From the NCBI GenBank assembly GCA_049609145.1, contig JBMYYF010000002.1:444466-508465 (forward strand): a stretch of DNA of 64,000 nucleotides, in the 5' to 3' direction. Positions 1-64,000 of this stretch are shown here, piece by piece (position 1 is the first letter of the stretch; every line of letters starts with the position of its first letter). The translations under genes were made by a program, and so were the position numbers. The DNA comes from Alphaproteobacteria bacterium. Lineage in GTDB: Bacteria > Pseudomonadota > Alphaproteobacteria > SPJN01. The notes below the pieces were generated by a model. That model ran no database searches. It was not told the origin of the DNA and saw only the letters and a program-made list of their open reading frames with translations.

Positions 1-265
1 TGTCCCAACTGGCAGCCAAGGCCACAGCGGTGGGAAAACAGGTGGCAGGCACAGAGGCATTGAGGCCCAGATGATCATTGCCTTGCGCCTGCTTGCGCAG
101 GCCGTGGGGGCCATCGGTCAACATGATTTCTGGCAGGTTGAGGCGTTCTATCGCCTTCATAGTCCAAAAGGTTGCGCCGGAACAAAGGCCAGCTTTCTCG
201 GCCACAGACATTTCTGCGACGATGGCTTTCGCCTCATTGTCGTATTTTTTGGTGATGTTGCCCAT
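1..265 (-). CDS. glycoside hydrolase family 3 (beta-glucosidase-like), first 88 codons only; the gene runs off the window start
   Basis: Absent from the ORF track because it is open at the window edge. Reverse-strand translation from ATG 265..263 gives MGNITKKYDNEAKAIVAEMSVAEKAGLCSGATFWTMKAIERLNLPEIMLTDGPHGLRKQAQGNDHLGLNASVPATCFPTAVALAASWD. This is the conserved GH3 N-terminus (EK..L.SG..FW....IERL.IP.I..TDGPHGLRKQ). Confidence 0.7.
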   Translation of the reverse strand, partial: MGNITKKYDNEAKAIVAEMSVAEKAGLCSGATFWTMKAIERLNLPEIMLTDGPHGLRKQAQGNDHLGLNASVPATCFPTAVALAASWD

Positions 266-319
266 CAATCGTCCCCCAACATTGATGGTTAGGTTTTAGC
301 ACATCGGCGGGGCGAGACG

Positions 320-1444
320 TCAATTGCGCCGATTCGCCATGGCCTGCGCGTATACCTCCAATGTGGCGTCGACCATCGTGTCGTCAGTCCGGGCCTGTGC
401 CAACTTGGCAGAAGCCGCGGCGAAAGTTGCCCGCTTTTCATTGTCCAATGCGAGCGAGGTGATTGTGTCAGCAAGGGCTTTGGGGGGGGCATCCACTTCG
501 ATTGTGTAGCCGTTTTCGCCTTCTATGATCGTTTCTGCCGTTCCGCCAACACGTGTTGAAATGATCGGCAAACGGGCGTGAAGCGCCTCAAGCAACGTGT
601 ATGGCATGGCTTCATAGCTGCTGGTCATAACCAGAAAATCAAAGCCGGGCATAAGGGCCGCGGCCTTGCGGGCCCCCAAAAAAGAAACGGCATGTTGGGT
701 GTTTTTTTCTTCTGCGCTGGCTTTCAAGGGGCCATCCCCAATCACGATGCCTCGCAAACTTGGTGCACTTTCGCGGGCTATATTCACCGCCTCCACAAAG
801 CGGGCGGGGTTTTTGGGATCAGCGAGGCGACCAACAAAACCGGCAATGACTTCGCTTTCTTCGATACCCATCTCCCTGCGGGCATCACGGCGCGAAAGGG
901 GCATGTGCTTTGCCAGACCGTTATGCACCAGATATGTCCGGTTTGGAGCCATGCCAGCATCGTCGATATGTGCCTTTTCGACCATGCTGACAGGAATGAG
1001 AGCGTCGCTGCGCCAGCGACCTAGAACTTTCTCAATCGTGCCATATATAAATCGCGGCAGATCACCCAAATTTGGATCAATGGTGCGGATGCCGTGGGGC
1101 GTATATATTGTCGCCTTGGCGTAGCGTTTGGGCAGGGCTCGACACAACGCCCCGGCCTTAGAGCTATGGCTATGGATTATATCATACGGCCCGTACTGCT
1201 TAACAAATTGCCGTAGTCTAAAATAGGTAGTGAGATCAGACGGGCCAACGGCCCATGCCATGTCGAGTGGTTCGCAACGATGAAGGGGTAGTTTGTGCGC
1301 AGCCTTAATGAACCAATCTCCGGCGCGCAGGGGGGAATAAACAAGTGTTACTTTGTGGCCGCGCTTGGCCAACCCGGCAGCAAGATCAAGCACATGCAAT
1401 CCGCAGCCCCCATCGGCGGCTTCAATGACCAGCAAAACGTTCAT
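320..1444 (-). CDS. glycosyltransferase, GT4 / group-1 family
   Basis: 374-aa ORF. The N-terminus MNVLLVIEAADGGCGLHVLDLAAGLAKRGHKVTLV is typical of GT-B fold GT4 enzymes. The C-terminal half has the E..G....EA...G.P motif (SYEAMPYTLLEALHARLPIISTRVGG). It starts 8 nt after the TolC-like stop on the same strand. Confidence 0.85.
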   Translation of the reverse strand: MNVLLVIEAADGGCGLHVLDLAAGLAKRGHKVTLVYSPLRAGDWFIKAAHKLPLHRCEPLDMAWAVGPSDLTTYFRLRQFVKQYGPYDIIHSHSSKAGALCRALPKRYAKATIYTPHGIRTIDPNLGDLPRFIYGTIEKVLGRWRSDALIPVSMVEKAHIDDAGMAPNRTYLVHNGLAKHMPLSRRDARREMGIEESEVIAGFVGRLADPKNPARFVEAVNIARESAPSLRGIVIGDGPLKASAEEKNTQHAVSFLGARKAAALMPGFDFLVMTSSYEAMPYTLLEALHARLPIISTRVGGTAETIIEGENGYTIEVDAPPKALADTITSLALDNEKRATFAAASAKLAQARTDDTMVDATLEVYAQAMANRRN

Positions 1445-1452
1445 TGCTGCGC

Positions 1453-3210
1453 CTATTGCTCGTTCGCGAGTGTTGCGGCGATCATTTGATCAAGCGTTAG
1501 GGAGCCGCGATCACCAGCGGCGGCGTTGCTTGCTGTTGGCGCCTCAGCCATATTCGGGGTGCGGCTCGCAGCGTTTTCTGGTGGTAAGGTTTCCACAGGT
1601 GCCTTAGTGGTTGGTGCCGGTTCACTATGTACTTGTGCCGGTGTTTCCACGGTTCGAGATGGGGTTGTTTGAGGCTTGGTTTCAGCGGTTTGGTTCGGTG
1701 TTGTAGGCACCGAGCGTTCACCAGGGGCCGGTTGCGAGGCAACGGCGAAGGCGGGGGCTTCATTCTGCGGCGCGTCGTGCGCGACCTTCCAGTTTTGCAT
1801 CGGCGCGGCGCGGCCTTCCCGCAGCTCTCTTGCAGAAGACGGTTTTTGGCCTCGAATCGGCGCGCCAGCAACAACGCATTCAACTGATTGATCTGCACTC
1901 AACAACCCTGCGACGGCGAGTAATTGAATACATTGATCAACCAATCCATAACGGCGCTTGATCACCGTGATTGCATCTGACAAGGCGTCTTCTTCAAGGT
2001 CGTAAAGCAAGCCTACGGGTTTAAGACCTTGATCGACTTCCAGCTTGGTTTCTCTCACTGTTTGTCTGCGTTCTGCCAGAGCTGTTTCCCATTCGCTATG
2101 CGCATGGCGCGCGGCATTTAGTGACCGCCAGTGATTTGCCAACCGGGTATTGAGGGTACGCAAAATATAGCTTTCGCGCGCCTCTGCGGCGGCGAGTTGC
2201 GCCTTGGTACGTTTGACCCGGGCGCGCAATGCACCCCCTTCATACAGGGGCATGGTGGCGGCGATGCCGATCGTTGCTGATGAGGTGTCATCACCATCAA
2301 TGGCCCCGGTATTGGCGGAGCCCGTGATGTCAAGTTTTGGATACAATTCGCTGCGCGCGCGATCAAATTCGGCCTCGGCCCTTTGGCGGGCGGCGCGCAC
2401 GGAAGACAGTACGGGGTTTGCCCTTGTCGCTGCGATGGTTAATCCATTCAGGCTGGATAAAAGTCCCTCGCTTTTGCCTTCTCCGTCCGGCCACAAAGTA
2501 AATTGCTGGCCTTTGTCTTCTATGCCCATCAATGTGAACAGGTTTGTGCGGGCAGCGCGATATTCATCCCGGGCGTTCAATGCGCCTGCGCGTGCGGTTG
2601 CGTAACGCGCCCGGATATCGCGTAGATCAGAGATGGCGCCGATGTTCTGTTCTGTCTTGTCCCGGGCATCTGCCAATTGTTTTTCGAGCGTGCGAACATG
2701 GCTGTTCCAAAGACCGGATGTATGTGAGCCCGTGAGTACGGCCACAAGGGCAGAGCCGGTTTCAGCGGCGACCTCCTGTCCGATTTGTTGAAAATCGGCG
2801 TCGGCTTCCAATATCCCGGCATCACCGGATTTTCTGGCGGCGCTGTTGCGACCGAAGGAAAGTACAGTTTGTGTGGCTTCTACGCCTACGGAATAAAATT
2901 CGCCATCACGACGGAAGGGGTCATCGTCATAGATTTGCGATAGACTGCCACGGCCGCGAACATTTGGCCGTTCGCCTTGCCGCAGCGCATCAGCCTCGTG
3001 GCGGGAGGCGTCGAGACCATAACGTGCGGCTGATATCCGCTCGTCGTTGTTCAGCGTAAGGTCCAAAACATCTTTCAATGAAAGAACTGTTTGGGCCTGG
3101 GCGAGGGCAGGGGAACACACGAGCCCGATGGTAAGCCCCGTAACAAGCGAAACGGCAAGCCCTGCTGTGCGGGCAAATTTTCCAAACTGGTGTCTTGTGT
3201 ATGGGGACAT
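1453..3210 (-). CDS. TolC-family outer-membrane channel of the type I secretion system, with a ~140-aa Pro/Thr/Ala-rich C-terminal extension
   Basis: 585-aa ORF with signal peptide ...LVCSPALAQAQ. It has the two-repeat coiled TolC/OEP-like organisation (LKDVLDLTLNNDERISAARYGLDASRHEADA...; ...LYPKLDITGSANTG...). It starts 3 nt after the HlyD-family gene stop. Confidence 0.85.
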   Translation of the reverse strand: MSPYTRHQFGKFARTAGLAVSLVTGLTIGLVCSPALAQAQTVLSLKDVLDLTLNNDERISAARYGLDASRHEADALRQGERPNVRGRGSLSQIYDDDPFRRDGEFYSVGVEATQTVLSFGRNSAARKSGDAGILEADADFQQIGQEVAAETGSALVAVLTGSHTSGLWNSHVRTLEKQLADARDKTEQNIGAISDLRDIRARYATARAGALNARDEYRAARTNLFTLMGIEDKGQQFTLWPDGEGKSEGLLSSLNGLTIAATRANPVLSSVRAARQRAEAEFDRARSELYPKLDITGSANTGAIDGDDTSSATIGIAATMPLYEGGALRARVKRTKAQLAAAEARESYILRTLNTRLANHWRSLNAARHAHSEWETALAERRQTVRETKLEVDQGLKPVGLLYDLEEDALSDAITVIKRRYGLVDQCIQLLAVAGLLSADQSVECVVAGAPIRGQKPSSARELREGRAAPMQNWKVAHDAPQNEAPAFAVASQPAPGERSVPTTPNQTAETKPQTTPSRTVETPAQVHSEPAPTTKAPVETLPPENAASRTPNMAEAPTASNAAAGDRGSLTLDQMIAATLANEQ

Positions 3211-3213
3211 ACG

Positions 3214-4545
3214 CTACTCTTCTTTCAACCCTTTGGAGACCACATCCTCTACCGGATCGAGCAAATACTCAAGCAGGGTGCGGCTTTCGCCTTCTACCAT
3301 AATATCGGCAGGCATGCCGGGAACAATTTCAACCTTGTCGAGGCGAGCAATTTCGTCTTCTGGCACAATGATCCGAGCAAGGTAAAATGACTCGCCTGTT
3401 TCGCTGTCACCCAAAGCGTCTGCGCCGATATTGTCTACGATCCCGGTTAGTTCCGGCGAACTGCGCTGCTTGAAAGCGGTGAACCGGATGCGGACAGATT
3501 GGCCGACCGACACATTGTCGACATCTGTCGGACGAATGCGCGCTTCGATCACAACCAGATCATCATCGGGCACAATATCCAAAATGCGCTCGCCGGGGGG
3601 CAGAACGCCGCCAATGGTATGAACCGCCAACGCCAACACTGTGCCTGATTGCGGTGCCAGCACTTGGGTGCGCTTCAGCACATCTTCACTGGCGCCCAAT
3701 TGTTCTTTCAAATCAAAATATTCTTCCTGCGCGGCCGAAATTTCCGCGCTGACTTCTTGTTCGAAGTTCTTTTTGATCTGGATGATTTCCAGCTCGGCTT
3801 CGCCTTGCGCAACGCGTGCGGATGAAATCTCAGAAGCAATGCGCCCGATATCTCCTTGAGTGCGCGCGATCTCGCGCCGATAGTTAGAGATGGTTGGTAG
3901 ATCAACAATCCCTTTTTCATAAAGTGGCAAGGAGCGGTCCAGTTCGTCTTGCAACAGGGCCAGCGATTGTTCACCGGCTTCTCGCTGCGAAATCAAGCCT
4001 TCGATCTGCTGTTGCAATTGGCGAATGCGCTGGCGATAAATTTGCACTTGGCCGTCCAGTTGGGCGCGGCGTGCCTTGAACAAGACTTCCTGTTCGCGCA
4101 CAAGATCTGCAATATCGGGATTTGTCTGCGCGGCTTTCACATCTGCCGAAAATTGCACCTTGCGGGCACCTGCGCGCTCTGCCTTCAGGCGATCAATCAT
4201 GGTGGCGTTGCCGTAGTAACGGGTTGAGATCAGATCACGGCGCGCCCGCGATTGCAGGTCGTCCAGTTCAACCAACACATCACCGGATTTGACAACATCG
4301 CCTTCGCGCACATGAATAGCAGAAACAATTCCGCCTTCAAGGTGCTGAATGGTTTTGCGCTTGCTATCAACGCTGACAGTGCCTTGCGCGATAACCCCTT
4401 GCGCAAGGGGGGCAAATATGGCCCACAGAACGAAGATGAACAGCGTGCCCAATACGGCTATTCCGCCATAGCGCAGCAGTTTATCTTCGCCGTCGTTTTC
4501 AAGATCGCTGAGTAGCTTGTCGTCCAGAACTATTTTTTCGGCCAT
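3214..4545 (-). CDS. HlyD-family type I secretion periplasmic adaptor (membrane fusion protein)
   Basis: 443 aa with a single N-terminal TM helix (IAVLGTLFIFVLWAIFAPL). It has a lipoyl/barrel motif (VSAIHVREGDVVKSGDVLVELDD), a long coiled-coil and a C-terminal GMPADIMV motif. Its start abuts the ABC gene stop. Confidence 0.9.
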   Translation of the reverse strand: MAEKIVLDDKLLSDLENDGEDKLLRYGGIAVLGTLFIFVLWAIFAPLAQGVIAQGTVSVDSKRKTIQHLEGGIVSAIHVREGDVVKSGDVLVELDDLQSRARRDLISTRYYGNATMIDRLKAERAGARKVQFSADVKAAQTNPDIADLVREQEVLFKARRAQLDGQVQIYRQRIRQLQQQIEGLISQREAGEQSLALLQDELDRSLPLYEKGIVDLPTISNYRREIARTQGDIGRIASEISSARVAQGEAELEIIQIKKNFEQEVSAEISAAQEEYFDLKEQLGASEDVLKRTQVLAPQSGTVLALAVHTIGGVLPPGERILDIVPDDDLVVIEARIRPTDVDNVSVGQSVRIRFTAFKQRSSPELTGIVDNIGADALGDSETGESFYLARIIVPEDEIARLDKVEIVPGMPADIMVEGESRTLLEYLLDPVEDVVSKGLKEE

Positions 4546-6315
4546 TTAGTTGGCCTCCGGTGCGGTAGGTTGAGTGGGGTCGGTTTGCGCTGCTTGTTGG
4601 GTCACCTGTTGAGCTGGAGGATTTGCCCGTTTGGTGGTGCGCGCCAAAACCTCATCCCTCGGGCCTGACAGGCTAACAGCGCCTTCCTTGATCACCGTCA
4701 GTTGGTCGGCGATGGAAGCAAAGCGAACATCATGCGTAATCAATACAATGCCAGCGCCGCGTTTTTTGGCATTAAGAATGGCACGCGCCAAGGCTTGCTG
4801 GCCTTCTGCATCAAGCGCGGCATTCGGTTCATCCAGCACCAGCAATACGGGGTCTTTGTAGAGGGTGCGTGCCAATGCGATACGCTGGCGTTCGCCCCCG
4901 GACAGATTGCTGCCCCCTTCGCCGACGGCACTGTCATAGCCCTGTGGCAAGCGCAGGATCATATCGTGGACACCGGCAGCCTGAGCGGCGGTGATGATCT
5001 GATCGTCGGTGCCTTCCGGGTCAAACCGGCTGATATTTTGGGCAACTGTGCCATCAAACAAGGCCGCATCTTGGGGGAGATAACCCACATGACGGCCGCG
5101 TTGCTCTGGATGCCAATTGATGAGTTCTGCCCCATCCAAACGCACCGCGCCACGTACAGTGGGCAATACCCCGACGAGAAGTCTGCCAAGTGTAGATTTT
5201 CCGGCCCCGCTGGGGCCAATAATGCCATGTATTTGGCCGGGCTCGACCTTAAGTGAAACGCCCTTGATCAGGGGCTCCGTCATGCCGGGCAAAGCGGCTA
5301 CAACATTTTCGGCTTCCAGCAAGCCTTTCGGGTTTGGCAAATCGGTGCCTTCGGTTCGATCCGGCATTGTTGTCAATAGTTCGTCGACACGACTGTAAGC
5401 GGCCCGCACTTGCACGATGCCGCGCCATGCCCCAATGGCCTGTTCGACCGGGGCCAAAGCGCGCCCCATAATGATAGAGGCGGCAATCATGACGCCCGGC
5501 GTGACCACTTGTTCAATGGCAAGCCAGCCGCCAGCGCCCAAAATCAGCACTTGAAGCGAGAAGCGGATTGCTTTGGATAGCGCCAATAAGCTGGATACCT
5601 TATTGGCGGCGCGGGCTTGCAGGGCAACCGCAGGGTCGTGCCGTTTGCGCCATATGCCGGATACGTTTTCCGACATGCCCATGGCTTCAAGGGCGTCTGC
5701 GTTGCGCAGCCCCGCGTCCATAAAGTTGTTGGAGGCAATCGAGAGTGCGCCCGCGGCCCTCACTTCTTTGCGAGACAGCATCTCTGTCATGTAAGCAATG
5801 GTGAAAATCAGGATCGCCCCAATCAAGGCAATCATGCCCAACAAGGGATGCATGGTGAAAATCAAGATTAGGAACAGGGGGGTGAAGGGGGAATCAAACA
5901 GTGCAAAAATGGCTGTGCCGCTCAAAAATTGGCGAATTTGCTCCAAATCGCGCATGGCTTGCGCGCCACCGGCACTGGAGCCGGAAACGAGCACTCGTCG
6001 CAGAACGCGGTCGAAAATGCGGCCCTTTATATCTGCCTCAAAACGCACGCCAATCCGTGTCATGATACGTGCCCGCATTGCATCCAACAGGGCCAACGTG
6101 CCGAGTAGAAATAGGGCAATAACCGTTAAAAGTATCAGCGTTTGTTCGCTGCCACTGGTTAGGACCCGATCATATAACTGCAACATGTAGATCGGCGAAA
6201 CCAGCATCAGCAGGTTCACCACGACAGAAAAACCCGCGACAGCCCAAAATGAACTGCGTGCCCGCATTAAAATAGAGCGTAATTCTCCATCCGCTGCATT
6301 GGCTGACTGAGCCAT
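4546..6315 (-). CDS. type I secretion ABC transporter (permease + ATPase), PrtD/RsaD-like, without an N-terminal C39/CLD domain
   Basis: The track ORF is 4546..6390. I prefer ATG 6315 (MAQSANAADGELRS...) because GAGGGAG lies about 8 nt upstream and only ~23 aa precede TM1. Walker A GPSGAGKST, signature LSGGERQR and Walker B LLVLDEP are present. Confidence 0.9.
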   Translation of the reverse strand: MAQSANAADGELRSILMRARSSFWAVAGFSVVVNLLMLVSPIYMLQLYDRVLTSGSEQTLILLTVIALFLLGTLALLDAMRARIMTRIGVRFEADIKGRIFDRVLRRVLVSGSSAGGAQAMRDLEQIRQFLSGTAIFALFDSPFTPLFLILIFTMHPLLGMIALIGAILIFTIAYMTEMLSRKEVRAAGALSIASNNFMDAGLRNADALEAMGMSENVSGIWRKRHDPAVALQARAANKVSSLLALSKAIRFSLQVLILGAGGWLAIEQVVTPGVMIAASIIMGRALAPVEQAIGAWRGIVQVRAAYSRVDELLTTMPDRTEGTDLPNPKGLLEAENVVAALPGMTEPLIKGVSLKVEPGQIHGIIGPSGAGKSTLGRLLVGVLPTVRGAVRLDGAELINWHPEQRGRHVGYLPQDAALFDGTVAQNISRFDPEGTDDQIITAAQAAGVHDMILRLPQGYDSAVGEGGSNLSGGERQRIALARTLYKDPVLLVLDEPNAALDAEGQQALARAILNAKKRGAGIVLITHDVRFASIADQLTVIKEGAVSLSGPRDEVLARTTKRANPPAQQVTQQAAQTDPTQPTAPEAN

Positions 6316-6596
6316 GCGCAAATCTCCCTCACCACCCGGAAAACGCATTTGCTGCGCGCCAAACCGGAATTTACTCACATTGTCCCGCAATAATGAGCGT
6401 CATTTGAAAAATATCAGCGATATATGCCTGAAACATATGTGCAATACGAGTCAAAATCTTTCATATTGAGGACGAAGTTTGGCTGGACAATGGGCCAAGC
6501 GGGGCATTAGAATCGGCAGTAACTAACCAAGTGACATAGTCACGGGTCGAATTGGGCGTCGACCTACCGAGGGGATTTCAAGTGAGGAACATCGTT
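6316..6596. promoter_or_regulatory. divergent intergenic region between the T1SS operon and the RTX adhesin gene; contains the perfect palindrome GTGAC-ATA-GTCAC (6531..6543)
   Basis: A 281-bp AT-richer spacer lies between two divergently oriented starts. The palindrome is read directly from the sequence. Promoter or operator function is inferred only. Confidence 0.35.
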
Positions 6597-9500
6597 ATGA
6601 GTGATACGAAACTGTGGGGCGACCTTCGCCAACGGCTGATTGCGGAATCATATGTTGTGCGGTCAGTCGCGCGATTGCGGCTTTCAAAGCGCTCCAGCCA
6701 AACGGCAGCGCTGATTTCTCTGGCCCCATTGGCGGCTTGTAGCAGCGGCGGTGATTCACTTGGTGATGCGCTTGGCGGCGGCGGTGGCGGCGGTACGACG
6801 CCCACCGGTGCGGGTTTTACCCAGGTAGGCAACACTTTTACCGGTACCCCGAATGACGATACGCTGGCGCAAGGTGCCTCAACAGATAATCTGAGCGTCG
6901 ATGGGCAGGGGGGTAACGACAATATTACAACCGGCGCGGGCGCGGATCAGATTGATGGTGGTGCGGGTAATGACACCATCAACGGCGGTGCAGGCAACGA
7001 CGTTATTCGCCCAGGTGAAGGGCAAGATGCAACCGATGGTGGTGCGGGTAACGATGTGTTCGTTATTGTCGGCACGACAAGTGCTGGCCAGTACACTGCT
7101 GATGACATTTCAAATGTACAGGGCACCGGGCTTGATCTTTCCGGTGTGCTTGATCTGTCCGACCTGAATGGTCACACGATCTCAGACGTGATTGCGGGTG
7201 AAACCATTGATGGTGGCGCGGGCGCTAATACCGTGGTTATCTTTGGTGATGTGGATTTGAGCCAGCTTGAATTGGCCAATGTTCAGGTCATTTTGGTGAA
7301 TTCCACATTGACCGTTTCTGCAGGTCAGTTGGAAGGTAATGGCGGCGATATTTCCTCTTTGGTGGGCGACGGCACCTCGGTTCTGGAAATCGTTTCTGAC
7401 GGTGGCGCGGTTGAGGTTGATCTTACCAGCCTTTCCAATCTTTCTAATTTTAACCGCATTATTCTGGGTAGCGGCGTTACCGCATCCATCGATACGGTTG
7501 ATGATCTGCCTGCCTCCTTGGTCGGGTTGTCCGGCAACGGTACGCTGAAAATTGTAAACGGCGCGGCCGATGAATTATTCGGCGTTGCTTTGGCGGATAC
7601 GTTGAGCGTTGTGGATGGCAACAATATCGGCGTTGCTGGTAAGTTTGACGCCACAATTGTTGAGCTGGCAGATTTCAATAATGCACAGGACGAAGAAGGT
7701 CTTGATCTTGTTGCCGACCCAGCCGGGGGCACTATTCGCGGCACGCGTGAAAACGATACTATTACTATGGGTTCCGGCACCGATATTGCAACGGGTGCGG
7801 GCGGTGTGGATATTTTCATCGGCACGGCAGAAGATTTCGCTGGCGATTCCATTTTGGACTTTGGTGGCAAAGAAGATGTGATCCGCGTTTTGAGCGTGAA
7901 CGGGCAAAATGGCAGCAATCTTACCGCAAGTGATCTTCAGGTTGTGAATGGCCGTTTGGAGCTGACAGACGCCGGGCGCACCAAGTTTGGCCTTAGCCCA
8001 ACCGATGCAGCTTTGGGTGTTGATGTTGGCGCCAATGTCTCTGTGCGGATCGCCTCCAATGGCTCTGCGGCTGATATAACGACCAATGCGTTGCCGGTTC
8101 TTGAAGGCGACAAGACCGTTACGCTGCCGGAAGATTCCAGCATCGCGCTGAATATACAAGAGCCGACAGATGCAGAAGGCGACCCAATTTCGGTGTTCAT
8201 CACCCAGGTGCCGGGTTCCGGCACTGTGCGCAAAGCCAATGGCGATGTAGTGAATAGCGGTGAGTTTGTTTCTACGACGGAACTTTCTGGGCTCACCTTC
8301 GAGGGGGCGCCCGATTTCTTCGGGGATGCAGGCGATCTTGTTTACACAGTGTTCGAGCAGGGCACCGCGAATTCACAAGAGCGCACGGTTTCGCTGAACG
8401 TTACCAATGTGAATGATGCGCCAGTAGTTGCGCCGATTACGCGAACAGCAAGTGAGGACGATGCCCCCGGTGCCATCGACCTGACGGCAGGCCAAACCGA
8501 TGTTGATAATGATGCGTTGACTGCACAAAATGTGCAGCAAACAGGTGGGCCAAACAATGTGGCCTTCACGATCAGCGGCAACAATATCACCATTGATCCG
8601 GGGCAGTTCAATAATCTGCCCGATGGTGAAGAGGTTGTGCTCGAATTCACCTATGATGTGAACGATGGCACGACATCTGTTTCCAACACGCTGACCTTGA
8701 CCGTGACCGGTGAAAACGATGCGCCTGAAACAGATCTGATAAATGTGCTGTCGAACGAAGATGCCGCCAAACTGCAAATTGATTTGCTGGACGGACAAAC
8801 CGACCCGGACGACAATGAAACACCGTTGCTGACTGTCAGTGATCTGAGCGTATCGTTGGATACGGGCGCGAACCCTGTTGTGTTTGAAACCGTGGGTGAT
8901 TTCCTGCTGGTTGACCCGGCGCAGTACAACTATCTGGCCGCTGGCGAGAACGTTATTCTAACATTCGATTACAACGTGAATGATGCCGCGACATCGACGG
9001 CAAACGCCGTCAATATCACGATTAATGGGATAAACGATGCCCCGGATGCGTCGGCCCATGCGGATGATACGGACGAAGATGCGGGTATTTACTCCATTGA
9101 TTTGGCGCCGCTGCAATCCGATCCGGATACGAGCAACAGCCTGACGATTTCTGGCCTGACACGCACTGATGGGCGCTCGGTTTCTCACTCATTTGTGGGT
9201 ACCACCCTGTCGTTTGATACCAATCTCTTCTCTGATTTGCCGGAAGGCACGTCGGAAGATGTGGTGTTTGAATATGATGTGAGCGATGGCACCACCACCG
9301 TTACCCGCACTCTCACCATTACGGTTGAGGGTCGCGAGGATGCCGTTACCATCGTGCCGAACCAATCCGCCGATGTGGAAGAAAACTCACCGGTTGATAC
9401 CGTTGTGGGCACGGTGCAGATCATTGATGATGATGATCCAACACCGCACACGTTCGAAATCTTTGGCGGTATTCATAAGGATGCGTTTGCTATTGATTCG

Positions 9501-12500
9501 GCCACAGGCGAAATCACGGTTGTTGATGCCAGCATCCTTGATTTTGAATCGCTGGAATCAACCGATCTGCTTATCCGCGTAACTGATGCAGGTGGCAATG
9601 AGGATGAAGAAGCCTTCACCGTCAATATTACGGATGTGAATGAGGCACCGACCCTTACGCATGAGACGATTTCCGTGCTGGCCAAAGACTTGCCGTTCCA
9701 AATGCCAATGGTGCGGTTCGGTCTTGAAGATCCGGATGCAGGCGAGGTGCTATCGCTTATTGTTACCAGCGCCATCGCGCGTGACACCGGCGGTAATCCT
9801 AAACCGGATGCCGATGTAACAGATCTGTTTGAGAACGATGATAGCGTGTCTGTGCGTGAGGATCGTAATGATTTCACCGATGACGAAGCCTTGGTTACAA
9901 CCAATGCTGCTTACCTGTTGCTTGATCCAGGCTCCGTCAATGACGGTACCTTGGAAGACGATATTGAATTCGGCAAACGTGACCGTGTCACCAATGCAGA
10001 CGTGATTGACCTGACCGTCGAGCTTTCGGATTCTTCTGGCGAAACAAAGGTTGAAACCCTGACCTTCGATTTGCTGAGCCCGCTTTTGGTGGGGGATGCA
10101 GATTCGACAGGTACAGGCGGCAACGATTATCTGGTTGGCAATTTGGCCGCGCAAACCATGCGTGGCGGCGGCGATGATGATATTTTGATCGGAGCGCGTA
10201 TTGATCCGACCGCGCTTGGATATAATCCGAACAACCCGCTGGGCCTTTTTGAGGAAGGCGATCAACTGTTTGGCGGCGGCGGCAATGACCTGCTGTTTGC
10301 GCGCTATGGTCAATCCCATCTGAATGGTGGCGGGGGCAATGATATTCTGTATTCCGATGGCGGCGCAGGCGATATGCGCTTTACGCCGGGTACAGGCAAT
10401 AACGCCATTTTTGCCCATTCATCCGGCCTGAATATTCTTGATTATTCAGCAGCTTTGCCCGATGGCACGCGTGTTATCGTGGATTTTGATACAGGCATCG
10501 CTTTGCAAGAGTTTGAAGTGACCCCTGATGTGTTCGAGCTGCGCAACACCGATGAAACCTTCGGTGATGCGGGCAAGTCAGGCATCAACGCCTTTTACGG
10601 CACAAATTCAGACGATATTGTAAAAGGCAGCACCGGGCATATGCGTGTTGCGCTTAATCGTGGCTTGGAAACCTTTGCCCCCATGCCCTACACGCCTGAT
10701 ACGGCGATCGAGGTGATTGCGCCAAATGGCGGTGACGACATCATCGATGGCGGTGATGCCTTCTCTATCCTGTCTTATATGGGCGTGGCCGTGGGCGGCG
10801 CGACCGTGAATGCGGGCGTGAACGTAAACTTTGTCACCGGGGTGGCGGTCGATCCGCTGTCGGGCGTTGATAATTTCACTGGCATTGAAGGGGTGATCGG
10901 TACCGCTTTCGATGACGTGTTGATCGGCGATGAAAACGGCCAAGTGTTTGAAGGCGGCCAAGGCGATGATGATATTCGCGGTGGCAGCGGGCTGGATGAA
11001 AACGGCCTTGAAAATGTGGATGTGGTACGCTTTGAACACATCTTGTCGGAAGATATGGGGCACTTTACCTCCATCACCGGCACAGAGTTTGCGAATGTTA
11101 TAGATGGTATTGCTCTCGAGATTTTCTCGGTCATAGACCGGGTCTATACTGATGGCCATGGCGATGTAGATGACATCCGCGGGATTGAACGCTATATCGG
11201 CACGGGGCTGCGGGATGAAGTACGTGTTTCCGCCGGTGAAAAAATTATCAGCTTCTATGGTCTTGGCGGGGATGACTTTGTTCGGGCGCTCGATGGCGAT
11301 TTTGAATTCTTCGCCGGGCCGGGCGATGATGGTTTTGAGGGGCGTGGCACTAGCGATGACCTTGTGTTCGGCATGCAGGGAGAGGATGTTCTGTTAGGCG
11401 GTGATGGCGCGGATGTTCTGGTGGGTGGCTTCGGGCGCGAAGCAATCATTTTCGGCGGTGATGAGAATGATTTGATCTTTGCCAGTGGGTCTGCGCTTGC
11501 CATTCCCACACTGGGGGCGTTGGTAGATGATCTTGCCACCACTACAGTGGACGAAAGCGAAGATGATTACGCCAATCCGTCCGTCACATTCGATTTCACC
11601 AATGGTCTGCAAGGCGTCAATACATTTGTTAATGATTTTGTCGCCCGCGCAAATGATCCTGCCGGTGCCGCGCTGGCACCTAGCGTGCGTTTCAGAATGC
11701 CGGATGAGTTGGTGGATGAGGCACCGCACCCCACATTGGCAGGCCGTGCTGATCTTGGGGCGGATGGCCTAGCCCTTCAAACCCTCGATGGCGGCGATGG
11801 CAATGATATGCTCGTGGGGTCGGCCCTGGGGCGTGATCAACTTTTCGGTGGGCTGGGTGATAATGTGCTGCATGGCGGTGCACCAATTAGCTACAACTTG
11901 GTTGGTTATGGCGCTGTTGCGCTGGAGAACAATTTAGGTATCGTGCTTGATCTGGATGGCATCTTCTTCGATGCAAATTCCGATGTGCTGTTCCACGCCT
12001 TGGATCGCAACTTTAACCCCTTTGCCTTGGGCAATATTGCCGGGGTGCGGGATCAAATTTTCTTTGCCAACGGCGTTATTGGCACCGCCAATGATGATAT
12101 TTTGATCGGTAAAGACGGCATGTATGAAGTGCTGGACCCCAATGTGGAGGGGTATCAAATTGGCACCAGCACCTATGGGCCAACCTTCTTGATCTATGAT
12201 GGAGCCAATCAGGAAATCTTCAACCCTGAGTTCTTCATCGGCTCTGCCGGGAATGATTTGATCGATGGCGATGGCCGTGATTTCGATGCCGATGATTTCG
12301 CCAATGGCACAACTGGCGAAGATATTCGGGATGCTGATGATGGTACCACCGGCTTTGATGCCTATCTCGGCTTCTTGAACGGGGGCACTTTCTACCTTGG
12401 GGTAGATAATGTGAACAATAATGGCACACCGGGCGATACGTCGGATGATTTTCAGAAAGATGCTCCCATCGCCGCTATTAGTGCAATTGGAAGTGTCAAC

Positions 12501-13649
12501 AACGGCACAGACTTGATCATCGATGTTGAAATGATTTTGGGTAGCTCAGAAACAGACAGATTCAGAGGCGATCAGCATGACAACTTCTTCTATGGCGGGG
12601 ATGGCGTTGATAATTTCCTCGAAGGCGGGAGTTTGCTGGTAGATGATGGTATGGGCGGCCAAGTATTGGATCTTTATGCCGATATGGATTTCTTGGTGTT
12701 CGATCCAAGCGCGTTTTGGCCAGCGGATTTCCCCGTTTCCGGCCCATCAAATGGCATCAATATCAATATTGCGACCATGACCATTACCGATGATGGTTTC
12801 GGCAATACGGAATCAACGTCTGATGATTTCCGCGGTATTCTGGCGACCAACCATAATGACACTATTACAGGCACCAATGCCGCAGGGTCAGAAATTCATG
12901 GCTTTGGCGGCAATGACCTCATCATTGGCGGCCAGTTCGATGATGTCATCTTGGGTGGTGATGGTAACGATACCATCGGCGGTGCAGATGGCGATGATGA
13001 ATTGCGCGGCGATGACGGCAATGATTTCCTAGAAGCAGGGATTGGTGATGACACGCTCTCCGGCGGCGCGGGTAATGACGTTCTGTTGGGTGATGCGGGA
13101 TCTGATGTGCTGCTAGGTGGCGCCGGCTCTGACACATTGCGTGGTGGGTTGGGTGATGGGGCTGACGATCTCATGCTTGATTTCTCCGATGGCATAGATG
13201 TAAACACTTATGTTGTGGACATTAATTCCGGTGCAGCAGACGACGCAGCAGATAGCTGGACCCACATAAATGGTGCTGACCAAATTGGCACCAATGATCC
13301 CCTGGCCGCTGAGCTGGAGGATCTGTTGGGCAGCGCAACGGCGCAATTCGCAGTTGGGCAGGATGTGCTGCAATTTATCGATCTTAGCAGTGCTACCAGT
13401 CGCATCGATTCAGAAGCTGATTTTGTAGCGGAATACGATACGTTTAGTCTGCTTAATGCTCGGTGGTTTGCGTCTGTCGATGGCGCTGCAGGCAATGTTA
13501 TTAACGTCTCGTTCGGGGGCGAATCAGCCCTTACCATCGTGCTGGATCAGGATGTTGATACATCGCTTTACGGCAATAATGGCAACTTCAATGATGGGGA
13601 TGCCTTTATCACAGCCCTGGGTGGGTCGGGGTCAATCGACTTCATTTGA
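6597..13649 (+). CDS. giant RTX / cadherin-like (VCBS-type) repeat adhesin, probable T1SS substrate (~2,350 aa)
   Basis: The track ORF starts at TTG 6552; ATG 6597 is preceded by GTGAGGAAC. GGxGxD nonapeptide runs occur at ~6900-7075 ([17 protein letters not shown]), ~10110-10375 and ~12900-13170 ([71 protein letters not shown]). Tandem ~100-aa ...VNDAP... modules and one canonical cadherin module (..[14 protein letters not shown]...[10 protein letters not shown]) lie at ~8400-9660. The protein is acidic and has a ~170-aa non-repeat C-terminus. Confidence 0.9.
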
Positions 13650-13674
13650 TTTTTGAAGTATCGTGAATTTCTGA

Positions 13675-13702
13675 AGGGGTCGCTGACGCGGCCCCTTTTT
13701 TG
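13675..13702 (+). terminator. rho-independent terminator after the RTX adhesin gene
   Basis: Stem GGGGTCGC-tgac-GCGGCCCC (one G.U pair), followed by TTTTTTG, 26 nt after the stop codon. Confidence 0.6.
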
Positions 13703-13808
13703 TAGCGCGGACATTTTTGCGACAATCTGACTTCTTTGTTGCGTACTCGGGTTTTTTAGGGTACATACCCCATTAATAGGGTGCCAAGCCTAACAACAGG
13801 GAAAAATC

Positions 13809-15071
13809 ATGTCTGCACAATCTGCGCTAGAAGTGGCCGCGGGCCAACCGGACCCGTGGTCCATGTCTTTGGAAACGCTGGATGTCTCCAAGGCCGAGTA
13901 TTTCAAGAATGATTGGCATGGTGAATTCTTTCGGCGTTTGCGCGCCGAAGCGCCGGTGCATTACTGCCCTGCAAGTGATCATGGCCCTTATTGGTCGATC
14001 ACCAAGTTCAACGATATTGTCGCTGTAGAAACCAACCCCCAGGTTTTCTCCTCCCAAGGCAATATTGTCATCGGTGATGCACCGGCAGACTTTAATCCCC
14101 CCATGTTCATCGCGATGGATGCGCCAAAGCATGACCATCAGCGCCGTGCGGCAACGCCGGCGGTGGCCCCCAAGCAGCTTTCAGATATGGAAAATTTGAT
14201 CCGCCAGCGCGCCGGGGCAATTTTGGATAGCCTGCCAATTGGGGAGGAATTCGATTGGGTGCAAAAGGTATCGATTGAACTAACCACCCAAATGCTGGCC
14301 ACCCTGTTTGACTTCCCGTTTGAAGATCGTCATTTGCTGCCCTATTGGTCGGATATTGCAGCCACGGGCGAACAAACAGGCCGCCCCGACATCACGCAGG
14401 AATATCGCGAAACAGAACTGCTGAAATGCCTGGAATATTTCATGCGTCTTTGGCAGGAACGCGCCGGGCAGGATGATCCTAATTTTGATTTCATCTCGCT
14501 TATGGCGAACAATCCTGACACCAAGGATATGATTAATGATCCGTTGGAGTTTTTGGGTAATTTGATGCTGTTGATTGTGGGGGGCAATGATACCACCCGT
14601 AATTCCATGTCGGGCGGTATTGTGCATCTAAATCGCAATCGGGGTGAGTTTGCCAAGCTGAAGGCCGATCCGTCCTTGGTAACGAATATGGTGTCTGAGC
14701 TTATTCGCTATCAAACGCCCTTGGGTCATATGCGTCGCACTGCGCTGGAAGATATTGATTTCAAAGGCCACAAGATCAAAAAGGGTGATCGCGTGGTCAT
14801 GTGGTATGTGTCGGGCAATCGCGATGATGAAGTGATTGAAAATCCTGATGCGTTCATCATTGATCGGGAAAATGCCCGCCACCACGTGTCCTTCGGTTTT
14901 GGTATTCACCGCTGCATGGGCAACCGCATGGCGGAAATGCAATTGCGCGTATTGTGGGAAGAAATCCTCAAGCGCTTTTCGGATATTGAGCTGGTTGGTG
15001 AACCACAGCGTGTGGAATCAAATTTTGTTATGGGATGGGAAAGCGTTCCTGTTATCGTACACAAGAAATAA
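13809..15071 (+). CDS. cytochrome P450, CYP153 family (terminal alkane/alkyl hydroxylase type)
   Basis: 420 aa. It carries the CYP153-diagnostic I-helix LLIVGGNDTTRNSMSGG and the heme loop HVSFGFGIHRCMGNRMAEMQLRVLWEEILKRF (Cys codon 14913..14915). From memory it is near-colinear with CYP153A sequences (FDWVQKVSIELTTQMLATLFDFP, RYQTPLGHMRRTALEDI). Confidence 0.9.
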   Translation: MSAQSALEVAAGQPDPWSMSLETLDVSKAEYFKNDWHGEFFRRLRAEAPVHYCPASDHGPYWSITKFNDIVAVETNPQVFSSQGNIVIGDAPADFNPPMFIAMDAPKHDHQRRAATPAVAPKQLSDMENLIRQRAGAILDSLPIGEEFDWVQKVSIELTTQMLATLFDFPFEDRHLLPYWSDIAATGEQTGRPDITQEYRETELLKCLEYFMRLWQERAGQDDPNFDFISLMANNPDTKDMINDPLEFLGNLMLLIVGGNDTTRNSMSGGIVHLNRNRGEFAKLKADPSLVTNMVSELIRYQTPLGHMRRTALEDIDFKGHKIKKGDRVVMWYVSGNRDDEVIENPDAFIIDRENARHHVSFGFGIHRCMGNRMAEMQLRVLWEEILKRFSDIELVGEPQRVESNFVMGWESVPVIVHKK

Positions 15072-15169
15072 TAATGAGAAACTCTTGGGCGCTGACATGG
15101 CCATATAAGGTTGGCGGCGCTCGTTAAAAGAGATGTGGGACTTGTAAAGGGTTAGAAGGGGTTACCTCT

Positions 15170-17575
15170 ATGCGTATATTGCTTGCAACGTCATTGATGT
15201 TGGCGGGCGTCGTTATTGGTGCGGCGCAAGCTCAAGAAAATGAAGCACTTGATGAACTAACGAACGATACCGCGAGTGAGGCCGCGCCTGCCGCCGCCAC
15301 CCCGCCAGAGCCGCAGAAAAAACGCCGCCGCATGTTGATGGATGAGGTGGTTGTTACCGCCCAGCGCCGGGCAGAAGACGTGCGTGATGTGCCGATCTCC
15401 ATGTCGGTTATGTCGGGTGAAGATATGCGCGATGCGGGGGTCAACAACTTTAATGATCTGGCGTTGCTGGTGCCCAATATCTCCGTGAACACTGATTGGT
15501 TCACCGTTTATATGCGCGGGGTCGGCACCTCGGAAGTGAACGTGATGGCCGAACAGGCTGTCGCCTATATGTTCGATAATGTCTATGTGGCGCGGGTTGA
15601 GTTTCTGCGCGCAGGCTTTTTGGATGTAGAACGGCTCGAGGTTTTGAAAGGCCCGCAAGGTGTGCTGTTTGGCCGAAATTCACCTGCTGGCGTGATCAAC
15701 GTCACCCAGGGAAAGCCGCAATATGAATGGGGCTTTAGGGCAGAAGGCACGATTGGCCAGCTTGAAACCAAGGAAGTGCGCGGCATGGTTACGGGCCCGC
15801 TGATCGGCGACAAAGTCGCGTTCCGCCTTGCCGGTTCTTACGGCGAAGTTGCACCCCATACAGAAAACCTGTTTGACCCAAATGTGCCGATTGGCGGCAA
15901 GGAAACGCTGCATCTGCGCGGCAAGCTGTTGTTCGATATTTCTGAAAGCTTTTCGGTCACAATGAATGCAAGTTACTTTGACTACCACTTCGGGCAATGG
16001 GCATCGACAGAACAAACCTATACGCCGGAAGAATGGAAAATCATCTTCCGCACACAAGACCCCAATTTTGAAGACGATTTTGATCGCCGCGGTTCGTCGC
16101 GTGATGGATCATCAGCCATAGGGGATGGCTATATCTTGTCCCTTGAGGCGAATCTGGATTGGAAAGATCATGCCTTCTCCTTCGTGTCCTCCTTCGGTAA
16201 TTATGCCGATGTTTCGGGTGGTGATTTGGAAGCTACGGCCTTTCCGCTGAACGAATTTGGCTTCAACAATGAATATTGGCAGTTCACAGAAGAACTGAAG
16301 GTCGTATCGCCGCCGGGCAAGCTGGAATATGTAGCTGGGTTGTTTGGTTTCCGCTCCCATTCCGATGCCTATGGCCGTGGTCTTTTGCTGCGGGATATCG
16401 GCACGCAAATCTTGCAAGATATTATTGTGCCAGATGCGCTGTCCGGCATTTTTGATGCTGTCACCGGTGCCTTGGGTGGCGATGTAGATGTGTTCGATGG
16501 TGATTTGATCGATTGCTATTGTATTTTGGATACATGGTCGGCTGCCGCCTTTGGTCAGGCGTCATGGCACATCACGGAAGACATTACCTTGATGGCCGGT
16601 GGACGGTTCACATGGGAAAAGAAAGAATTTGAAGCCCATTTGCACGCAGAACAAGGCAGTATCATTTGGGGCCCGCTATTGCTGGGGCCGGGTTATGATA
16701 TTTTCCCCAAAACGATCTACACAGATTTCAGCCCCAAAGCATCCATTACATGGGAGGCGATGGAAGAGATTACGCTCTATGCCACCTATGCAGAGGGTTT
16801 CCGTTCCGGGTCTTTCAATGTGGCGTCGTTCAAGGTGGAAGATGTGGAGTTCGATCCCGAAACATCTGTCACCTATGAGGCGGGCGTTAAAACAACCTTT
16901 TTTGATGGATTGGCGCGGGTGAATGTCGGCCTGTTCTGGACCGACTATACCGATTATCAGGTCACGACATTTGAAACGATCACCTTTGAAAGCTCCAACG
17001 CGGAAGAAGTGCGCGTGCGTGGTGTTGAAGCAGATTTCACGGTCTCACCGTTTGAAGGTTTGGTGTTGGTCGGGTCAGTTGGTTATAACGATGCGTCTTA
17101 TGTGAAGTTCACACAGGCAAGCTGTCATACACTCGCGCCGACAGAGCTTGGCTCCGGCAGTTGTACTTTGCCGCAAGGCCCGGTGAATACGCCGCCGGAT
17201 ACATTTACGGACTTGTCGGGCCGGCAATTGTTCCGCGCGCCGAAATGGACAACATCCCTTAACGCCATTTGGGCCATTCCGCTCAATATCGCAAACAGCG
17301 TTGCCTTGATTGCCGGATCGGCCTCATTCCGTGGCACAGAATATATCGACCCGGATCTTGATCCGCGGGACATTCAAGAAGCGCATTGGATTTTTGGGGC
17401 GCGCTTGGGCATTCGTGACGCTGATGGCTTGTGGAGCTTTGAGGTGCAGGGCAAAAATCTGTCAGATGAGATTGTGAAGATCACCTCATTCGATGCGCCG
17501 ATTGCGCTGGGTGCCCATATGGCACAATCCAACCCGCCTCGTACAATCGTGGCCAAGTTCCGCGTGGAATTTTAA
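15170..17575 (+). CDS. TonB-dependent receptor
   Basis: 801 aa with signal peptide ..GAAQAQ and an acidic/Pro-rich linker. It has a TonB-box/plug (DEVVVTAQRRAEDVRDVPISMSV, ERLEVLKGPQGVLFGRNSPAGVINV) and a C-terminal beta-barrel ending in F (KFRVEF). Confidence 0.9.
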   Translation: MRILLATSLMLAGVVIGAAQAQENEALDELTNDTASEAAPAAATPPEPQKKRRRMLMDEVVVTAQRRAEDVRDVPISMSVMSGEDMRDAGVNNFNDLALLVPNISVNTDWFTVYMRGVGTSEVNVMAEQAVAYMFDNVYVARVEFLRAGFLDVERLEVLKGPQGVLFGRNSPAGVINVTQGKPQYEWGFRAEGTIGQLETKEVRGMVTGPLIGDKVAFRLAGSYGEVAPHTENLFDPNVPIGGKETLHLRGKLLFDISESFSVTMNASYFDYHFGQWASTEQTYTPEEWKIIFRTQDPNFEDDFDRRGSSRDGSSAIGDGYILSLEANLDWKDHAFSFVSSFGNYADVSGGDLEATAFPLNEFGFNNEYWQFTEELKVVSPPGKLEYVAGLFGFRSHSDAYGRGLLLRDIGTQILQDIIVPDALSGIFDAVTGALGGDVDVFDGDLIDCYCILDTWSAAAFGQASWHITEDITLMAGGRFTWEKKEFEAHLHAEQGSIIWGPLLLGPGYDIFPKTIYTDFSPKASITWEAMEEITLYATYAEGFRSGSFNVASFKVEDVEFDPETSVTYEAGVKTTFFDGLARVNVGLFWTDYTDYQVTTFETITFESSNAEEVRVRGVEADFTVSPFEGLVLVGSVGYNDASYVKFTQASCHTLAPTELGSGSCTLPQGPVNTPPDTFTDLSGRQLFRAPKWTTSLNAIWAIPLNIANSVALIAGSASFRGTEYIDPDLDPRDIQEAHWIFGARLGIRDADGLWSFEVQGKNLSDEIVKITSFDAPIALGAHMAQSNPPRTIVAKFRVEF

Positions 17576-18231
17576 TGCCACGAGATACCCGTGATAGAAT
17601 ATTGGTGGCAGCCAAGCGTATGTTCAACGAACAGCGCTTTGGCAATGTCACCATTGCGGCGCTGGCTAAAGAGGTGGGCATTGCCGAAGGCAATCTTTGG
17701 TATCACTTTAAAAACAAGCGGGTATTGCTGGAGGCGTTGACCGAACAGTTTATTGTCCACTTGGAGCGGCGGTTAAGCATTTTGCCAACGCATAAGGGCA
17801 ATGTGCTGGGTGAGTTTGCGTTTCTTCTGCTTGAATGCGCGCATGAAATTCGCGAATTTCGGTTTCTTTATCGCGATCAGGCTGATTATGGGGAACATAC
17901 AGATGTTTTGTTGCGCGAACTGCCTGAAATTTACCGCCGCACGATTGGGCAATTCCAGCAGTTCTTTGAGGCGATGATCCGCAAGGGCGATTTGGATTGG
18001 CCGCATAATCAGGCCGATCAGCTTGCCAGTAATGTCGTGATTATACTGCGTTATAATCTTGAATATATGCGCGAGCGCGGCTTGGATGAAAGTGGGGCTG
18101 TTCACGCCTCACTGCATCAACAGCTTACTTTATATGAAAACCGCATGAGGCAAGAGGCTGCGGAACAATTGCGCCTCTATTTGTCCCCTGACGAAACCCA
18201 TTGGCCCGAGCCCGCAGCCGGTCAAGCGTAA
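17575..18231 (+). CDS. TetR/AcrR-family transcriptional regulator
   Basis: 218 aa with an N-terminal HTH (RDRILVAAKRMFNEQRFGNVTIAALAKEVGIAEGNLWYHFKNK). Its ATG overlaps the receptor stop (TAATG). Confidence 0.85.
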   Translation: MPRDTRDRILVAAKRMFNEQRFGNVTIAALAKEVGIAEGNLWYHFKNKRVLLEALTEQFIVHLERRLSILPTHKGNVLGEFAFLLLECAHEIREFRFLYRDQADYGEHTDVLLRELPEIYRRTIGQFQQFFEAMIRKGDLDWPHNQADQLASNVVIILRYNLEYMRERGLDESGAVHASLHQQLTLYENRMRQEAAEQLRLYLSPDETHWPEPAAGQA

Positions 18232-18235
18232 AGGG

Positions 18236-19651
18236 CTAGCGGCGGTTTTCCAACACGCGCCCGGCACCGGAAGCCATGCCGAGTATAATGGCATACAGCA
18301 CGGCAATGGCCGGCATTTCTGCTGAAAAATCAACGGCCGTATGCATGCCCAACAACACGGTCCAGGCCACCGCCATGGCAGGGGCCATAGCGGCCCGGCC
18401 GCCTTTGCGGGCAGCGCCGATTGCCTTTAAAGCCAACAGGCAAGGGGCCAACACCAAGGCGATTGTTGCTGGTACGCCAATTTCCACGGCCAGTTCCAGA
18501 TAGGTTGAATGGGCATGGTCAATGCGTGGTGGTTGCCACAATTGTTCCGCCCCGCGGGTCATCGCATAGGCGGCTTCAAACGTATCATAGCCCGTGCCCC
18601 AAATCGGGCGTTGCTCGATTATCGTTAGAATGTGTTGAAATATGCTCCAACGTAGATCGTCATCCAGCAAGGTGAAGCGGGTGTCCAACCCCTCGCCGGA
18701 AAGACGGAACAACATGAAAATCCACCCAAGTGCCAGCAGGGCAATCAGCAGAAGAAGCCACAGGCTGCGTTTTACACCGCGTACATCTGTTGGGCGCCGC
18801 GTGGTGCCGGCTAACAGAACGACAATCGCCACCGCCAGCATCGTGGCGCTGAAACCGGCTCGCGATTCTGTCATGATTACCAATGAAATGCCCGCCACGA
18901 ACAATACCAGCCCGAATAAAATGGGTAGGGATTGATCATTTAGAGTATCGGCAATCGCCCGGCGGCCTTTGTAAGTTGTGTTGGCAGAACCCTGCAAGGT
19001 CCATATGACCAGCACCAGCCCGCCGGTGCCGATCATACCGGCATAGGTCGCAAAGGAGTTGCGGTTGACAAAGGGACCGGTCGGCACCCCGGGATAGGCG
19101 CGCGGGTCTCCCAACAGGCGTTGATCGGCGTTAATGACAAAATCGGCGAATGAAAGCCCAAGCCATACGCCGCCACTTATAAGCACGGCTATGGTCAATA
19201 AATACAGGCGATCAAATCTGCGAGCCGCCAAGTAGCTGACAATGAAAAGAAAGCCATAGGCAATCAACAAGGGCAGGCGTTCAATTGTACTGATCGGATC
19301 GATTGATAGATATGCCTGCAAATTTGGTTCGCCAAGGGCGGCTGCGGCTTTGGCCCACAGCGGGTGCGCCAGGCTAAATGGCAAGGGCAGCAAGCCTTGA
19401 ATGGCGATATAGGCCAAAACCACAACAAATAGGGTGGTTGGCAATACTGGCAACCGCAACCGGCGCAACCGCCTTTTATCTTTCAGCAGTGTGGGCATCA
19501 TGGCCACCAACGCCAACAAGGCAGCGGCGATGACGATCAGGATTACCGGCAAGGCCCGGTTGGAGGCAAGAGGCAGGGGGGTGATCGCCACCATGGCAAT
19601 CGTGCCCCAGGTGAGGAACGCCATCACGCGATCATCCAGTTTGGCCTTCAT
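18236..19651 (-). CDS. O-antigen ligase / Wzy_C-domain polytopic membrane protein
   Basis: 471 aa with about 10-12 TM segments. It has a periplasmic loop with the ..SRAGF.. motif and DHAHSTYLELAVEIGVPA, typical of the O-antigen ligase/polymerase domain. Confidence 0.7.
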   Translation of the reverse strand: MKAKLDDRVMAFLTWGTIAMVAITPLPLASNRALPVILIVIAAALLALVAMMPTLLKDKRRLRRLRLPVLPTTLFVVVLAYIAIQGLLPLPFSLAHPLWAKAAAALGEPNLQAYLSIDPISTIERLPLLIAYGFLFIVSYLAARRFDRLYLLTIAVLISGGVWLGLSFADFVINADQRLLGDPRAYPGVPTGPFVNRNSFATYAGMIGTGGLVLVIWTLQGSANTTYKGRRAIADTLNDQSLPILFGLVLFVAGISLVIMTESRAGFSATMLAVAIVVLLAGTTRRPTDVRGVKRSLWLLLLIALLALGWIFMLFRLSGEGLDTRFTLLDDDLRWSIFQHILTIIEQRPIWGTGYDTFEAAYAMTRGAEQLWQPPRIDHAHSTYLELAVEIGVPATIALVLAPCLLALKAIGAARKGGRAAMAPAMAVAWTVLLGMHTAVDFSAEMPAIAVLYAIILGMASGAGRVLENRR

Positions 19652-19725
19652 GCCCCCAAATTATCCTTTTCGTGTCACCCATTTAAGGGTTGGCCAGACC
19701 GGCCTCCGCGTTTGTAAAACGGGTC

Positions 19726-20337
19726 CTAGAAGAACCGTTCCCCAATCTCAATGATGTCGCCCGGCAACACGATTGTGTTGGCTTCCGCGTGATAAGATTG
19801 CGTTTGGCCAAGGTGATCAATACGCGTCAACATAACTTTTTCCTTGTTGGCGCGGTCAGTGAAACCACCAGCCAGTACAATGGCCTTCAGCACTGTCAAA
19901 CGCGCTTCATAGGAATAGGAGCCGGGCTTGTTCACTTCGCCCAAAATATAGAACGGGCGGTAGTTCAGAACCTCAATAGAGATGCGCGGCTCGACCAGAT
20001 AACCGTCTTGATAGGCTAGACTTAGACCATATTCAACTTCACGGATGGTGTAGCCAGCAACGATCATTTCACCGATTAGGGGCAGGCCAATTGTGCCTTC
20101 TGAACCAACTTCGTATTCGCCTGAAAGGTTTGGCTCATCAAACACATTGATCCGCACCCGGTCGCCCGGGCCAAGCCGATAAGCGGTATCGGCGGCGGCG
20201 TAGCTGCCGTCATTATAGCCGCTGTCCTGCGCATATGCGGGGCCGCTGGTTGCAATACTGCCGGTCAAAAGCAAGGCAAACGCGAGAAACGCGGTTGTTG
20301 CACCGACCGGAAAAAAGGCGTTGATCCACCGTATCAT
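19726..20337 (-). CDS. polysaccharide export protein (Wza-like; Poly_export + SLBB)
   Basis: The track ORF extends to 20445. I prefer ATG 20337 (MIRWINAFFPVGATTAFLAFALLLTG...), which has GGAG upstream. Motifs present: YRLGPGDRVRINVFDEPNLSGEYEVGSEGTIGLPLIGEMIVAG and FYILGEVNKPGSY. Confidence 0.8.
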   Translation of the reverse strand: MIRWINAFFPVGATTAFLAFALLLTGSIATSGPAYAQDSGYNDGSYAAADTAYRLGPGDRVRINVFDEPNLSGEYEVGSEGTIGLPLIGEMIVAGYTIREVEYGLSLAYQDGYLVEPRISIEVLNYRPFYILGEVNKPGSYSYEARLTVLKAIVLAGGFTDRANKEKVMLTRIDHLGQTQSYHAEANTIVLPGDIIEIGERFF

Positions 20338-20524
20338 TTCAAAATCACTCCATCGGTTCCGTTTCTGGCTCCCAGCCCCCAAGCCACACGGCAAGAAACT
20401 GTTTTGCCTGCCCTGCGGGGTAATGTCTACCCCTCTTAACAGCAAGCTTGAGCCTCTCTTTTTCCGCTCGAATGCGGTCTAATTGTGGCCAGCATGTGAT
20501 CCTCACGAAGCTGTGAGCGGGGGA

Positions 20525-22219
20525 TCAATCCATTTTGAGGACTTTGCCGGGATTCATAACGCCTTTGGGGTCCAAGGCGGCCTTCACGGCTTTCAGCGCA
20601 GACAGGCCGATTTCACCTTTCTCAGCCGCCATCCACGGTTCGTGATCCCAACCCACCCCGTGATGATGGCTGATCGTGCCACCATTTTGATTAATCGCAT
20701 CAGATGCAGCTTTTTTGATGCGCTGCCATTGGCCCATCGGGTCATCGCCGCTGCGCGGAAAGGTGAAAGTGAAATAGAGACTGGTGCCATCGGTGTAGGA
20801 ATGACTGATGTGACACAACACAATGCCTGATTGGCCCTCTGGCGTTTCCCGGTCTATCGCATCTTTGATGGCGGATTGAACAGCCTTGTAGAGCGTATCC
20901 ATATTCGACCATGTTGTTGCCGTTTCCAGCGTATCCAACCCAATGCCGCGATCCATCATGGGGTCACGCAGGAAAGGGGAATGAAACCGCCCTTTATACC
21001 AGTTCTTGCCCGGCAAGGTGCCAAGGTGAAAACCCTTATTAGCTTTGGTGATGGCGCGCACGCTTTCAACCGAATGGCGCACCGAACGACGGTCTCCCTC
21101 ACAGCCCACCAATAGCAGGCACGGACGATCCCCCAGCTTTAGCCAATTCAGCACCTTTGGCGTCAGCGCTTGAATGCGGGGTGAAATTTTGCCCTTAAAA
21201 CCCATGTTGGCGAAGAAATAGGTTTCATCAGGATCAGACAGACGTGTCATGGCAACTGAAACACCCGATTGGGCAATCTGGCGAATAGCCTTTGCGCCAT
21301 CTTCATAATTGGCAAACAGATAGCCGCGATAATCCTTCTTGGAGGGCGCTTTCCTGATCCGTACCGTGGCCTCTGTCACCACGCCCAAAGTGCCTTCATG
21401 GCCCAGCACAAGCTGGTTCAGGTTCGCCGCCGCGGCAGAGGCGGGAAAGGCTTCCGTTTGCCAATGGCCGCCCGGCGTGGCCAATTTGGCGCTTTGCAAC
21501 CAGCGTTCTGCCTTGCCATAGCGGTTGGATTGTTGGCCCGCGCCGCGCGCCGATACCCAGCCGCCAAGCGTGGAAAACTCAAACGATTGGGGATAATGCC
21601 CCAGCGTATAACCTTGTGCCTGTAAAATTTCTTCCAGCGCCGGGCCATAGATGCCTGCTTCAAATGTGGCTGTCATGGCGATTTCATCTATCGCGATCAG
21701 CTTGTCCATGCGCGTTGTGTCCAGCGTAATCACGCCTAAATGGCCGGCCCCGCCGCGGGCCCACACCGCCCCCACGACTGACGAACCGCCGCCAAAGGGC
21801 ACAAGGGCAATGCGGTTCTCATGGGCGAAGTTCACCAGTGCCTGCACTTCTTCCCCATTGGCGGGATAAACCACCGCATCGGGGGCGAACTCAATATTAC
21901 CGGATCGCATTTCAACCAGATCGGCATAGCTTTTGCCGCGGGCATGAAAGGCGCGTTCATAATCGTCGGTTTTTACATTCTCGACCCCGACAATGGTGTT
22001 CAAGGTGTTCAGAATATCGGCCCCAAGCTGAATGGGGGGCAGGGTTGTTTCTTCCAGTGTGGCCGCGGGCGTTTCTGGCAATTTGCCGGTGCCTAAGGTG
22101 TCCCCCATCCAGTCAAACAGCAATTCTTGACGGTCGCCAATACCAGCATCGCTGCTATAGCGGCCCCAGCCATTCCAGCGCAATAAGGAACGATCGAAAT
22201 TCGTTTCTGTTTCACTCAT
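20525..22219 (-). CDS. FAD-linked oxidase of the alkyl-dihydroxyacetonephosphate synthase (AGPS)-like family
   Basis: 564 aa. It has the N-terminal LLRWNGWG motif, an FAD_binding_4 region (VPFGGGSSVVG) and a C-terminal TISHHHGVGWDH ... LDPKGVMNPGKVL. Confidence 0.8.
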   Translation of the reverse strand: MSETETNFDRSLLRWNGWGRYSSDAGIGDRQELLFDWMGDTLGTGKLPETPAATLEETTLPPIQLGADILNTLNTIVGVENVKTDDYERAFHARGKSYADLVEMRSGNIEFAPDAVVYPANGEEVQALVNFAHENRIALVPFGGGSSVVGAVWARGGAGHLGVITLDTTRMDKLIAIDEIAMTATFEAGIYGPALEEILQAQGYTLGHYPQSFEFSTLGGWVSARGAGQQSNRYGKAERWLQSAKLATPGGHWQTEAFPASAAAANLNQLVLGHEGTLGVVTEATVRIRKAPSKKDYRGYLFANYEDGAKAIRQIAQSGVSVAMTRLSDPDETYFFANMGFKGKISPRIQALTPKVLNWLKLGDRPCLLLVGCEGDRRSVRHSVESVRAITKANKGFHLGTLPGKNWYKGRFHSPFLRDPMMDRGIGLDTLETATTWSNMDTLYKAVQSAIKDAIDRETPEGQSGIVLCHISHSYTDGTSLYFTFTFPRSGDDPMGQWQRIKKAASDAINQNGGTISHHHGVGWDHEPWMAAEKGEIGLSALKAVKAALDPKGVMNPGKVLKMD

Positions 22220-22228
22220 GGGAGGCTC

Positions 22229-23200
22229 CTAAATTTTCAAGGTAATGGCGCCGGGTAACAGGCGCACTGTTGCGGGGGCAAGGCCGGGGGTTTCCCCGTC
22301 GATTTCAAAGGGCAGGGGTAGGGGGCTATCGCCTTGCGGAATAATTTCCACATTGCGCCCTCGCCTGAATGTTACGCGCTTGTGATCCAGCACTGTGCCA
22401 TTGCGCATGGCACCTGCGCTGGTGGCCACATCAATCAAATTGGTGTCGGCAATGCAGGTAATATCCAGCAAGCCATCAAAGGGGTCGGCGTGGGGGGCAG
22501 GCAATAAGCCCGAGCCGAAATATCGACCATTGCAAATGGCTAATGTGTTGATGGCAAATATGCCCTCATCCTTGCCATCCACCACCAATTGCACGGGCCG
22601 ATTGCGCCACGCCAGAAAGGCCCGTCCAATGGCCCAATTATAGGTGAACGTGCCGCCCAGCCTTTTTTGCCAGGTGGCGTCATCCACCCGCATACACACA
22701 TCCCCCGACATGCCGAAGCTTAAAATATTGTCGAAATAGCGATGGGTGGGGATGCCATCATGGGCCACAAAATCGCAACGTCCAATATCAAGCGGACGCG
22801 GCGTGCCATTGGCGATGCCGTCAATAAAATCTTGCTGCGTTTCAAGGCTGAAAGTGCGGCGAAAGTCTCCGCCTGTACCAGCCATCAGCAATGACAGGCA
22901 GGCGTGAGGATTGATTACGGTGTCGGTGCCGTCTTCGGCGAAAAAGCCGTTCACCACCTCATTCGTTGTGCCATCACCCCCAACGGCGATGATCTGAGTT
23001 GCGCCATTGCGCAATGCCTCGCGGGTTAGATCAATGGCTTGCCCGCGATCGGCGGTGAAACGAGCCTCTACCGGGCCGCCGGGTGTGCGTGTCCTTCGAT
23101 TGAGCGCTTGGTCCAACGCCAAATGCAGTTCGGCCCAGTTCTTGCCCGTGCGACCGCCATTGGAGGCGGGGTTAACAATGGCAACAATCTTTTGCTCCAT
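22229..23200 (-). CDS. diacylglycerol-kinase catalytic-domain lipid kinase (YegS/LCB5-like)
   Basis: I prefer start ATG 23200 (MEQKIVAIVNPASNGGRTGKNW), which overlaps the glpD stop as ATGA. The GGDGT nucleotide-binding motif is present (IIAVGGDGTTNEVVNG). Confidence 0.8.
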   Translation of the reverse strand: MEQKIVAIVNPASNGGRTGKNWAELHLALDQALNRRTRTPGGPVEARFTADRGQAIDLTREALRNGATQIIAVGGDGTTNEVVNGFFAEDGTDTVINPHACLSLLMAGTGGDFRRTFSLETQQDFIDGIANGTPRPLDIGRCDFVAHDGIPTHRYFDNILSFGMSGDVCMRVDDATWQKRLGGTFTYNWAIGRAFLAWRNRPVQLVVDGKDEGIFAINTLAICNGRYFGSGLLPAPHADPFDGLLDITCIADTNLIDVATSAGAMRNGTVLDHKRVTFRRGRNVEIIPQGDSPLPLPFEIDGETPGLAPATVRLLPGAITLKI

Positions 23201-24894
23201 CAGCCAAGTCCGTTTTCGGGCACGGCGAACGCCTTGTCGCAATCGGCAATTTCCTGCGCGATGCGCGCTTCATCCCAACCCAGTAGGGGCGCGGCAATAG
23301 CAGCGATGGCGGCAAGGGCGGTCCAGCCGGGATGTCCCAGCGTGCCAATGCCGGTGCGGCGGAAAACAATATCGCGCAGATTTTGCGCCATTTCGTTCTT
23401 GATGGCGCGCCGCACTTGCGCGGGCACTTCATAACGCCCCGGCGCCAAGGGGGCATCACCCGGCTCGATCAAATTGATGATCTCCGGTGCGCGTGAACCA
23501 TAGATGCTGGCCAGATAGCGCAGGGTGGCTTCATCTGCCGTGCCTTTGTGTTCGGCGGCAATTGCATTTTCGTAAGCGGTATAGCGCAGAATATTGCCGC
23601 CGAATAAAGGCGTGGTCGCGGTGGAGCATTCCGGCAAGATAGCGCTCAGTTCCGCCACAGCCTGATCCACCACTTGTTCTGCCAAATGGCGCGAGGTGGT
23701 CCACTTTCCGCCTAAGGCAGAAAGCAGGCCGGGATGACCGTCTTCCGCGTGGTCAAATATTTCTGCTGCGCGGCTGGCCCCATAGGTGTCATCAGCTTCT
23801 GCCGTGCCGGTGTCCACCTCTGTTTGGGTGTCAATCAAGGGGCGTAGGCCCGCATACGCATGCACAACATCTTTGCGGGTGATGGTCAGTCCCGGCAGCG
23901 CTTCGTTCACCAGTGACAGCAGCGCATCCACATCTTCATCCAGCGGGCGCACGCTATCGGGCGCGTCATCAAACTTGGTGTCGGTTGTACCGATGATGAT
24001 GTGGTCTCGCCACGGGATCATAAAGAAGTGGCTACCCTGCGCAGCAACGGCCATACCAATCGGGTGTCCATGTTCGGAAAGACCAAGGCCCAAAGTGTCG
24101 GGCACAATGACGTGAATACCCTTGGAACGGATGAGCCGCCGTGACGGTGCATCGCCGTCATTGGCGGCAAGGCCCATCACTTGATCAGCCCAAGGCCCCG
24201 CGGCATTGATGGTGAGCCGCGCCTTGATTGTGTGGCTTTCGCCGCTTAGCTCATCGCGCACGGTAACGCCCTCAACTTGTCCGTTTCCGGCAGTAAGAAG
24301 CCCCGTCGCCGCGGTGTAGTTGGCAATGGCCGTGCCGCGGGCAGCAGCCCCTTGCAAGCACTCCAGCACCATCCGTTCGGGATGCAGCATCTGGCAATCG
24401 TAATACAGTTGGGCACCTGTCAGCTTGTCGGGCTTGATGAAGGGCGCGCGGATTTCCGTATTTTGGCGGTTCATGCGCCGATGCCGTGGCACCTTCTTTT
24501 CCGGGTCCAGCGGTGCTTGGGTTAAGTTGCCCATAAAGTCGTAAGCGTGCAGGCCCAGCCCCAACACAAACGGCCCCTTCATGCCCCAACCATAGGTGGG
24601 CAGCATGAAGGCTAAAGGTTGCACCATATGCGGCGCGATGGTTTCCCAGATGTAACGTTCTTTCAGGCTTTCCAGCACCACGCCGAACTGCCCTTGCTTG
24701 AGATAGCGCAGGCCCCCATGGATCAACTTGGAAGAGGCAGCCGAGGTCCATTGGCCGAAATCGTCTTTTTCTACCAAGGCAACTTTCAGGCCGCGCAGCG
24801 TGGCATCCCACGCAATGGTAGCGCCGGTAACGCCACCGCCAATAATGGCTAGATCAAATTCCGTATCGGCAAAGGCCGTTAAATCCCGTTTCAT
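23200..24894 (-). CDS. glpD: FAD-dependent glycerol-3-phosphate dehydrogenase
   Basis: 564 aa. It has the dinucleotide fold DLAIIGGGVTGATIAWDATLRGLKVALVEKDDF, followed by SSKLIHGGLRYL and a C-terminal GlpD-type domain. Confidence 0.88.
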   Translation of the reverse strand: MKRDLTAFADTEFDLAIIGGGVTGATIAWDATLRGLKVALVEKDDFGQWTSAASSKLIHGGLRYLKQGQFGVVLESLKERYIWETIAPHMVQPLAFMLPTYGWGMKGPFVLGLGLHAYDFMGNLTQAPLDPEKKVPRHRRMNRQNTEIRAPFIKPDKLTGAQLYYDCQMLHPERMVLECLQGAAARGTAIANYTAATGLLTAGNGQVEGVTVRDELSGESHTIKARLTINAAGPWADQVMGLAANDGDAPSRRLIRSKGIHVIVPDTLGLGLSEHGHPIGMAVAAQGSHFFMIPWRDHIIIGTTDTKFDDAPDSVRPLDEDVDALLSLVNEALPGLTITRKDVVHAYAGLRPLIDTQTEVDTGTAEADDTYGASRAAEIFDHAEDGHPGLLSALGGKWTTSRHLAEQVVDQAVAELSAILPECSTATTPLFGGNILRYTAYENAIAAEHKGTADEATLRYLASIYGSRAPEIINLIEPGDAPLAPGRYEVPAQVRRAIKNEMAQNLRDIVFRRTGIGTLGHPGWTALAAIAAIAAPLLGWDEARIAQEIADCDKAFAVPENGLG

Positions 24895-24943
24895 GGAACC
24901 CTCTTGAAATGTTGCCTAAAGTCTAGCCGATTGCACCGCAACG

Positions 24944-24972
24944 AAAAAGGGCGACCGATTGGCCGCCCTTTT
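24944..24972 (-). terminator. rho-independent terminator downstream of the minus-strand TonB-dependent receptor
   Basis: Stem GGGCGACC-gatt-GGCCGCCC (one mismatch). It is flanked by AAAAA on the plus strand (U-tract for the minus-strand transcript) and by TTTT on the other side. Confidence 0.55.
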
Positions 24973-24995
24973 CACGAAGTGATCTATTGAGTGCT

Positions 24996-27518
24996 TTAGA
25001 AGCTGAACCCCAATTCCGCGGTAATGGTGCGCGGTGGCGTAGGTGTACCAAAATGAGAGCCCACAAAGGTGGGGACGTCGGCGCCGGTGTAATATTCGTT
25101 CACATCGGTCAAATTGGTGCCAAAGATGGTGAAATGCCAGGTTTCTTCAACGCTGCGCAAACCAAGGCGTGCGCGCACGATGACGGCCCCGGGGCGAATG
25201 TCAAACGGGTCGTGGTCAAGGGCGTTGAACTGGCTGGAGGAATAGTTGAAACCAGCCGCCGCAATCAGGCGCACAGGCCAATCAAACAATTGCTTGTCCA
25301 AACCAAGATCAGCGTTGAACACCCATTCAGGTGCATTTACCAAGCGCTCGTCCGCCAAGTCGCAAGAACCGGGCGAAGTCACGCCGACAAAGTTGGTAAG
25401 GAAATTGGGGAATTGCGCCCCAAGTTCGGCCGGGCAGGGGCCGCCGGGAAAGCTGTCAAACACAGCATCTGTCCAAGCACCCGAGAAGGAAAGCATCAGC
25501 CATTCTGCCAAGGCTAGGCCGCCTTCCATTTCAATGCCGGTGATTTGCGCAGTAGCTGCGTTCACCACCACAAAGCCCGTGCCGTTAAAGGCCGTGGTTT
25601 GCAGATCCTTGTAATCAGAATAGAAGGCAGAAATATTAAGCCGTGCTGCACCATCCAACAAAGTTGACTTGATGCCAACTTCATAGACGTTGGATTTTTC
25701 GCTCTCATATTCCAGCTCGCCGGGGTTCAAGGCTTGGGCGTTGAAACCGCCGGATTTAAATCCGCGCGCGGCGGTGATGTAAGTCATGATGTCATCATTC
25801 CACTGATAAGCCGCAGAGACTTTGGGGCTGATGTCATATTCCTTGCGTTCCACTTGCGCCGCAAATTGTACGTTGCCCGGTTGGAATGCCGGGAAGGCAA
25901 TGGAGCCACCGGGGTTTGGCGGAAATTCACCTTCTATACCCGTGCGTTCGTTCACCAGACGATGATCATAGGTCAGTTCCTTGCGTTCAATCGTGCCGCG
26001 CAAGCCCACTGTTATGGCAAGGTCTTCGGTGGCGTGCCACGTGCCTTGACCAAACAAGGCGTAAGAGGTGGAGAGTTGATCAAAATCAGTCAACGAACTT
26101 TCAATTTTGATGGGGCTGTCAGAGCCCGCCAAAGCCATATCAAGCTGAATACGCGCTTGGGTTTGTTGGCCGGCCAATGTGCCAAGCAGGGCATTGTCAT
26201 ATTGCTGATCGACAGCACCGGTAAGTTCGCCAACTTCTGCCAATTCCAAATAGTCGGTCACGTTAAATACGGCAATCACATTGGATTGGAAGAAGTATGC
26301 CCCAACCACATATTCTACATCACCGGGGGGTGAGGTGAGGCGTAGCTCTTCTGAAATTTGGGTGTAATTTTCGTCATTGTTCAGTTGCAGGAACGGAATG
26401 GGCGAAAAGTCTGCATCATACTGTACGTCTTCATCCATCCACGCATAGTTCAATACATTGGTCAGCGTAAAGTCGCCGCCCAGAATGTCCCAATTGGTGA
26501 TTGAGGTAACATCCCATGTTTCGCGATCTGCATAGCCTTCCGTATCGGTGTGGCTTTTTTCGTCGGAAAGACTGTCATCCACATTGGCGTCAAAAACTTC
26601 CATTGCAGCGCGATGGCGCGGCAACACTTTCAGTAATTGCTGGCCGGGGCCTTCTTGATCAACGGTCGCCCCATTCACAGATAGCACAGTGTTGAAAGTG
26701 CCGGTTGGCTCCCAGCGTATTTTGAGGCGCGCATTTGTGGTGTCCAGATTGTTCTCATTCATGCCGCGGGTCGTGTTGAAAATGCGGCCATCGCGGGCCT
26801 CATCCAAAAAGGCGACACGGAAGGAAAGGTCTTCGCTGAACATCGGGCCTTGGAAGGCCCCCCGCACGCGGTAGTGATTGTCTTCGCCGCCAAGCAGCTC
26901 ACCATTGCCTGCCCATTCTGCTTCTGGGTTAACCGTGCGCAGATGCAACACCCCGGCAACAGAGTTTTTGCCGAACAACGTGCCTTGTGGACCGCGCAGC
27001 ACTTCAATCGCGTAAAGGTCCAGCATCCCGTTGGAGAGGTATGAGGGGCGACCATAGAAAACTTCGTCGATAATCGTGGCGACGGATTGTTCAAACCCAC
27101 GATTGTAGCCCGAGCCAATGCCGCGCATATAAATGTAGTTAAAGGTTGGGCTGGCTTCGATGTGCAGGTTAGGCACGTCGGCGGCCACATCTTCAAGGTT
27201 TGCCAGGTTCTTTTCTTTCAGCGTTTCGCCGCCAATGGCAGAAACTGAAAGGGGTACGTCTTGAATGTCTTCGGCGCGCTTTTGCGCGGTCACAACAATT
27301 TCGTCCAGCCGCGGCCCGCTGGAAGCCGCAGGGGGCGGTGTGGCAGCGTCGTCGCTGGCATCCGTTTCTGTGTCGGCTAACTCTTCAACAGGCGCAGTGT
27401 CATCGTTCAGGAAATCAAGCCCATCGTCATCACCTTCTTGGGCGAACCCGTATCCGCCCGCCGCAAGTGTTACAGCCGTAGCCAAGACGGTTGTCCGTAA
27501 AAACGTGTTTACATCCAT
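24996..27518 (-). CDS. TonB-dependent receptor (paralogous type to 15170..17575)
   Basis: 840 aa with signal peptide ..GYGFAQ and an acidic linker. It has the TonB box/plug LDEIVVTAQKRAEDIQDVPLSVSA and IEVLRGPQGTLFGKNSVAGV, and a terminal aromatic residue (ELGFSF). Confidence 0.9.
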   Translation of the reverse strand: MDVNTFLRTTVLATAVTLAAGGYGFAQEGDDDGLDFLNDDTAPVEELADTETDASDDAATPPPAASSGPRLDEIVVTAQKRAEDIQDVPLSVSAIGGETLKEKNLANLEDVAADVPNLHIEASPTFNYIYMRGIGSGYNRGFEQSVATIIDEVFYGRPSYLSNGMLDLYAIEVLRGPQGTLFGKNSVAGVLHLRTVNPEAEWAGNGELLGGEDNHYRVRGAFQGPMFSEDLSFRVAFLDEARDGRIFNTTRGMNENNLDTTNARLKIRWEPTGTFNTVLSVNGATVDQEGPGQQLLKVLPRHRAAMEVFDANVDDSLSDEKSHTDTEGYADRETWDVTSITNWDILGGDFTLTNVLNYAWMDEDVQYDADFSPIPFLQLNNDENYTQISEELRLTSPPGDVEYVVGAYFFQSNVIAVFNVTDYLELAEVGELTGAVDQQYDNALLGTLAGQQTQARIQLDMALAGSDSPIKIESSLTDFDQLSTSYALFGQGTWHATEDLAITVGLRGTIERKELTYDHRLVNERTGIEGEFPPNPGGSIAFPAFQPGNVQFAAQVERKEYDISPKVSAAYQWNDDIMTYITAARGFKSGGFNAQALNPGELEYESEKSNVYEVGIKSTLLDGAARLNISAFYSDYKDLQTTAFNGTGFVVVNAATAQITGIEMEGGLALAEWLMLSFSGAWTDAVFDSFPGGPCPAELGAQFPNFLTNFVGVTSPGSCDLADERLVNAPEWVFNADLGLDKQLFDWPVRLIAAAGFNYSSSQFNALDHDPFDIRPGAVIVRARLGLRSVEETWHFTIFGTNLTDVNEYYTGADVPTFVGSHFGTPTPPRTITAELGFSF

Positions 27519-27691
27519 TTTAGAACCCTCATTTGAAACTTGTGCGGAGTTATCTCCGTCATTTAGCTTTGTTGGGGTTAACTTACCCTAAAACCCGAGT
27601 AATAGGCGAGTCGCCCAAGCGCGGCATTCTTGCCAAATGGGCGCGATCCGCTTAGCCTGCGGCAAGTTTGCAACACAAGGGGGAACCAACC

Positions 27692-28603
27692 ATGCCAACA
27701 ACCAATGTCAGAGGCGTTGAAATCGCCTATGAAACCACGGGAAATCCAGCCGATCCGGCCTTGCTTATCATTATGGGGCTGGGCAGCCAATTGGTGCACT
27801 GGCCCGATGAACTGGTAGACGGTTTGGCCGCGCGTGGCTATTTCGTTATTCGCCCCGATAACCGGGATGTGGGCCTGTCGCAAAAATTCACCGACAAAGG
27901 CGTGCCTGATCTGCCGCAATTGATGATGGATATGGCCGCGGGCAAAAACCCGGAAGGGCCTTACACCGTATCTGATATGGCCGCTGATGCTGTCGGCGTG
28001 TTGGATGCGCTGGGCATCGATAAGGCGCATATTATGGGGGTCTCCATGGGGGGCATGATTGTGCAGCATATCGCGGCAGAATTTCCCGACCGCGTGAAGA
28101 CCCTGATCCCGATTATGACGACAACCGGTGCGCCGGGCCTTAGCGCCGCCACGCCGGAGGCCATGGGCGCATTGTTGACCCCCGCCACGTCCTCCGCGCG
28201 GGAAGATGTGTTGGCGCGTAATCGTGAGGTGCGCCACATCATCGGCTCGCCCGGTTATCCTTCTGACAATGCCCGGATCGATGATTATGCAGGCCGCGCC
28301 TATGATCGTTGTTATCATCCGGAAGGGCAGGCGCGTCAGATGGCGGCAGTGGTCAGCTCCGGCCCGCGCCATGAGCTGATCGCGGGGATCAAAACCCCCA
28401 CGCTGGTGATCCATGGGGTGGATGATCCCTTGGTGCCGGTGGATGGCGGGCGCGATATCGCCGCTCGCATTGAGGGCGCTGAGATCGTTGAGATCGAAGG
28501 CTATGGCCATGATCTGCCGCTGGAACTCACTGATCGCTTTGTTGCGCTGATCTGCGATTTTGCGGACAAGGTGGAAGGCCGCACGGCCCAAGCCGCGGAA
28601 TAA
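27692..28603 (+). CDS. alpha/beta-fold hydrolase
   Basis: The track ORF starts at 27668; ATG 27692 (MPTTNVRGVEIAYETTGN) is preceded by AGGGGGA. It has the nucleophile elbow GVSMGG and a distal HG..D / GYGHD catalytic His region. Confidence 0.8.
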   Translation: MPTTNVRGVEIAYETTGNPADPALLIIMGLGSQLVHWPDELVDGLAARGYFVIRPDNRDVGLSQKFTDKGVPDLPQLMMDMAAGKNPEGPYTVSDMAADAVGVLDALGIDKAHIMGVSMGGMIVQHIAAEFPDRVKTLIPIMTTTGAPGLSAATPEAMGALLTPATSSAREDVLARNREVRHIIGSPGYPSDNARIDDYAGRAYDRCYHPEGQARQMAAVVSSGPRHELIAGIKTPTLVIHGVDDPLVPVDGGRDIAARIEGAEIVEIEGYGHDLPLELTDRFVALICDFADKVEGRTAQAAE

Positions 28604-28606
28604 GCA

Positions 28607-28990
28607 GTGACGGCGGCCTTGCACAAAACCGGACAAACCCTGCTGGCAGCCTTGGTGCTGCTGGCAAGTGTTTGCCTGTGCATGGCGCCCTTGCCGGTCG
28701 CGCCACAGCTAGACACCGCTCACGCCCATCACGCCGATCAGGCAATGACAATGGCAATGGCAGATGATATGCCCGCGCCGTGTAATGAGACCAACCCGCC
28801 CTGTCATGTGGTGGCGGAAGCCGACAACATCAAGCCGGCGCCCGCTATTGTGGTGCCGCACAGTGTTGTGGCCATCACCGTCTATGCACCCGCAAGCGTG
28901 TTGAAAACCCGGCAGCCATTGACGCGCCTGTCACATTGGGCGCGCCCACCACCTGATCCCGTATCCTACAGGGATCGCAGCCTTACCTGA
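28607..28990 (+). CDS. hypothetical small membrane/secreted protein with a His/Met patch and a Cys pair, immediately upstream of copA (tentative)
   Basis: 127 codons from GTG 28607, 4 nt after the hydrolase stop. It has a hydrophobic N-terminus (LLAALVLLASVCLCMAPL), then HAHHADQAMTMAMADDMPAPCNETNPPCH. G/C is enriched at third codon positions, consistent with coding. I recognise no family. Confidence 0.4.
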   Translation: MTAALHKTGQTLLAALVLLASVCLCMAPLPVAPQLDTAHAHHADQAMTMAMADDMPAPCNETNPPCHVVAEADNIKPAPAIVVPHSVVAITVYAPASVLKTRQPLTRLSHWARPPPDPVSYRDRSLT

Positions 28991-29035
28991 TCTCCCCGTT
29001 TCATTTTCACGTAATTTGAAACACAGGAGAATACT

Positions 29036-30676
29036 ATGCTGAACAGGCGAAATCTATTAACAAGCGGCGCAACTGCCATGGCGGCAACAGCGCTGCTGCC
29101 CCATTGGGCCAAGGCGGCAACCCTCTCAAAGCCGGAAACACTATCCGGCTCCGTTATCAATTTATCCATCGGCAAAACATGGGTGGACCGCGGCGGCAAG
29201 GCCGGATGGGCCAAAACCATCAATGGCACTTTGCCCGGCCCCTTGATCCGCTTGGTGGAAGGGCAAGATGTTGAACTGCGCGTGACCAACACGCTGGATG
29301 AAGATACGTCTTTGCACTGGCACGGCATCTTGTTGCCAACAGAAATGGATGGCGTGCCCGGCCTGTCTTTTCCCGGCATCAAACCGGGGGAGACATTTGT
29401 TTATCGCTACAAGGTGCGCCAGCAGGGCACTTATTGGTATCACAGCCATTCCGGCTTGCAGGAACAGGAAGGGGTGTATGGCCCTCTTGTTATTGACCCG
29501 GCGCAAGAGGTCGATCCGTATGTCGATCACGATCATGTGGTCATGTTATCTGATTGGACCGATGAGGATGCCAACCATCTTTATGCCCGGTTAAAGAAGG
29601 CGCCCGCGGCGGACAATCTGCAGCAACGCACCATGGCGGATTTCTTCGCCGATATAGACGCGCACGGCCTTGCCGCCACCTTGGCGGATCGCAAAATGTG
29701 GGGCGACATGCGCATGGACCCAACAGATTTTGCCGATGTCACTGCCGCCACCTACAGCTATCTCATCAACGGCCAAGGCGCAGGCGCAGGACCGCAGGCA
29801 AATTGGACTGCCCTGTTTAAGCCGGGCCAAAGCCTGCGTCTGCGCTTTATCAATGCCGCCGCCATGACGATCTTCAACGTCAAAATTCCCGGCCTTGAAA
29901 TGCAGGTGGTGGCGGTGGATGGCCAGCCTGTTCAGCCCGTCTTTACGGATGAATTCCAAATCAGTGTGGCCGAAACCTACGATGTGATTGTGCGTCCCAA
30001 GATGGATCAAGCCTATACGATCTATGCAGGCACCAGCGATGGCATGGGCTATGCGCGCGGTACACTGGCCCCGCGGGCGGGTATGGCAGGGGAAGTTCCC
30101 CCGCTCGAAAAACCGCCTCTGCTCACTATGTCTGATATGGGGGCCGACATGAGGGCCAATATGGGCCACGATATGAATATGGCCGCGATGGATCATGCCA
30201 AAATGGACCACAGCAAGATGGACCACAGCAAGATGGGACATGGTCGCCCGCGTAAATTAACGTATCAGGATTTGCGCGCCCGCGCGCCATGGCCGGACCA
30301 ACGGCCACCGCGGCGAAACCTCATCATCAATCTTACGGGCAATATGGAACGCTATATGTGGTCGTTCGACGGTGTGAAATATTCTGAAGTAAAAGGCCCA
30401 ATCCCCTTCACCTTTGGGGAGCGGCTCAAGCTTACGCTCATTAACCAAACCATGATGAACCATCCCATTCATCTGCATGGTATGTGGATGGAGTTGGATG
30501 TAGGACAAGGCCCGCTTAACCCGCGCAAGCACACTATTAACGTCAAGCCCGGTGGCAAGGCGTCTGCCTTCATTACGGCAGATGCGAAGGGGCTTTGGGC
30601 CTTTCATTGTCATCTATTGATGCATATGAAAGCGGGCATGATGCGCGCGGTGCAAGTAAGCGGGGAGGTGGCCTGA
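29036..30676 (+). CDS. copA: copper-resistance multicopper oxidase CopA/PcoA type, Tat-exported
   Basis: 546 aa with AGGAG upstream and a twin-arginine signal (MLNRRNLLTSGATAMAATALL). Cu-site motifs are HWHG, HSH, HPIHLHG and HCHLLMHM. A Met/His-rich loop is present. Confidence 0.92.
   Translation: MLNRRNLLTSGATAMAATALLPHWAKAATLSKPETLSGSVINLSIGKTWVDRGGKAGWAKTINGTLPGPLIRLVEGQDVELRVTNTLDEDTSLHWHGILLPTEMDGVPGLSFPGIKPGETFVYRYKVRQQGTYWYHSHSGLQEQEGVYGPLVIDPAQEVDPYVDHDHVVMLSDWTDEDANHLYARLKKAPAADNLQQRTMADFFADIDAHGLAATLADRKMWGDMRMDPTDFADVTAATYSYLINGQGAGAGPQANWTALFKPGQSLRLRFINAAAMTIFNVKIPGLEMQVVAVDGQPVQPVFTDEFQISVAETYDVIVRPKMDQAYTIYAGTSDGMGYARGTLAPRAGMAGEVPPLEKPPLLTMSDMGADMRANMGHDMNMAAMDHAKMDHSKMDHSKMGHGRPRKLTYQDLRARAPWPDQRPPRRNLIINLTGNMERYMWSFDGVKYSEVKGPIPFTFGERLKLTLINQTMMNHPIHLHGMWMELDVGQGPLNPRKHTINVKPGGKASAFITADAKGLWAFHCHLLMHMKAGMMRAVQVSGEVA
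30188..30232 (+). repeat. in-frame 15-nt tandem repeat (3 units; units 2 and 3 identical) encoding MDHAK-MDHSK-MDHSK in the CopA Met/His loop
   Basis: atggatcatgccaaa (30188..30202), atggaccacagcaag (30203..30217) and atggaccacagcaag (30218..30232), read directly from the sequence. Confidence 0.85.
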
Positions 30677-31362
30677 TGAAGAAATTTGTACTTATGTTTG
30701 CCGCCTTGCTGGCAACACCGGTATGGGCAGCAGAACCCATCATCACCAAACTGTCCCTCAATCAGTTGGAGCGCCTCATAGGCGATGAACACGCCTTAGC
30801 GTGGGATGCTACTTTTTGGGCCGGGCGCGATCGCGACAAAATCCAGATTGAAGCCAGCGGCGAAAACGCCTTGGGCGGCAACGGTCAATCCGCGGAGGTC
30901 AGCGTGCTTTATCGCCGTGCTGTTTCTCCCTTCTTTGATATGAAGGTGGGGCTCCGCCACGAGGCAGAGCCGGATGACCCGCTTACCCATTTGGCGCTGG
31001 GCTTTGAGGGGCTGGCGGTGCAGTGGTGGGACGTGGAGGGGATGGCGTACTTTTCCGAAGAAGGGGATGCGACTGCCAGCTTCGCGGCAGCGACGGATTT
31101 GCGCCTCACCCAAAAGCTTATCTTGCAACCTGATATAGAGGTGGGTTTTTCGGCCCATAAGGTCGCTTCCCGCGGCCATGGCGCGGGGTTGACCGAGGCA
31201 GATATTGCCTTGCGCTTGCGCTATCAAGCCACCCGTAATATCGCGCCCTATATTGGTTGGGCCTACACACGCCGCTTTGGCGGCACCGCCGCCATGGCCA
31301 TCGCGGCGGGGGAGGGCCGATCAGCAGATGCGCTCCTCGTCGGCGTGACGGGCTGGTTCTAG
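30676..31362 (+). CDS. copB: copper-resistance outer-membrane protein CopB/PcoB
   Basis: I prefer ATG 30676 (MKKFVLMFAALLATPVWA), which overlaps the copA stop (TGATG). The CopB-like barrel body ends in ..GVTGWF. Confidence 0.85.
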   Translation: MKKFVLMFAALLATPVWAAEPIITKLSLNQLERLIGDEHALAWDATFWAGRDRDKIQIEASGENALGGNGQSAEVSVLYRRAVSPFFDMKVGLRHEAEPDDPLTHLALGFEGLAVQWWDVEGMAYFSEEGDATASFAAATDLRLTQKLILQPDIEVGFSAHKVASRGHGAGLTEADIALRLRYQATRNIAPYIGWAYTRRFGGTAAMAIAAGEGRSADALLVGVTGWF

Positions 31363-31365
31363 TGA

Positions 31366-31400
31366 CAAAAAAAGGCCGGGGCGGTTTATCCGCTCCGGCC
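31366..31400 (-). terminator. hairpin terminator between the convergent copB and acyl-CoA dehydrogenase genes
   Basis: Stem GGCCGGGGCGG-tttat-CCGCTCCGGCC, preceded by AAAAAAAA on the plus strand. This gives a strong U-tract for the minus-strand transcript. The hairpin sits 4-38 nt after the copB stop. Confidence 0.6.
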
Positions 31401-31479
31401 CTAATTCTTCCCAAGACCCGGTTTTATTTGTCGCCCCTTCCGGGCGCAAAACCGGTGCCCACTTTTGCTGAAGGGGCTC

Positions 31480-33324
31480 CTAGAACATATCAGCAGGCAT
31501 TTCCATCATGGTGTCGGACCCGGCTTTTACCTTGGTCAACAGCGAGCTGGTTTCCGGCAACATGCGTTCCATCCAATGGCGGCCCGTAATTTGCTTGGCC
31601 TTCATGAAATCGGCATTGCCTTCACCCGCAGCCAGTTTGGCGTTGGCGGTTTTCACCATCTCGCCCCACATAAAGCCCAGCGTTACGATGCCGAACATGC
31701 GGAGGTACTCTGCCGAAGAGGCGCCAACATGGTCGCGGTTCTCTGCGCCTTTTTCCATGAACCACATGGTGGCGGTTTGCAGATCGTTCAAACCATCTTG
31801 CAGCGGGCCGGTAAAGGCTTGCAAGCCTTCGTCACCCTTGTTTTCATCAATGAACTGCTGGATCAGTGCGAAATAAGCCATGATGGTTTTGCCACCGTTC
31901 ATGGGCAGTTTGCGGCCCACAAGGTCCAGTGCTTGCACGCCGTTCGCGCCTTCATAGATCGGCAGGATGCGGCTGTCGCGTACATATTGTTCCATGCCGT
32001 GTTCATGCACATAGCCATGGCCGCCAAAGCACTGCATGGACATATTGGTGCTTTCAAAACCCATATCGGTGAAGAAGGCTTTGATAACCGGCGTCATCAG
32101 CATCACGATATTTGCCATCTCTGCCGCTTCCTCGCCGCCTTTGGCGCGGGCTTCGCTGGTTTTCATGTTCGACCAATAGGTCAGCGCGCGCGCGCCTTCA
32201 ATGAAGGACCGGCTGGTCAGCAACATGCGGCGCACATCGGGGTGCACCATGATGGGGTCTGCCGGAAGTTCAGGGTTTTTCGTCCCGGTCAGCGAGCGGC
32301 CCGCAATGCGGTCTTTCGTATAGGCCACGGCGTTTTGGTAGGCGGCTTCGGCCACGGCCATGCCCTGCATGCCCACGCCCATGCGCGCCATGTTCATCAT
32401 CATGAACATGCCAGCCATCCCGGCGGAGGATGATTTTACTTCTTTCCCGTCATCGGTCTTTTTCACCTTGGGTTCGCCACCCAGTTTCCACGCGATGGAG
32501 TTTTCATAGTTCAGCACACAAGTGGCGCTGCCTTTAATGCCCATCTTCTTTTCGATGGAACCAACGGTCACGCCATTGTGCTCGCCCAATGAGCCATCAT
32601 CATTGACGATATATTTGGGCACCAGGAAGAAGTTCACGGTGGAGAGGTCATCAGCCAGCTTGCCATCTTCATTCGGCACTTTGGCGATCACCATATGCAC
32701 AATGTTGTCGGCCAGATCGTGGTCGCCGCCGGAGATAAAGATCTTGGTGCCGGTAATGCGATAGGTGCCGTCATCTTGCGGCACGGCTTTGGTGCGCATG
32801 AGTTTAAGGTCCGTGCCGCAATGGGGCTCCGTCAAATTCATTGTGCCGCACCATTCGCCGGAGATCATTTTGGGCGCGTATTTTTCTTTCATTTCCTGCG
32901 GCGCGGTACCGAGGATGGCGGCATAAGCCGCACCGGTCAGGCCAAAATACATGGACAGCGCATGGTTGGCAGAAACGCCGATTTCCGTCACGCACATGGA
33001 CAAGATGCCGGGCAGGCCCATGCCGCCGAATTCTTCGGGCGCGCCTACGGCGTTCCAGCCGCCTTCGCGCCACGCATCATAGGCTTCGCGGTAGCCGGAT
33101 GGGGTGCGCACAACGCCATTTTCCAGCGTGCAGCCTTCGGCATCGCCTGAAAGGTTGGCGGGCACCAGCTTTTCTTCAGCGACCTTGGCCGCACCTTGCA
33201 ACACCGCATCAATCGTGTCGGTGTCCAGTGCTTCAAAACCGGGAAACGCGGTCAGGCTTTGGACGTTCAAAAAATCGTTCAGCAGGAACTTCATGTCCTC
33301 GACGGGGGCTTTATAGGTGGGCAT
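31480..33324 (-). CDS. large (~614 aa) acyl-CoA dehydrogenase, FadE-like
   Basis: The track ORF extends to 33426; ATG 33324 (MPTYKAPVEDMKFLLNDFL) has AAGGA upstream. ACAD motifs present: WCGTMNLTEPHCGTDL, GTKIFISGGDHDL, IYEGANGVQALDLVGRK. Confidence 0.88.
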   Translation of the reverse strand: MPTYKAPVEDMKFLLNDFLNVQSLTAFPGFEALDTDTIDAVLQGAAKVAEEKLVPANLSGDAEGCTLENGVVRTPSGYREAYDAWREGGWNAVGAPEEFGGMGLPGILSMCVTEIGVSANHALSMYFGLTGAAYAAILGTAPQEMKEKYAPKMISGEWCGTMNLTEPHCGTDLKLMRTKAVPQDDGTYRITGTKIFISGGDHDLADNIVHMVIAKVPNEDGKLADDLSTVNFFLVPKYIVNDDGSLGEHNGVTVGSIEKKMGIKGSATCVLNYENSIAWKLGGEPKVKKTDDGKEVKSSSAGMAGMFMMMNMARMGVGMQGMAVAEAAYQNAVAYTKDRIAGRSLTGTKNPELPADPIMVHPDVRRMLLTSRSFIEGARALTYWSNMKTSEARAKGGEEAAEMANIVMLMTPVIKAFFTDMGFESTNMSMQCFGGHGYVHEHGMEQYVRDSRILPIYEGANGVQALDLVGRKLPMNGGKTIMAYFALIQQFIDENKGDEGLQAFTGPLQDGLNDLQTATMWFMEKGAENRDHVGASSAEYLRMFGIVTLGFMWGEMVKTANAKLAAGEGNADFMKAKQITGRHWMERMLPETSSLLTKVKAGSDTMMEMPADMF

Positions 33325-33401
33325 GGACCATCCTTCTCTTTTGTGAAAATGGCTGACTTTCAATCCTGTCAGCAGTTGCAGAAGGTGGTATCGGAATTTT
33401 A

Positions 33402-33429
33402 CCCGTGAGTCAATTTTCTCACTCACGGG
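33402..33429. promoter_or_regulatory. 9-bp perfect inverted repeat (CCCGTGAGT-n10-ACTCACGGG) in the divergent acyl-CoA dehydrogenase / bufA intergenic region; function unknown
   Basis: Read directly from the sequence: arms at 33402..33410 and 33421..33429. Confidence 0.25.
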
Positions 33430-33540
33430 CGCTCACGTGAATGTGTAAAGGCGTCGGTTGTCTGTGAGCGGCGGTGCGGGGCATGGTTTACACGTCGCTA
33501 ACAGGGGTTGGCGCACATAACGAAATTCAGGAGAAATCAA

Positions 33541-33810
33541 ATGAGCAAATCAGGTAAAATCGTCGGTCTGGCCGCAGCAAGCGCAGTTGCCTCTGCATTG
33601 GCCATGGCAACCTTGCCCGCACAAGCCGACGACCATGGCGCCAAGAACGAAAAATGCTATGGCGTTGTGAAAGCTGGCAAAAACGATTGCCAAACAGCGA
33701 CATCTTCATGCGCAGGTACATCAACCGAAGACGGTCAAAAAGATGCCTGGATTTATGTGCCTGCTGGCACTTGCGACAAGCTGGTCGGTGGCAGCAACGC
33801 TGCTGGCTAA
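33541..33810 (+). CDS. bufA: DUF2282-family bufferin precursor peptide (BufA1-like), Sec signal peptide plus 4-Cys core
   Basis: ATG 33541 is preceded by CAGGAG. The 89-aa product is MSKSGKIVGLAAASAVASALAMATLPAQA/DDHGAKNEKCYGVVKAGKNDCQTATSSCAGTSTEDGQKDAWIYVPAGTCDKLVGGSNAAG. It carries the DUF2282 signature EKCYG..KAGKNDC....SCAG....D.W..VP.GTC (Cys39, 50, 57, 78). Confidence 0.85.
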   Translation: MSKSGKIVGLAAASAVASALAMATLPAQADDHGAKNEKCYGVVKAGKNDCQTATSSCAGTSTEDGQKDAWIYVPAGTCDKLVGGSNAAG

Positions 33811-33828
33811 ATTCGGCTAAACCGGTTT

Positions 33829-33890
33829 CAGGCGGCGTGGCGCTCCTTCCCATCTTCTCTCTCCCCAGCCGCGTCGCCTGATTTCTTTTT
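33829..33890 (+). terminator. intercistronic stem-loop plus U-rich tract between the precursor gene and the MNIO gene (candidate partial terminator/attenuator)
   Basis: 13-bp stem CAGGCGGCGTGGC (33829..33841) / GCCGCGTCGCCTG (33868..33880) with two G.U pairs and a 26-nt C/U-rich loop, followed by ATTTCTTTTT. Confidence 0.45.
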
Positions 33891-33909
33891 GAGAACCCAA
33901 GGTCATTCC

Positions 33910-34791
33910 ATGTCTTCCGCCATGCAATCCCAGCCTCTGACCGTTTTCGGCAATGATCTGCCCGCTTGCGCCGGCATTTCGCTGAAGGCCGATCACTATG
34001 AGACGATAGGGCAGGGGAATGTCTCTACCGGGTTTTTGGAGGTGCATGCCGAGAACTATTTTGGCGCAGGTGGTACGCCGCATCATTGGCTTTCCAAGGC
34101 GCGGGAAAACCATGCCCTGTCGGTCCACGGGGTTGGCTTGTCGCTTGGCAGTGCTGCGCGGGTGGATCAAGATCACCTATTGCGGTTGAAAGCGGTTGTG
34201 GATCGCTATCAACCCCAGCAGGTGTCTGAACACATTGCCTTTGCCCGACACGAAGGCGCGTTCCTTAATGATTTGTTGCCGCTGCCCTATACGGACGAGG
34301 CGTTGGCGTGGCTCGTAGACAATATTGATGAAACGCAGCAGGCACTGGGGCAGCGTATATTGGTTGAAAACCCGTCCACTTATTTAACCTTTGCGCATTC
34401 CACCCTTCCCGAAACGGAATTCATTGTAGAGGCTTGCCGCAAGTCCGGCGCAGGGCTGCTGCTCGATATCAATAACGTCTATGTATGCGCGCGCAATCAC
34501 GGCTTTGAGGCCGCGGCGTGGTTGGCGGATATTCCCGCAGATCTGGTGGGCGAAATTCATCTCGCCGGGCACACAGTCAAACAGGTGGAAGGCGTAGAGC
34601 TGCGCATTGATGATCATGGTAGCGCGGTTTGTAAGGAAGTCTGGGCGCTCTACGAAAGTGTCATCGCGCGCATCGGCCCACGCCCCACGCTCATTGAATG
34701 GGACACGGATGTGCCGCCACTTGCCACATTGTTGGCAGAGGCCGCAAAGGCAGATGCGATCATGGCGCATAAGGCGGTGGCAAATGGCTAA
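33910..34791 (+). CDS. bufB: DUF692 / MNIO (multinuclear non-heme iron oxidase) family RiPP-modifying enzyme, BufB-like
   Basis: The track ORF starts at 33889; the first ATG is at 33910 (33922 is an alternative). DUF692/UPF0276 TIM-barrel motifs present: GISLKADHY, LEVHAENYF, SVHGVGLSLGS, VSEHIAF, LVENPSTY, LLDINNVYV, EIHLAGH, PTLIEWD. Confidence 0.88.
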   Translation: MSSAMQSQPLTVFGNDLPACAGISLKADHYETIGQGNVSTGFLEVHAENYFGAGGTPHHWLSKARENHALSVHGVGLSLGSAARVDQDHLLRLKAVVDRYQPQQVSEHIAFARHEGAFLNDLLPLPYTDEALAWLVDNIDETQQALGQRILVENPSTYLTFAHSTLPETEFIVEACRKSGAGLLLDINNVYVCARNHGFEAAAWLADIPADLVGEIHLAGHTVKQVEGVELRIDDHGSAVCKEVWALYESVIARIGPRPTLIEWDTDVPPLATLLAEAAKADAIMAHKAVANG

Positions 34792-35566
34792 CATGCTTTC
34801 ATTGAAAGATTTGCAGGCAGGCTTTGCCGCGCAAGCCATTCCCGCCACCGGCAAAGCCCCGGCAGGTCTGGTGGATTGCGTGTTGGGCAATGGCCTTGCG
34901 CCCGCCGCCCGGCTGCGCGTTCATGCCAACAATACCCGGCTTACCCTAACGGATGCCTTATCCAAAACCTTTCCGGTGATCGCGGCGCTGACCGGTGGTG
35001 AGTTCTTCGCGGCGCTGGCAGCGCACTATATAGAGGCCGATCCTCCAAGGTCCGCCGCCTTGATTGATTGGGGCACGGGCTTTGCAGAGTTTCTGGCAGG
35101 TTTTCAGCCTGCGCAGCAGCTACCCTATTTGCCGGATATGGCGCGCCTTGAATGGGCGGTAAGCGAAAGTTTCAACGCGGCAGATAATGCACCCGCCACG
35201 GCTGATAGCCTGAACGCAATGAACCCGGCCGAGTTGGCCGATGCGCCCTTGCCTTTACACAGCGCGGCCCATTTGCTGAAAGCGGATTGGCCCGTTGATG
35301 ATATTTGGGCGGCGCACCAGCCGGGCGGCCTATCGCTAGATGATATTGATATGACAGGCGGTGATTACCGCATTTTGGTGACGCGCCCCCAATTGGGCGT
35401 GTTCGTGCATCGCTTGGAAGGTGCCGCGGCAGAACTGGCATATTTGTTGAATGAGGGCACGCCCTTTGGCAATGCGCTGGCAGTCTTGGGCGCAGAAGGC
35501 GGGGCCGCCTTTGCGCATTTACTATCTATCGGGGCGCTTGCCACGCCACAAATTGAGGAGGGCTGA
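34784..35566 (+). CDS. bufC: DUF2063-family partner protein (BufC-like, putative precursor-recognition subunit)
   Basis: The long track ORF (34607) overlaps bufB out of frame. I prefer ATG 34784 (MANMLSLKDLQAGFAAQ), which overlaps the bufB stop by 8 nt; ATG 34793 is an alternative. DUF2063-like motifs: RLRVHANNTRLTLTDALSKTFPV and PYLPDMARLEWA. Confidence 0.78.
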   Translation: MANMLSLKDLQAGFAAQAIPATGKAPAGLVDCVLGNGLAPAARLRVHANNTRLTLTDALSKTFPVIAALTGGEFFAALAAHYIEADPPRSAALIDWGTGFAEFLAGFQPAQQLPYLPDMARLEWAVSESFNAADNAPATADSLNAMNPAELADAPLPLHSAAHLLKADWPVDDIWAAHQPGGLSLDDIDMTGGDYRILVTRPQLGVFVHRLEGAAAELAYLLNEGTPFGNALAVLGAEGGAAFAHLLSIGALATPQIEEG

Positions 35567-35568
35567 AT

Positions 35569-36030
35569 ATGCTGGAAAAATTGGGGCCGCTTGGCGGCGT
35601 AGTCACAGGCGCTATCCGCGCATTGGAATCCACGTTGATGGTGTCGCTGGCATTGCTGGCGACCCGCATTGCGGTTGGGCTTGTCTTCTGGCGCTCTGGC
35701 CAAACCAAGGTCGATAGCGATTTCAACGTAACCGACACGACCGTATTGTTGTTCAAATATGAATATGCGGTGCCCGTGTTGGAGCCGAAAGTTGCCGCCA
35801 TCATGGCAAGCTATGCAGAACATGCATTACCCATTCTGCTGTGGCTGGGTTTGGGCGCGCGCATCGGCGCAACCGGCCTTCTCGTGATGACCGCCGTTAT
35901 TCAGTTCTTCGTTTTCTCCAATTCGTGGCCGGAACATATGTTGTGGGCGGCCATGCTGGCAGTGATATTGACGAAAGGGCCGGGGCTCTTCTCCATCGAT
36001 CACTTCATCCGCAAGCGGGAGATGGCATAG
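35569..36030 (+). CDS. bufD: DoxX-family integral membrane protein (BufD-like)
   Basis: 153 aa with GAGGAG upstream, starting 2 nt after the bufC stop. It has four TM segments with a DoxX-like pattern (RIAVGLVFWRSGQTK ... AEHALPILLWLGLGARI). Confidence 0.85.
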   Translation: MLEKLGPLGGVVTGAIRALESTLMVSLALLATRIAVGLVFWRSGQTKVDSDFNVTDTTVLLFKYEYAVPVLEPKVAAIMASYAEHALPILLWLGLGARIGATGLLVMTAVIQFFVFSNSWPEHMLWAAMLAVILTKGPGLFSIDHFIRKREMA

Positions 36031-36085
36031 GGTGCCCACGCCTAAGGGCTTGCATTGATCGGGCGTCGCGTTTCAAACTACGGCA

Positions 36086-36883
36086 ATGTTGGGGGAACAA
36101 CAAAAGCAGGAATTTGCGCGCGATGGCGTCACCCTTTTGCCGGGCCTGCTGGATGCTGCCCAAATGAAGGCGGCGCGCAAGCTTTATGACTGGTCGCTTG
36201 CCAATCCCGGCCCCTTGGCGGTGGAATTGTTTGGGGCAGGCTCCGGCTTTGCGAATGATCTGGTAAACCCGCAAGCGCCCAACCAATATGAAAGCTTCTT
36301 GCGCGCAGGGCCGTTCGCCGAAACGTGCGGTGCGCTTTGGGACGCGTTGCCCTGTTGGTTTATGTATGAACAAGTGTTCAAGAAAGATGCGCCGGAAGGC
36401 GTCGCCCGCACCCCATGGCATCAAGATTTGCCGTATCTCGCGATAGAAGGCGATCACCTCGCTGTGTTCTGGATTTCGTTTGAGGCGCTGCCCGCGTCTG
36501 AGTCTTTGGAGTTTGTCAGAGGCTCTCATACAGGCACTTTATATAATGGCAGCATGTTTGATCCCGAAGATGAAACAAAGCCGATCTATGCAGGTGATGC
36601 GCTGCCTCGCCTGCCGCGTATTGAGGCGGATCGCGCCGCCTATGATATTGTGAGCTTTGCGGTAGAGCCGGGAGATGTGGTGGTGTTTCACCCCGCCATG
36701 CTGCATGGGGGCGCGCCCACGCCCAAGGATAAGCAGCGCCACACGCTTTCCCTACGGTTCTTTGGGGAAGACAGCCGCTTCGCCGAACGCCCCTTCGGTG
36801 CAGGGCTCATGGTGCCGGAACTTAAGGGCACGCTTCAGCCCGGCGATCCGTTTCGGCATGAGAAATTTTTAGAGTTGCATTGA
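36086..36883 (+). CDS. phytanoyl-CoA dioxygenase (PhyH)-family Fe(II)/2-oxoglutarate oxygenase
   Basis: 265 aa. Motifs: QEFARDGVTLLPGLLD; the facial triad context PWHQDLPY (HxD) and a distal HGG (VVFHPAMLHGG); and R..LSLRF. Confidence 0.78.
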   Translation: MLGEQQKQEFARDGVTLLPGLLDAAQMKAARKLYDWSLANPGPLAVELFGAGSGFANDLVNPQAPNQYESFLRAGPFAETCGALWDALPCWFMYEQVFKKDAPEGVARTPWHQDLPYLAIEGDHLAVFWISFEALPASESLEFVRGSHTGTLYNGSMFDPEDETKPIYAGDALPRLPRIEADRAAYDIVSFAVEPGDVVVFHPAMLHGGAPTPKDKQRHTLSLRFFGEDSRFAERPFGAGLMVPELKGTLQPGDPFRHEKFLELH

Positions 36884-36949
36884 TCCAAAACACTTTCTGA
36901 CATCCTCAATGAACAGCTCCGGCTGTTCCATGGCGGCGAAGTGCCCGCC
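36884..36949 (-). pseudogene. relic 3' fragment (22 codons) of an epoxide-hydrolase paralogue
   Basis: The minus-strand reading GGHFAAMEQPELFIEDVRKCFG is identical at peptide level to the C-terminus of the intact gene (copy at 37000..37065). By my hand alignment 56 of 66 nt are identical, including a 30-nt perfect core (CATCCTCAATGAACAGCTCCGGCTGTTCCAT region). No upstream coding continuation is present. Confidence 0.6.
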
Positions 36950-36984
36950 CCCAAAATCAAAAGACAAGGGCGCGCGCGAGCGGA

Positions 36985-38154
36985 CTAAAGCCCCATTTCG
37001 CCGAAGCATTTGCGCACATCCTCAATGAACAGCTCCGGCTGTTCCATCGCTGCGAAGTGGCCGCCCTTGGGAATATCCGTCCAGTGCACAATGTTATAGA
37101 CCTTTTCTGACCATGCGCGTCGTGGCCATTTCGCCAGCACATCGCCGGGGAAGTTGCCCACGCCCGTGGGTGTTTCCACCCGCTCATTATCAGAGAAACT
37201 TCCGCCGCCCTCTTCAATCATGCCGCGATACATCCACGCCGCCGTATTGAAGCTGCGGGTCACGCAATAGATCATAATGTTGGTGAGGAGTTGCTCTTTG
37301 GTATAGGCGCTTTCCACATCGTCGCCCTGCGTTTCAGACCATGTGTTGAACTTTTCCAATATCCAGGCGGCTTGGCCCACCGGGCTATCCATCATGCCGT
37401 AGGAGAGGGTTTGCGGCTTTGTCATTTGCAGGCGGAAATACGCGCCTTCCATTTCAAAGACCATTTTGCCGGTATCCAGCCATTGCTGGTCTTCCTCTGT
37501 TTCCGGCGGGTGCTGGGTGCCGGGACGAAAGGCCATCATGTTCAGATGAATGCCCTTGCAATTTTGACCATGGTGCCTGCCAAGATTTGAGGTAACGGCG
37601 CTGCCCCAATCGCCCCCTTGGGCGAAATAGCTGTCATAGCCCAACACGTCTACCATCAGCGTGTTCCAATATTCTGCCGTGATGCGCGGGCCGATGGGGT
37701 TGGCAGGCTTGCCGGAAAAACCATAGCCGGGCAGGGAGGGGACGATCACATCAAACGCATCTTCTTCCCTGCCGCCAAAGCGTTCCGGGTGGGCGAGGGG
37801 TTCGATAACGTCCATAAATTCCACAAAGCTGCCCGGCCACCCATGGGTGATGATCAGCGGACGCGGATTACTGCCAGAGCCTTTTTCGTGGATGAAGTGA
37901 ATATCCAGCACCTCGCCATTGGCCTCAACGGGTGCGGTAAAGTGGTTAAAGCGGTTCAGCTCTTTTTCTACCGCGCGCCAGTCATAGTCGTTCTGCCAAT
38001 AGGTGCACAGTTCTTGCAGGTAAGGCATGTTGGTGCCGTAAGCCCACCCGCCATTGGCGGGCATTTCATGCCATTCATAATCGGCCACGCGGCCCATAAT
38101 GCGGTCCAGCCGTTCCTGCGGAATGTTGATGGTGAATGGTGTGGCTGTAGACAT
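36985..38154 (-). CDS. epoxide hydrolase (microsomal/EHN-domain type alpha/beta hydrolase)
   Basis: The track ORF starts at TTG 38169; ATG 38154 (MSTATPFTINIPQERLDRI) is preceded by GGGGAG. It has the EHN N-terminal domain, an HGWPGSF oxyanion motif, the nucleophile GGDWGS and a C-terminal GGHFAAMEQPELF. Confidence 0.88.
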   Translation of the reverse strand: MSTATPFTINIPQERLDRIMGRVADYEWHEMPANGGWAYGTNMPYLQELCTYWQNDYDWRAVEKELNRFNHFTAPVEANGEVLDIHFIHEKGSGSNPRPLIITHGWPGSFVEFMDVIEPLAHPERFGGREEDAFDVIVPSLPGYGFSGKPANPIGPRITAEYWNTLMVDVLGYDSYFAQGGDWGSAVTSNLGRHHGQNCKGIHLNMMAFRPGTQHPPETEEDQQWLDTGKMVFEMEGAYFRLQMTKPQTLSYGMMDSPVGQAAWILEKFNTWSETQGDDVESAYTKEQLLTNIMIYCVTRSFNTAAWMYRGMIEEGGGSFSDNERVETPTGVGNFPGDVLAKWPRRAWSEKVYNIVHWTDIPKGGHFAAMEQPELFIEDVRKCFGEMGL

Positions 38155-38207
38155 GATCGGCTCCCCCAATTGCGATTGAGGGAAGTATGATCATTCGCCC
38201 CCGCGGA

Positions 38208-40100
38208 TCAAGGCTGAGATTTGGGGAACAACAGATTGGTGAGATAGCGCGCACCGGAAAGCGTTAAATGGCCGTGATCCCATATCAGCAGGTCAACACC
38301 CTGCGGCGTATCGATTGTGGCCTGACAGGCATGGGCATCGCAAAGCTGCGCATCGATGGAAAGATAGGTGTGGCCATGTTTGGCGGCCATCGCGCTTACC
38401 TCTGCATCCTTGCGGCGCATTTCTTCCCGATTGGTTGGCGGCAGGCGGCGCGCAACGTCCAGTGAATGGCCCTCACGCAGCATCCATGTAGGTAGCGTTG
38501 GTCGCCATTGCGGCATAGCCCCAATCAGTACGATGCGCGTTTGCGGTGAGGCATCTTTCAATTGCGTCAACGTATAGTCCAGCCAATCCAGATGATACGT
38601 GCCCCACATGGCATGCATTATCAGCAGTTGCGGCTTGGTGTCGGCAATATGCGCCAACACAAATTTGTTATTGGGAATGCAGTTTTGATAATTGTAGTAC
38701 AGCCCCTTCAGCAAGGGCGGGCAAACCGCGGTGGTGAGTTGCGCCAAGTTTGGGAATATATGGCGCAGGCCGGTGGTTAAGGCCGCGGCATGTGAATCGC
38801 CCCATACAATTACCCGGTTATCTGCGGCTGGGTCTGCCAAGCATTTTTCGGCAAAACTGCCTGCCGGTTGTTCGGGCATCAACAAGCATTCCCCGCGCAG
38901 ATATTCGGTGTCTTCGTCAAAATCGGCCGCTTTCAACACCGCTTGTTCGGCGGCGCTTAATCGAAACGTGAACCCGTCGGTTGCCTTGCCCGCCGCGCCG
39001 ATGGCGCAAAACAGCAAAATGCCCGCGGCTGAGAAGGCGAAAATCTGGCCGCGCGATACGCTGTTCTTGTCGCGGAAGGGTTTTTCAACATAACGCCAGC
39101 TCAGATAGGCCATGGCGATGGCGGCAACAGCAAGGCCAAGGGCCAATGCGGCGTCTAAATGGCCAACCGTGATTTGGCGTGCAAAGGCAAATAGGGGCTG
39201 ATGCCAAAGATAGGCGCTGTAGCTCAGCAGCCCAAGGCCGACCACAAGCCGCTGGCCCAGCAATTTTCCGGCAAGGGTTTGGGGGGTGCAATAAAGAATG
39301 ATAGCGGCCGTACCAAGGGTGGCAGGCAGCATGACAATGCCCGGAACATGTGCTTGTGGCGTCAGCCAGATAATGGAGCCGCAGATGCCCGCAAGGCCCA
39401 AAATGGATATCACCTCGCGTTGCATTTTCTGCGCTGGGCTTTGCGCCGCTCCCAAGGGCCTCCTTTGCAAGTATAGCGCCGCCAAGGCCCCCACCAACAA
39501 TTCCCAGCCGCGGGTTGGCAGCAAGTAAAATGCGGTAGATGGGCTAAGCCGCGCGCCCGCCTCCGCCAGTGCGAGTGACGCCAAAAGGCCCAGCGTCAGT
39601 AACGCCATCAGCCAACGGCTTAGCGATAACCGCCACACCGCCATCAACAGCAATGGATAAAGCACATAAAATTGTTCTTCTACCGCCAGGCTCCACGTAT
39701 GGAGCAGCGGTTTCATTTCGTTGACGGTGTCGAAATATCCGCTGTTTTGCCAGAAGAACACGTTCGACCAAAAGGTAGAGGTGGAAATCAGGCTGGTAGA
39801 GAAGTTTTCCAAATCTTCGGGCACCAGCAGAAAATAGGCAGCAGGCAAGCAGCACGCCATAACGAAAAACAGGGCCGGCAAAATGCGCCTTGCGCGCCTT
39901 TCGTAAAACCCAACGATTGAAAATTCGCCGCTGCGTTCATGTTCCTGAACGATGATGGTCGTGATCAAATAGCCGGAGATCACGAAAAAGATATCCACCC
40001 CCACAAAGCCGCCGCCGAAACTATCAAAGCCTGCGTGAAACAAAATCACAGGCAGCACGGCCAGCGCCCGCAGGCCATCTATCTCGCGGCGATATTGCAT
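38208..40100 (-). CDS. acyltransferase family 3 (OafA/YrhL-like) membrane O-acyltransferase with a C-terminal SGNH domain
   Basis: 630 aa. The N-terminus MQYRREIDGLRALAVLPVILFHAG is followed by ~10 TM segments, then a soluble domain with VWGDSHA (SGNH block I-like). Confidence 0.85.
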   Translation of the reverse strand: MQYRREIDGLRALAVLPVILFHAGFDSFGGGFVGVDIFFVISGYLITTIIVQEHERSGEFSIVGFYERRARRILPALFFVMACCLPAAYFLLVPEDLENFSTSLISTSTFWSNVFFWQNSGYFDTVNEMKPLLHTWSLAVEEQFYVLYPLLLMAVWRLSLSRWLMALLTLGLLASLALAEAGARLSPSTAFYLLPTRGWELLVGALAALYLQRRPLGAAQSPAQKMQREVISILGLAGICGSIIWLTPQAHVPGIVMLPATLGTAAIILYCTPQTLAGKLLGQRLVVGLGLLSYSAYLWHQPLFAFARQITVGHLDAALALGLAVAAIAMAYLSWRYVEKPFRDKNSVSRGQIFAFSAAGILLFCAIGAAGKATDGFTFRLSAAEQAVLKAADFDEDTEYLRGECLLMPEQPAGSFAEKCLADPAADNRVIVWGDSHAAALTTGLRHIFPNLAQLTTAVCPPLLKGLYYNYQNCIPNNKFVLAHIADTKPQLLIMHAMWGTYHLDWLDYTLTQLKDASPQTRIVLIGAMPQWRPTLPTWMLREGHSLDVARRLPPTNREEMRRKDAEVSAMAAKHGHTYLSIDAQLCDAHACQATIDTPQGVDLLIWDHGHLTLSGARYLTNLLFPKSQP

Positions 40101-40179
40101 GGGATACCTAAACTATTGCGCACACTCCACAGCAAACTAGGAAAGCTGGCGCGCGATGTCGAGATGGTTTGGCGCTAAA

Positions 40180-41193
40180 TCAGGTGCCGTGCAGCTTGCG
40201 TTGAAAGGCGGCGTCGCCGCCAATGGCCTGGCGCAAATCTGATACGCCATCGGCAAGGATGGTGTGGGGCACGCCTTCAATGGCGCTTTGCCAGCTTGGG
40301 CGCGCCTTCAGGTCAGCATAATATTGCGCCACATGGGGCAGCCCAAGCGTGCTGAAATAGGGGTCAAGAAATCCGGTTTCATCCAGCCTGAGCAGAAGCG
40401 CAGTCCACGATACATCTGCCAAAGTGTAACTTTTGCCCAATATCCACGGGCCGGTGGATTGCGCCAATTGCGCGTCCAGTTTTTGCAGATGTTCCCCCAT
40501 ATAGTTGCGGGCGGTGACAAGCATGTTGAAGGCGGGCGCCAAAAGCGGCAATCGCCTCACGCCAAACAATTTGTACATCAAAAACATCACCGGGCGACGC
40601 TTGTCGTGATGAAACAGCAAGCCGGTAAAGATGCGCTGCACGGGTATATATTGGATCATCGTGGCGAAAAGCGGAAAGGTAAGCGGTGGCACGCAGGCCC
40701 CGGCACTGCCTTTCATATCTTCAATCGGGTTTTCTCCGACAATGGCGGCAAAGTCGATCCAGCGCTGCATTTCTGCTTTTTGGGTTGGATCAGCAGGCGT
40801 GAGCTTGGGCGCATCCTCTTTTGCGACCGAAACGGCATAGGCCAGTATGTCGTCAGACTCATAAATCGGATGACCGTAATGCACCAAGGTTGGCACTTGG
40901 CCTGCCGGGTTGATCGCCAGATATGCGGGGCTGATGGTTTGGTAAGAGCCTGTCTCGATCAGGTCGATCGGTTTGTGCTCATAGGGAATGCCAAGTTCGG
41001 CCAACACCAGCCGTACCTTGCGCGAACAGTGTGAAAAGGCGTTGCCATAAAGCTCGAACTCAAACTCGTGGGGCAACTCAATTTCGGGGTGATGTCCGCC
41101 GGCAACGGGTGTACGCACCCGCTTGGCTTTTTCCTTTGTGTACCACCACCCAAAGCCAGCAACGGCGGCGAGTACGATGATCCATGCCCACAT
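40180..41193 (-). CDS. glutathione S-transferase-like protein with an N-terminal transmembrane anchor
   Basis: 337 aa with TM helix MWAWIIVLAAVAGFGWWY. A thioredoxin-like GST N-domain follows (ELYGNAFSHCSRKVRLVLAELGIPYEHKPIDL ... GQVPTLV ... ESDDILAY), then a helical C-domain. Confidence 0.7.
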   Translation of the reverse strand: MWAWIIVLAAVAGFGWWYTKEKAKRVRTPVAGGHHPEIELPHEFEFELYGNAFSHCSRKVRLVLAELGIPYEHKPIDLIETGSYQTISPAYLAINPAGQVPTLVHYGHPIYESDDILAYAVSVAKEDAPKLTPADPTQKAEMQRWIDFAAIVGENPIEDMKGSAGACVPPLTFPLFATMIQYIPVQRIFTGLLFHHDKRRPVMFLMYKLFGVRRLPLLAPAFNMLVTARNYMGEHLQKLDAQLAQSTGPWILGKSYTLADVSWTALLLRLDETGFLDPYFSTLGLPHVAQYYADLKARPSWQSAIEGVPHTILADGVSDLRQAIGGDAAFQRKLHGT

Positions 41194-41268
41194 GACGTAT
41201 CCTTTGTTTGTTTGATCAGAGGGTGAGAGCGTGGCTAGGCGATGTCAAGGCTGGGTGCTACCAACAAT

Positions 41269-41379
41269 CGTCATTCCGGGGCTGCGTAAGCAGAACCCGG
41301 AATCCAGAAAGCAGTGAAACCCGCAAGGTAATGCTAGTTGGCCCTCAGGCTGGATGCCGGGTCGCAGCCCGGCATGACG
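41269..41379. repeat. pair of inverted REP-like palindromic elements (CGTCAT[T/G]CCGGG-loop-CCCGG[A/C]ATCC)
   Basis: Element 1 on the plus strand is at 41269..41305 (CGTCATTCCGGGGCTGCgtaaGCAGAACCCGGAATCC). Element 2 on the minus strand is at 41352..41379 (CGTCATGCCGGGCTGCGACCCGGCATCC). They lie in the 306-bp spacer between the GST-like start and the secA stop. Confidence 0.5.
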
Positions 41380-41499
41380 ATTTTATTAGCCGTACAGAAG
41401 GCACAAGTCGCGTGCGGTTTCCTGTCGGCATCATAGGCAAAACCGGACCACGCACGTCACTCGCGTAGCCGTTGCGAAGCAACTGGCGTGAGCTGAAAA

Positions 41500-44232
41500 C
41501 TAATCCAACTTCCCGTGGCAGTGCTTGTACTTTTTGCCGGAGCCGCACGGGCAGGGTTGATTGCGCGGCACTTTCCCCCAAGTGGTGGGGTCGTTCGGAT
41601 CAATCTCTATGGCGCTGCGCGGCGCCGCTGGCGTCAAGCTGCCCGGCGCGGGCGTTTCCGCCATTTCATTTTCGCCCGTCATCGGATCAATATGTTGTTC
41701 TTCAATTTCCAGCGGCTCAATCATTTCCAGTTCAGGCGGCTGGTCTGAACGCAATTCCATTGCCAGCAAGGTGCGGGTTACATCCACCCGCAATTCAGAC
41801 AGCAGGTTTTCAAACAGGGTGAAGGCTTCTGTCTTATATTCGTTCAGCGGATCACGCTGGGCATAGCCGCGCAGGCCCACAACGGCGCGCAATTGTTCCA
41901 GTGTTAGCAAATGTTCACGCCAATGCTGATCCAGCGTTTGCAGCATGATCGCCTTTTCAACCTGCCGCAAAACCTCTGGCCCATATTCGGCGGCCTTGCG
42001 CGCCATGATTTGATCGGCCTCGCGGTTCAACCGTTCGCGAATTTCCTGATCTGCAATACCTTCTTCATTTGCCCAATCCTTGATCGGCAAATCGGCATTC
42101 ATCAAATTCTGCACAGCTTCTGCCAAGCCATCAGTGTCCCATTGTTCGGGATAGGCACGTTCAGGAATATGCGCGCGCACAAGATCATTCACGGCGTCTT
42201 CGCGCATATGCGCTACATCTTCTGAAATATCGTCGGCTTCCATTAGCTCACGGCGTTGTTCAAAAATGACCTTGCGCTGGTCATTCATCACATCATCATA
42301 TTTCAGCAGGTTTTTACGAATATCGAAGTTGCGGGCCTCAACTTTTTCCTGCGCTTTTTCCAGCGCTTTGTTGATCCATGGATGCGTGATCGCTTCACCA
42401 TCTTGCAGGCCCAGCTTGCGCAACATGCCATCCATCCGCTCAGAGCCGAAGATGCGCATCAAGTCGTCTTCAAGGCTGAGGAAGAATTTGGAATGGCCGG
42501 GATCGCCTTGACGACCCGAGCGACCGCGTAGCTGATTATCAATACGGCGGCTTTCATGACGCTCGGTGCCAATCACATAAAGGCCACCTGCTTCCAGCAC
42601 CTTGGCTTTGTCGGCTTCGATATCAGCCTCGATTGATTTGCGCAGGGCCTCTATTTTTGCTTCATCGGTTTCGTCACCGATTTGCGCGGCCAGCATCATC
42701 TCCGCATTGCCGCCAAGCTGAATATCGGTGCCGCGGCCTGCCATATTGGTGGCGATGGTCACCGTGCCCGAACGGCCTGCTTGGGCCACAATCTCGGCTT
42801 CTTGTTCATGGTAGCGCGCGTTCAACACATTATGTTCGATTTTTTGTTCGCTCAGCAGGCGTGAAATAAGCTCTGACTTTTCAATCGTCGTCGTGCCAAC
42901 AAGAATAGGCTGGCCGCGGTCTTGGCAGTCGCGAATCAATTCGATGATGGCTTTGTATTTTTCGTCCGCGGTGCGGTAAACTTCATCATCCTCATCCACA
43001 CGGGCCACATCCACATTGGTGGGCATGTCGATCACATCCAAATGATAGATGCTGTCAAACTCGCCCGCCTCGGTTAGCGCCGTGCCCGTCATGCCTGCCA
43101 ATTTGCCATAAAGGCGGAAATAGTTTTGGAAGGTAACAGAGGCCAGCGTTTGGTTCTCTGGCTGAATGGGCTGGCCTTCTTTCGCCTCAAGGGCTTGGTG
43201 CTGGCCATCTGAATAGCGGCGGCCTTCCATCATGCGGCCTGTAAATTCATCCACAATCACAACCTGACCGTCTTTCACCACATAATCCTTATCGCGCTCG
43301 AACAATTTGTGCGCGCGCAAGGCTTGGTTGATGTGATGCACCAATGAGACATTTTCAACATCGTATAGGGATGTGCCTTCATCCATCAGGCCGGCATCGA
43401 TCAGCAATTTCTCCACATTTTCGTTGCCATCTTCATTTAGCGTGATGGAGCGGGATTTTTCATCCAAATCGTAATCATCGGCTGTCAGGCTGGGAATGAT
43501 CTCGTCCACCGCAACATACAGATCTGATTGGTCTTCCACCGGGCCTGAAATAATCAGGGGCGTACGTGCTTCATCAATCAGAATCGAGTCCACCTCGTCG
43601 ACGATGGCAAAGTTGTGGCCGCGTTGCACCATGGCGTCCAACCGATATTTCATGTTGTCGCGCAGATAGTCGAAGCCGAATTCATTGTTGGTGCCATAGG
43701 TCACATCGGCGGCATAAGCGGCGGCGCGTTCTTCATCGGTCAGGCCGTGCACAATGCAGCCGGTGCTCAGGCCCAAAAATTCATAGACCTGTCCCATCCA
43801 GTCGCTGTCGCGTTGGGCAAGGTAGTCATTCACTGTCACCACATGCACGCCTTTGCCCGTCAGCGCGTTCAGGTAAACCGCCAAGGTGGCCACCAGTGTT
43901 TTACCTTCACCGGTTTTCATCTCGGCAATCCGGCCTTGGTGCAGCATCATGCCGCCCAAAAGCTGCACATCAAAATGGCGCATGCCCAAGGCGCGCTTGG
44001 CCCCTTCGCGCACGGTGGCAAAGGCGGGGATCAAAAGATCATCCACCGTGGTTTCACCGGCGGCCAAGGCGGCCCGAAATTCCTGGGTGCGTGCGCGCAG
44101 TTCATCATCGCTCAATGCAACCAGATCATCTTCCAGTGCATTGATGGCGGCGATGTCTTTGCGAAACTTTTTCAGCTTGCGCTCATTGGCTGTGCCAAAA
44201 ATGCGGCGGGCCGCAGAACCGAATATCGCCAT
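41500..44232 (-). CDS. secA: preprotein translocase ATPase SecA
   Basis: The track ORF extends to 44346; ATG 44232 ([23 protein letters not shown]) has AGGAG 9 nt upstream. It has DEAD-motor motifs ([29 protein letters not shown]) and a C-terminal zinc finger [14 protein letters not shown]. Confidence 0.96.
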
Positions 44233-44523
44233 GAGGGGCGCTCCTGAAATTTGCTGCGCGCTGGGTGATGATGTTTGCGCGCGAATGAGATGGCGGTCGG
44301 ATGACCTGTTGTGAAATGACTTATGCAGCACCATGTCCAATGTCAATCAGTGGCACTGTCACGGCTTGGTTAGCATGTAGGCATGAAACGTGACGAAAAC
44401 CTGATCGAAACCTGATATTTCGTCTTTTTCTCGCCTTTTTTTGAGTTTCAACGTCAGTTTTCCTTGCGCGGGGCAGGCGTGATGCGCACACTCCGCCGCG
44501 ATTTAGAAATTGGAGCCTATTTT

Positions 44524-45402
44524 ATGAAGATGCGTCTGAAAAATCTTGGTCTTGTTGTTGTGGCGACGTCCGCCTTGGCATTGGCCGCTTGTGATCAAAA
44601 ACCCGCTGCGCAGGTAGCGGCTGATCCCAACGACAAGGTGATTGCGACCGTCAATGGCGCAGAAATCCGCCAATCTGACCTCGCTGTGATCGAACAGATT
44701 ATGGGGGCGGCCGTTCAGCAAATTCCCGCAGACAAGCGCGAGAGTGAATTGACGCGGGTGTTGATCGACCTCACCATCGTGGCAGAAGCCGCCCGCGCCG
44801 AAGGTTATATGGACCGTGCCGATGTGCGTCAGGCGCTGCGGCAGGCAGAACGTGATGCGCTCTACACCGCCTATCTGACTGACCTCACTCAAGAGGTTTC
44901 AGACGCTGATGTGGAGGCCGCCTATGCGGAAATGACAGCTAATTTCACCCCGGCTGAGGAAGTGTCCGCCCGTCATATTTTGGTGGAGACGGAAGAAGAA
45001 GCAAAAGAAATCAAAGGCTTGCTTGATGGTGGGGCCGATTTCGCCGAACTGGCGAAGGAAAAATCAACCGGGCCTTCCGGCGCAAATGGCGGTGATCTCG
45101 GTTACTTCGCCAAAGAGATGATGGTCGCGCCCTTCGCCGAAGTTGCCTTCGCGCAAGAGGTCGGTACTGTGTCCGATCCGGTTGAAACGCAGTTCGGCTG
45201 GCACGTCATCAAGGTAGAAGACAAGCGTATGACAGAAGCCCCCGCCCTGGAAGAGGTGCGTGATTCGTTGATGGCGCAGCTTGTGCCGCAGAAAATCACC
45301 GCCAAGATTGAGGAGCTGCGCAGCGCGGCTGTGATCGATCGCAAAGACCAAGCTGTTGAAAACACTGAGGAAACGCCGGTAGAGGCGCCCGCTGCCCAAT
45401 GA
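44524..45402 (+). CDS. parvulin-type peptidyl-prolyl cis-trans isomerase, probable lipoprotein
   Basis: I prefer ATG 44524 (MKMRLKNLGLVVVATSALALAAC, with lipobox LAAC). The PpiC domain is SARHILVETEEEAKEI...GGDLGYF...FGWHVIKVEDKR. Confidence 0.85.
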   Translation: MKMRLKNLGLVVVATSALALAACDQKPAAQVAADPNDKVIATVNGAEIRQSDLAVIEQIMGAAVQQIPADKRESELTRVLIDLTIVAEAARAEGYMDRADVRQALRQAERDALYTAYLTDLTQEVSDADVEAAYAEMTANFTPAEEVSARHILVETEEEAKEIKGLLDGGADFAELAKEKSTGPSGANGGDLGYFAKEMMVAPFAEVAFAQEVGTVSDPVETQFGWHVIKVEDKRMTEAPALEEVRDSLMAQLVPQKITAKIEELRSAAVIDRKDQAVENTEETPVEAPAAQ

Positions 45403-46619
45403 GCGACGGGACGACACTAAAGCCTTCACCGCTGGCACCATCCCGTTTTTCGGATATGCCAGAGGTGGCAGGCGTCAGCCTTTCAACAGCAAATTCCGGC
45501 ACCAAATATAAGGGCCGGGATGATGTGCTGGCGGTCAGCATGGCCAAGGGCACAACTGTGGCCGGGCGGTTCACAACCTCTCAAATGCCGTCGGCCCCGG
45601 TTGATTGGTGCAAGAAAATTGTTGGTGCTGGCAAGGCCGCCGCGCTTGTCGTAAATGCGGGCAACGCCAATGCCTTTACCGGAAAAGCCGGGATTTCTGC
45701 GGTTAAGGACACAGCGGCGGCGCTGGATGTGCCTGCGCGTCAAGTTTTTGTGGCTTCTACCGGCGTCATCGGTGAGCCGCTGGATGGCCAAAAGATTGGC
45801 CGTGCCGCGGCCAAAGCCAAGCGGGCAGATTGGGCCAAGGCCGCAAATGCCATTCGCACAACAGACACTTTCGCCAAAGGGGCCAGCGCGACTTGCGAGA
45901 TTGACGGCACGCCTGTCACCATCTGCGGCATCGCCAAAGGCTCTGGCATGATCGAACCCGCGCTTGGCACGATGCTGAGTTTCATTTGGACAGATGCCGC
46001 CATTCCCGCGCCGGTGCTGGACAAGCTGATAGGGCCTCTTGTGGATGAAAGCTACAACGCGATTTCCGTTGATAGCGATACGTCAACCTCCGACACTGTG
46101 TTGGTGTTTGCGACAGGCGCGGCCAAAACCGCCAAGGTTGAGCGTGCTGGCGATCCCAAGTTGAAGGCCTTTAAAGCCGCGCTGGGCTTGGTGATGAAGG
46201 ATTTGGCACTTCAGGTTGTGCGGGATGGGGAAGGGGCGCAAAAGCTCATCTCAGTGAAAGTGAGCGGTGCAAAATCAAAGCGCTCTGCCATGAAAATTGC
46301 CAAGGCCATTGCTAATTCTCCGCTGGTGAAAACGGCGGTCGCAGGCGAAGACCCCAATTGGGGCCGCATCGTTATGGCAGTTGGCAAGGCGGGTGAACCG
46401 GCCAATCGGGACAAATTGGCAATCGATATTGGCGACACCAAGGTCGCGCGTAAAGGCCTTGTGGTGCCCGGTTACGATGAAATGCCCGTCGCGCAATATA
46501 TGAAGGGTGATCGCATCGCCTTCACTGTGGATGTGGGCGTGGGCAAGGCGGAGGCAACGGCCTATACCTGCGATTTGACTCATGGTTACATCTCTATCAA
46601 CGCGGATTACAGAAGTTGA
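45399..46619 (+). CDS. argJ: bifunctional ornithine acetyltransferase / N-acetylglutamate synthase
   Basis: 406 aa. ArgJ motifs present: GVSLSTANSGTKYKGRDDVL, VVNAGNANAFTG, KGSGMIEPALGTMLSFIWTDA (autoprocessing Thr region), and a C-terminus ...CDLTHGYISINADYRS. Confidence 0.93.
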   Translation: MSDGTTLKPSPLAPSRFSDMPEVAGVSLSTANSGTKYKGRDDVLAVSMAKGTTVAGRFTTSQMPSAPVDWCKKIVGAGKAAALVVNAGNANAFTGKAGISAVKDTAAALDVPARQVFVASTGVIGEPLDGQKIGRAAAKAKRADWAKAANAIRTTDTFAKGASATCEIDGTPVTICGIAKGSGMIEPALGTMLSFIWTDAAIPAPVLDKLIGPLVDESYNAISVDSDTSTSDTVLVFATGAAKTAKVERAGDPKLKAFKAALGLVMKDLALQVVRDGEGAQKLISVKVSGAKSKRSAMKIAKAIANSPLVKTAVAGEDPNWGRIVMAVGKAGEPANRDKLAIDIGDTKVARKGLVVPGYDEMPVAQYMKGDRIAFTVDVGVGKAEATAYTCDLTHGYISINADYRS

Positions 46620-47017
46620 TGAAGATCGTTCTGGTTTCCGCCTGCGCTTTGGTCGATGTGGAGGGCCGCGTGCTGATCGCCGAGCGGCCTGAAGGCAAAT
46701 CCATGGCGGGTTTGTGGGAGTTTCCAGGTGGCAAGGTAGAGCCGGGAGAGACGCCTGAGCAATGCCTGATCCGCGAGCTGGAAGAAGAATTGGCGATCAA
46801 GACATGGCAAAGCTGCCTTGCGCCCATTGCCTTTGCCAGTCACACCTATGATGACTTTCATTTGCTGATGCCTTTATTTGTGTGCCGCAAATGGGAAGGC
46901 GTGATCAATCCGCAGGAAGGGCAGCGCACCGCATGGGTGAAACCTAACCGTATGCGGGACTATCCTATGCCACCGGCGGATGAACCGCTTGTGGCGCAGC
47001 TTAGGGATATGATTTGA
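46616..47017 (+). CDS. mutT: NUDIX hydrolase, MutT (8-oxo-dGTP diphosphatase)-like
   Basis: 133 aa, overlapping the argJ stop by 4 nt. The Nudix box is GGKVEPGETPEQCLIRELEEELAI. Confidence 0.82.
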   Translation: MMKIVLVSACALVDVEGRVLIAERPEGKSMAGLWEFPGGKVEPGETPEQCLIRELEEELAIKTWQSCLAPIAFASHTYDDFHLLMPLFVCRKWEGVINPQEGQRTAWVKPNRMRDYPMPPADEPLVAQLRDMI

Positions 47018-47048
47018 TAGGCTGAAGGTAAGCAACCGGGGGGATGCA

Positions 47049-48500
47049 ATGACCGATGCAACGATAGAAACACCGCCGCTGACGCGGGCAGACCGCCATT
47101 GGTTTGGCCTTGGGCAATTTGCGGAAGGCATGAAGAATGAAGGCTTCAGCCTATTGTTGCTGTTCTTCTATACGCAGGTGACGGGCCTCTCCGGCTCGTT
47201 GGCGGGGTTAGCATTGCTGATAGCTTTGCTGTTCGATGCGGTGACCGACCCCTTGGTGGGGGTGTTGTCTGATCGCACAAAAAGCAAGCTGGGCCGCCGC
47301 CACCCTTGGATATTTGCTTCCATCATTCCCTTGGTGGTGACTTACTACTTTACCTTCAATCCGCCTGCGGGCTTGGGGCAAGGCGGTTTGTTTGCATGGT
47401 TGCTCACCTTCGTGGTGCTGACCCGTGCAAGCATGACATTGTTTCACGTGCCTCATCTTTCGCTGGGGGCAGAACTTTCCGCGATATATGAGGAACGCAC
47501 GGCGGTCGTCACCACCCGCATGTTGCACAGCCGTATTGGCGGTGCTGTGGGCACGGTTGCGGCCTTTGGTTACTTCATGGCCCCAACGGAAGCCTACCCG
47601 ACAGGACAGCTAAATCCGGCAGCTTATCCCGGTTATGCGGTGTTTGCGGTGGTGCTGATGGGCATCACCTTGTTTGCCAGCGGCTGGTTTACTTTGCGGC
47701 GCGTGCCCTATTTGGTAAAAGCTGATGAGGCACAGACAGACCCGCACCCTTTTCGGGCCATGTATCAAGGATTGCTGGATGGCATGCGGCGGCAGAGCTT
47801 TCGCTCGCTCTTTTTGGGCAATCTGCTTTCCTTCGTGGCGTGGGGCACGGCAGGCGCGCTGGGCATTGCGCTCGGTACCTATTTTTGGCGTGGCGATGCG
47901 CAAGATTTGATGATTTGGGGCATTTTTGCGGGCACCGGCGTGTTCGTTGGCCTGGGCTTTTGGCAGCGCTATGCTTTGACGCATGACAAGCGCACAACTT
48001 TTATGCGCGGCCTGTTGGTTTTTCTGCTGTTCACAGCGCCGCCACCGGTTTTGAAGTTGATCGGCTTTTGGCCTGAATGGGGCACATCGCTTTATATGCC
48101 TGCATTTTGGGTGACCGTTGGTTTTCTGGCGCATTTCGGGATTGCCGCCACCATGGTGACAGGCGGGTCGATGATGGCCGATGTAATCGATGAGGATGAG
48201 CTGGAGACAGGCCGCAGGCGCGAAGGCATCTATTTCGGCACTATATCCTTCGTGGCGAAGGCAGCGGCAGGCGTAGGCTCACTTATTGCCGGGGTCACCC
48301 TGGAACTTTCAGGGCTAACCCCTGAGATGACGCCCGCCACCGTGCCGCCGGAAACTGAACAAGCGCTGGGGCTGGCCCTTGCCTTTGTGATGGTGTTTTT
48401 GGTGGGTGGTTCTGTCGGTTTGTTCAGTAAGTACAATCTAAGCCGCGAAAGACTGGCGGACATTCAGACACAATTGAACGCCCGCGCCGCAGCGGAGTGA
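47049..48500 (+). CDS. MFS-type transporter of the glycoside-pentoside-hexuronide (GPH) cation symporter family
   Basis: 483 aa with ~12 TM segments. It has a GPH-like N-terminus (GLGQFAEGMKNEGFSLLLLFFYTQVTGLS ... DAVTDPLVGVLSDRTKSKLGRRHPW). Confidence 0.78.
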   Translation: MTDATIETPPLTRADRHWFGLGQFAEGMKNEGFSLLLLFFYTQVTGLSGSLAGLALLIALLFDAVTDPLVGVLSDRTKSKLGRRHPWIFASIIPLVVTYYFTFNPPAGLGQGGLFAWLLTFVVLTRASMTLFHVPHLSLGAELSAIYEERTAVVTTRMLHSRIGGAVGTVAAFGYFMAPTEAYPTGQLNPAAYPGYAVFAVVLMGITLFASGWFTLRRVPYLVKADEAQTDPHPFRAMYQGLLDGMRRQSFRSLFLGNLLSFVAWGTAGALGIALGTYFWRGDAQDLMIWGIFAGTGVFVGLGFWQRYALTHDKRTTFMRGLLVFLLFTAPPPVLKLIGFWPEWGTSLYMPAFWVTVGFLAHFGIAATMVTGGSMMADVIDEDELETGRRREGIYFGTISFVAKAAAGVGSLIAGVTLELSGLTPEMTPATVPPETEQALGLALAFVMVFLVGGSVGLFSKYNLSRERLADIQTQLNARAAAE

Positions 48501-49790
48501 CTATTCCCCAAACACACGCTTGAACACGGTGTCTACCTGCGCGGTGTGGTAGCCCAGATCAAACAGGTCTTCCAGTTCCTGATCTGAGAGTACAACCTCG
48601 TCATCGGCCTTCAACAGTGCGAGGAAATCAGCGCCATCATGCCAAACCGGCATGGCGTTGCGCTGTACAAGGCGGTAGCTGTCTTCCCGGCTGCACCCTT
48701 TTTGGGTGAGCGCAAGCAGCACCCGCTGTGAGAACACCAAACCGCCCAAGGCGTTCAGGTTTTTCATCATGTTTTCAGGATAAACCACCAGCTTTTCGAT
48801 CACGCCTGCCAAGCGGTGCAATGCGAAGTCCAGTGTCACCGTCGCATCTGGACCGATGCCGCGTTCCACGGATGAGTGGGAGATATCGCGCTCATGCCAA
48901 AGAGCCACATTTTCCATGGCAGGCACCACAGCCATGCGAACCAACCGGGCAAGGCCGGTGAGATTTTCCGTCAAAATCGGGTTGCGTTTGTGGGGCATGG
49001 CAGATGAGCCCTTTTGCCCGGCGGAGAAATATTCTTCTGCTTCCAAAACTTCGGAGCGTTGCAGGTGGCGGATTTCGACAGCCACACGCTCGATGGAACT
49101 GGCGACCACACCCAGTGTTGCAAAGAACATGGCGTGGCGATCACGCGGGATCACTTGGGTTGAAATCGGCTCAGGTGTCAGTCCCATGGATTTTGCTACA
49201 TGTTCTTCTACCGAGGGATCAATATTGGCGAAGGTGCCCACCGCGCCGGAGATCGCGCAGGTGGCAATATCTTCGCGCGCAGCCTCAAGCCGCTTGCGGT
49301 TGCGCTGGAATTCCGCATGGAAGCTGGCAAGTTTCAGACCGAAAGTTACAGGCTCGGCGTGAATACCGTGGGAACGACCAATGGTGACGGTATCTTTGTG
49401 TTCATAGGCGCGGGTTTTAAGTGCGGCCAGCACGCGATCAATGCCTTCAAGTAGCAGATCAGCCGCGCGCGCCAATTGCACGTTCAGGCAGGTGTCCAGC
49501 ACGTCAGAGCTGGTCATGCCCTGATGCACGAAGCGGGCTTCATCACCCACATTTTCTGCCAGATTGGTCAAGAAGGCGATCACGTCATGCTTAACTTCGC
49601 GCTCAATCTCATCAATGCGTTCGACATCGAATTTGCCGCGTTCCCAAACCGCGGCGGCAACCCCTTTGGGGATGACGTTCAGTTCTTCCAGCCGTTCAGC
49701 GGCGTAGGCCTCAATCTCCATCCAGATTTGGAATTTGCTTTCCGGTTCCCAGATTTGGGTCATTTCGGGGCGGGAATAACGAGGGATCAT
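48501..49790 (-). CDS. purB: adenylosuccinate lyase
   Basis: The track ORF extends to 49853; ATG 49790 gives the canonical MIPRYSRPEMTQIWEPESKF. The fumarate-lyase signature SSAMPHKRNP is present. Confidence 0.94.
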   Translation of the reverse strand: MIPRYSRPEMTQIWEPESKFQIWMEIEAYAAERLEELNVIPKGVAAAVWERGKFDVERIDEIEREVKHDVIAFLTNLAENVGDEARFVHQGMTSSDVLDTCLNVQLARAADLLLEGIDRVLAALKTRAYEHKDTVTIGRSHGIHAEPVTFGLKLASFHAEFQRNRKRLEAAREDIATCAISGAVGTFANIDPSVEEHVAKSMGLTPEPISTQVIPRDRHAMFFATLGVVASSIERVAVEIRHLQRSEVLEAEEYFSAGQKGSSAMPHKRNPILTENLTGLARLVRMAVVPAMENVALWHERDISHSSVERGIGPDATVTLDFALHRLAGVIEKLVVYPENMMKNLNALGGLVFSQRVLLALTQKGCSREDSYRLVQRNAMPVWHDGADFLALLKADDEVVLSDQELEDLFDLGYHTAQVDTVFKRVFGE

Positions 49791-49862
49791 GCGGGCCTCT
49801 TGGCGCTGGAGATTGAAAATATGCCCGTGGGCTACACCCCTTTTAAGGTCCATGCAATATGG

Positions 49863-50459
49863 CTATTTGGCCCAACCGGGAGAACGCAGATGCGCCACCC
49901 GCGTTTCATTCCCCAGCAAGCACACCTCGCGGAATTGGTAGAGCAGCGCGGCGGTCGGCGCATGGATTTGTCGATTGCCGAAATGAAACCGGATAAGAAG
50001 CCCATCGTCATCTGCCAGTTCAAATGCCTTGTTGTGCGCCAGCATATTGAGTGGGATGGCGTGAATGGCGGCAACTTCCGCCGGGGCGGGGGTCATTTTC
50101 GGCAATTGGCCCGCCCAGTAGACAAAGGGCGTGATCGCGAAGCCGGAACGGGCCTCATAGTCATCCAGTCGGCCCAGTAGGGCGGATTCGGGTAGATCCA
50201 ACCCAATTTCTTCGGCCATTTCGCGCCGCGCAGCCTGTTCCTGCGTTTCGCCTTCATCCAGCTTGCCGCCGGGCAAGGCCCACTGGCCTGCATGAGCGTT
50301 CATTCTTGGCGCGCGCTTGGTGATGACAAGCTGTCCCTCGTCATGCTCATCGGCATAGAAAGCAAGCGCGACAGAGGCACGGCGCAGGCTTGGTTCCTCG
50401 GTTGCGTGCGGAGCGAACGTCGCCAGACGGGCCGCGATTGTTGAGCTTAGATTTTCCAC
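49863..50459 (-). CDS. NUDIX hydrolase (CoA-pyrophosphatase-like); start uncertain
   Basis: The Nudix box is GGKLDEGETQEQAARREMAEEIGL. The first ~60 residues of the track ORF (to 50642) come from AT-rich sequence that looks non-coding. There is no internal ATG before the domain. GTG 50459 (VENLSSTIAARL) is my best guess. Confidence 0.65.
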   Translation of the reverse strand: MENLSSTIAARLATFAPHATEEPSLRRASVALAFYADEHDEGQLVITKRAPRMNAHAGQWALPGGKLDEGETQEQAARREMAEEIGLDLPESALLGRLDDYEARSGFAITPFVYWAGQLPKMTPAPAEVAAIHAIPLNMLAHNKAFELADDDGLLIRFHFGNRQIHAPTAALLYQFREVCLLGNETRVAHLRSPGWAK

Positions 50460-50730
50460 GTGATCCTGACAGGGTTGGGTAGATTTGGTTAGCCGAAGTT
50501 TGATCGTAATCTTGCCTGCGATGCAACAAGACTTGTCTTGCCTCAATATCCCGGTGGCAGGTGCTTTATGCGGATTTAGGAGTAAACCATAAAATTTTGA
50601 GCCAGCGGCACGAAATTGGAGGAAATTTTGTAAAATTATCATGCAAACAAGGCGAATATTACAGATTTCATTTGCGCGCCCAGCGCTCGGCGTCTTAATC
50701 TTTTGCTAATTATAAAGCTGGGAGTGGAAA

Positions 50731-53700
50731 ATGAGCATGAATCGCATCGTATTGGGCTTGAGCGGAGCTCTGCTGGGCACAACTGCGTTAACAACCGCCT
50801 TGCTGGGAACTTTGACAACCGGGGCACAGGCCGCAGATGTTGAAACGGATTCTGCCTTGGCTGCGGCAACCGTGGTCTTTGATCTTGCCGTAAACGAAAA
50901 AGTTGGCACCGCGCAAACCAATGGAGCAGATATCGTTGGGTTGATTACGGGGTCTACCGTTGATGTGACCGTTGTTGGCGCATATGCCGGAGACGCGATT
51001 GCCAGCAACAGCGCTATCAGCGTTGACAGTGCCGGTAATGTTGCCGATTTCTCCATCGCGGGCGGTGCCCCCGGCGCGCGTCGTGCCATTGGATCGGGCC
51101 AGCTTAACACCGAAGATGTTACCAGCACGTTGACCGGGGCCTTTACAGGCGTGAGCGTGACCGGCTCAATCATTGATCCGGCGACGGTGACGGTAGAAGG
51201 CAATCTGCAACAGGTTGTCTCCACCGTGAACGACAGCGCGGTGAACATTGCCGCCAGCGGGGCCTTTAGCGGCACACTGGATGCACCGGCCACGGATTTG
51301 ACCGGCAACGCCGCAGACGCGACCGGAGAGATCGCAGCAGCCATTTCCCAGCATTCGATTGATACCGCTCCCCCCAGCTTAATTGATACGCGCGCCACCT
51401 TGGGCGGGCTTGCTGCGACAGAAGTCAATATGATCGGGCTGGAGCTTGGGGCGGCTACCCCGATGAGCAATCCGGCCGGGGCCACGATCAGCGGCAATAC
51501 GGGCCAAGCCATTGCGCAAGGCAACGTTGCAAGCCTGACCGCGACAGAGGCTGTGAACGGCACGGATATTGATGTGGCGCTGGCCACAAATCAAACCGTG
51601 GATAGTTTAGCGGTCGTGCACGCCGAAGGGTTTCAAAACCGCGTGGGTATTCATGGTGCGGCCGGTGCCAATGTTGATGGGACGGGCGGCACCGTTAACA
51701 TCGCGATCTCGGATAACAGCACAAATCTGGTTTCAGCCGTGAACACGGCCACGCATAATGTCACCGCCGGTCCGGGGGATGCCGCCAGTCAGGTCGTGTC
51801 TGATATTGCGCAGGCAGGCGGTGTGGGTGATGCGCGCTTTCGCGATACCAGCCATGGGGTTGAACTGGAAGATGGTGCCATCACCGGGGCTAATATTACC
51901 ATCAGCGGCTCTACCCTTGCCGGGCAGGCAACAAATAATGACGCCACCCAGAACCTGACTTTGACCGGTGGCGTCGTGGCGGGCACCGTAGCCACCACCA
52001 CGACCCAAAACACCGGGGCAGGCGACATAGTGCAAGTCTTGCCTGCGATCGGCGAGATGCGCATTGGGGTGCGCACCGGCGGCAATGCGATCACCTCCAC
52101 CGATCTTACCATTAGCGGCAATGCCATTACCGGCACGGCAATAGGCAATCGCGCCACTGATAATCTGGCGGACATCACCGGCAATATTACCGCTGGCGTG
52201 GGCCAAACCATCACCCAAGGGTCCGATGGCGCGGCGGTGCAGGCCTTGGTGAATGATGATGGTGATGACATTGTGATCGGTATTGATGATGCGACTGAGT
52301 TTAACGACGGCAATTTGCTGATCAGCAATAACAATATTGGGGCAAGTGCCACAGGCAACGCCGCTGTGCAAAACCGCGGTGATCTGACCGGGGCAATCTC
52401 TGCCACAGTCAGCCAAAATGTTGCACAAACCAGCGATAATATCACCTCTATGCGCGCCGCTGTATCAGACGCGGTATTTGGGCCGGATGGCACGAGCGAC
52501 ACAAATCTGGCGCGGAACACCGGGGATGTGGATTTTACCGTCAGCGGCAATGCGGTGACAGCACAGGCAGATGTAAATGCCGTTAGCCGCACTTTGGGCA
52601 CAGTAACCGGCACAGTGACCGGGGCGGATGTTGTGGCGAGCACAACACAGGCCAACGACACAATTGGCGGGGCCGCTGTGGCCGCCCAACTTTCCGGCCT
52701 TTCCTTCGGGGTGGGGTCTGACGGCGGCAATGGCGGCCTCTTCGGTGATTTTGGCAGCAACAGCACCGATGTGACCATCACAAACAACAGTGCCACCGCA
52801 GCGATGCGGGGCAATGTAGCGATCACCACGTCTGAACCTGTTTTGGGCGGCTTGGCAGATTTTGCCACCGGCGGGGCTGATGGCGGCTCCATCACCGTGC
52901 TGGAAGATCAAAACAATACGGCTACCACATTGTTGGCGGAGGTTTCCGACGGGGTTGCCACCCATGGGGTGGCGATCGGCATTATTGGTCAAACGGGCTT
53001 CCTCGGCCCCCGCGAAGACCACAGTATTATCATCAGCGGCAATCAGGTGGGCACGCAGGTGGAGGGCAATGTGGCCGCCACGGCTTTGGGCAGCATTACG
53101 GGCACCTTTACAGATGGCGGTGTTGCTAATTTTGAAGGGGTGGGCGCGCGCCACCGCCAGTCCAATGGTGGAGACAACAGCTTTAGCGCCCAAACTTCTG
53201 ATGTTGCTATTGGCGGCACAGGATCACATTTTCTACTCGGATTGAATTTTGGCCAAGTCTCAACCATGCTGGTGGAAGGCAATGATATTTCTGCCAGCGC
53301 CACAGCGAACAATTCGCAGATCAGCCTTGCCGGTTTTACCGGCACGTTAAGTGATAATTACGCTATTGGCCGCCCGCAAATTACGCCGGATGGGGATATT
53401 GCGCCTAATACCACGCTGGCGCAAACCACGGCCAGCAGTTCGATCAGCGCCAGCACCGCCAACAGTTCCGTCGGTATCCATGATATTGAGGTCGTATCCG
53501 GGGGTGGGCGGTCAGATATTACAGTGGGTGGCAATACGATAAGCGCGCTGGCCACTGGCAATGCCGCGCGCTACAACTTTGGGGCCTTTAACGGCACGCT
53601 GAGCGGCGGGGCCGATCACATATTCGGCGCTTATCAGGCCAATTCAAACGTTGATGTGCTGGCCACCTTGAACCCGGTAGCGACAGACAGCCTGCGTATT

Positions 53701-55800
53701 GGTATCAATAATTTAAGCAGTCGATTTGCGGATCTTGGTCCAGCGACGGCGACGATTCAGGGCAATACAGCCTTGGCGCAGGCGATCAGCAATACAAACG
53801 CCTTACGGCTGGACAGCTTTACCGGCAATGCCAGTGGCGCAGGCACAGAGGCGCTGTTCTTCCGGTCCGTACAATGGACCAATGACACCTTCGGCGCGTC
53901 CACCGTGATCGCCAGGGCAGATCAACTAACCCTCGGCGTTAATGATGTGGGCGGTATGGGGAATAATATCAACGCTAATGCCGAGATAGTGGTGACGGAT
54001 AATGTGTTCGGCGCCGTGTCTTTGATGAATGTCAGTGATCAATCTGTGGGGGCCATTACCGCTGCCACGATTGAGGATGGCGCGCGGATTTATCTGGGCA
54101 CAGAACACATGGAATGGGCACCCGTTACACCCATTACAGGCACGGCCAGCCTGGCCAACAGTCGTTTGGGCGTGATTAATGTGGGGGACATTGGAAGTTT
54201 TTTCTCCTCTTCTGCACAAATTACGATCAGTGACAATGTCGCCCGGGCCTCGGCCTTTGGGGGCTCCGTCTCTTTGATTGTGGAAGAATTTAATGGCACC
54301 TTGGCCTCCACCGGGCCTGCGGGGTCAGCCGGTATTCATCTCAATCATTTTAATGATGCAATTACGGCGCGGTTCAACGCCACGATCAACAATGTGCAAA
54401 TTGGCGTTGGGGCAGGTAATGTTGCTGCACCAGAAAATACGAGTGCCAATTTTGCCATTACGGGTAATCAGGTGTTGGCGACGGCAGGTGGGGATACGGC
54501 GACACTGGGCCTGTTCACCAATGGCTTTACGGGCACCTTGTCCGGTTCTGCCTTGTTTGAGGTGGAACAGCGCTTTATCGGGGCCTCTCAATCCAACGCG
54601 ACGATTCAGAACACAACGACAGGCCTTGCTTCTGGGGGGAGCGTGGCCGCTGGCAGCGGCAGCGTTGTCAATCTGACCGTGGCGGGCAACAGCCATGTGG
54701 CCACTGCCGGGGCAAATGATGCCACACTCATTCTGGGCGATATTACGGGCACCTTGTCTGGCTCAATCTCGCTTGACACAACCGTGCGCAACCAATTGCA
54801 AAGCCACGCCCCAACAGCCATCACCTCTCAAGTGATCGATAGCGGTATCGGCTTTTCCGCAGGCGCGTTGGCGCAAGGGGCCGGGGCAAGCCTTGGGGTT
54901 GTCGTGACCAATAACCGGCAAGCGGCCACTGTTACCGTCAACAATATGGCGATTGCCGCCGGGGCGATTGTGGGCGGTGTTTCCGGCTCTATCACCTTGC
55001 GGGATGAACAACGGGTTTCCGGTGACAGCACCGCGACAATCAATAATGTCGATACAGGGATGCGCATTGTTGGCTTGGTCGGGACTAACGACGTTCGACC
55101 TACGCTTAATGTTTCTGGCAATATCACGCAGGCGGCTTTGACAGCGAACCGATCCGTCACCCGCGTGGAAGAATTGGTGATGGCAGGTCAAGGCAATGTA
55201 AGCTTGGGTGCCACGCAAAATATGGTGCCGGATGGTAGCGGTGATCCAGATATCTCAGCGGTGGTCACCAATAGTGTGGAAACCGGGATTGATATTTTCA
55301 CGCCCGCCGGAGGGACGCTCAATGTGGATGGTATTGTCGCCAACAATAACACATCGGCTGATGTTGCGGGCAATGTTGCCATCAGCGCCGTGCTGGATTT
55401 GGGCGGTGTTCTTTCAGCACCCGGCTCCGTATTGGTGGAAGATGTGCAAACCATAAGCGCAGGCACCATCGGGTCGTCAGTTAGCGGGGCTTATACTCAA
55501 ATTGACCTGACGGCAGGTACCATTATCGGCTCTGCCATTTTGAACGAAAACAGGATTGGCAGCTCCGCCGTGGGGAACGCCCAGATGGCTGATATCGCCA
55601 CATCAGGTCTTGCCGTTGGCGGCATAATCGGCATTGGCGGCACCCAAAGCAACGCGGCACCTGTCAGTTCTTCGGTCACAGGTTCAGCGATCGGGGTTGA
55701 AGGCAATACAAGCGTATCCATGACCAATACCAGCATTGTGCGTGGTGGCGGGATCACATCGCAGGCTATTGGCAACAGCGCCGTTGGTTCCATTCGCTGA
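50731..55800 (+). CDS. giant (1,689 aa) secreted beta-strand/beta-helix-like repeat protein, paralogue 1; family not recognised
   Basis: GGGAGTGG lies upstream, and the Sec signal peptide is MSMNRIVLGLSGALLGTTALTTALLGTLTTGAQA/AD. It has on the order of 20 repeats of ~70-80 aa with the core [IV]-x-[GN]-N-x-h-x-A-x-A-x-G-N-x-A-x(3)-h-x-x-h-T-G-T. The composition is G/A/T/N/S/V-rich. By eye there is no Cys and only one Lys. Confidence 0.85.
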   Translation: MSMNRIVLGLSGALLGTTALTTALLGTLTTGAQAADVETDSALAAATVVFDLAVNEKVGTAQTNGADIVGLITGSTVDVTVVGAYAGDAIASNSAISVDSAGNVADFSIAGGAPGARRAIGSGQLNTEDVTSTLTGAFTGVSVTGSIIDPATVTVEGNLQQVVSTVNDSAVNIAASGAFSGTLDAPATDLTGNAADATGEIAAAISQHSIDTAPPSLIDTRATLGGLAATEVNMIGLELGAATPMSNPAGATISGNTGQAIAQGNVASLTATEAVNGTDIDVALATNQTVDSLAVVHAEGFQNRVGIHGAAGANVDGTGGTVNIAISDNSTNLVSAVNTATHNVTAGPGDAASQVVSDIAQAGGVGDARFRDTSHGVELEDGAITGANITISGSTLAGQATNNDATQNLTLTGGVVAGTVATTTTQNTGAGDIVQVLPAIGEMRIGVRTGGNAITSTDLTISGNAITGTAIGNRATDNLADITGNITAGVGQTITQGSDGAAVQALVNDDGDDIVIGIDDATEFNDGNLLISNNNIGASATGNAAVQNRGDLTGAISATVSQNVAQTSDNITSMRAAVSDAVFGPDGTSDTNLARNTGDVDFTVSGNAVTAQADVNAVSRTLGTVTGTVTGADVVASTTQANDTIGGAAVAAQLSGLSFGVGSDGGNGGLFGDFGSNSTDVTITNNSATAAMRGNVAITTSEPVLGGLADFATGGADGGSITVLEDQNNTATTLLAEVSDGVATHGVAIGIIGQTGFLGPREDHSIIISGNQVGTQVEGNVAATALGSITGTFTDGGVANFEGVGARHRQSNGGDNSFSAQTSDVAIGGTGSHFLLGLNFGQVSTMLVEGNDISASATANNSQISLAGFTGTLSDNYAIGRPQITPDGDIAPNTTLAQTTASSSISASTANSSVGIHDIEVVSGGGRSDITVGGNTISALATGNAARYNFGAFNGTLSGGADHIFGAYQANSNVDVLATLNPVATDSLRIGINNLSSRFADLGPATATIQGNTALAQAISNTNALRLDSFTGNASGAGTEALFFRSVQWTNDTFGASTVIARADQLTLGVNDVGGMGNNINANAEIVVTDNVFGAVSLMNVSDQSVGAITAATIEDGARIYLGTEHMEWAPVTPITGTASLANSRLGVINVGDIGSFFSSSAQITISDNVARASAFGGSVSLIVEEFNGTLASTGPAGSAGIHLNHFNDAITARFNATINNVQIGVGAGNVAAPENTSANFAITGNQVLATAGGDTATLGLFTNGFTGTLSGSALFEVEQRFIGASQSNATIQNTTTGLASGGSVAAGSGSVVNLTVAGNSHVATAGANDATLILGDITGTLSGSISLDTTVRNQLQSHAPTAITSQVIDSGIGFSAGALAQGAGASLGVVVTNNRQAATVTVNNMAIAAGAIVGGVSGSITLRDEQRVSGDSTATINNVDTGMRIVGLVGTNDVRPTLNVSGNITQAALTANRSVTRVEELVMAGQGNVSLGATQNMVPDGSGDPDISAVVTNSVETGIDIFTPAGGTLNVDGIVANNNTSADVAGNVAISAVLDLGGVLSAPGSVLVEDVQTISAGTIGSSVSGAYTQIDLTAGTIIGSAILNENRIGSSAVGNAQMADIATSGLAVGGIIGIGGTQSNAAPVSSSVTGSAIGVEGNTSVSMTNTSIVRGGGITSQAIGNSAVGSIR

Positions 55801-55823
55801 TTGGGCTCGCATCGCCAACACTT

Positions 55824-55863
55824 AAAGGCGCGTCTTCTTGAAGTAGGGAGGCGCGCTTTTTTT
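55824..55863 (+). terminator. hairpin terminator after paralogue 1 (sequence-conserved with 61155..61193)
   Basis: AAAGGCGCG-loop-CGCGCTTTTTTT within the conserved module AACACTTAAAGGCG[C/T]GTCTTCT...AGGCGCGC. Confidence 0.55.
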
Positions 55864-56142
55864 GTTGCCCCAAGTGCGCCGAGACTTCTGCATCCTTCTT
55901 GGCTTTGAACGCGGATGAAGCTGTAAAGCGTGTCTGAAGGGTGATCTTGGTGGGTTTCAGGCAAAAAACCGGCATATTCTGGACAGAAACCCGCAATTTT
56001 CTTGCCAGCCGCCCTCAAATAGATGAAAATTTCCGTGAGTTTAAGGGTTGGTTTTGAGGTTGGCGATTTTTTGGTCGTGCGATCCCTCTGTCTATACCAA
56101 GGCCTAAACATGTCGCGTAACGCACAAACATTCGGGGTGGCT

Positions 56143-59100
56143 ATGTCCAAATTGCACAAAAACCTGGTTTCCGGTCTGTCGGGCCTGCTGCTTGGCACGA
56201 CAGCGTTGACAGGTGTCGCTGTGGCGCAGGTTGACGTTACGTCGAATGCGACCGTGCCCAGCGTGGTGTTTGGTGTTGCACCTGTTGTGAACCAACAACT
56301 ATCGGCAGCGCAGGGCCATGCGGCGCCGGTCACAGGCTCCATCGTTGGCACGGATGTATCGGTGATTGCCGCAGGCCCCATCGCAGCAGATGTGATTATC
56401 AGCTCCACGGTTTATGGGGCGGCAGGCACGGCCAACAGCGCCACGGAAACCATTTTGGCAAGTGCGGCAGGCGACAGGCGTTCTGTCGGGGTGGCGCAAG
56501 ATAATTCGGGCGCGGTGGTGTCGGAAACACTCAGCAGCCTGACCGGGCTTGATTTACAGCATATCGCCAGCGGCCCCATGGTGGTGGAGGTGGATAACAC
56601 GACCTATACCGTTGCCTCCCAAGCCAATGTCTCAACCGCTTTCAACGCCGGCGGGGCGCTGGTGACGGGCAGTGCGCTTGATGATGCAACAACCACTGTG
56701 GGTGCAGGCACGGCCACGGCCTTGGGCGAGATTGCAATTGCCACGGCCCAGACAAATAGTGGCGAGGTGACGAGCGATTTAAATGATGGCAACACAGCGA
56801 CCCGCAATTTGATTGGGGTGGAGATGTCCAGCGGGACGGCCTCTATCACCAATACGGGCGGGGTGATTGTGTCCAACACCACGGCCACCGCCATGGCAAC
56901 GGCCAACAGCGCCACCAGCACAGTGGTGGATGCCGTGACCGTGGGGGATGTTGATGTGGCAGTCGCCACCTTCCAATCCATCAGCAGCGGGGCGGATATT
57001 ACTGCCGATGCCCGAGAAAATCATATCGGGATTGAGGGCGTGGGCGGTGCCTCTATCACCGGGGCAGCGCCCGGCGCCATCCCGCTGACCATTAGCGATA
57101 ATCATATGGGGTCTGAGGCCACAGGCAACAGCGCCACCCATACTATCACGGCGCGGCCCGATGCGGCGGGGGATCAGGTGGTGGGTGCCATTTTGCAAGA
57201 TTTCCAAGCGGGATCGGAGGTTGATGTACGCACGAGAAGCAACACATTTGGTGTCTCCACCCGGGATACGAACCTGACAGGTGCCACAATTACCATTAGC
57301 GGCAATCGCGGTACGGCCACCGCGATCGGCAATGAAGCCGCGCAGGATGTGCTGGTTGATGTGGGCGGTGTTGGCGGGGCCGGCATCACCACCACAACCA
57401 CGCAAACCGCGGCAGAGGAAGACGTTGAAGGGCGAGTTGATGACGCTCTGATTGGGGTTGAAGTGCGGCCGGATGGTGGCGGTTTTGGCGGCACGTTGAG
57501 TGGCGCAACTGTGCTGATAGAGGGTAATGAAATGCTGGGCACTGGTTTGGTGAATACGGCCCGCCAATCTTTGGGTGCTGTCACCGGTGATATTACGGCC
57601 CCAATTGCCCAAACGATCAACCAAACAGTTGGTCCGGGAAGCACGGGCGGCGCCGAGGCAGATGCGGTTTCTAACAATTTTGGTGTGTCGCGCGCGACGG
57701 GGATCAATAATACCAGCATTCAAATCTCCAATAACCGCAATGTGGCTACCACAATCTACAATAATGCGGAGAGCTTGCGCGGCGATCTAACCGGCACCAT
57801 CACCGCCTCCGTCACGCAGGATGTGATCCAACGCAATGAAGATCTGGGTAGCGGTGCTGAAAGCGAGGCCAGGGCGGCGTATTTCGGTGTTAACTTTGAT
57901 ACTGATGCCGCCTTGGCGCAGGCAGATGGGGATGTGAACCTGCTGGTTGCCAACAATATATCGCTCGCCCATGCCACCAACAATATGGCAGTGGCACGCA
58001 GCGGGGCGATTGCCGGTGTGGTAAGCGGTACAATTAATGTGAGCGTTTCTGCCACGCAAACAAATTTTGATACGGATGTCGAATCAGACACATCAAGTTC
58101 TGAAATCGGCATTACCCGCGGTTTCAACACCACGCCTCTTGGGACTGATACATATCATACGGATTTAACGGTTGCGGGGAATGAACTGCGCGCGCTGAGC
58201 CAAGGCAATGCAGCCGCGTTGGCAGCGGGAGATGTAACCGGCACTTTGTCTGCCGGGGCAAATTATGGGGTGACCTCTACCCAGCTTAATAGACGCGCTA
58301 TTGATGGCACGGGGGATGGGGGGGAGATTCGGGCTCAAGCTGGCGAATCGCGCATTGGGTGGAGGCGGCAAACTGTTGCCCATGGGATAGATGATCAGGA
58401 TTTCACTATTCTGGTGCAAAACAATGTGAGCGCCGTAACCGCCATTGGCAATATGGCCGCCCATGAAGTGGGGCAGATTACCGGCACTGTGGATGGCAGC
58501 ACGGTCACCGCCCGCGCCACCCAAACCAATGAGGATGGGGATGATGATGGGGAGATTGTGGCCGATGGTGGTAATCCGATTATCGGCATTATCTCTGATA
58601 ATGGCGCCTTTGTGTTGGGGACGATGTCCAACAATGTGGCGACCTTTGCGGTAACGGGTAACCGCAGTGAGGTGGATGGCATTGGCAACACAGCCAGCGT
58701 CGCCATTGGGGATGTAACCGGCACGGTGAGTGATAACAGTTCCGTTAGGGCGGAAATTGACCAAACCAATAGCGGGCTGGACTTAACGTCGGATGCCGGT
58801 TCCATTGATATGGGCGTGCAGGCAGGCGGTGGCACCGATAGTGCGGGAAGTGATGGCACGGTGGTGATTGATGTCACCAATAATATCAGTGAGGCCACAA
58901 CTACCGGCAATGCGGCTTTGGCCCAGTTGGGGGATATGACCGGCACCATCGACGACTCAGACTATTTAATCAATACGACGCAAACCAGTCAGCAATTTGA
59001 TAGCACTGACAGCACTTTTAGGGCGCGCGCTGAAGAGGGGCGGATAGGCTATTTCGCCAGCGCCGTCATGGGACGCAGCGGTTCGGTGCGCACCACGATC

Positions 59101-61131
59101 TCCGGCAATGCTGTTTCGGCCACCACGCAGGTGAACGATGCCACCAATGTGCTGGCCGGGGCCTCCGGCACGATCGATGGTTCATCAATAGTGGGCGCGG
59201 GAAATATTCAGACAGTGTCATCGGCCATTGCGTCTGCCACGGCAACCGACAATGCGATCGGCGCCGTTGAGTTGACCGGGGATATCGCTGATGAGGGCGA
59301 TGTTGCCCTCACCGTTTCCGGCAATAGTGTTGGCGCTGCGACGAGCCTGAACACCTCAACGCAATTGGTGGCGGGTGCCGTTGGTACGGTAGGGAGCGAC
59401 AGTGTCTTCGGCATGGGTACTACTCAAAACGCCACCCCGGCAGGTGGCGCGACGGTAAGTGCCACCACCACGGTGTCTGATGCACAGATTGGCGTGTCTG
59501 CTGATGGCACCGCCACAGATATTGCGAATGAACAAGATGCTACGGCATCGCTCAATGTAACCGGCAATAGCTTGGGGGCAGCAGCGACTGGCAATGCCGC
59601 CACCCAAACACTGAATGCAGTTACCGGTACGGTTGATGGCCTCTCGGTCATTCTCTCGGAGCAGGGGCTGGACGCCGGGGTGATTGTCAGCAGTGGCTTA
59701 GGCACCTTGGCCCCTGTGGGCATTGGCGTGTTGGGTGTGGACGACATATCGGACACGACTAGGGCAACTGCCAATATCGCAATTGCTGGCAACACCGCAA
59801 CGTCAACTGCCTCTGGCAACGGCCTCGTCCAGAATATTATGCCCGGCGGTTTGACCGGCACCTTGGCGGGGGCATTTATATCTGATCCGATACAATTCAT
59901 AGACGGTGCAGATATCGATGCCGTGACAAGCGGGGCGCAAATCGGCCTGTCACATGATGGGAGCGGCGCTGATACTTCCGATAGTAGTGACGCGGTCACC
60001 AATGTGGCCGTATCCGCCAATTGGATTGGCGCGGCGGCCACTGGCAATAGGGCCAATCTCAATCTGGGGGATGTGACCGGCACCGCCAGCGGCGACATAA
60101 CGCTGATACCGCTTCAAACAAATAGCGGCAATACAGATATTGATGCCGCCTTGAACATCACCGGCATTGGGGTAGAGCGTGTGGGTCATGTTGGCAATGG
60201 GGCCAACAGTATCACCACCATGACGGTGGCGGGCAATGTGCAAACTGCCTCTCTCATCGCCAATGATGCGACCATCAACACCGGTGATCTGGTAGGGGCG
60301 CTTTCCAACACGGTGACACTCACCACGGATCAAGCCAACACGCTGGGCACCTCCCAATATTCCGCCACGATCCTGAATTCGGATACGGGGATACGCATCA
60401 TAGGTGATGTCGCTGATAGCACTGGCTCAAGCTTCACCCCCATTGTCGCGAACAACAACACAGTCGCCAGCCTTGTGGGCAACCGCTCCGGTGTGCGCCT
60501 GCGCGCGCTGGCGGTGAGCGGCGGTGGTGCCACGGTGAATGTAGGGGCAACGCAACTTAATGTTGGCACAGGCAGCCCGAACCCGTCCCTGCTGGCCTCC
60601 TTGGATGACAGCATTGAGACGGGCGTGCATCTGCCCGGCGAAGCCCGTGATGGTATCAATGCCATCGTGTCCGGCAACAATGCCTCAGCCGATCTGATTG
60701 GTAATGCCGCCGTCACCCAATTTGATGATGTGGGTGGCGTGTTGACCGGCTCCATCAATGTGGCCGACAACCAAACCAATACGGATATCTTTGGCACCGC
60801 CAGTGCGGCAGATGTCTTCACCCAGATTGATGCCAATAGCGGGGCCACACTTGCTGTCTCATCTGTGCTGAATGACAACCGCATCGGCACGTCGATCACC
60901 GGCAATCTGCAGGTGGCCCAGATCAATACATCCGGCCTGTCTGTTGGCGGTGTGATCGGTATCTCCGGTACCCAGTCCAACACTGGCGGGGCCTTCCGCG
61001 CGACGGTGACAGGCTCGATCATCGGGGTGGCGGCCAGTGCGGCAACCTCGATCACGGGTACCAGCATTGTGCGGGGCAGCACGATTGGGGCCACCGCCAT
61101 CGGCAACAGCGCGACTTCGTCCATCCGCTGA
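56143..61131 (+). CDS. giant (~1,662 aa) secreted repeat protein, paralogue 2 of 50731..55800
   Basis: The track ORF starts at 56023. I prefer ATG 56143 (MSKLHKNLVSGLSGLLLGTTALTGVAVAQ/VD), which aligns with the paralogue-1 signal peptide; 56110 is an alternative. At least 17 repeat cores are readable, e.g. VAGNELRALSQGNAAALAAGDVTGTLSA, VTGNSLGAAATGNAATQTLNAVTGTVDG and VSANWIGAAATGNRANLNLGDVTGTASG. I see no Lys or Cys after the signal peptide. Confidence 0.85.
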   Translation: MSKLHKNLVSGLSGLLLGTTALTGVAVAQVDVTSNATVPSVVFGVAPVVNQQLSAAQGHAAPVTGSIVGTDVSVIAAGPIAADVIISSTVYGAAGTANSATETILASAAGDRRSVGVAQDNSGAVVSETLSSLTGLDLQHIASGPMVVEVDNTTYTVASQANVSTAFNAGGALVTGSALDDATTTVGAGTATALGEIAIATAQTNSGEVTSDLNDGNTATRNLIGVEMSSGTASITNTGGVIVSNTTATAMATANSATSTVVDAVTVGDVDVAVATFQSISSGADITADARENHIGIEGVGGASITGAAPGAIPLTISDNHMGSEATGNSATHTITARPDAAGDQVVGAILQDFQAGSEVDVRTRSNTFGVSTRDTNLTGATITISGNRGTATAIGNEAAQDVLVDVGGVGGAGITTTTTQTAAEEDVEGRVDDALIGVEVRPDGGGFGGTLSGATVLIEGNEMLGTGLVNTARQSLGAVTGDITAPIAQTINQTVGPGSTGGAEADAVSNNFGVSRATGINNTSIQISNNRNVATTIYNNAESLRGDLTGTITASVTQDVIQRNEDLGSGAESEARAAYFGVNFDTDAALAQADGDVNLLVANNISLAHATNNMAVARSGAIAGVVSGTINVSVSATQTNFDTDVESDTSSSEIGITRGFNTTPLGTDTYHTDLTVAGNELRALSQGNAAALAAGDVTGTLSAGANYGVTSTQLNRRAIDGTGDGGEIRAQAGESRIGWRRQTVAHGIDDQDFTILVQNNVSAVTAIGNMAAHEVGQITGTVDGSTVTARATQTNEDGDDDGEIVADGGNPIIGIISDNGAFVLGTMSNNVATFAVTGNRSEVDGIGNTASVAIGDVTGTVSDNSSVRAEIDQTNSGLDLTSDAGSIDMGVQAGGGTDSAGSDGTVVIDVTNNISEATTTGNAALAQLGDMTGTIDDSDYLINTTQTSQQFDSTDSTFRARAEEGRIGYFASAVMGRSGSVRTTISGNAVSATTQVNDATNVLAGASGTIDGSSIVGAGNIQTVSSAIASATATDNAIGAVELTGDIADEGDVALTVSGNSVGAATSLNTSTQLVAGAVGTVGSDSVFGMGTTQNATPAGGATVSATTTVSDAQIGVSADGTATDIANEQDATASLNVTGNSLGAAATGNAATQTLNAVTGTVDGLSVILSEQGLDAGVIVSSGLGTLAPVGIGVLGVDDISDTTRATANIAIAGNTATSTASGNGLVQNIMPGGLTGTLAGAFISDPIQFIDGADIDAVTSGAQIGLSHDGSGADTSDSSDAVTNVAVSANWIGAAATGNRANLNLGDVTGTASGDITLIPLQTNSGNTDIDAALNITGIGVERVGHVGNGANSITTMTVAGNVQTASLIANDATINTGDLVGALSNTVTLTTDQANTLGTSQYSATILNSDTGIRIIGDVADSTGSSFTPIVANNNTVASLVGNRSGVRLRALAVSGGGATVNVGATQLNVGTGSPNPSLLASLDDSIETGVHLPGEARDGINAIVSGNNASADLIGNAAVTQFDDVGGVLTGSINVADNQTNTDIFGTASAADVFTQIDANSGATLAVSSVLNDNRIGTSITGNLQVAQINTSGLSVGGVIGISGTQSNTGGAFRATVTGSIIGVAASAATSITGTSIVRGSTIGATAIGNSATSSIR

Positions 61132-61154
61132 GTGCGCCCAGCTTGCTAACACTT

Positions 61155-61193
61155 AAAGGCGTGTCTTCTCACAACTGGAAGGCGCGCCTTTTT
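61155..61193 (+). terminator. hairpin terminator after paralogue 2
   Basis: AAAGGCGTG-18 nt loop-GCGCGCCTTTTT; same module as after paralogue 1. Confidence 0.55.
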
Positions 61194-61556
61194 GCTGGCC
61201 TCTCCCATCTCCTATTGTAGTTATACTTCATGAATATGAGTTATTTTTGTGTCATTTTGAGCAACCACAAGGGCTTTAGGCGCCGCTGCGTGTGTGCCCG
61301 GATCAGTGCCATGGCAAGTACTCACTCTTTAGTGTGATTCTACCTCCACCTTTAGGTTGGTTGACTTGGGGTGGTTGATGATGAAGATCATTACATATTC
61401 TTTGTGATTGTGATTGCAAAGGCGGATGATCGCCCTTCGTGCCGGGGTTGATTTTCCTGAAGCTTAATCTTGGCACCGTAAGTTCAAGGAGTGGCTCTTC
61501 CCTGTTCGGGCTCAGCCTGCGCCTTTTAGGCTTATTTCTGGAAGGGAGAGTGGGTT

Positions 61557-64000
61557 ATGGGGCTATTTCCGCGTTTACCGAAGCTTGTGATTGTGAGCGA
61601 TGTTGAGACATCCCATACAGTTAATACGGGACTGGACACGACAGAGGCACGGCTTGCCAATCCTTGGCCTTTTTACACTGTTCCCAATTTACTTGCGGAT
61701 ACAGCCGCCAGCGCCTTCAAGACTTTCGGCACATTGCAGCGTGTGACGCTTTGGCCGTTCGCGTCGCTGGAGGAAAATTTGGGGCAGTTGAACTTGCTGA
61801 CAGGGCATGTCTTCCCCACCTTGCCGGTGCTGGAAGATGACGTTTATGAAGTGCCGGAGACGGATTCTGGCAACATACTGACCCTTGATGTTCTGGCGAA
61901 CGACCGGGACGACAATGTGCTGAACAATGTGTCACCCTTGCTGGGGCCGGAGATGATCATTCGCGAGATTGATTTGACCGGATTTACTTTGGGTGATGTC
62001 ACCATTGCAGAAGATGGCCAAAGCCTTGTTTATCAGGCGCTGGAAGGTGTTGTGCTGGGGCCGGGGCAATCGCTGGAAGAAACCTTTACCTATAGCGTCA
62101 CCAATCTAACAGGCCGCACATCCACCGCTGAAGTTACCATCACGATCTTCAATGTAAACGAAGCGCCAATAGCGGAAGACATTGTCCAAATCATCACTGA
62201 GAATATTCCAGCCATTGTGGTGGAAGCGGTGTTTAGTGATGGGGATCCGGGTGATCAGCATGTGATCAGCTTGAATCCAGCGGGGACTGATACGACGCAA
62301 GGTAATGTCAGTCAAAATCCGGATGGCAGCTTCAGCTACGATCCCGGCACGGCCTTTGATTATTTGGCCGTGGGCGAAGAAGCAACCGACAGCTTCACCT
62401 ATCAGGTTGAAGACCTTGAAGGGGCAACGGACACAGCGACGGTAACACTGACCCTTACCGGTGAGAATGATGCGGTTGAGCTGACGCCGGGCGCAGGCAC
62501 AATTGTGTCTGCCGATGTGATCGAATTTTCCGATGCCGATGGCAGTGCGGAAAACTCTGTCACCCAAACCCGCGCAGGGCAGATATTTTTCGGTGATGCG
62601 GATGTAACCGACACACATACAGCCAGGTTCTCACCGGCAGCCAGCAGCGGCTATTTGGGCGGCTTTGCGATCAGCGCCCCGACCACGACGAACAGCACTA
62701 CGCAAGGACAAGTCGGTTGGACTTTTGCGGTTGCCGATGGCGGCTTGGATTTTCTGCGCGAAGGGGAAACCCGCCAACAGTTTTACGATGTAGTGATTGC
62801 AGATGGCCACGGTGGTGATCTCACCCAGCAGGTTGAGGTGACGATCACCGGCACCAATGATGCCGTGGGCATATTGGGTAGCCATGTCAGTGATCTGACT
62901 GGCAGCGCAACCGAGGTGGCGGATGAAGCGGCGGGCGAAAATACCCAAATTCACAACATTACCGGCACGGTTTTATTCAGCGATGTGGATTTGGCAGATG
63001 GTCACACCGTAACGCTCACCCCACTGGACAGCACTGCCGGTAACTTTGTCGGCGCTATGGGCGCGCCAACCCTTACCCGCGCAGCCGGGGACGTTCAGGG
63101 CAAGGTGGATTGGTCCTATGAAGTGAATGATGCCTTGCTGGATAGCTTGGGCGTGAATGACACCATTGTTGAACGCTTCACCCTGACCATTATGGATGAT
63201 GCGACCAACCAATCCATTGCGACCGAAATTATTGAACTTACGCTGCAAGGCGTGAATGATACGCCGACATTGGTGAACGGCGCGGCTGCGGCGGCAGAAG
63301 ATGGTGACACCATCCAGATTGATCTGGCGGCTTTAGGTGATGATGCCGATGCGGAAGATAATGGCAGCACATTGGGCTATGCCATCTCTCAAGGCCCCCC
63401 TGAGGGACAGGGGAGTATTACGGGCACGACATTGACGTTCGATCCGGGGGCAGATTTCCAAGATCTTGCTTTGGATGAAACCCGCGATGTGATTATCGGC
63501 CTCACCGCCACCGACGCCCAAGGCGCGGTTTCTGATGTCAATACGATCACAATCACGGTTGCGGGTGTGAATGATGCGCCCACCTTGATAGACGGGGCAA
63601 CAAGCGGACTGGAGAATGAAGGTCTCAATCTTGATCTCGCCGCGCTGGGGGATGATGTAGACAGCGATAATGACGGCGGTGATCTGACTTACGAAATTGT
63701 GGGTGCGCCGGAATATGGCAACGCGTCCATCACGGGCACGTCGCTGAGCTTGGATCAGGGCACAGATTTTGATGATCTCGCCACAGGCGAAGCACGCCAG
63801 GTCACAGTGGAGGTGCAAGCCACCGATCGTCATGGGGCTGTTTCTACAACACAATCGGTCATTTTCACCGTAACAGGTGTGAATGATGCGCCCATAATCG
63901 TCGAGGCGGATCAGGCAGATACCATCACCGAAACCGCCAGCGGTGGCGGTGTCGCTGATGGGCCGGATGAACCCGATGACAGTACCGCCAATGCGGATAA
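61557..64000 (+). CDS. giant VCBS / cadherin-like repeat adhesin, 5' part (814+ codons, open at the window end)
   Basis: Absent from the ORF track because it has no stop in the window. ATG 61557 is preceded by GGAAGGGAGAGTGGG. My translation MGLFPRLPKLVIVSDVETSH... continues without a stop to 64000. It contains repeated ~100-aa modules ending ..TVT(L/I)TGxNDAP/NEAP (FNVNEAPIAEDI, TLTGENDAV, ITGTNDAV, LQGVNDTPTL, VAGVNDAPTL, VTGVNDAPII) and TFTYxVxD-type strands typical of VCBS repeats. Confidence 0.8.
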   Translation, partial: MGLFPRLPKLVIVSDVETSHTVNTGLDTTEARLANPWPFYTVPNLLADTAASAFKTFGTLQRVTLWPFASLEENLGQLNLLTGHVFPTLPVLEDDVYEVPETDSGNILTLDVLANDRDDNVLNNVSPLLGPEMIIREIDLTGFTLGDVTIAEDGQSLVYQALEGVVLGPGQSLEETFTYSVTNLTGRTSTAEVTITIFNVNEAPIAEDIVQIITENIPAIVVEAVFSDGDPGDQHVISLNPAGTDTTQGNVSQNPDGSFSYDPGTAFDYLAVGEEATDSFTYQVEDLEGATDTATVTLTLTGENDAVELTPGAGTIVSADVIEFSDADGSAENSVTQTRAGQIFFGDADVTDTHTARFSPAASSGYLGGFAISAPTTTNSTTQGQVGWTFAVADGGLDFLREGETRQQFYDVVIADGHGGDLTQQVEVTITGTNDAVGILGSHVSDLTGSATEVADEAAGENTQIHNITGTVLFSDVDLADGHTVTLTPLDSTAGNFVGAMGAPTLTRAAGDVQGKVDWSYEVNDALLDSLGVNDTIVERFTLTIMDDATNQSIATEIIELTLQGVNDTPTLVNGAAAAAEDGDTIQIDLAALGDDADAEDNGSTLGYAISQGPPEGQGSITGTTLTFDPGADFQDLALDETRDVIIGLTATDAQGAVSDVNTITITVAGVNDAPTLIDGATSGLENEGLNLDLAALGDDVDSDNDGGDLTYEIVGAPEYGNASITGTSLSLDQGTDFDDLATGEARQVTVEVQATDRHGAVSTTQSVIFTVTGVNDAPIIVEADQADTITETASGGGVADGPDEPDDSTANAD

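Follow-up and report, generated by a model that had tools for sequence, protein, structure and literature searches.

A likely Buf1-type bufferin gene cluster in the neighborhood of copAB in an alphaproteobacterial genome

Results

A four-gene operon with the composition and order of bufABCD

Within the window (the whole 64-kb stretch of DNA that was analyzed), we identified a locus that very probably constitutes a Buf1-type bufferin biosynthetic gene cluster (bufABCD, or "gig-like" operon). The assignment draws on gene content, gene order, coupling, family membership, the cysteine pattern, the iron ligands, and the signal-peptide features, all of which can be read from the locus itself; no feature of the sequence speaks against it. 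An ORF check of the window returned four intact, co-directional ORFs spanning 33541-36030 on the plus strand:

bufA, 33541-33810, plus strand, 89 aa, DUF2282/BufA1, ATG start
bufB, 33910-34791, plus strand, 293 aa, MNIO (DUF692) maturase
bufC, 34784-35566, plus strand, 260 aa, DUF2063 partner protein
bufD, 35569-36030, plus strand, 153 aa, DoxX-family membrane protein

A ribosome-binding site (AGGAGA) lies 7 nt 5′ of the bufA ATG. The bufB and bufC genes overlap by 8 nt and bufC is separated from bufD by 2 nt, an arrangement that suggests translational coupling. A preliminary description of this DNA had presented the four genes as co-directional and tightly spaced; the coordinates, the direction, the overlap, and the 2-nt gap were all confirmed, but the spacer between bufA and bufB measures 99 nt, so this junction is not a tight one. 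Relatives at 50-90% identity keep the order bufABCD, as do most of those among 80 metagenomic loci for which enough downstream sequence is available. A contig scan for homologous loci recovered three relatives only, at ~50% identity, and exact-sequence contig searches with the window's own proteins had no match. The source alphaproteobacterium is akin to Emcibacter/Kordiimonas-like taxa.

Family assignment of the four products

The four products had been proposed to belong to the DUF2282, DUF692/MNIO, DUF2063, and DoxX families, and all of them scored above the respective cut-offs, by a margin far beyond chance in each case. BufA matched PF10048 (DUF2282) in Pfam at 85.5 bits (cut-off 22.4, E 2e-24), the match covering 52 of the 53 profile positions. 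Among 3,635 homologues found, several bear the UniRef name "BufA1 family periplasmic bufferin-type metallophore." The four cysteines of BufA, at precursor positions 39, 50, 57, and 78 (core positions 10, 21, 28, and 49), are invariant in 40 homologues, as are K38, G41, N48-D49, and W70, among others, and the core sequence is close to the family consensus. The earlier reading of an 89-aa precursor with the four-cysteine DUF2282 pattern is thus upheld.

The N terminus of BufA was judged by inspection together with a simple hydrophobicity and −3/−1 script. In agreement with the preliminary description, it has a Sec-type character, with K3 and K6, hydrophobic residues from 7 to 25 (mean Kyte-Doolittle value of the window, 1.97), and an A-x-A motif at −3/−1 (AQA29). 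Each of the 40 aligned homologues has such a hydrophobic window together with a small-x-small site, and 36 of them have the N-terminal charge. The precursor is therefore predicted to divide as follows:

Predicted signal peptide, bufA codons 1-29, 33541..33627, plus strand, Sec-type, MSKSGKIVGLAAASAVASALAMATLPAQA
Predicted core peptide, 60 aa plus stop codon, 33628..33810, plus strand, DUF2282/BufA1 family

In this organism, cleavage after AQA29 and Sec export would be expected by analogy with BufA1 of Caulobacter vibrioides, a peptide for which experiments demonstrated Sec export and processing at the predicted position (PMC11626156). The computed monoisotopic mass of the predicted mature product is 6038.648 Da, against 6048.726 Da for the unmodified peptide. 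An AlphaFold2 model of BufA, of low confidence (mean pLDDT 52), places strands at residues 36-40 and 70-74 and a short helix at 78-80, a predicted secondary structure that agrees, at that low confidence, with the published Buf1 topology. This pLDDT is too low for a fold search; a sequence search of BufA against solved structures gave no meaningful match.

BufB matched PF05114 (MbnB_TglH_ChrH) in Pfam at 333 bits (cut-off 25, E 1e-99) and, in NCBIfam, the equivalog model NF050167 (MNIO_BufB, "MNIO family bufferin maturase") at 365.4 bits against a cut-off of 310. Its nearest solved structure is 3BWW (E 3e-37). Residues H108, E153, D186, N189, H217, D234, and H236 of BufB align with H90, E133, D163, N166, H192, D208, and H210 of MbnB; by this alignment, the MbnB iron ligands are conserved in BufB. 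Based on the HG..LSLG and LIEWD motifs and the alignment to 3BWW, H73 and E263 are putative iron ligands as well.

BufC matched PF09836 (DUF2063) over residues 11-104 at 69.7 bits (Pfam cut-off 27.2), and almost every related locus carries an equivalent gene at this place in the operon. In searches for the C-terminal RRE-like domain expected of BufC, no solved structure, 3DEE included, was matched by the BufC sequence alone or by a profile of 25 sequences. BufD matched PF07681 (DoxX) at 58.9 bits (Pfam cut-off 23.6) and also gave a weak DoxD-like match; its position is kept in the related loci L004, L005, L007, L008, and L009 and in many metagenomic loci. A DoxX gene is frequent in Buf1 clusters and is not essential to them. 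Both BufC and BufD fall under the Hvf-family equivalog cut-offs of NCBIfam, as expected for Buf1, and are thus left without a specific curated model. In C. vibrioides, neither modification nor copper protection requires BufD (PMC11626156).

Genomic neighborhood

Two copper-resistance genes precede the operon and a dioxygenase gene follows it:

copA, 29036-30676, plus strand, multicopper oxidase, TIGR01480 copper_res_A, 735 bits
copB, 30676-31362, plus strand, PF05275 CopB, 212 bits
PhyH-type dioxygenase gene, 36086-36883, downstream of bufD

The end of copB lies 2,178 nt before the start of bufA, consistent with the 2.2 kb given previously, and a divergent acyl-CoA dehydrogenase gene sits between them. 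The adjacency of copAB and buf is present in L004 and L009 and lost in L007, and none of the 80 metagenomic Buf1 loci has copAB within 6 kb. The proximity is real but lineage-specific, being confined to the closest relatives. Given its absence from L007 and from 80 of 80 metagenomic loci, we rejected copAB as a member of the cluster and regard it as neighborhood only.

The PhyH gene lies within a ~950-nt insertion that is missing from L004 and L009 and contains a duplicated fragment of the 3′ end of an epoxide-hydrolase gene; judged from these sequence features, the gene is a recent insertion. We found no PhyH gene near other Buf1 loci, and the nearest solved relative of the encoded protein is MysH, a small-molecule dioxygenase. 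More speculatively, PhyH, apparently co-transcribed with bufD, might add a further modification to the peptide, but the recent insertion, the lack of PhyH at other Buf1 loci, and the likeness to MysH make it an unlikely tailoring enzyme.

Candidate control elements

Two noncoding elements flank bufA:

Conserved noncoding block, candidate promoter/operator, 33421..33470, plus strand, ~70-120 nt 5′ of bufA
Intercistronic stem-loop between bufA and bufB, 33828..33891, plus strand, terminator-like, centroid structure

The upstream block, of ~50 nt, consists of the direct repeat CTCACgggcgCTCAC, with a 10-bp period, followed by AATGTGTaaagGCGTCGgTTGtcTGTGAGC, which can be summarized as a YTCAC-N5-YTCAC repeat plus TGTGA. 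It is near-invariant between the window, L009, L004, and L007, and the flanking intergenic DNA has diverged. In L009, a ~130-nt insertion parts the block upstream of bufA from the block adjoining the acyl-CoA dehydrogenase gene, from which it follows that the spacing of the element is fixed relative to bufA and not to the dehydrogenase gene. The YTCAC-N5-YTCAC repeat also occurs 5′ of a second bufA in an Emcibacter genome. The block probably holds the buf promoter or operator. We found no convincing conserved RNA fold in the buf 5′ region; a structured RNA at this place was rejected, as the whole window had no Rfam match and the consensus fold was weak (−8.8 kcal/mol).

The stem-loop after bufA has a 14-bp G+C-rich stem (−27.8 kcal/mol in the centroid structure) and a 26-nt C/U-rich loop and is followed by AUUUCUUUUU. 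Its stem is retained in L009 and L004, with two-sided (pair 27/66, AU<->GC) and several one-sided changes, and L007 and L008 carry unrelated hairpins at the equivalent position. In most Buf1 loci, the gap between bufA and bufB is <40 nt and lacks a hairpin; the element is thus lineage-specific, and we discarded the idea that it is a general bufferin trait. We regard it as a candidate for a partial terminator or a stabilizer of the transcript, and together with its U-tract it probably raises the level of the precursor transcript over that of the enzymes.

Control by SigF/NrsF (ECF sigma) is common in Buf1 clusters and does not define them. No sigma or NrsF domains were detected among the long ORFs of the window, and the SigF promoter motif GTAACC-N16-CGAA is absent near buf. 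Upstream of bufA in 77 loci, this motif was not enriched (2 observed versus 1.4 expected). A look-alike, CTAACA-N17-CGAA at ~33499-33525, was dismissed, being too near the ribosome-binding site and start codon and not conserved. SigF/NrsF regulators could be encoded elsewhere in the genome. No copper regulator was found near buf. It is conceivable, if rather doubtful, that this lineage has been rewired away from SigF/NrsF, with another regulator acting on the YTCAC-N5-YTCAC/TGTGA block, the hairpin serving as an attenuator that tunes the precursor:enzyme ratio, and the operon forming one periplasmic copper module with CopAB.

Comparison with characterized systems

Bufferins were characterized in C. 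vibrioides in 2024 (PMC11626156), and a 2025 survey covers them across >14,000 MNIO proteins; accounts of how the family functions and of its chemistry are given in PMC11626156, PMC12452194, and PMC13097082. The C. vibrioides operon buf1ABCD (CCNA_03363-03366) consists of the identical four genes in the same order (PMC11626156), which bears out the gig/bufferin architecture put forward in the preliminary description. The precursors at both loci are DUF2282 proteins with a Sec signal peptide and four cysteines, with spacings of 11 between CysI and CysII and 21 between CysIII and CysIV, an Asp before CysII, and identical Ser-CysIII-Ala flanks; a BufB-type MNIO, a DUF2063 partner, and DoxX are likewise common to both. 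In C. vibrioides Buf1, the conversion of CysII and CysIII to thiooxazoles and the CysI-CysIV disulfide were mapped experimentally. The peptides differ in core length (60 aa here versus 68 aa), in the cysteine positions (core 10/21/28/49 here versus 12/23/31/52), in the CysII-CysIII spacing (7 here versus 8), and in the residue after CysII (Gln here versus Lys). In contrast to C. vibrioides, the locus described here has neither an adjacent sigF-nrsF nor the GTAACC-N16-CGAA motif; a hairpin lies in its 99-nt spacer between bufA and bufB, and copAB is found 2.2 kb upstream. The gig (gold-induced genes) operons of Cupriavidus metallidurans and Legionella pneumophila, compared by description, have the same four-gene composition; they are metal-induced and are now counted as bufferin clusters.

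Two other groups of MNIO systems share part of this architecture. HvfABC(X)/oxazolin, fontiphorin, and gonophorin (the "captophorins") also combine an MNIO with a DUF2063 partner and often DoxX, and share with the bufferin type the cysteine-derived 5-thiooxazoles, copper binding, and precursors with a signal peptide. Their precursor, however, is an EGKCG-repeat peptide rather than a DUF2282 protein. No EGKCG repeats were found in the BufA precursor, and the window proteins all scored below the Hvf equivalog cut-offs (HvfB 226/360, HvfC 41/142, and HvfX 47/80 bits), which argues against membership in the HvfABC/oxazolin group. In methanobactin biosynthesis (MbnABC), too, an enzyme of the MNIO fold, with identical iron ligands, modifies cysteines oxidatively, and the product binds copper. 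It differs in several respects: MbnB is distant from BufB (TIGR04159, 59 bits against a cut-off of 325), the partner is MbnC instead of a DUF2063 protein, the short precursor has a leader peptide instead of a Sec signal peptide, and the product, a chalkophore secreted to acquire copper, has oxazolone/thioamide chemistry. The TIGR04159 score, the DUF2063 partner, and the Sec signal peptide set the present cluster apart from MbnABC.

Discussion

The model that we propose for the present cluster takes its chemistry, its export, its copper binding, and its physiological role from C. vibrioides Buf1 by homology. BufA would be synthesized as an 89-aa precursor and, in the cytoplasm, the multi-iron oxidase BufB and its DUF2063 partner BufC would carry out O2-dependent four-electron oxidations that turn the two central cysteines, C50 and C57 (core C21 and C28), into 5-thiooxazole heterocycles. 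The modified BufA would then cross the inner membrane by way of its Sec signal peptide, with cleavage after AQA29, and a disulfide between the outer cysteines, C39-C78, would lock a small two-strand-plus-helix fold. The 60-residue product would bind Cu(I)/Cu(II) through its thiooxazoles and so buffer excess periplasmic copper. BufD (DoxX) would be an accessory membrane protein, probably not required for modification.

Copper need not be the physiological target: the same cluster might respond to another metal (Au, Cd, Cr, U, or Hg) or to oxidative or reactive chlorine species, and its copper binding would then be incidental. The founding operons came to light through their induction by gold, chromium, and cadmium, systems of the SigF/NrsF type are reported elsewhere to respond to hypochlorite (PMC4436054, PMC8315932), and the 2025 survey mentions fusions with MerC and raises the possibility that other metals are involved; the lineage-specific nature of the copAB adjacency and the lack of a copper regulator found near buf point the same way. 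However, the only characterized Buf1 system has a copper deletion phenotype and femtomolar-range copper binding, and three related genomes of the lineage have copAB at a distance of 2.2 kb from buf, so we regard a role other than copper buffering as unlikely. Nor does the mass of the product discriminate between 5-thiooxazoles and methanobactin-like oxazolone-thioamide pairs, which are isomers with O and S swapped and have the same mass. The homologous MNIO products oxazolin and MovA were initially assigned oxazolone/thioamide structures, but the NMR of Buf1 supports thiooxazole and, in later work, oxazolin and its relatives are reassigned to 5-thiooxazole and DUF2063-dependent MNIOs are proposed to install this group broadly, with a diagnostic absorbance at ~305 nm and sensitivity to alkylation. 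We consider oxazolone-thioamide pairs highly unlikely here.

The assignment to a functional cluster could also be questioned. The 2025 survey reports stand-alone precursor genes and warns that some clusters may be nonfunctional, so that a cryptic or decayed operon might export its DUF2282 protein unmodified, or not make it, and have no metal-buffering role. Against this, none of the four ORFs is broken, the genes are coupled, and neither the catalytic ligands nor any cysteine has been lost. Relatives at 66-90% protein identity share the synteny of the operon, which is evidently under purifying selection among them; decay is hardly credible. An older annotation would make the DUF2282 protein an integral membrane protein that works with DoxX in sulfur/quinone redox metabolism and is no RiPP at all: PF10048 is described as "Predicted integral membrane protein" in the Pfam release used, JGI calls homologues "uncharacterized membrane protein," and the DoxX protein has its weak DoxD-like match. 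Yet the sole hydrophobic segment of BufA is its N-terminal signal peptide, and experiments have shown that the mature protein is a modified peptide, soluble in the periplasm, and that DoxX can be dispensed with (PMC11626156). This last interpretation is almost certainly wrong.

The cluster was correctly identified and is an orthodox member of the known bufferin family, not a new system. The preliminary description had ranked it as a newly recognized system that automated annotation would label as hypothetical or DUF proteins. Neither view held: bufferins were characterized in 2024 and surveyed in 2025, when they were catalogued in thousands of genomes, and they are already named in the databases, with an NCBIfam equivalog model for BufB, the current Pfam names "BufA1" for PF10048 and "HvfC_N" for PF09836, and BufA1 names in UniRef. 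As one more orthodox example of a large, well-described family, the locus answers no open question. That a marine or soil lineage of alphaproteobacteria has a bufferin operon beside copAB does support, by context, a role in copper defense, and a Buf1 cluster without adjacent SigF/NrsF is of modest local value. The candidate operator and the precursor-proximal hairpin would be usable for studying the control of bufferin expression and stoichiometry outside Caulobacter.

Gene content and family assignment of the buf locus

The four ORFs that a preliminary description had placed at 33541-36030 were confirmed in the sequence:

bufA, 33541-33810: precursor, 89 aa, with an AGGAGA ribosome-binding site 7 nt upstream
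bufB, 33910-34791: MNIO/DUF692 protein, 293 aa, after a 99-nt gap
bufC, 34784-35566: DUF2063 protein, 260 aa, overlapping bufB by 8 nt
bufD, 35569-36030: DoxX protein, 153 aa, after a 2-nt gap

The only wide junction in the operon is bufA-bufB, and the gene calls of the closest related locus, L004, have matching lengths (88, 294, 260, and 153 aa). All four products scored well over the Pfam gathering thresholds: BufA as DUF2282 (85.5 bits), BufB as MbnB_TglH_ChrH (333 bits, E 1e-99), BufC as DUF2063 (69.7 bits), and BufD as DoxX (58.9 bits). BufB also scored 365 bits with the NCBIfam equivalog model NF050167, "MNIO family bufferin maturase," whose cut-off is 310, while its scores with the NCBIfam HvfB, ApyH, MbnB, and ChrH models were all far under their cut-offs. 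BufB is thus specifically of the bufferin type and not of the oxazolin, methanobactin, or chryseobasin type. The only NCBIfam matches of BufC to HvfC and of BufD to HvfX lay under cut-off, which fits Buf1 rather than the Hvf system.

The nearest solved structure to BufB is the DUF692 protein 3BWW (E 3e-37), followed by TglH and MbnB. In MbnB, Fe1 is coordinated by H54, H90, and E133, Fe2 by E133, D163, H192, and E239, and Fe3 by N166, D208, and H210 (PMC9060507). Alignment to 7TCR placed BufB H108, E153, D186, N189, H217, D234, and H236 in ligand columns, and two further ligands were assigned by motif: H73, in HG..LSLG, and E263, in LIEWD, which lies opposite LLERD of 3BWW. Judged by these residues, the catalytic apparatus of BufB looks intact.

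The BufA precursor resembles Caulobacter Buf1

A database search returned 3,635 BufA homologues, several of which carry the UniRef name "BufA1 family periplasmic bufferin-type metallophore." The BufA core approximates the family consensus in an alignment of 40 homologues, EKCYGVVKAGKNDCQTATSSCAGTS..DGQKDAWIYVPAGTC.KLVGGS, in which the four Cys and residues including K38, G41, N48-D49, and W70 are invariant. The N terminus of BufA carries two Lys, then a hydrophobic stretch and an A-x-A motif; all 40 homologues share a hydrophobic window with a small-x-small site, and 36 of the 40 have an N-terminal K/R. Predicted cleavage at AQA29 would leave a 60-aa core that begins DDHGAK and has Cys at positions 10, 21, 28, and 49.

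In C. vibrioides Buf1, the Cys occupy core positions 12, 23, 31, and 52; CysII and CysIII each lose 4.03 Da and were assigned as 5-thiooxazoles by NMR, CysI and CysIV form a disulfide, Asp precedes CysII, and Ser and Ala flank CysIII (PMC11626156). The I-II and III-IV spacings and the flanking residues are equal in our BufA, but its II-III loop is one residue shorter. An AlphaFold2 model of BufA, with two strands and a short C-terminal helix, matches the published Buf1 topology, although at low confidence (pLDDT 52).

Identity and proposed mechanism

By the definitions given in PMC11626156 and PMC12452194, the locus is a bufferin cluster of the Buf1 type. The preliminary description was correct in naming it a bufferin cluster, and every sequence-level test that it had proposed came out in its favor.

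By homology with the characterized systems, BufB and BufC would act in the cytoplasm, oxidizing the central Cys pair of BufA to 5-thiooxazoles. Sec export and removal of the signal peptide would follow, a disulfide would form between the outer Cys, and the folded 60-residue product would sequester periplasmic copper. The calculated monoisotopic mass of the predicted mature peptide is 6038.648 Da modified and 6048.726 Da unmodified, and the predicted tryptic peptide NDCQTATSSCAGTSTEDGQK would carry the modified Cys, at −4.03 Da each. Later work favors thiooxazole over oxazolone/thioamide for DUF2063-dependent MNIOs generally. The DoxX protein is dispensable in Caulobacter (PMC11626156), and by analogy BufD would be accessory.

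Genomic context and synteny

BufA is 87-90% identical to its counterparts at the closest related loci, L004 (GCA_025450675.1), L005, and L009. The gene order in L004 is abhydrolase, small ORF, copA, copB, acyl-CoA dehydrogenase (minus), bufABCD, epoxide hydrolase (minus), GST (minus), and SecA (minus), and the shorter L009 and L005 loci keep it as far as each extends. At the more distant L007 (69% identity), the dehydrogenase gene still adjoins bufABCD and copAB is absent. The copAB pair is also absent at the Emcibacter locus (L008, 7876-12490), which holds two tandem clusters, bufABC and then bufABCD, and a search within 6 kb of buf in the 80 metagenomic Buf1 loci found no copA, copB, or dehydrogenase gene. 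The proximity of copAB is therefore real but confined to the lineage of the window, and copAB counts as supporting context rather than as a component of the cluster. Across the buf region, G+C content is even.

Two to five tandem bufA-like genes precede a single bufB at several metagenomic loci (L061, 1098-2731; L082; L055; L067). Directly upstream of copA lies a 127-aa ORF (28607-28990), conserved in L004 (129 aa), whose product has a hydrophobic segment at its N terminus and a His/Met-rich stretch (HAHHADQAMTMAMADDM) as well as a C-x6-C-H motif. No Pfam or NCBIfam model matched the ORF, which may encode an unannotated copper-related accessory protein.

Noncoding elements and insertions around bufABCD

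Three features near the operon, and a more distant secretion set, are as follows:

33421-33470: conserved noncoding block of about 50 nt upstream of bufA
33828-33891: terminator-like hairpin in the 99-nt bufA-bufB spacer
36086-36883: PhyH-family gene starting 55 nt past bufD
1453-3210, 3214-4545, and 4546-6390: type I secretion set (outer-membrane efflux protein, HlyD-like protein, and ABC transporter, respectively)

The block at 33421-33470 is near-invariant from the window to L007 (69% BufA identity). It holds a CTCAC-N5-CTCAC direct repeat with a 10-bp period (YTCAC-N5-YTCAC across relatives), with TGTGT and TGTGA elements downstream of the repeat. In L009, 130 nt of inserted sequence lie between the block and the dehydrogenase side, which indicates that the block travels with bufA. 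A similar repeat lies upstream of the second Emcibacter bufA, and none was found at other Buf1 loci. No conserved RNA structure forms in the region. The SigF promoter motif (GTAACC-N16-CGAA) has no match in the block and is absent near buf in the window; no sigma-factor or NrsF genes were found among the window's long ORFs. We infer that the block is a promoter or operator for a regulator. A second conserved intergenic block (33352-33420) lies closer to the acyl-CoA dehydrogenase start. Shared by the window, L009, and L004, it contains the palindrome CTGAC-N10-GTCAG (CTGACTTTCAATCCTGTCAG) and is probably an operator of the dehydrogenase gene.

The hairpin has a 14-bp G+C-rich stem and a C/U-rich loop, followed by AUUUCUUUUU. 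Its stem persists in L009 and L004; one pair shows compensatory changes on both sides, and several others differ on one side. In L007 and L008, other hairpins are found at the corresponding position, and a canonical terminator-like hairpin follows the first Emcibacter bufA. The bufA-bufB spacer is shorter than 40 nt in most Buf1 loci, and the hairpin occurs only in the minority of these loci with long spacers. The hairpin probably acts as a partial terminator or stabilizer that enriches the precursor transcript, an arrangement common in RiPP operons.

The PhyH-family gene lies inside an insertion of about 950 nt (36027-36979). L004 and L009 lack this insertion, and their bufD and epoxide hydrolase genes converge. 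Within the insertion, 36885-36949 is a 50-65-nt duplicate of the epoxide hydrolase 3′ end and looks like a recombination scar. The product is a PhyH/MysH-like Fe/2OG dioxygenase whose nearest solved relative is the small-molecule dioxygenase MysH. We judge it incidental, since no other Buf1 locus has a PhyH-type neighbor. Between the epoxide hydrolase and GST genes lies another insertion that L004 and L009 lack (38148-40264), with a minus-strand AT3-SGNH acyltransferase gene at 38208-40100.

Farther away, two adjacent giant ORFs, 50731-55800 (1,689 aa) and 56023-61131 (1,702 aa), had no Pfam or NCBIfam match; the translation of the latter is rich in Thr, Ala, Gly, Ser, and Asn. Within 320-13649, a 2,365-aa RTX/cadherin-repeat protein (6552-13649) adjoins the type I secretion set.

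Placement among known bufferins

The preliminary description had also rated the cluster the strongest candidate in the window for a newly recognized system. That claim fails: bufferins were characterized biochemically and genetically in 2024 (PMC11626156), a 2025 survey covered more than 14,000 MNIO proteins in more than 40,000 genomes (PMC12452194), a proposed "captophorin" class took in the bufferins in 2026, and bufferin proteins are already named in Pfam, NCBIfam, and UniRef. The bufABCD cluster is an orthodox member of an already known kind, and the 33421-33470 block and the hairpin offer minor leads specific to this lineage.

What the first reader, a model, noticed from the sequence alone, without database searches (positions are those of the whole stretch)
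50731..61131. Tandem pair of giant, Sec-dependent, virtually Lys- and Cys-free repeat proteins of an unrecognised family
Two adjacent co-directional genes encode 1,689-aa and ~1,662-aa proteins with the same architecture. Each has a related Sec signal peptide (..LSG.LLGTTALT..), then on the order of 20 degenerate ~70-80-aa repeats with the core h-x-[GN]-N-x-h-x-A-x-A-x-G-N-x-A-x(3)-h-G-D-h-T-G-T-h, which reads like a right-handed beta-helix or beta-solenoid. Each ends in a conserved ~86-aa C-terminus, ..IVRG..I...AIGNSA..SIR. Several expected features are absent: RTX GGxGxD repeats, VCBS/cadherin modules, an autotransporter barrel, a TpsB partner, and any sortase, PEP-CTERM or T9SS-type tag I can recognise. 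By eye the mature paralogue 2 contains no Lys and no Cys in about 1,630 residues, and paralogue 1 contains a single Lys. Arg is the only basic residue. That depletion goes well beyond ordinary acidic-protein bias. It would make the proteins resistant to Lys-specific proteases and to Lys-directed chemistry. Together this suggests an abundant surface array (S-layer-like) or fibre with an unknown export and anchoring route.
Basis: partly seen in the sequence, partly recalled or inferred. Interest (0 to 1): 0.7.

Follow-up and report, generated by a model that had tools for sequence, protein, structure and literature searches.

The report
Giant lysine-free cargo of HfaB/CsgG pore
Two neighbouring genes encode very large, repetitive, lysine- and cysteine-free secreted proteins from a rare unnamed family, and their relatives, including a third copy in the same organism, sit beside a curli/holdfast-type outer-membrane pore, which points to how they reach the cell surface.

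Summary
P1 (50731-55800, 1,689 aa) and P2 (56143-61131, 1,662 aa) are collinear paralogues at 33% identity. Each has a Sec signal peptide and 18-19 contiguous ~70-aa repeats, and each ends in a truncated repeat. P1 has one Lys. Mature P2 has none. Neither has Cys.

No Pfam, NCBIfam or PDB match exists. An exhaustive search of 1.84 billion proteins found 7 matches. Two AlphaFold models are confident and all-beta, with no significant structural neighbour.

The export route need no longer be called unknown. Five relatives outside this organism lie directly after a lipoprotein gene of the CsgG family that best matches HfaB, the Caulobacter holdfast-anchor translocon. That pore gene follows a small conserved secreted protein, here called X. 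The window's own organism has this operon elsewhere: X, then the pore P0037, then a third paralogue P0002.

P1 and P2 are therefore most likely extra cargo of that pore, crossing the outer membrane unfolded and folding outside. This is inferred, not shown.

Lys avoidance is family-wide: 18 Lys against 413 Arg in 16,396 residues. It is relaxed in one branch and in the N-terminal domains, so it is not a pore constraint. Its cause is unexplained. The S-layer idea is unsupported.

The parts
50731..55800 (+). P1: giant repeat protein gene (1,689 aa plus stop)
   Evidence: ORF. Translation and composition (1 Lys, 0 Cys). A GGGAG Shine-Dalgarno-like motif lies 7-11 nt upstream of the ATG (sequence). 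The exact protein is on record in NCBI and in Logan run SRR27204695.
50731..50832 (+). P1 Sec signal peptide (residues 1-34, MSMNRIVLGLSGALLGTTALTTALLGTLTTGAQA|AD)
   Evidence: Read from the sequence: n-region with Arg5, a hydrophobic core, and A-Q-A at -3/-1. The core LSGxLLGTTALT is shared with P2 and P0002. No predictor was run.
50833..51192 (+). P1 N-terminal region before the regular repeats (residues 35-154). It contains the protein's only Lys (K57).
   Evidence: The repeat HMM gives no significant unit before residue 155. The region aligns with the N-terminal region of P2.
51193..55596 (+). P1 repeat array: 19 contiguous units of about 70 aa (residues 155-1622)
   Evidence: Own repeat HMM, domain E-values 1e-5 to 3.5e-16. 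Consensus.
55597..55797 (+). P1 C-terminal cap: a partial repeat plus a truncated repeat ending ...TSIVRGGGITSQAIGNSAVGSIR
   Evidence: The last residues match repeat positions 5-16 in P1 (weak, E = 0.37) and 1-19 in P2 (E = 8e-5). The motif G-x-x-h-G/T-A/S-x-A-h-G-N-x-A...R is shared by all family members.
55824..55860 (+). Intrinsic-terminator-like hairpin (17 pairs followed by a T run) between P1 and P2
   Evidence: the top-ranked site. It suggests P1 and P2 are separate transcription units. A weak promoter-like site lies at 56002-56030.
56143..61131 (+). P2: giant repeat protein gene (1,662 aa plus stop from Met41; alternative annotated start at 56110)
   Evidence: ORF. Composition: 2 Lys, both in the signal n-region, and 0 Cys. 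The Met41 start is preferred because it matches the N-termini of P1 and P0002.
56143..56226 (+). P2 Sec signal peptide (residues 1-28, MSKLHKNLVSGLSGLLLGTTALTGVAVA|Q)
   Evidence: Read from the sequence. The equivalent site in P0002 is A-L-A|Q. No predictor was run.
56227..56868 (+). P2 N-terminal region before the regular repeats (residues 29-242), with only weak repeat-like matches
   Evidence: only sub-threshold repeat matches at residues 86-144 and 168-238.
56869..60924 (+). P2 repeat array: 18 contiguous units of about 70 aa (residues 243-1594), one to one with P1 units 2-19
   Evidence: domain E-values 1e-8 to 5e-18.
60925..61128 (+). P2 C-terminal cap: a partial repeat plus a truncated repeat ending ...TSIVRGSTIGATAIGNSATSSIR
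   Evidence: It is modelled as the last long strand, residues 358-372 of model m31339dede158.

Best explanation
P1 and P2 belong to an unnamed family of giant (1,300-2,250 aa), acidic, Cys-free and nearly Lys-free repeat proteins. These proteins are the cargo of an HfaB/CsgG-type outer-membrane lipoprotein pore, a curli-like or holdfast-anchor-like two-step route.

Proposed steps:
1. The Sec system exports the precursor and signal peptidase I removes the signal peptide. This is inferred from the sequence.
2. The unfolded chain crosses the outer membrane through the oligomeric HfaB-like pore. In this organism the pore gene (P0037) lies at another locus, between a small conserved secreted protein X and a third paralogue, P0002. 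This step is inferred from genomic association in seven loci and from what is published for HfaB and CsgG.
3. Outside the cell, the ~70-aa repeats fold into a long, rigid, all-beta, probably solenoid-like rod. Conserved Asn, Gln and Gly positions and small Ala/Gly/Ser/Thr residues would form the packed core. This comes from structure prediction.
4. The rods form a surface fibre, coat or anchor. This is by analogy to HfaA/HfaD and curli and is untested.

The absence of Cys fits transport in an unfolded state through a narrow pore. The exclusion of Lys from the repeat region, while Arg is kept, is under strong purifying selection. It is not required by the pore, because X and the N-terminal domains of some relatives contain Lys. 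It more likely protects the folded, exposed, long-lived repeat rod from Lys-directed chemistry, cross-linking or proteolysis. That last point is speculation.
For: Homology: P1 and P2 match pore-linked giants over hundreds to more than 1,000 residues. Examples are P2 vs P0004 at 4e-34, P2 vs P0003 at 2e-26 and P1 vs P0004 at 7e-24. All share a C-terminal truncated repeat that ends in a basic residue.

Operon context of relatives:
- P0005: X, CsgG-family pore, giant, IalB, on two contigs.
- P0004: X, pore, giant, IalB, FG-GAP.
- P0003: the contig starts with the tail of the pore gene.
- Solimonas sp. SE-A11 and Hydrocarboniphaga daqingensis: X, pore, giant, SH3_3.
- Emcibacter sp.: X, pore fused to OmpA, a 405-aa gene, then a giant of the distant branch.

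Same organism: P0037 (CsgG/HfaB family, lipobox LLAGC) is recorded on a 510,538-bp contig, the same length as the contig that carries P1, P2 and P0002. It is also on a contig from the same run, SRR27204695. There it is preceded by X237, and 157 bp downstream begins a gene whose first 28 residues are identical to P0002.

Pore identity: NCBIfam holdfast_HfaB matches at E = 3e-66 to 5e-65 over the whole profile, against only about 1e-10 for the E. coli CsgG model. Pfam CsgG also matches.

Literature: HfaB is a CsgG-like lipoprotein required for surface localisation of the Sec-dependent HfaA and HfaD (PMC6707917; bioRxiv 10.1101/2022.07.20.500906).

Structure: two independent models give pLDDT 83 and 74 and pTM 0.78 and 0.71. 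Both are all-beta with the same strand pattern in each repeat.

Composition: 0 Cys in every member. There are 18 Lys against 413 Arg in 16,396 mature residues.
Against: - No pore, X or IalB gene lies in the 64-kb window (tblastn). P1 and P2 are flanked by housekeeping genes, so the link for P1 and P2 rests on paralogy with P0002.
- The MAG loci of the distant branch (L003-L007) show no pore within 10 kb.
- The pore scores below the HfaB equivalog cut-off: 219-228 bits against 300.
- Neither X nor the giants match any Hfa, curlin or other curated model.
- To my knowledge CsgG/HfaB cargo is small, so a 170-kDa cargo has no described precedent.
- There are no expression, localisation or secretion data.
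Confidence: 0.6

Rival explanations
1. S-layer-like surface array exported by an unrelated or unknown route such as type II secretion. The pore association of the relatives would then be coincidental, or relevant only to P0002.
For: The proteins are large, acidic, Cys-free and Sec-dependent, with no anchor motif. P1 and P2 have no linked secretion gene. P1 is followed by a strong terminator, which is compatible with highly expressed stand-alone genes.
Against: There is no similarity to any S-layer family or structure. Three divergent paralogues in one genome would be unusual for a lattice-forming protein. Seven loci link the family to an HfaB-like pore. A coat-like function is still compatible with export through the pore, so only the 'unrelated route' part is a true rival.
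Confidence: 0.15
2. Periplasmic or outer-membrane-associated structural protein that is exported by Sec but never crosses the outer membrane, for example an envelope-spanning rod or spacer.
For: There is a Sec signal but no recognisable outer-membrane translocation domain in the protein itself. Pores of the Emcibacter type are fused to an OmpA peptidoglycan-binding domain, which shows the system contacts the periplasm.
Against: The conserved position directly downstream of a secretion-pore gene argues for translocation. The composition, which is very acidic, Cys-free and rich in Asn, Gly, Thr and Ser, is typical of extracellular fibre and adhesin proteins; this rests on general knowledge, not a test. 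The published cargo of HfaB is on the cell surface (PMC6707917).
Confidence: 0.1
3. Passenger of a type V (autotransporter or two-partner) or type I (RTX) secretion system, or a beta-helix polysaccharide lyase or hydrolase.
For: The nearest Foldseek neighbours, none significant, are Ag43, TibA, PL6 lyases and polygalacturonases. A type I system and RTX/cadherin giants lie in the same window.
Against: - There is no autotransporter barrel, TPS domain, RTX repeat or lyase family match at E <= 1.
- The C-terminus is a truncated repeat.
- An N-terminal Sec signal is present, unlike the RTX giants of the window.
- There is no TpsB-like neighbour.
- Foldseek TM-scores are 0.05-0.14 and E-values are at least 0.04.
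Confidence: 0.03

Closest known systems
Caulobacter holdfast anchor system HfaA-HfaB-HfaD
   Same: The pore next to the relatives and next to the third paralogue best matches NCBIfam holdfast_HfaB over the full profile and is a lipoprotein. The gene order, a small N/Q/S/G-rich secreted protein, then the pore, then a larger surface protein, parallels hfaA-hfaB-hfaD. In the literature the HfaB cargo is Sec-dependent, surface-located and forms SDS-resistant multimers (PMC6707917; bioRxiv 10.1101/2022.07.20.500906).
   Different: The pore scores below the HfaB equivalog cut-off (about 220 bits against 300). X and the giants match no curated model, so they are not detectably HfaA or HfaD. The cargo here is 1,300-2,250 aa. 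IalB, FG-GAP or SH3_3 genes follow instead of known hfa or hfs genes. The published papers mention cysteines in HfaA and HfaD, whereas these giants have none. The carriers include Nevskiales (Gammaproteobacteria) and non-Caulobacterales Alphaproteobacteria.
Curli system (CsgA/CsgB secreted through CsgG; type VIII secretion)
   Same: The pore is a CsgG-family lipoprotein (Pfam PF03783). Export would be two-step, through Sec and then the pore, in an unfolded state. The cargo is rich in Gly, Asn, Gln, Ser and Ala, contains G-N-x-A motifs and has no Cys. A Pontibacter CsgA structure appears among the non-significant Foldseek neighbours (8c50, E = 0.31).
   Different: There is no Curlin_rpt match. 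The repeat is about 70 aa, against roughly 22 aa for curlin (from my own knowledge). The cargo is a single giant chain of 18-19 covalently linked repeats rather than a polymer of 13-kDa subunits. No CsgE or CsgF homologues were seen. The match to the E. coli CsgG model is weak (E about 1e-10).
Beta-helix passengers of autotransporters and self-associating adhesins (Ag43, TibA, pertactin)
   Same: These are also long, acidic, Cys-poor repetitive beta proteins that cross the outer membrane unfolded and fold outside. They are the top Foldseek neighbours, though non-significant.
   Different: There is no C-terminal barrel and no Pfam match. Predicted strands are 11-22 residues long. TM-scores are about 0.06. 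The associated pore is CsgG/HfaB-type, not Omp85/BamA-dependent type V.

Membership tests
HfaB/CsgG-dependent (curli-like, type VIII-like) cargo | A CsgG/HfaB-family outer-membrane lipoprotein pore is encoded in the same genome | tested here: met
   P0037 is 535 aa, matches Pfam CsgG and NCBIfam HfaB at 4.7e-65, and has the lipobox LLAGC. It comes from the same sequencing run and from a contig of the same length (510,538 bp) as P1 and P2.
HfaB/CsgG-dependent (curli-like, type VIII-like) cargo | The cargo gene is linked to the pore gene | tested here: inconclusive
   Not met for P1 and P2 themselves: no pore, X or IalB homologue lies in the 64-kb window. Met for the paralogue P0002, which starts 157 bp downstream of P0037, and for relatives at six other loci.
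HfaB/CsgG-dependent (curli-like, type VIII-like) cargo | An N-terminal Sec signal peptide, and no Cys that could form periplasmic disulfides | tested here: met
   Signal peptides were read from the sequence, and Cys is 0 in P1, in P2 and in every family member examined.
HfaB/CsgG-dependent (curli-like, type VIII-like) cargo | Secretion depends experimentally on the pore | not testable with these tools
   This needs a pore deletion and localisation of the giant in a cultured carrier.
Curlin (CsgA/CsgB) | Curlin repeat (Pfam PF07012) | tested here: not met
   No Pfam family matches at E <= 1 for P1 or P2, or at E <= 0.1 for relatives.
Holdfast anchor proteins HfaA / HfaD | Sequence match to curated Hfa models or proteins | tested here: not met
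   NCBIfam contains an Hfa model (HfaB matched the pores), but no NCBIfam model matched the giants or X.
Type V secretion (autotransporter / two-partner) | A C-terminal beta-barrel domain, or an N-terminal TPS domain with a TpsB partner | tested here: not met
   No Pfam or NCBIfam match. The C-terminus is a truncated repeat. No Omp85-type neighbour is present.
Type I secretion RTX adhesins | GGxGxD nonapeptide repeats, no N-terminal signal peptide, and a linked ABC/MFP/TolC system | tested here: not met
   No HemolysinCabind match, and a Sec signal is present. The type I secretion genes of the window (1453-6390) sit next to a different giant at 6552-13649, which does carry RTX and cadherin domains.
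S-layer proteins | Similarity to a known S-layer family or structure, or a demonstrated lattice | tested here: not met
   No sequence or fold match to any solved structure. Lattice formation cannot be tested here.
Right-handed parallel beta-helix (pectate-lyase-like) | A significant fold or profile match, with rungs of about 22-25 residues and short strands | tested here: inconclusive
   The only neighbours are beta-solenoids, but at E >= 0.04 and TM 0.05-0.14. The models have strands of 11-22 residues. Model coordinates could not be inspected.

The most novel reading that the evidence does not exclude
These proteins define a previously undescribed class of curli/holdfast-type (HfaB/CsgG pore) secretion systems. 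The cargo is a single giant chain of 170-230 kDa that threads unfolded through the pore and folds outside into a beta-rod with a fold not represented in the PDB. Near-absolute exclusion of lysine from that rod is a selected functional property, for example immunity to Lys-directed cross-linking, chemistry or proteases in the matrix it builds.
Probability: 0.4. Interest if true: 0.75.

Novelty: new variant of a known kind. Interest (0 to 1): 0.62.

Why it matters
To my knowledge CsgG/HfaB pores are known to export small amyloid or anchor subunits. If they also export 1,300-2,250-aa chains, the capacity and energetics of this ATP-independent outer-membrane route would need to be reconsidered.

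The family is invisible to Pfam, NCBIfam and the PDB. NCBI calls it only a 'beta strand repeat-containing protein'. Yet it occurs in cultured bacteria (Hydrocarboniphaga, Solimonas, Emcibacter), so the prediction can be tested directly.

The strict Arg-but-not-Lys rule holds over deep divergence, although about a fifth of the codons are one mutation from Lys. That is an unusually clean signature of selection. Explaining it could reveal an extracellular chemistry or enzyme that acts on lysines.

A naturally Lys-free and Cys-free rigid protein rod could also serve as a scaffold for site-specific chemical labelling.

Tried and rejected
- The word-indexed homology search failed for this low-complexity family. 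It hit the 8,000-candidate limit and did not recover even the query itself, both with P1 and with a C-terminal family alignment. It worked only for the pore, which has normal composition.
- The first exhaustive HMMER job failed because the profile had more than 1,200 positions.
- The first genome scan used patterns specific to P1 and P2 and found nothing. An 8-sequence alignment was too divergent for pattern selection. A 5-sequence alignment worked.
- An alignment of overlapping, repeat-shifted windows was staggered by MAFFT and discarded. I used non-overlapping windows in repeat register instead.
- A literature search for lysine-free surface proteins returned nothing relevant. A search for large CsgG/HfaB cargo also found no description.
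- Searches of the PDB by sequence with P1 and with a family profile found nothing at E <= 1 and E <= 10.
- Foldseek against the viral structure library BFVD gave nothing significant.
- Rejected: X as a relative of the giants' repeats. BLAST and the repeat HMM show no significant similarity.
- Rejected: Lys exclusion as a requirement of the pore. X237 has 7 Lys, and the N-terminal ~150 aa of the Nevskiales giants have 4-8 Lys.
- Rejected: Lys absence through lack of mutational supply, or as a genome-wide bias.
- P0002 could not be looked up in the contig index. Its context was recovered through the pore instead.
Full report
**Observation**

The window holds two co-directional ORFs. The first is at 50731-55800 and encodes 1,689 aa (P1). 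The second is at 56023-61131, and its best start is Met41 at 56143, giving 1,662 aa (P2). The two proteins align end to end at 33% identity, E = 1e-106.

P1 has one Lys (residue 57) and no Cys. P2 has two Lys, both in the signal-peptide n-region, and no Cys. Arg is 42 and 46. The other genes of the window average 3.6% Lys and 0.65% Cys.

The fairest background is the two other giant secreted proteins of the window, where Lys is 22.5% of Lys+Arg. Even against that, the depletion has a probability of 3e-4 for P1 and 8e-6 for P2. About 21% of the codons are one substitution from a Lys codon.

A repeat HMM built from the sequences finds 19 contiguous units of about 70 aa in P1 and 18 in P2. The units correspond one to one between the paralogues. 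Asn4, Asn13, Gly24, Gln37, Ala47 and Gly55 are strongly conserved. There is no DNA-level tandem repeat, so the array is old and is not being homogenised.

The 'conserved C-terminal domain' is a partial repeat followed by a truncated repeat. The last 20 residues of P2 match repeat positions 1-19.

A strong terminator-like hairpin at 55824-55860 separates the two genes.

**Family**

Neither protein matches anything in Pfam, NCBIfam or the PDB by sequence. The relatives do not either.

An exhaustive HMMER search of 1.84 billion representative proteins returned 7 matches:
- P2 itself.
- P0002 (1,676 aa, 38% identical to P2).
- Five others of 233-2,254 aa.

Further members came from metagenome contigs (L008, L009) and from cultured Nevskiales. 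A more distant branch of about 1,700 aa is found in alphaproteobacterial MAGs and in Emcibacter.

All members have a Sec-type N-terminus and no Cys, and all end in the same truncated repeat (G-x-x-h-G-A-x-A-h-G-N-x-A...). In the P1/P2 clade this ending carries a terminal basic residue.

Across the P1/P2 clade there are 18 Lys against 413 Arg in 16,396 mature residues. Eleven of those Lys lie in the N-terminal ~150 aa of the two Nevskiales proteins. The distant branch is less strict, with 5-20 Lys per protein.

NCBI's only name for any member is the generic 'beta strand repeat-containing protein'.

**Context: the key result**

The window itself gives no clue. P1 and P2 are flanked by NUDIX, adenylosuccinate lyase, MFS, ArgJ, PPIase and SecA genes upstream and by a Big_9/cadherin giant downstream. 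tblastn finds no CsgG, IalB or X homologue anywhere in the 64 kb.

The relatives, however, sit in a conserved operon:
- P0005: X (a 215-228-aa secreted N/Q/S/G-rich protein), then a CsgG-family pore, then the giant, then IalB.
- P0004: X, pore, giant, IalB, FG-GAP.
- P0003: the contig begins with the tail of the pore gene.
- P0007: two giants flank IalB in a locus syntenic with that of P0004.
- Solimonas sp. SE-A11 and Hydrocarboniphaga daqingensis: X, pore, giant, SH3_3.
- Emcibacter sp.: X, a pore fused to OmpA, a 405-aa gene, then a giant of the distant branch.

The pores match NCBIfam holdfast_HfaB over the whole profile, at E = 3e-66 to 9e-68. They score about 220-228 bits, below the 300-bit equivalog cut-off. 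They match the E. coli CsgG model much more weakly.

**Same organism**

A search with the pore found P0037, annotated 'MAG: CsgG/HfaB family protein [Alphaproteobacteria bacterium]'. Its longest contig is 510,538 bp. That is the same length as the contig recorded for P1, P2 and P0002.

On a contig from the same run that also carries P1 (SRR27204695), the order is:
- X237, which is 37% identical to the X of P0005;
- P0037;
- 157 bp later, the start of a gene whose first 28 residues are identical to P0002.

The organism therefore has one canonical X-pore-giant operon plus the unlinked P1-P2 tandem pair.

**Structure**

I made two AlphaFold2 models. Their alignments were built from non-overlapping windows of P1 and P2 held in repeat register. 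The models cover P2 residues 1290-1662 (pLDDT 83, pTM 0.78) and residues 602-985 (pLDDT 74, pTM 0.71).

Both are entirely beta. Both show the same pattern in each repeat: strands of roughly 7, 15-22, 5-11, 11-15 and 5-7 residues.

Foldseek finds no significant neighbour in the PDB (best E = 0.04-0.07, TM 0.05-0.14) or in the viral library BFVD. The non-significant top hits are all parallel beta-solenoids: SufBD, Ag43, TibA, PL6 lyases, tailspikes and a Pontibacter CsgA.

I could not inspect the coordinates, so the rung geometry is unresolved. The alignments are shallow, with only 8 rows, and this limits confidence in the models.

**Mechanism**

Published work shows that HfaB is a CsgG-like lipoprotein required for surface localisation of the Sec-dependent HfaA (curlin-like) and HfaD (adhesin/S-layer-like) proteins (PMC6707917; bioRxiv 10.1101/2022.07.20.500906).

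By association, the giants are the cargo of this pore clade. They would be exported by Sec, cross the outer membrane unfolded, and fold outside into a rigid repeat rod.

What is shown here:
- the homology between P1/P2 and the pore-linked giants;
- the operon conservation;
- the presence of the operon in the same organism;
- the composition.

What is inferred:
- that P1 and P2 use the unlinked pore;
- the direction and state of transport;
- the final assembly and function.

The absence of Cys fits transport in an unfolded state. Lys exclusion is not a requirement of the pore, because X237 has 7 Lys and the Nevskiales N-terminal domains have 4-8 Lys. It is specific to the repeat rod and is maintained by selection. 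Its cause remains unexplained. The candidates are resistance to Lys-directed proteases, cross-linking or amine chemistry, or a constraint from stacking of identical positions in the rod.

**Comparison and novelty**

The system works like the holdfast-anchor and curli pathways, but its components fail the membership tests for curlin, HfaA and HfaD. The pore is HfaB-like but below the equivalog threshold.

A cargo of 1,300-2,250 aa, a ~70-aa repeat with no structural neighbour, and near-total Lys exclusion are features I found described nowhere. I rate it a new variant of a known kind.

The 'unknown route' is now a specific, testable hypothesis. The S-layer idea has no support.

Noticed in passing
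window 1453-13649: A separate giant protein at 6552-13649 (2,365 aa) carries RTX and cadherin domains and has no Sec signal. It lies next to a divergently transcribed type I secretion set: ABC transporter 4546-6390, HlyD 3214-4545 and TolC-like 1453-3210. Its Lys content is low but not zero (19 Lys, 0.8%).
   Followed up: partly
window ~61533-64000 (runs off the window end): A third large surface-protein gene starts about 400-600 bp downstream of P2. It has Big_9 and bacterial cadherin-like domains and no obvious signal peptide, and the visible 822 aa contain 4 Lys. This stretch of the genome is rich in giant surface proteins that use different secretion routes.
   Followed up: partly
L015 343-808 vs window 14539-15004: The contig that carries the X-pore-P0002 operon also carries a cytochrome P450 gene. 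It is 76.5% identical at the DNA level over 473 bp to the P450 gene of the window (13809-15071). These are paralogous P450 genes lying roughly 10 kb and 36 kb from the two giant-protein loci.
   Followed up: no
L010 10286-10798; L012 7029-7490; L013 2674-3135; L008 ~4271-4711; L009 ~1061-1501: A small IalB-family (invasion-associated locus B) secreted protein is conserved immediately downstream of the giant gene in several relatives, or between two giants. An FG-GAP protein often follows it. The cultured Nevskiales have an SH3_3 protein there instead. The role of these genes is unknown, and no homologue lies in the window.
   Followed up: partly
L010 1354-2001; L011 17-703; L012 703-1437; L015 9152-9865; L018 9333-10001; L019 5109-5903; L021 9255-9941: The small protein X upstream of every pore gene forms its own conserved, unannotated family. 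Members are 29-39% identical, have a Sec signal, are rich in N, Q, S and G, share a conserved NIDRQ(V/I)NCN-like motif, and have a conserved Cys near the C-terminus. X is Lys-free in some genomes (0-1 Lys) but not in the window organism (7 Lys). It may be the counterpart of HfaA, CsgB or CsgF.
   Followed up: partly
L004 1-10291; L005 1-5756; L013 2-7248: Tandem or near-tandem pairs of giants recur in other genomes, in both branches of the family. The P1-P2 arrangement is therefore a recurrent feature of the family and not a one-off duplication.
   Followed up: partly
window 33889-35566: An MbnB/TglH/ChrH-family (DUF692) gene overlaps a following DUF2063 gene. This pair is typical of RiPP-modification or copper-related clusters. 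CopA-like multicopper oxidase (29036-30676) and CopB (30595-31362) lie nearby.
   Followed up: no
one search hit list (P0038-P0130): Many homologues of the pore are fused to a C-terminal OmpA peptidoglycan-binding domain (PF03783 plus PF00691). They occur in Emcibacter, in Comamonadaceae and in other Betaproteobacteria. The pore clade is therefore widespread, and most of its cargo is unexamined.
   Followed up: partly
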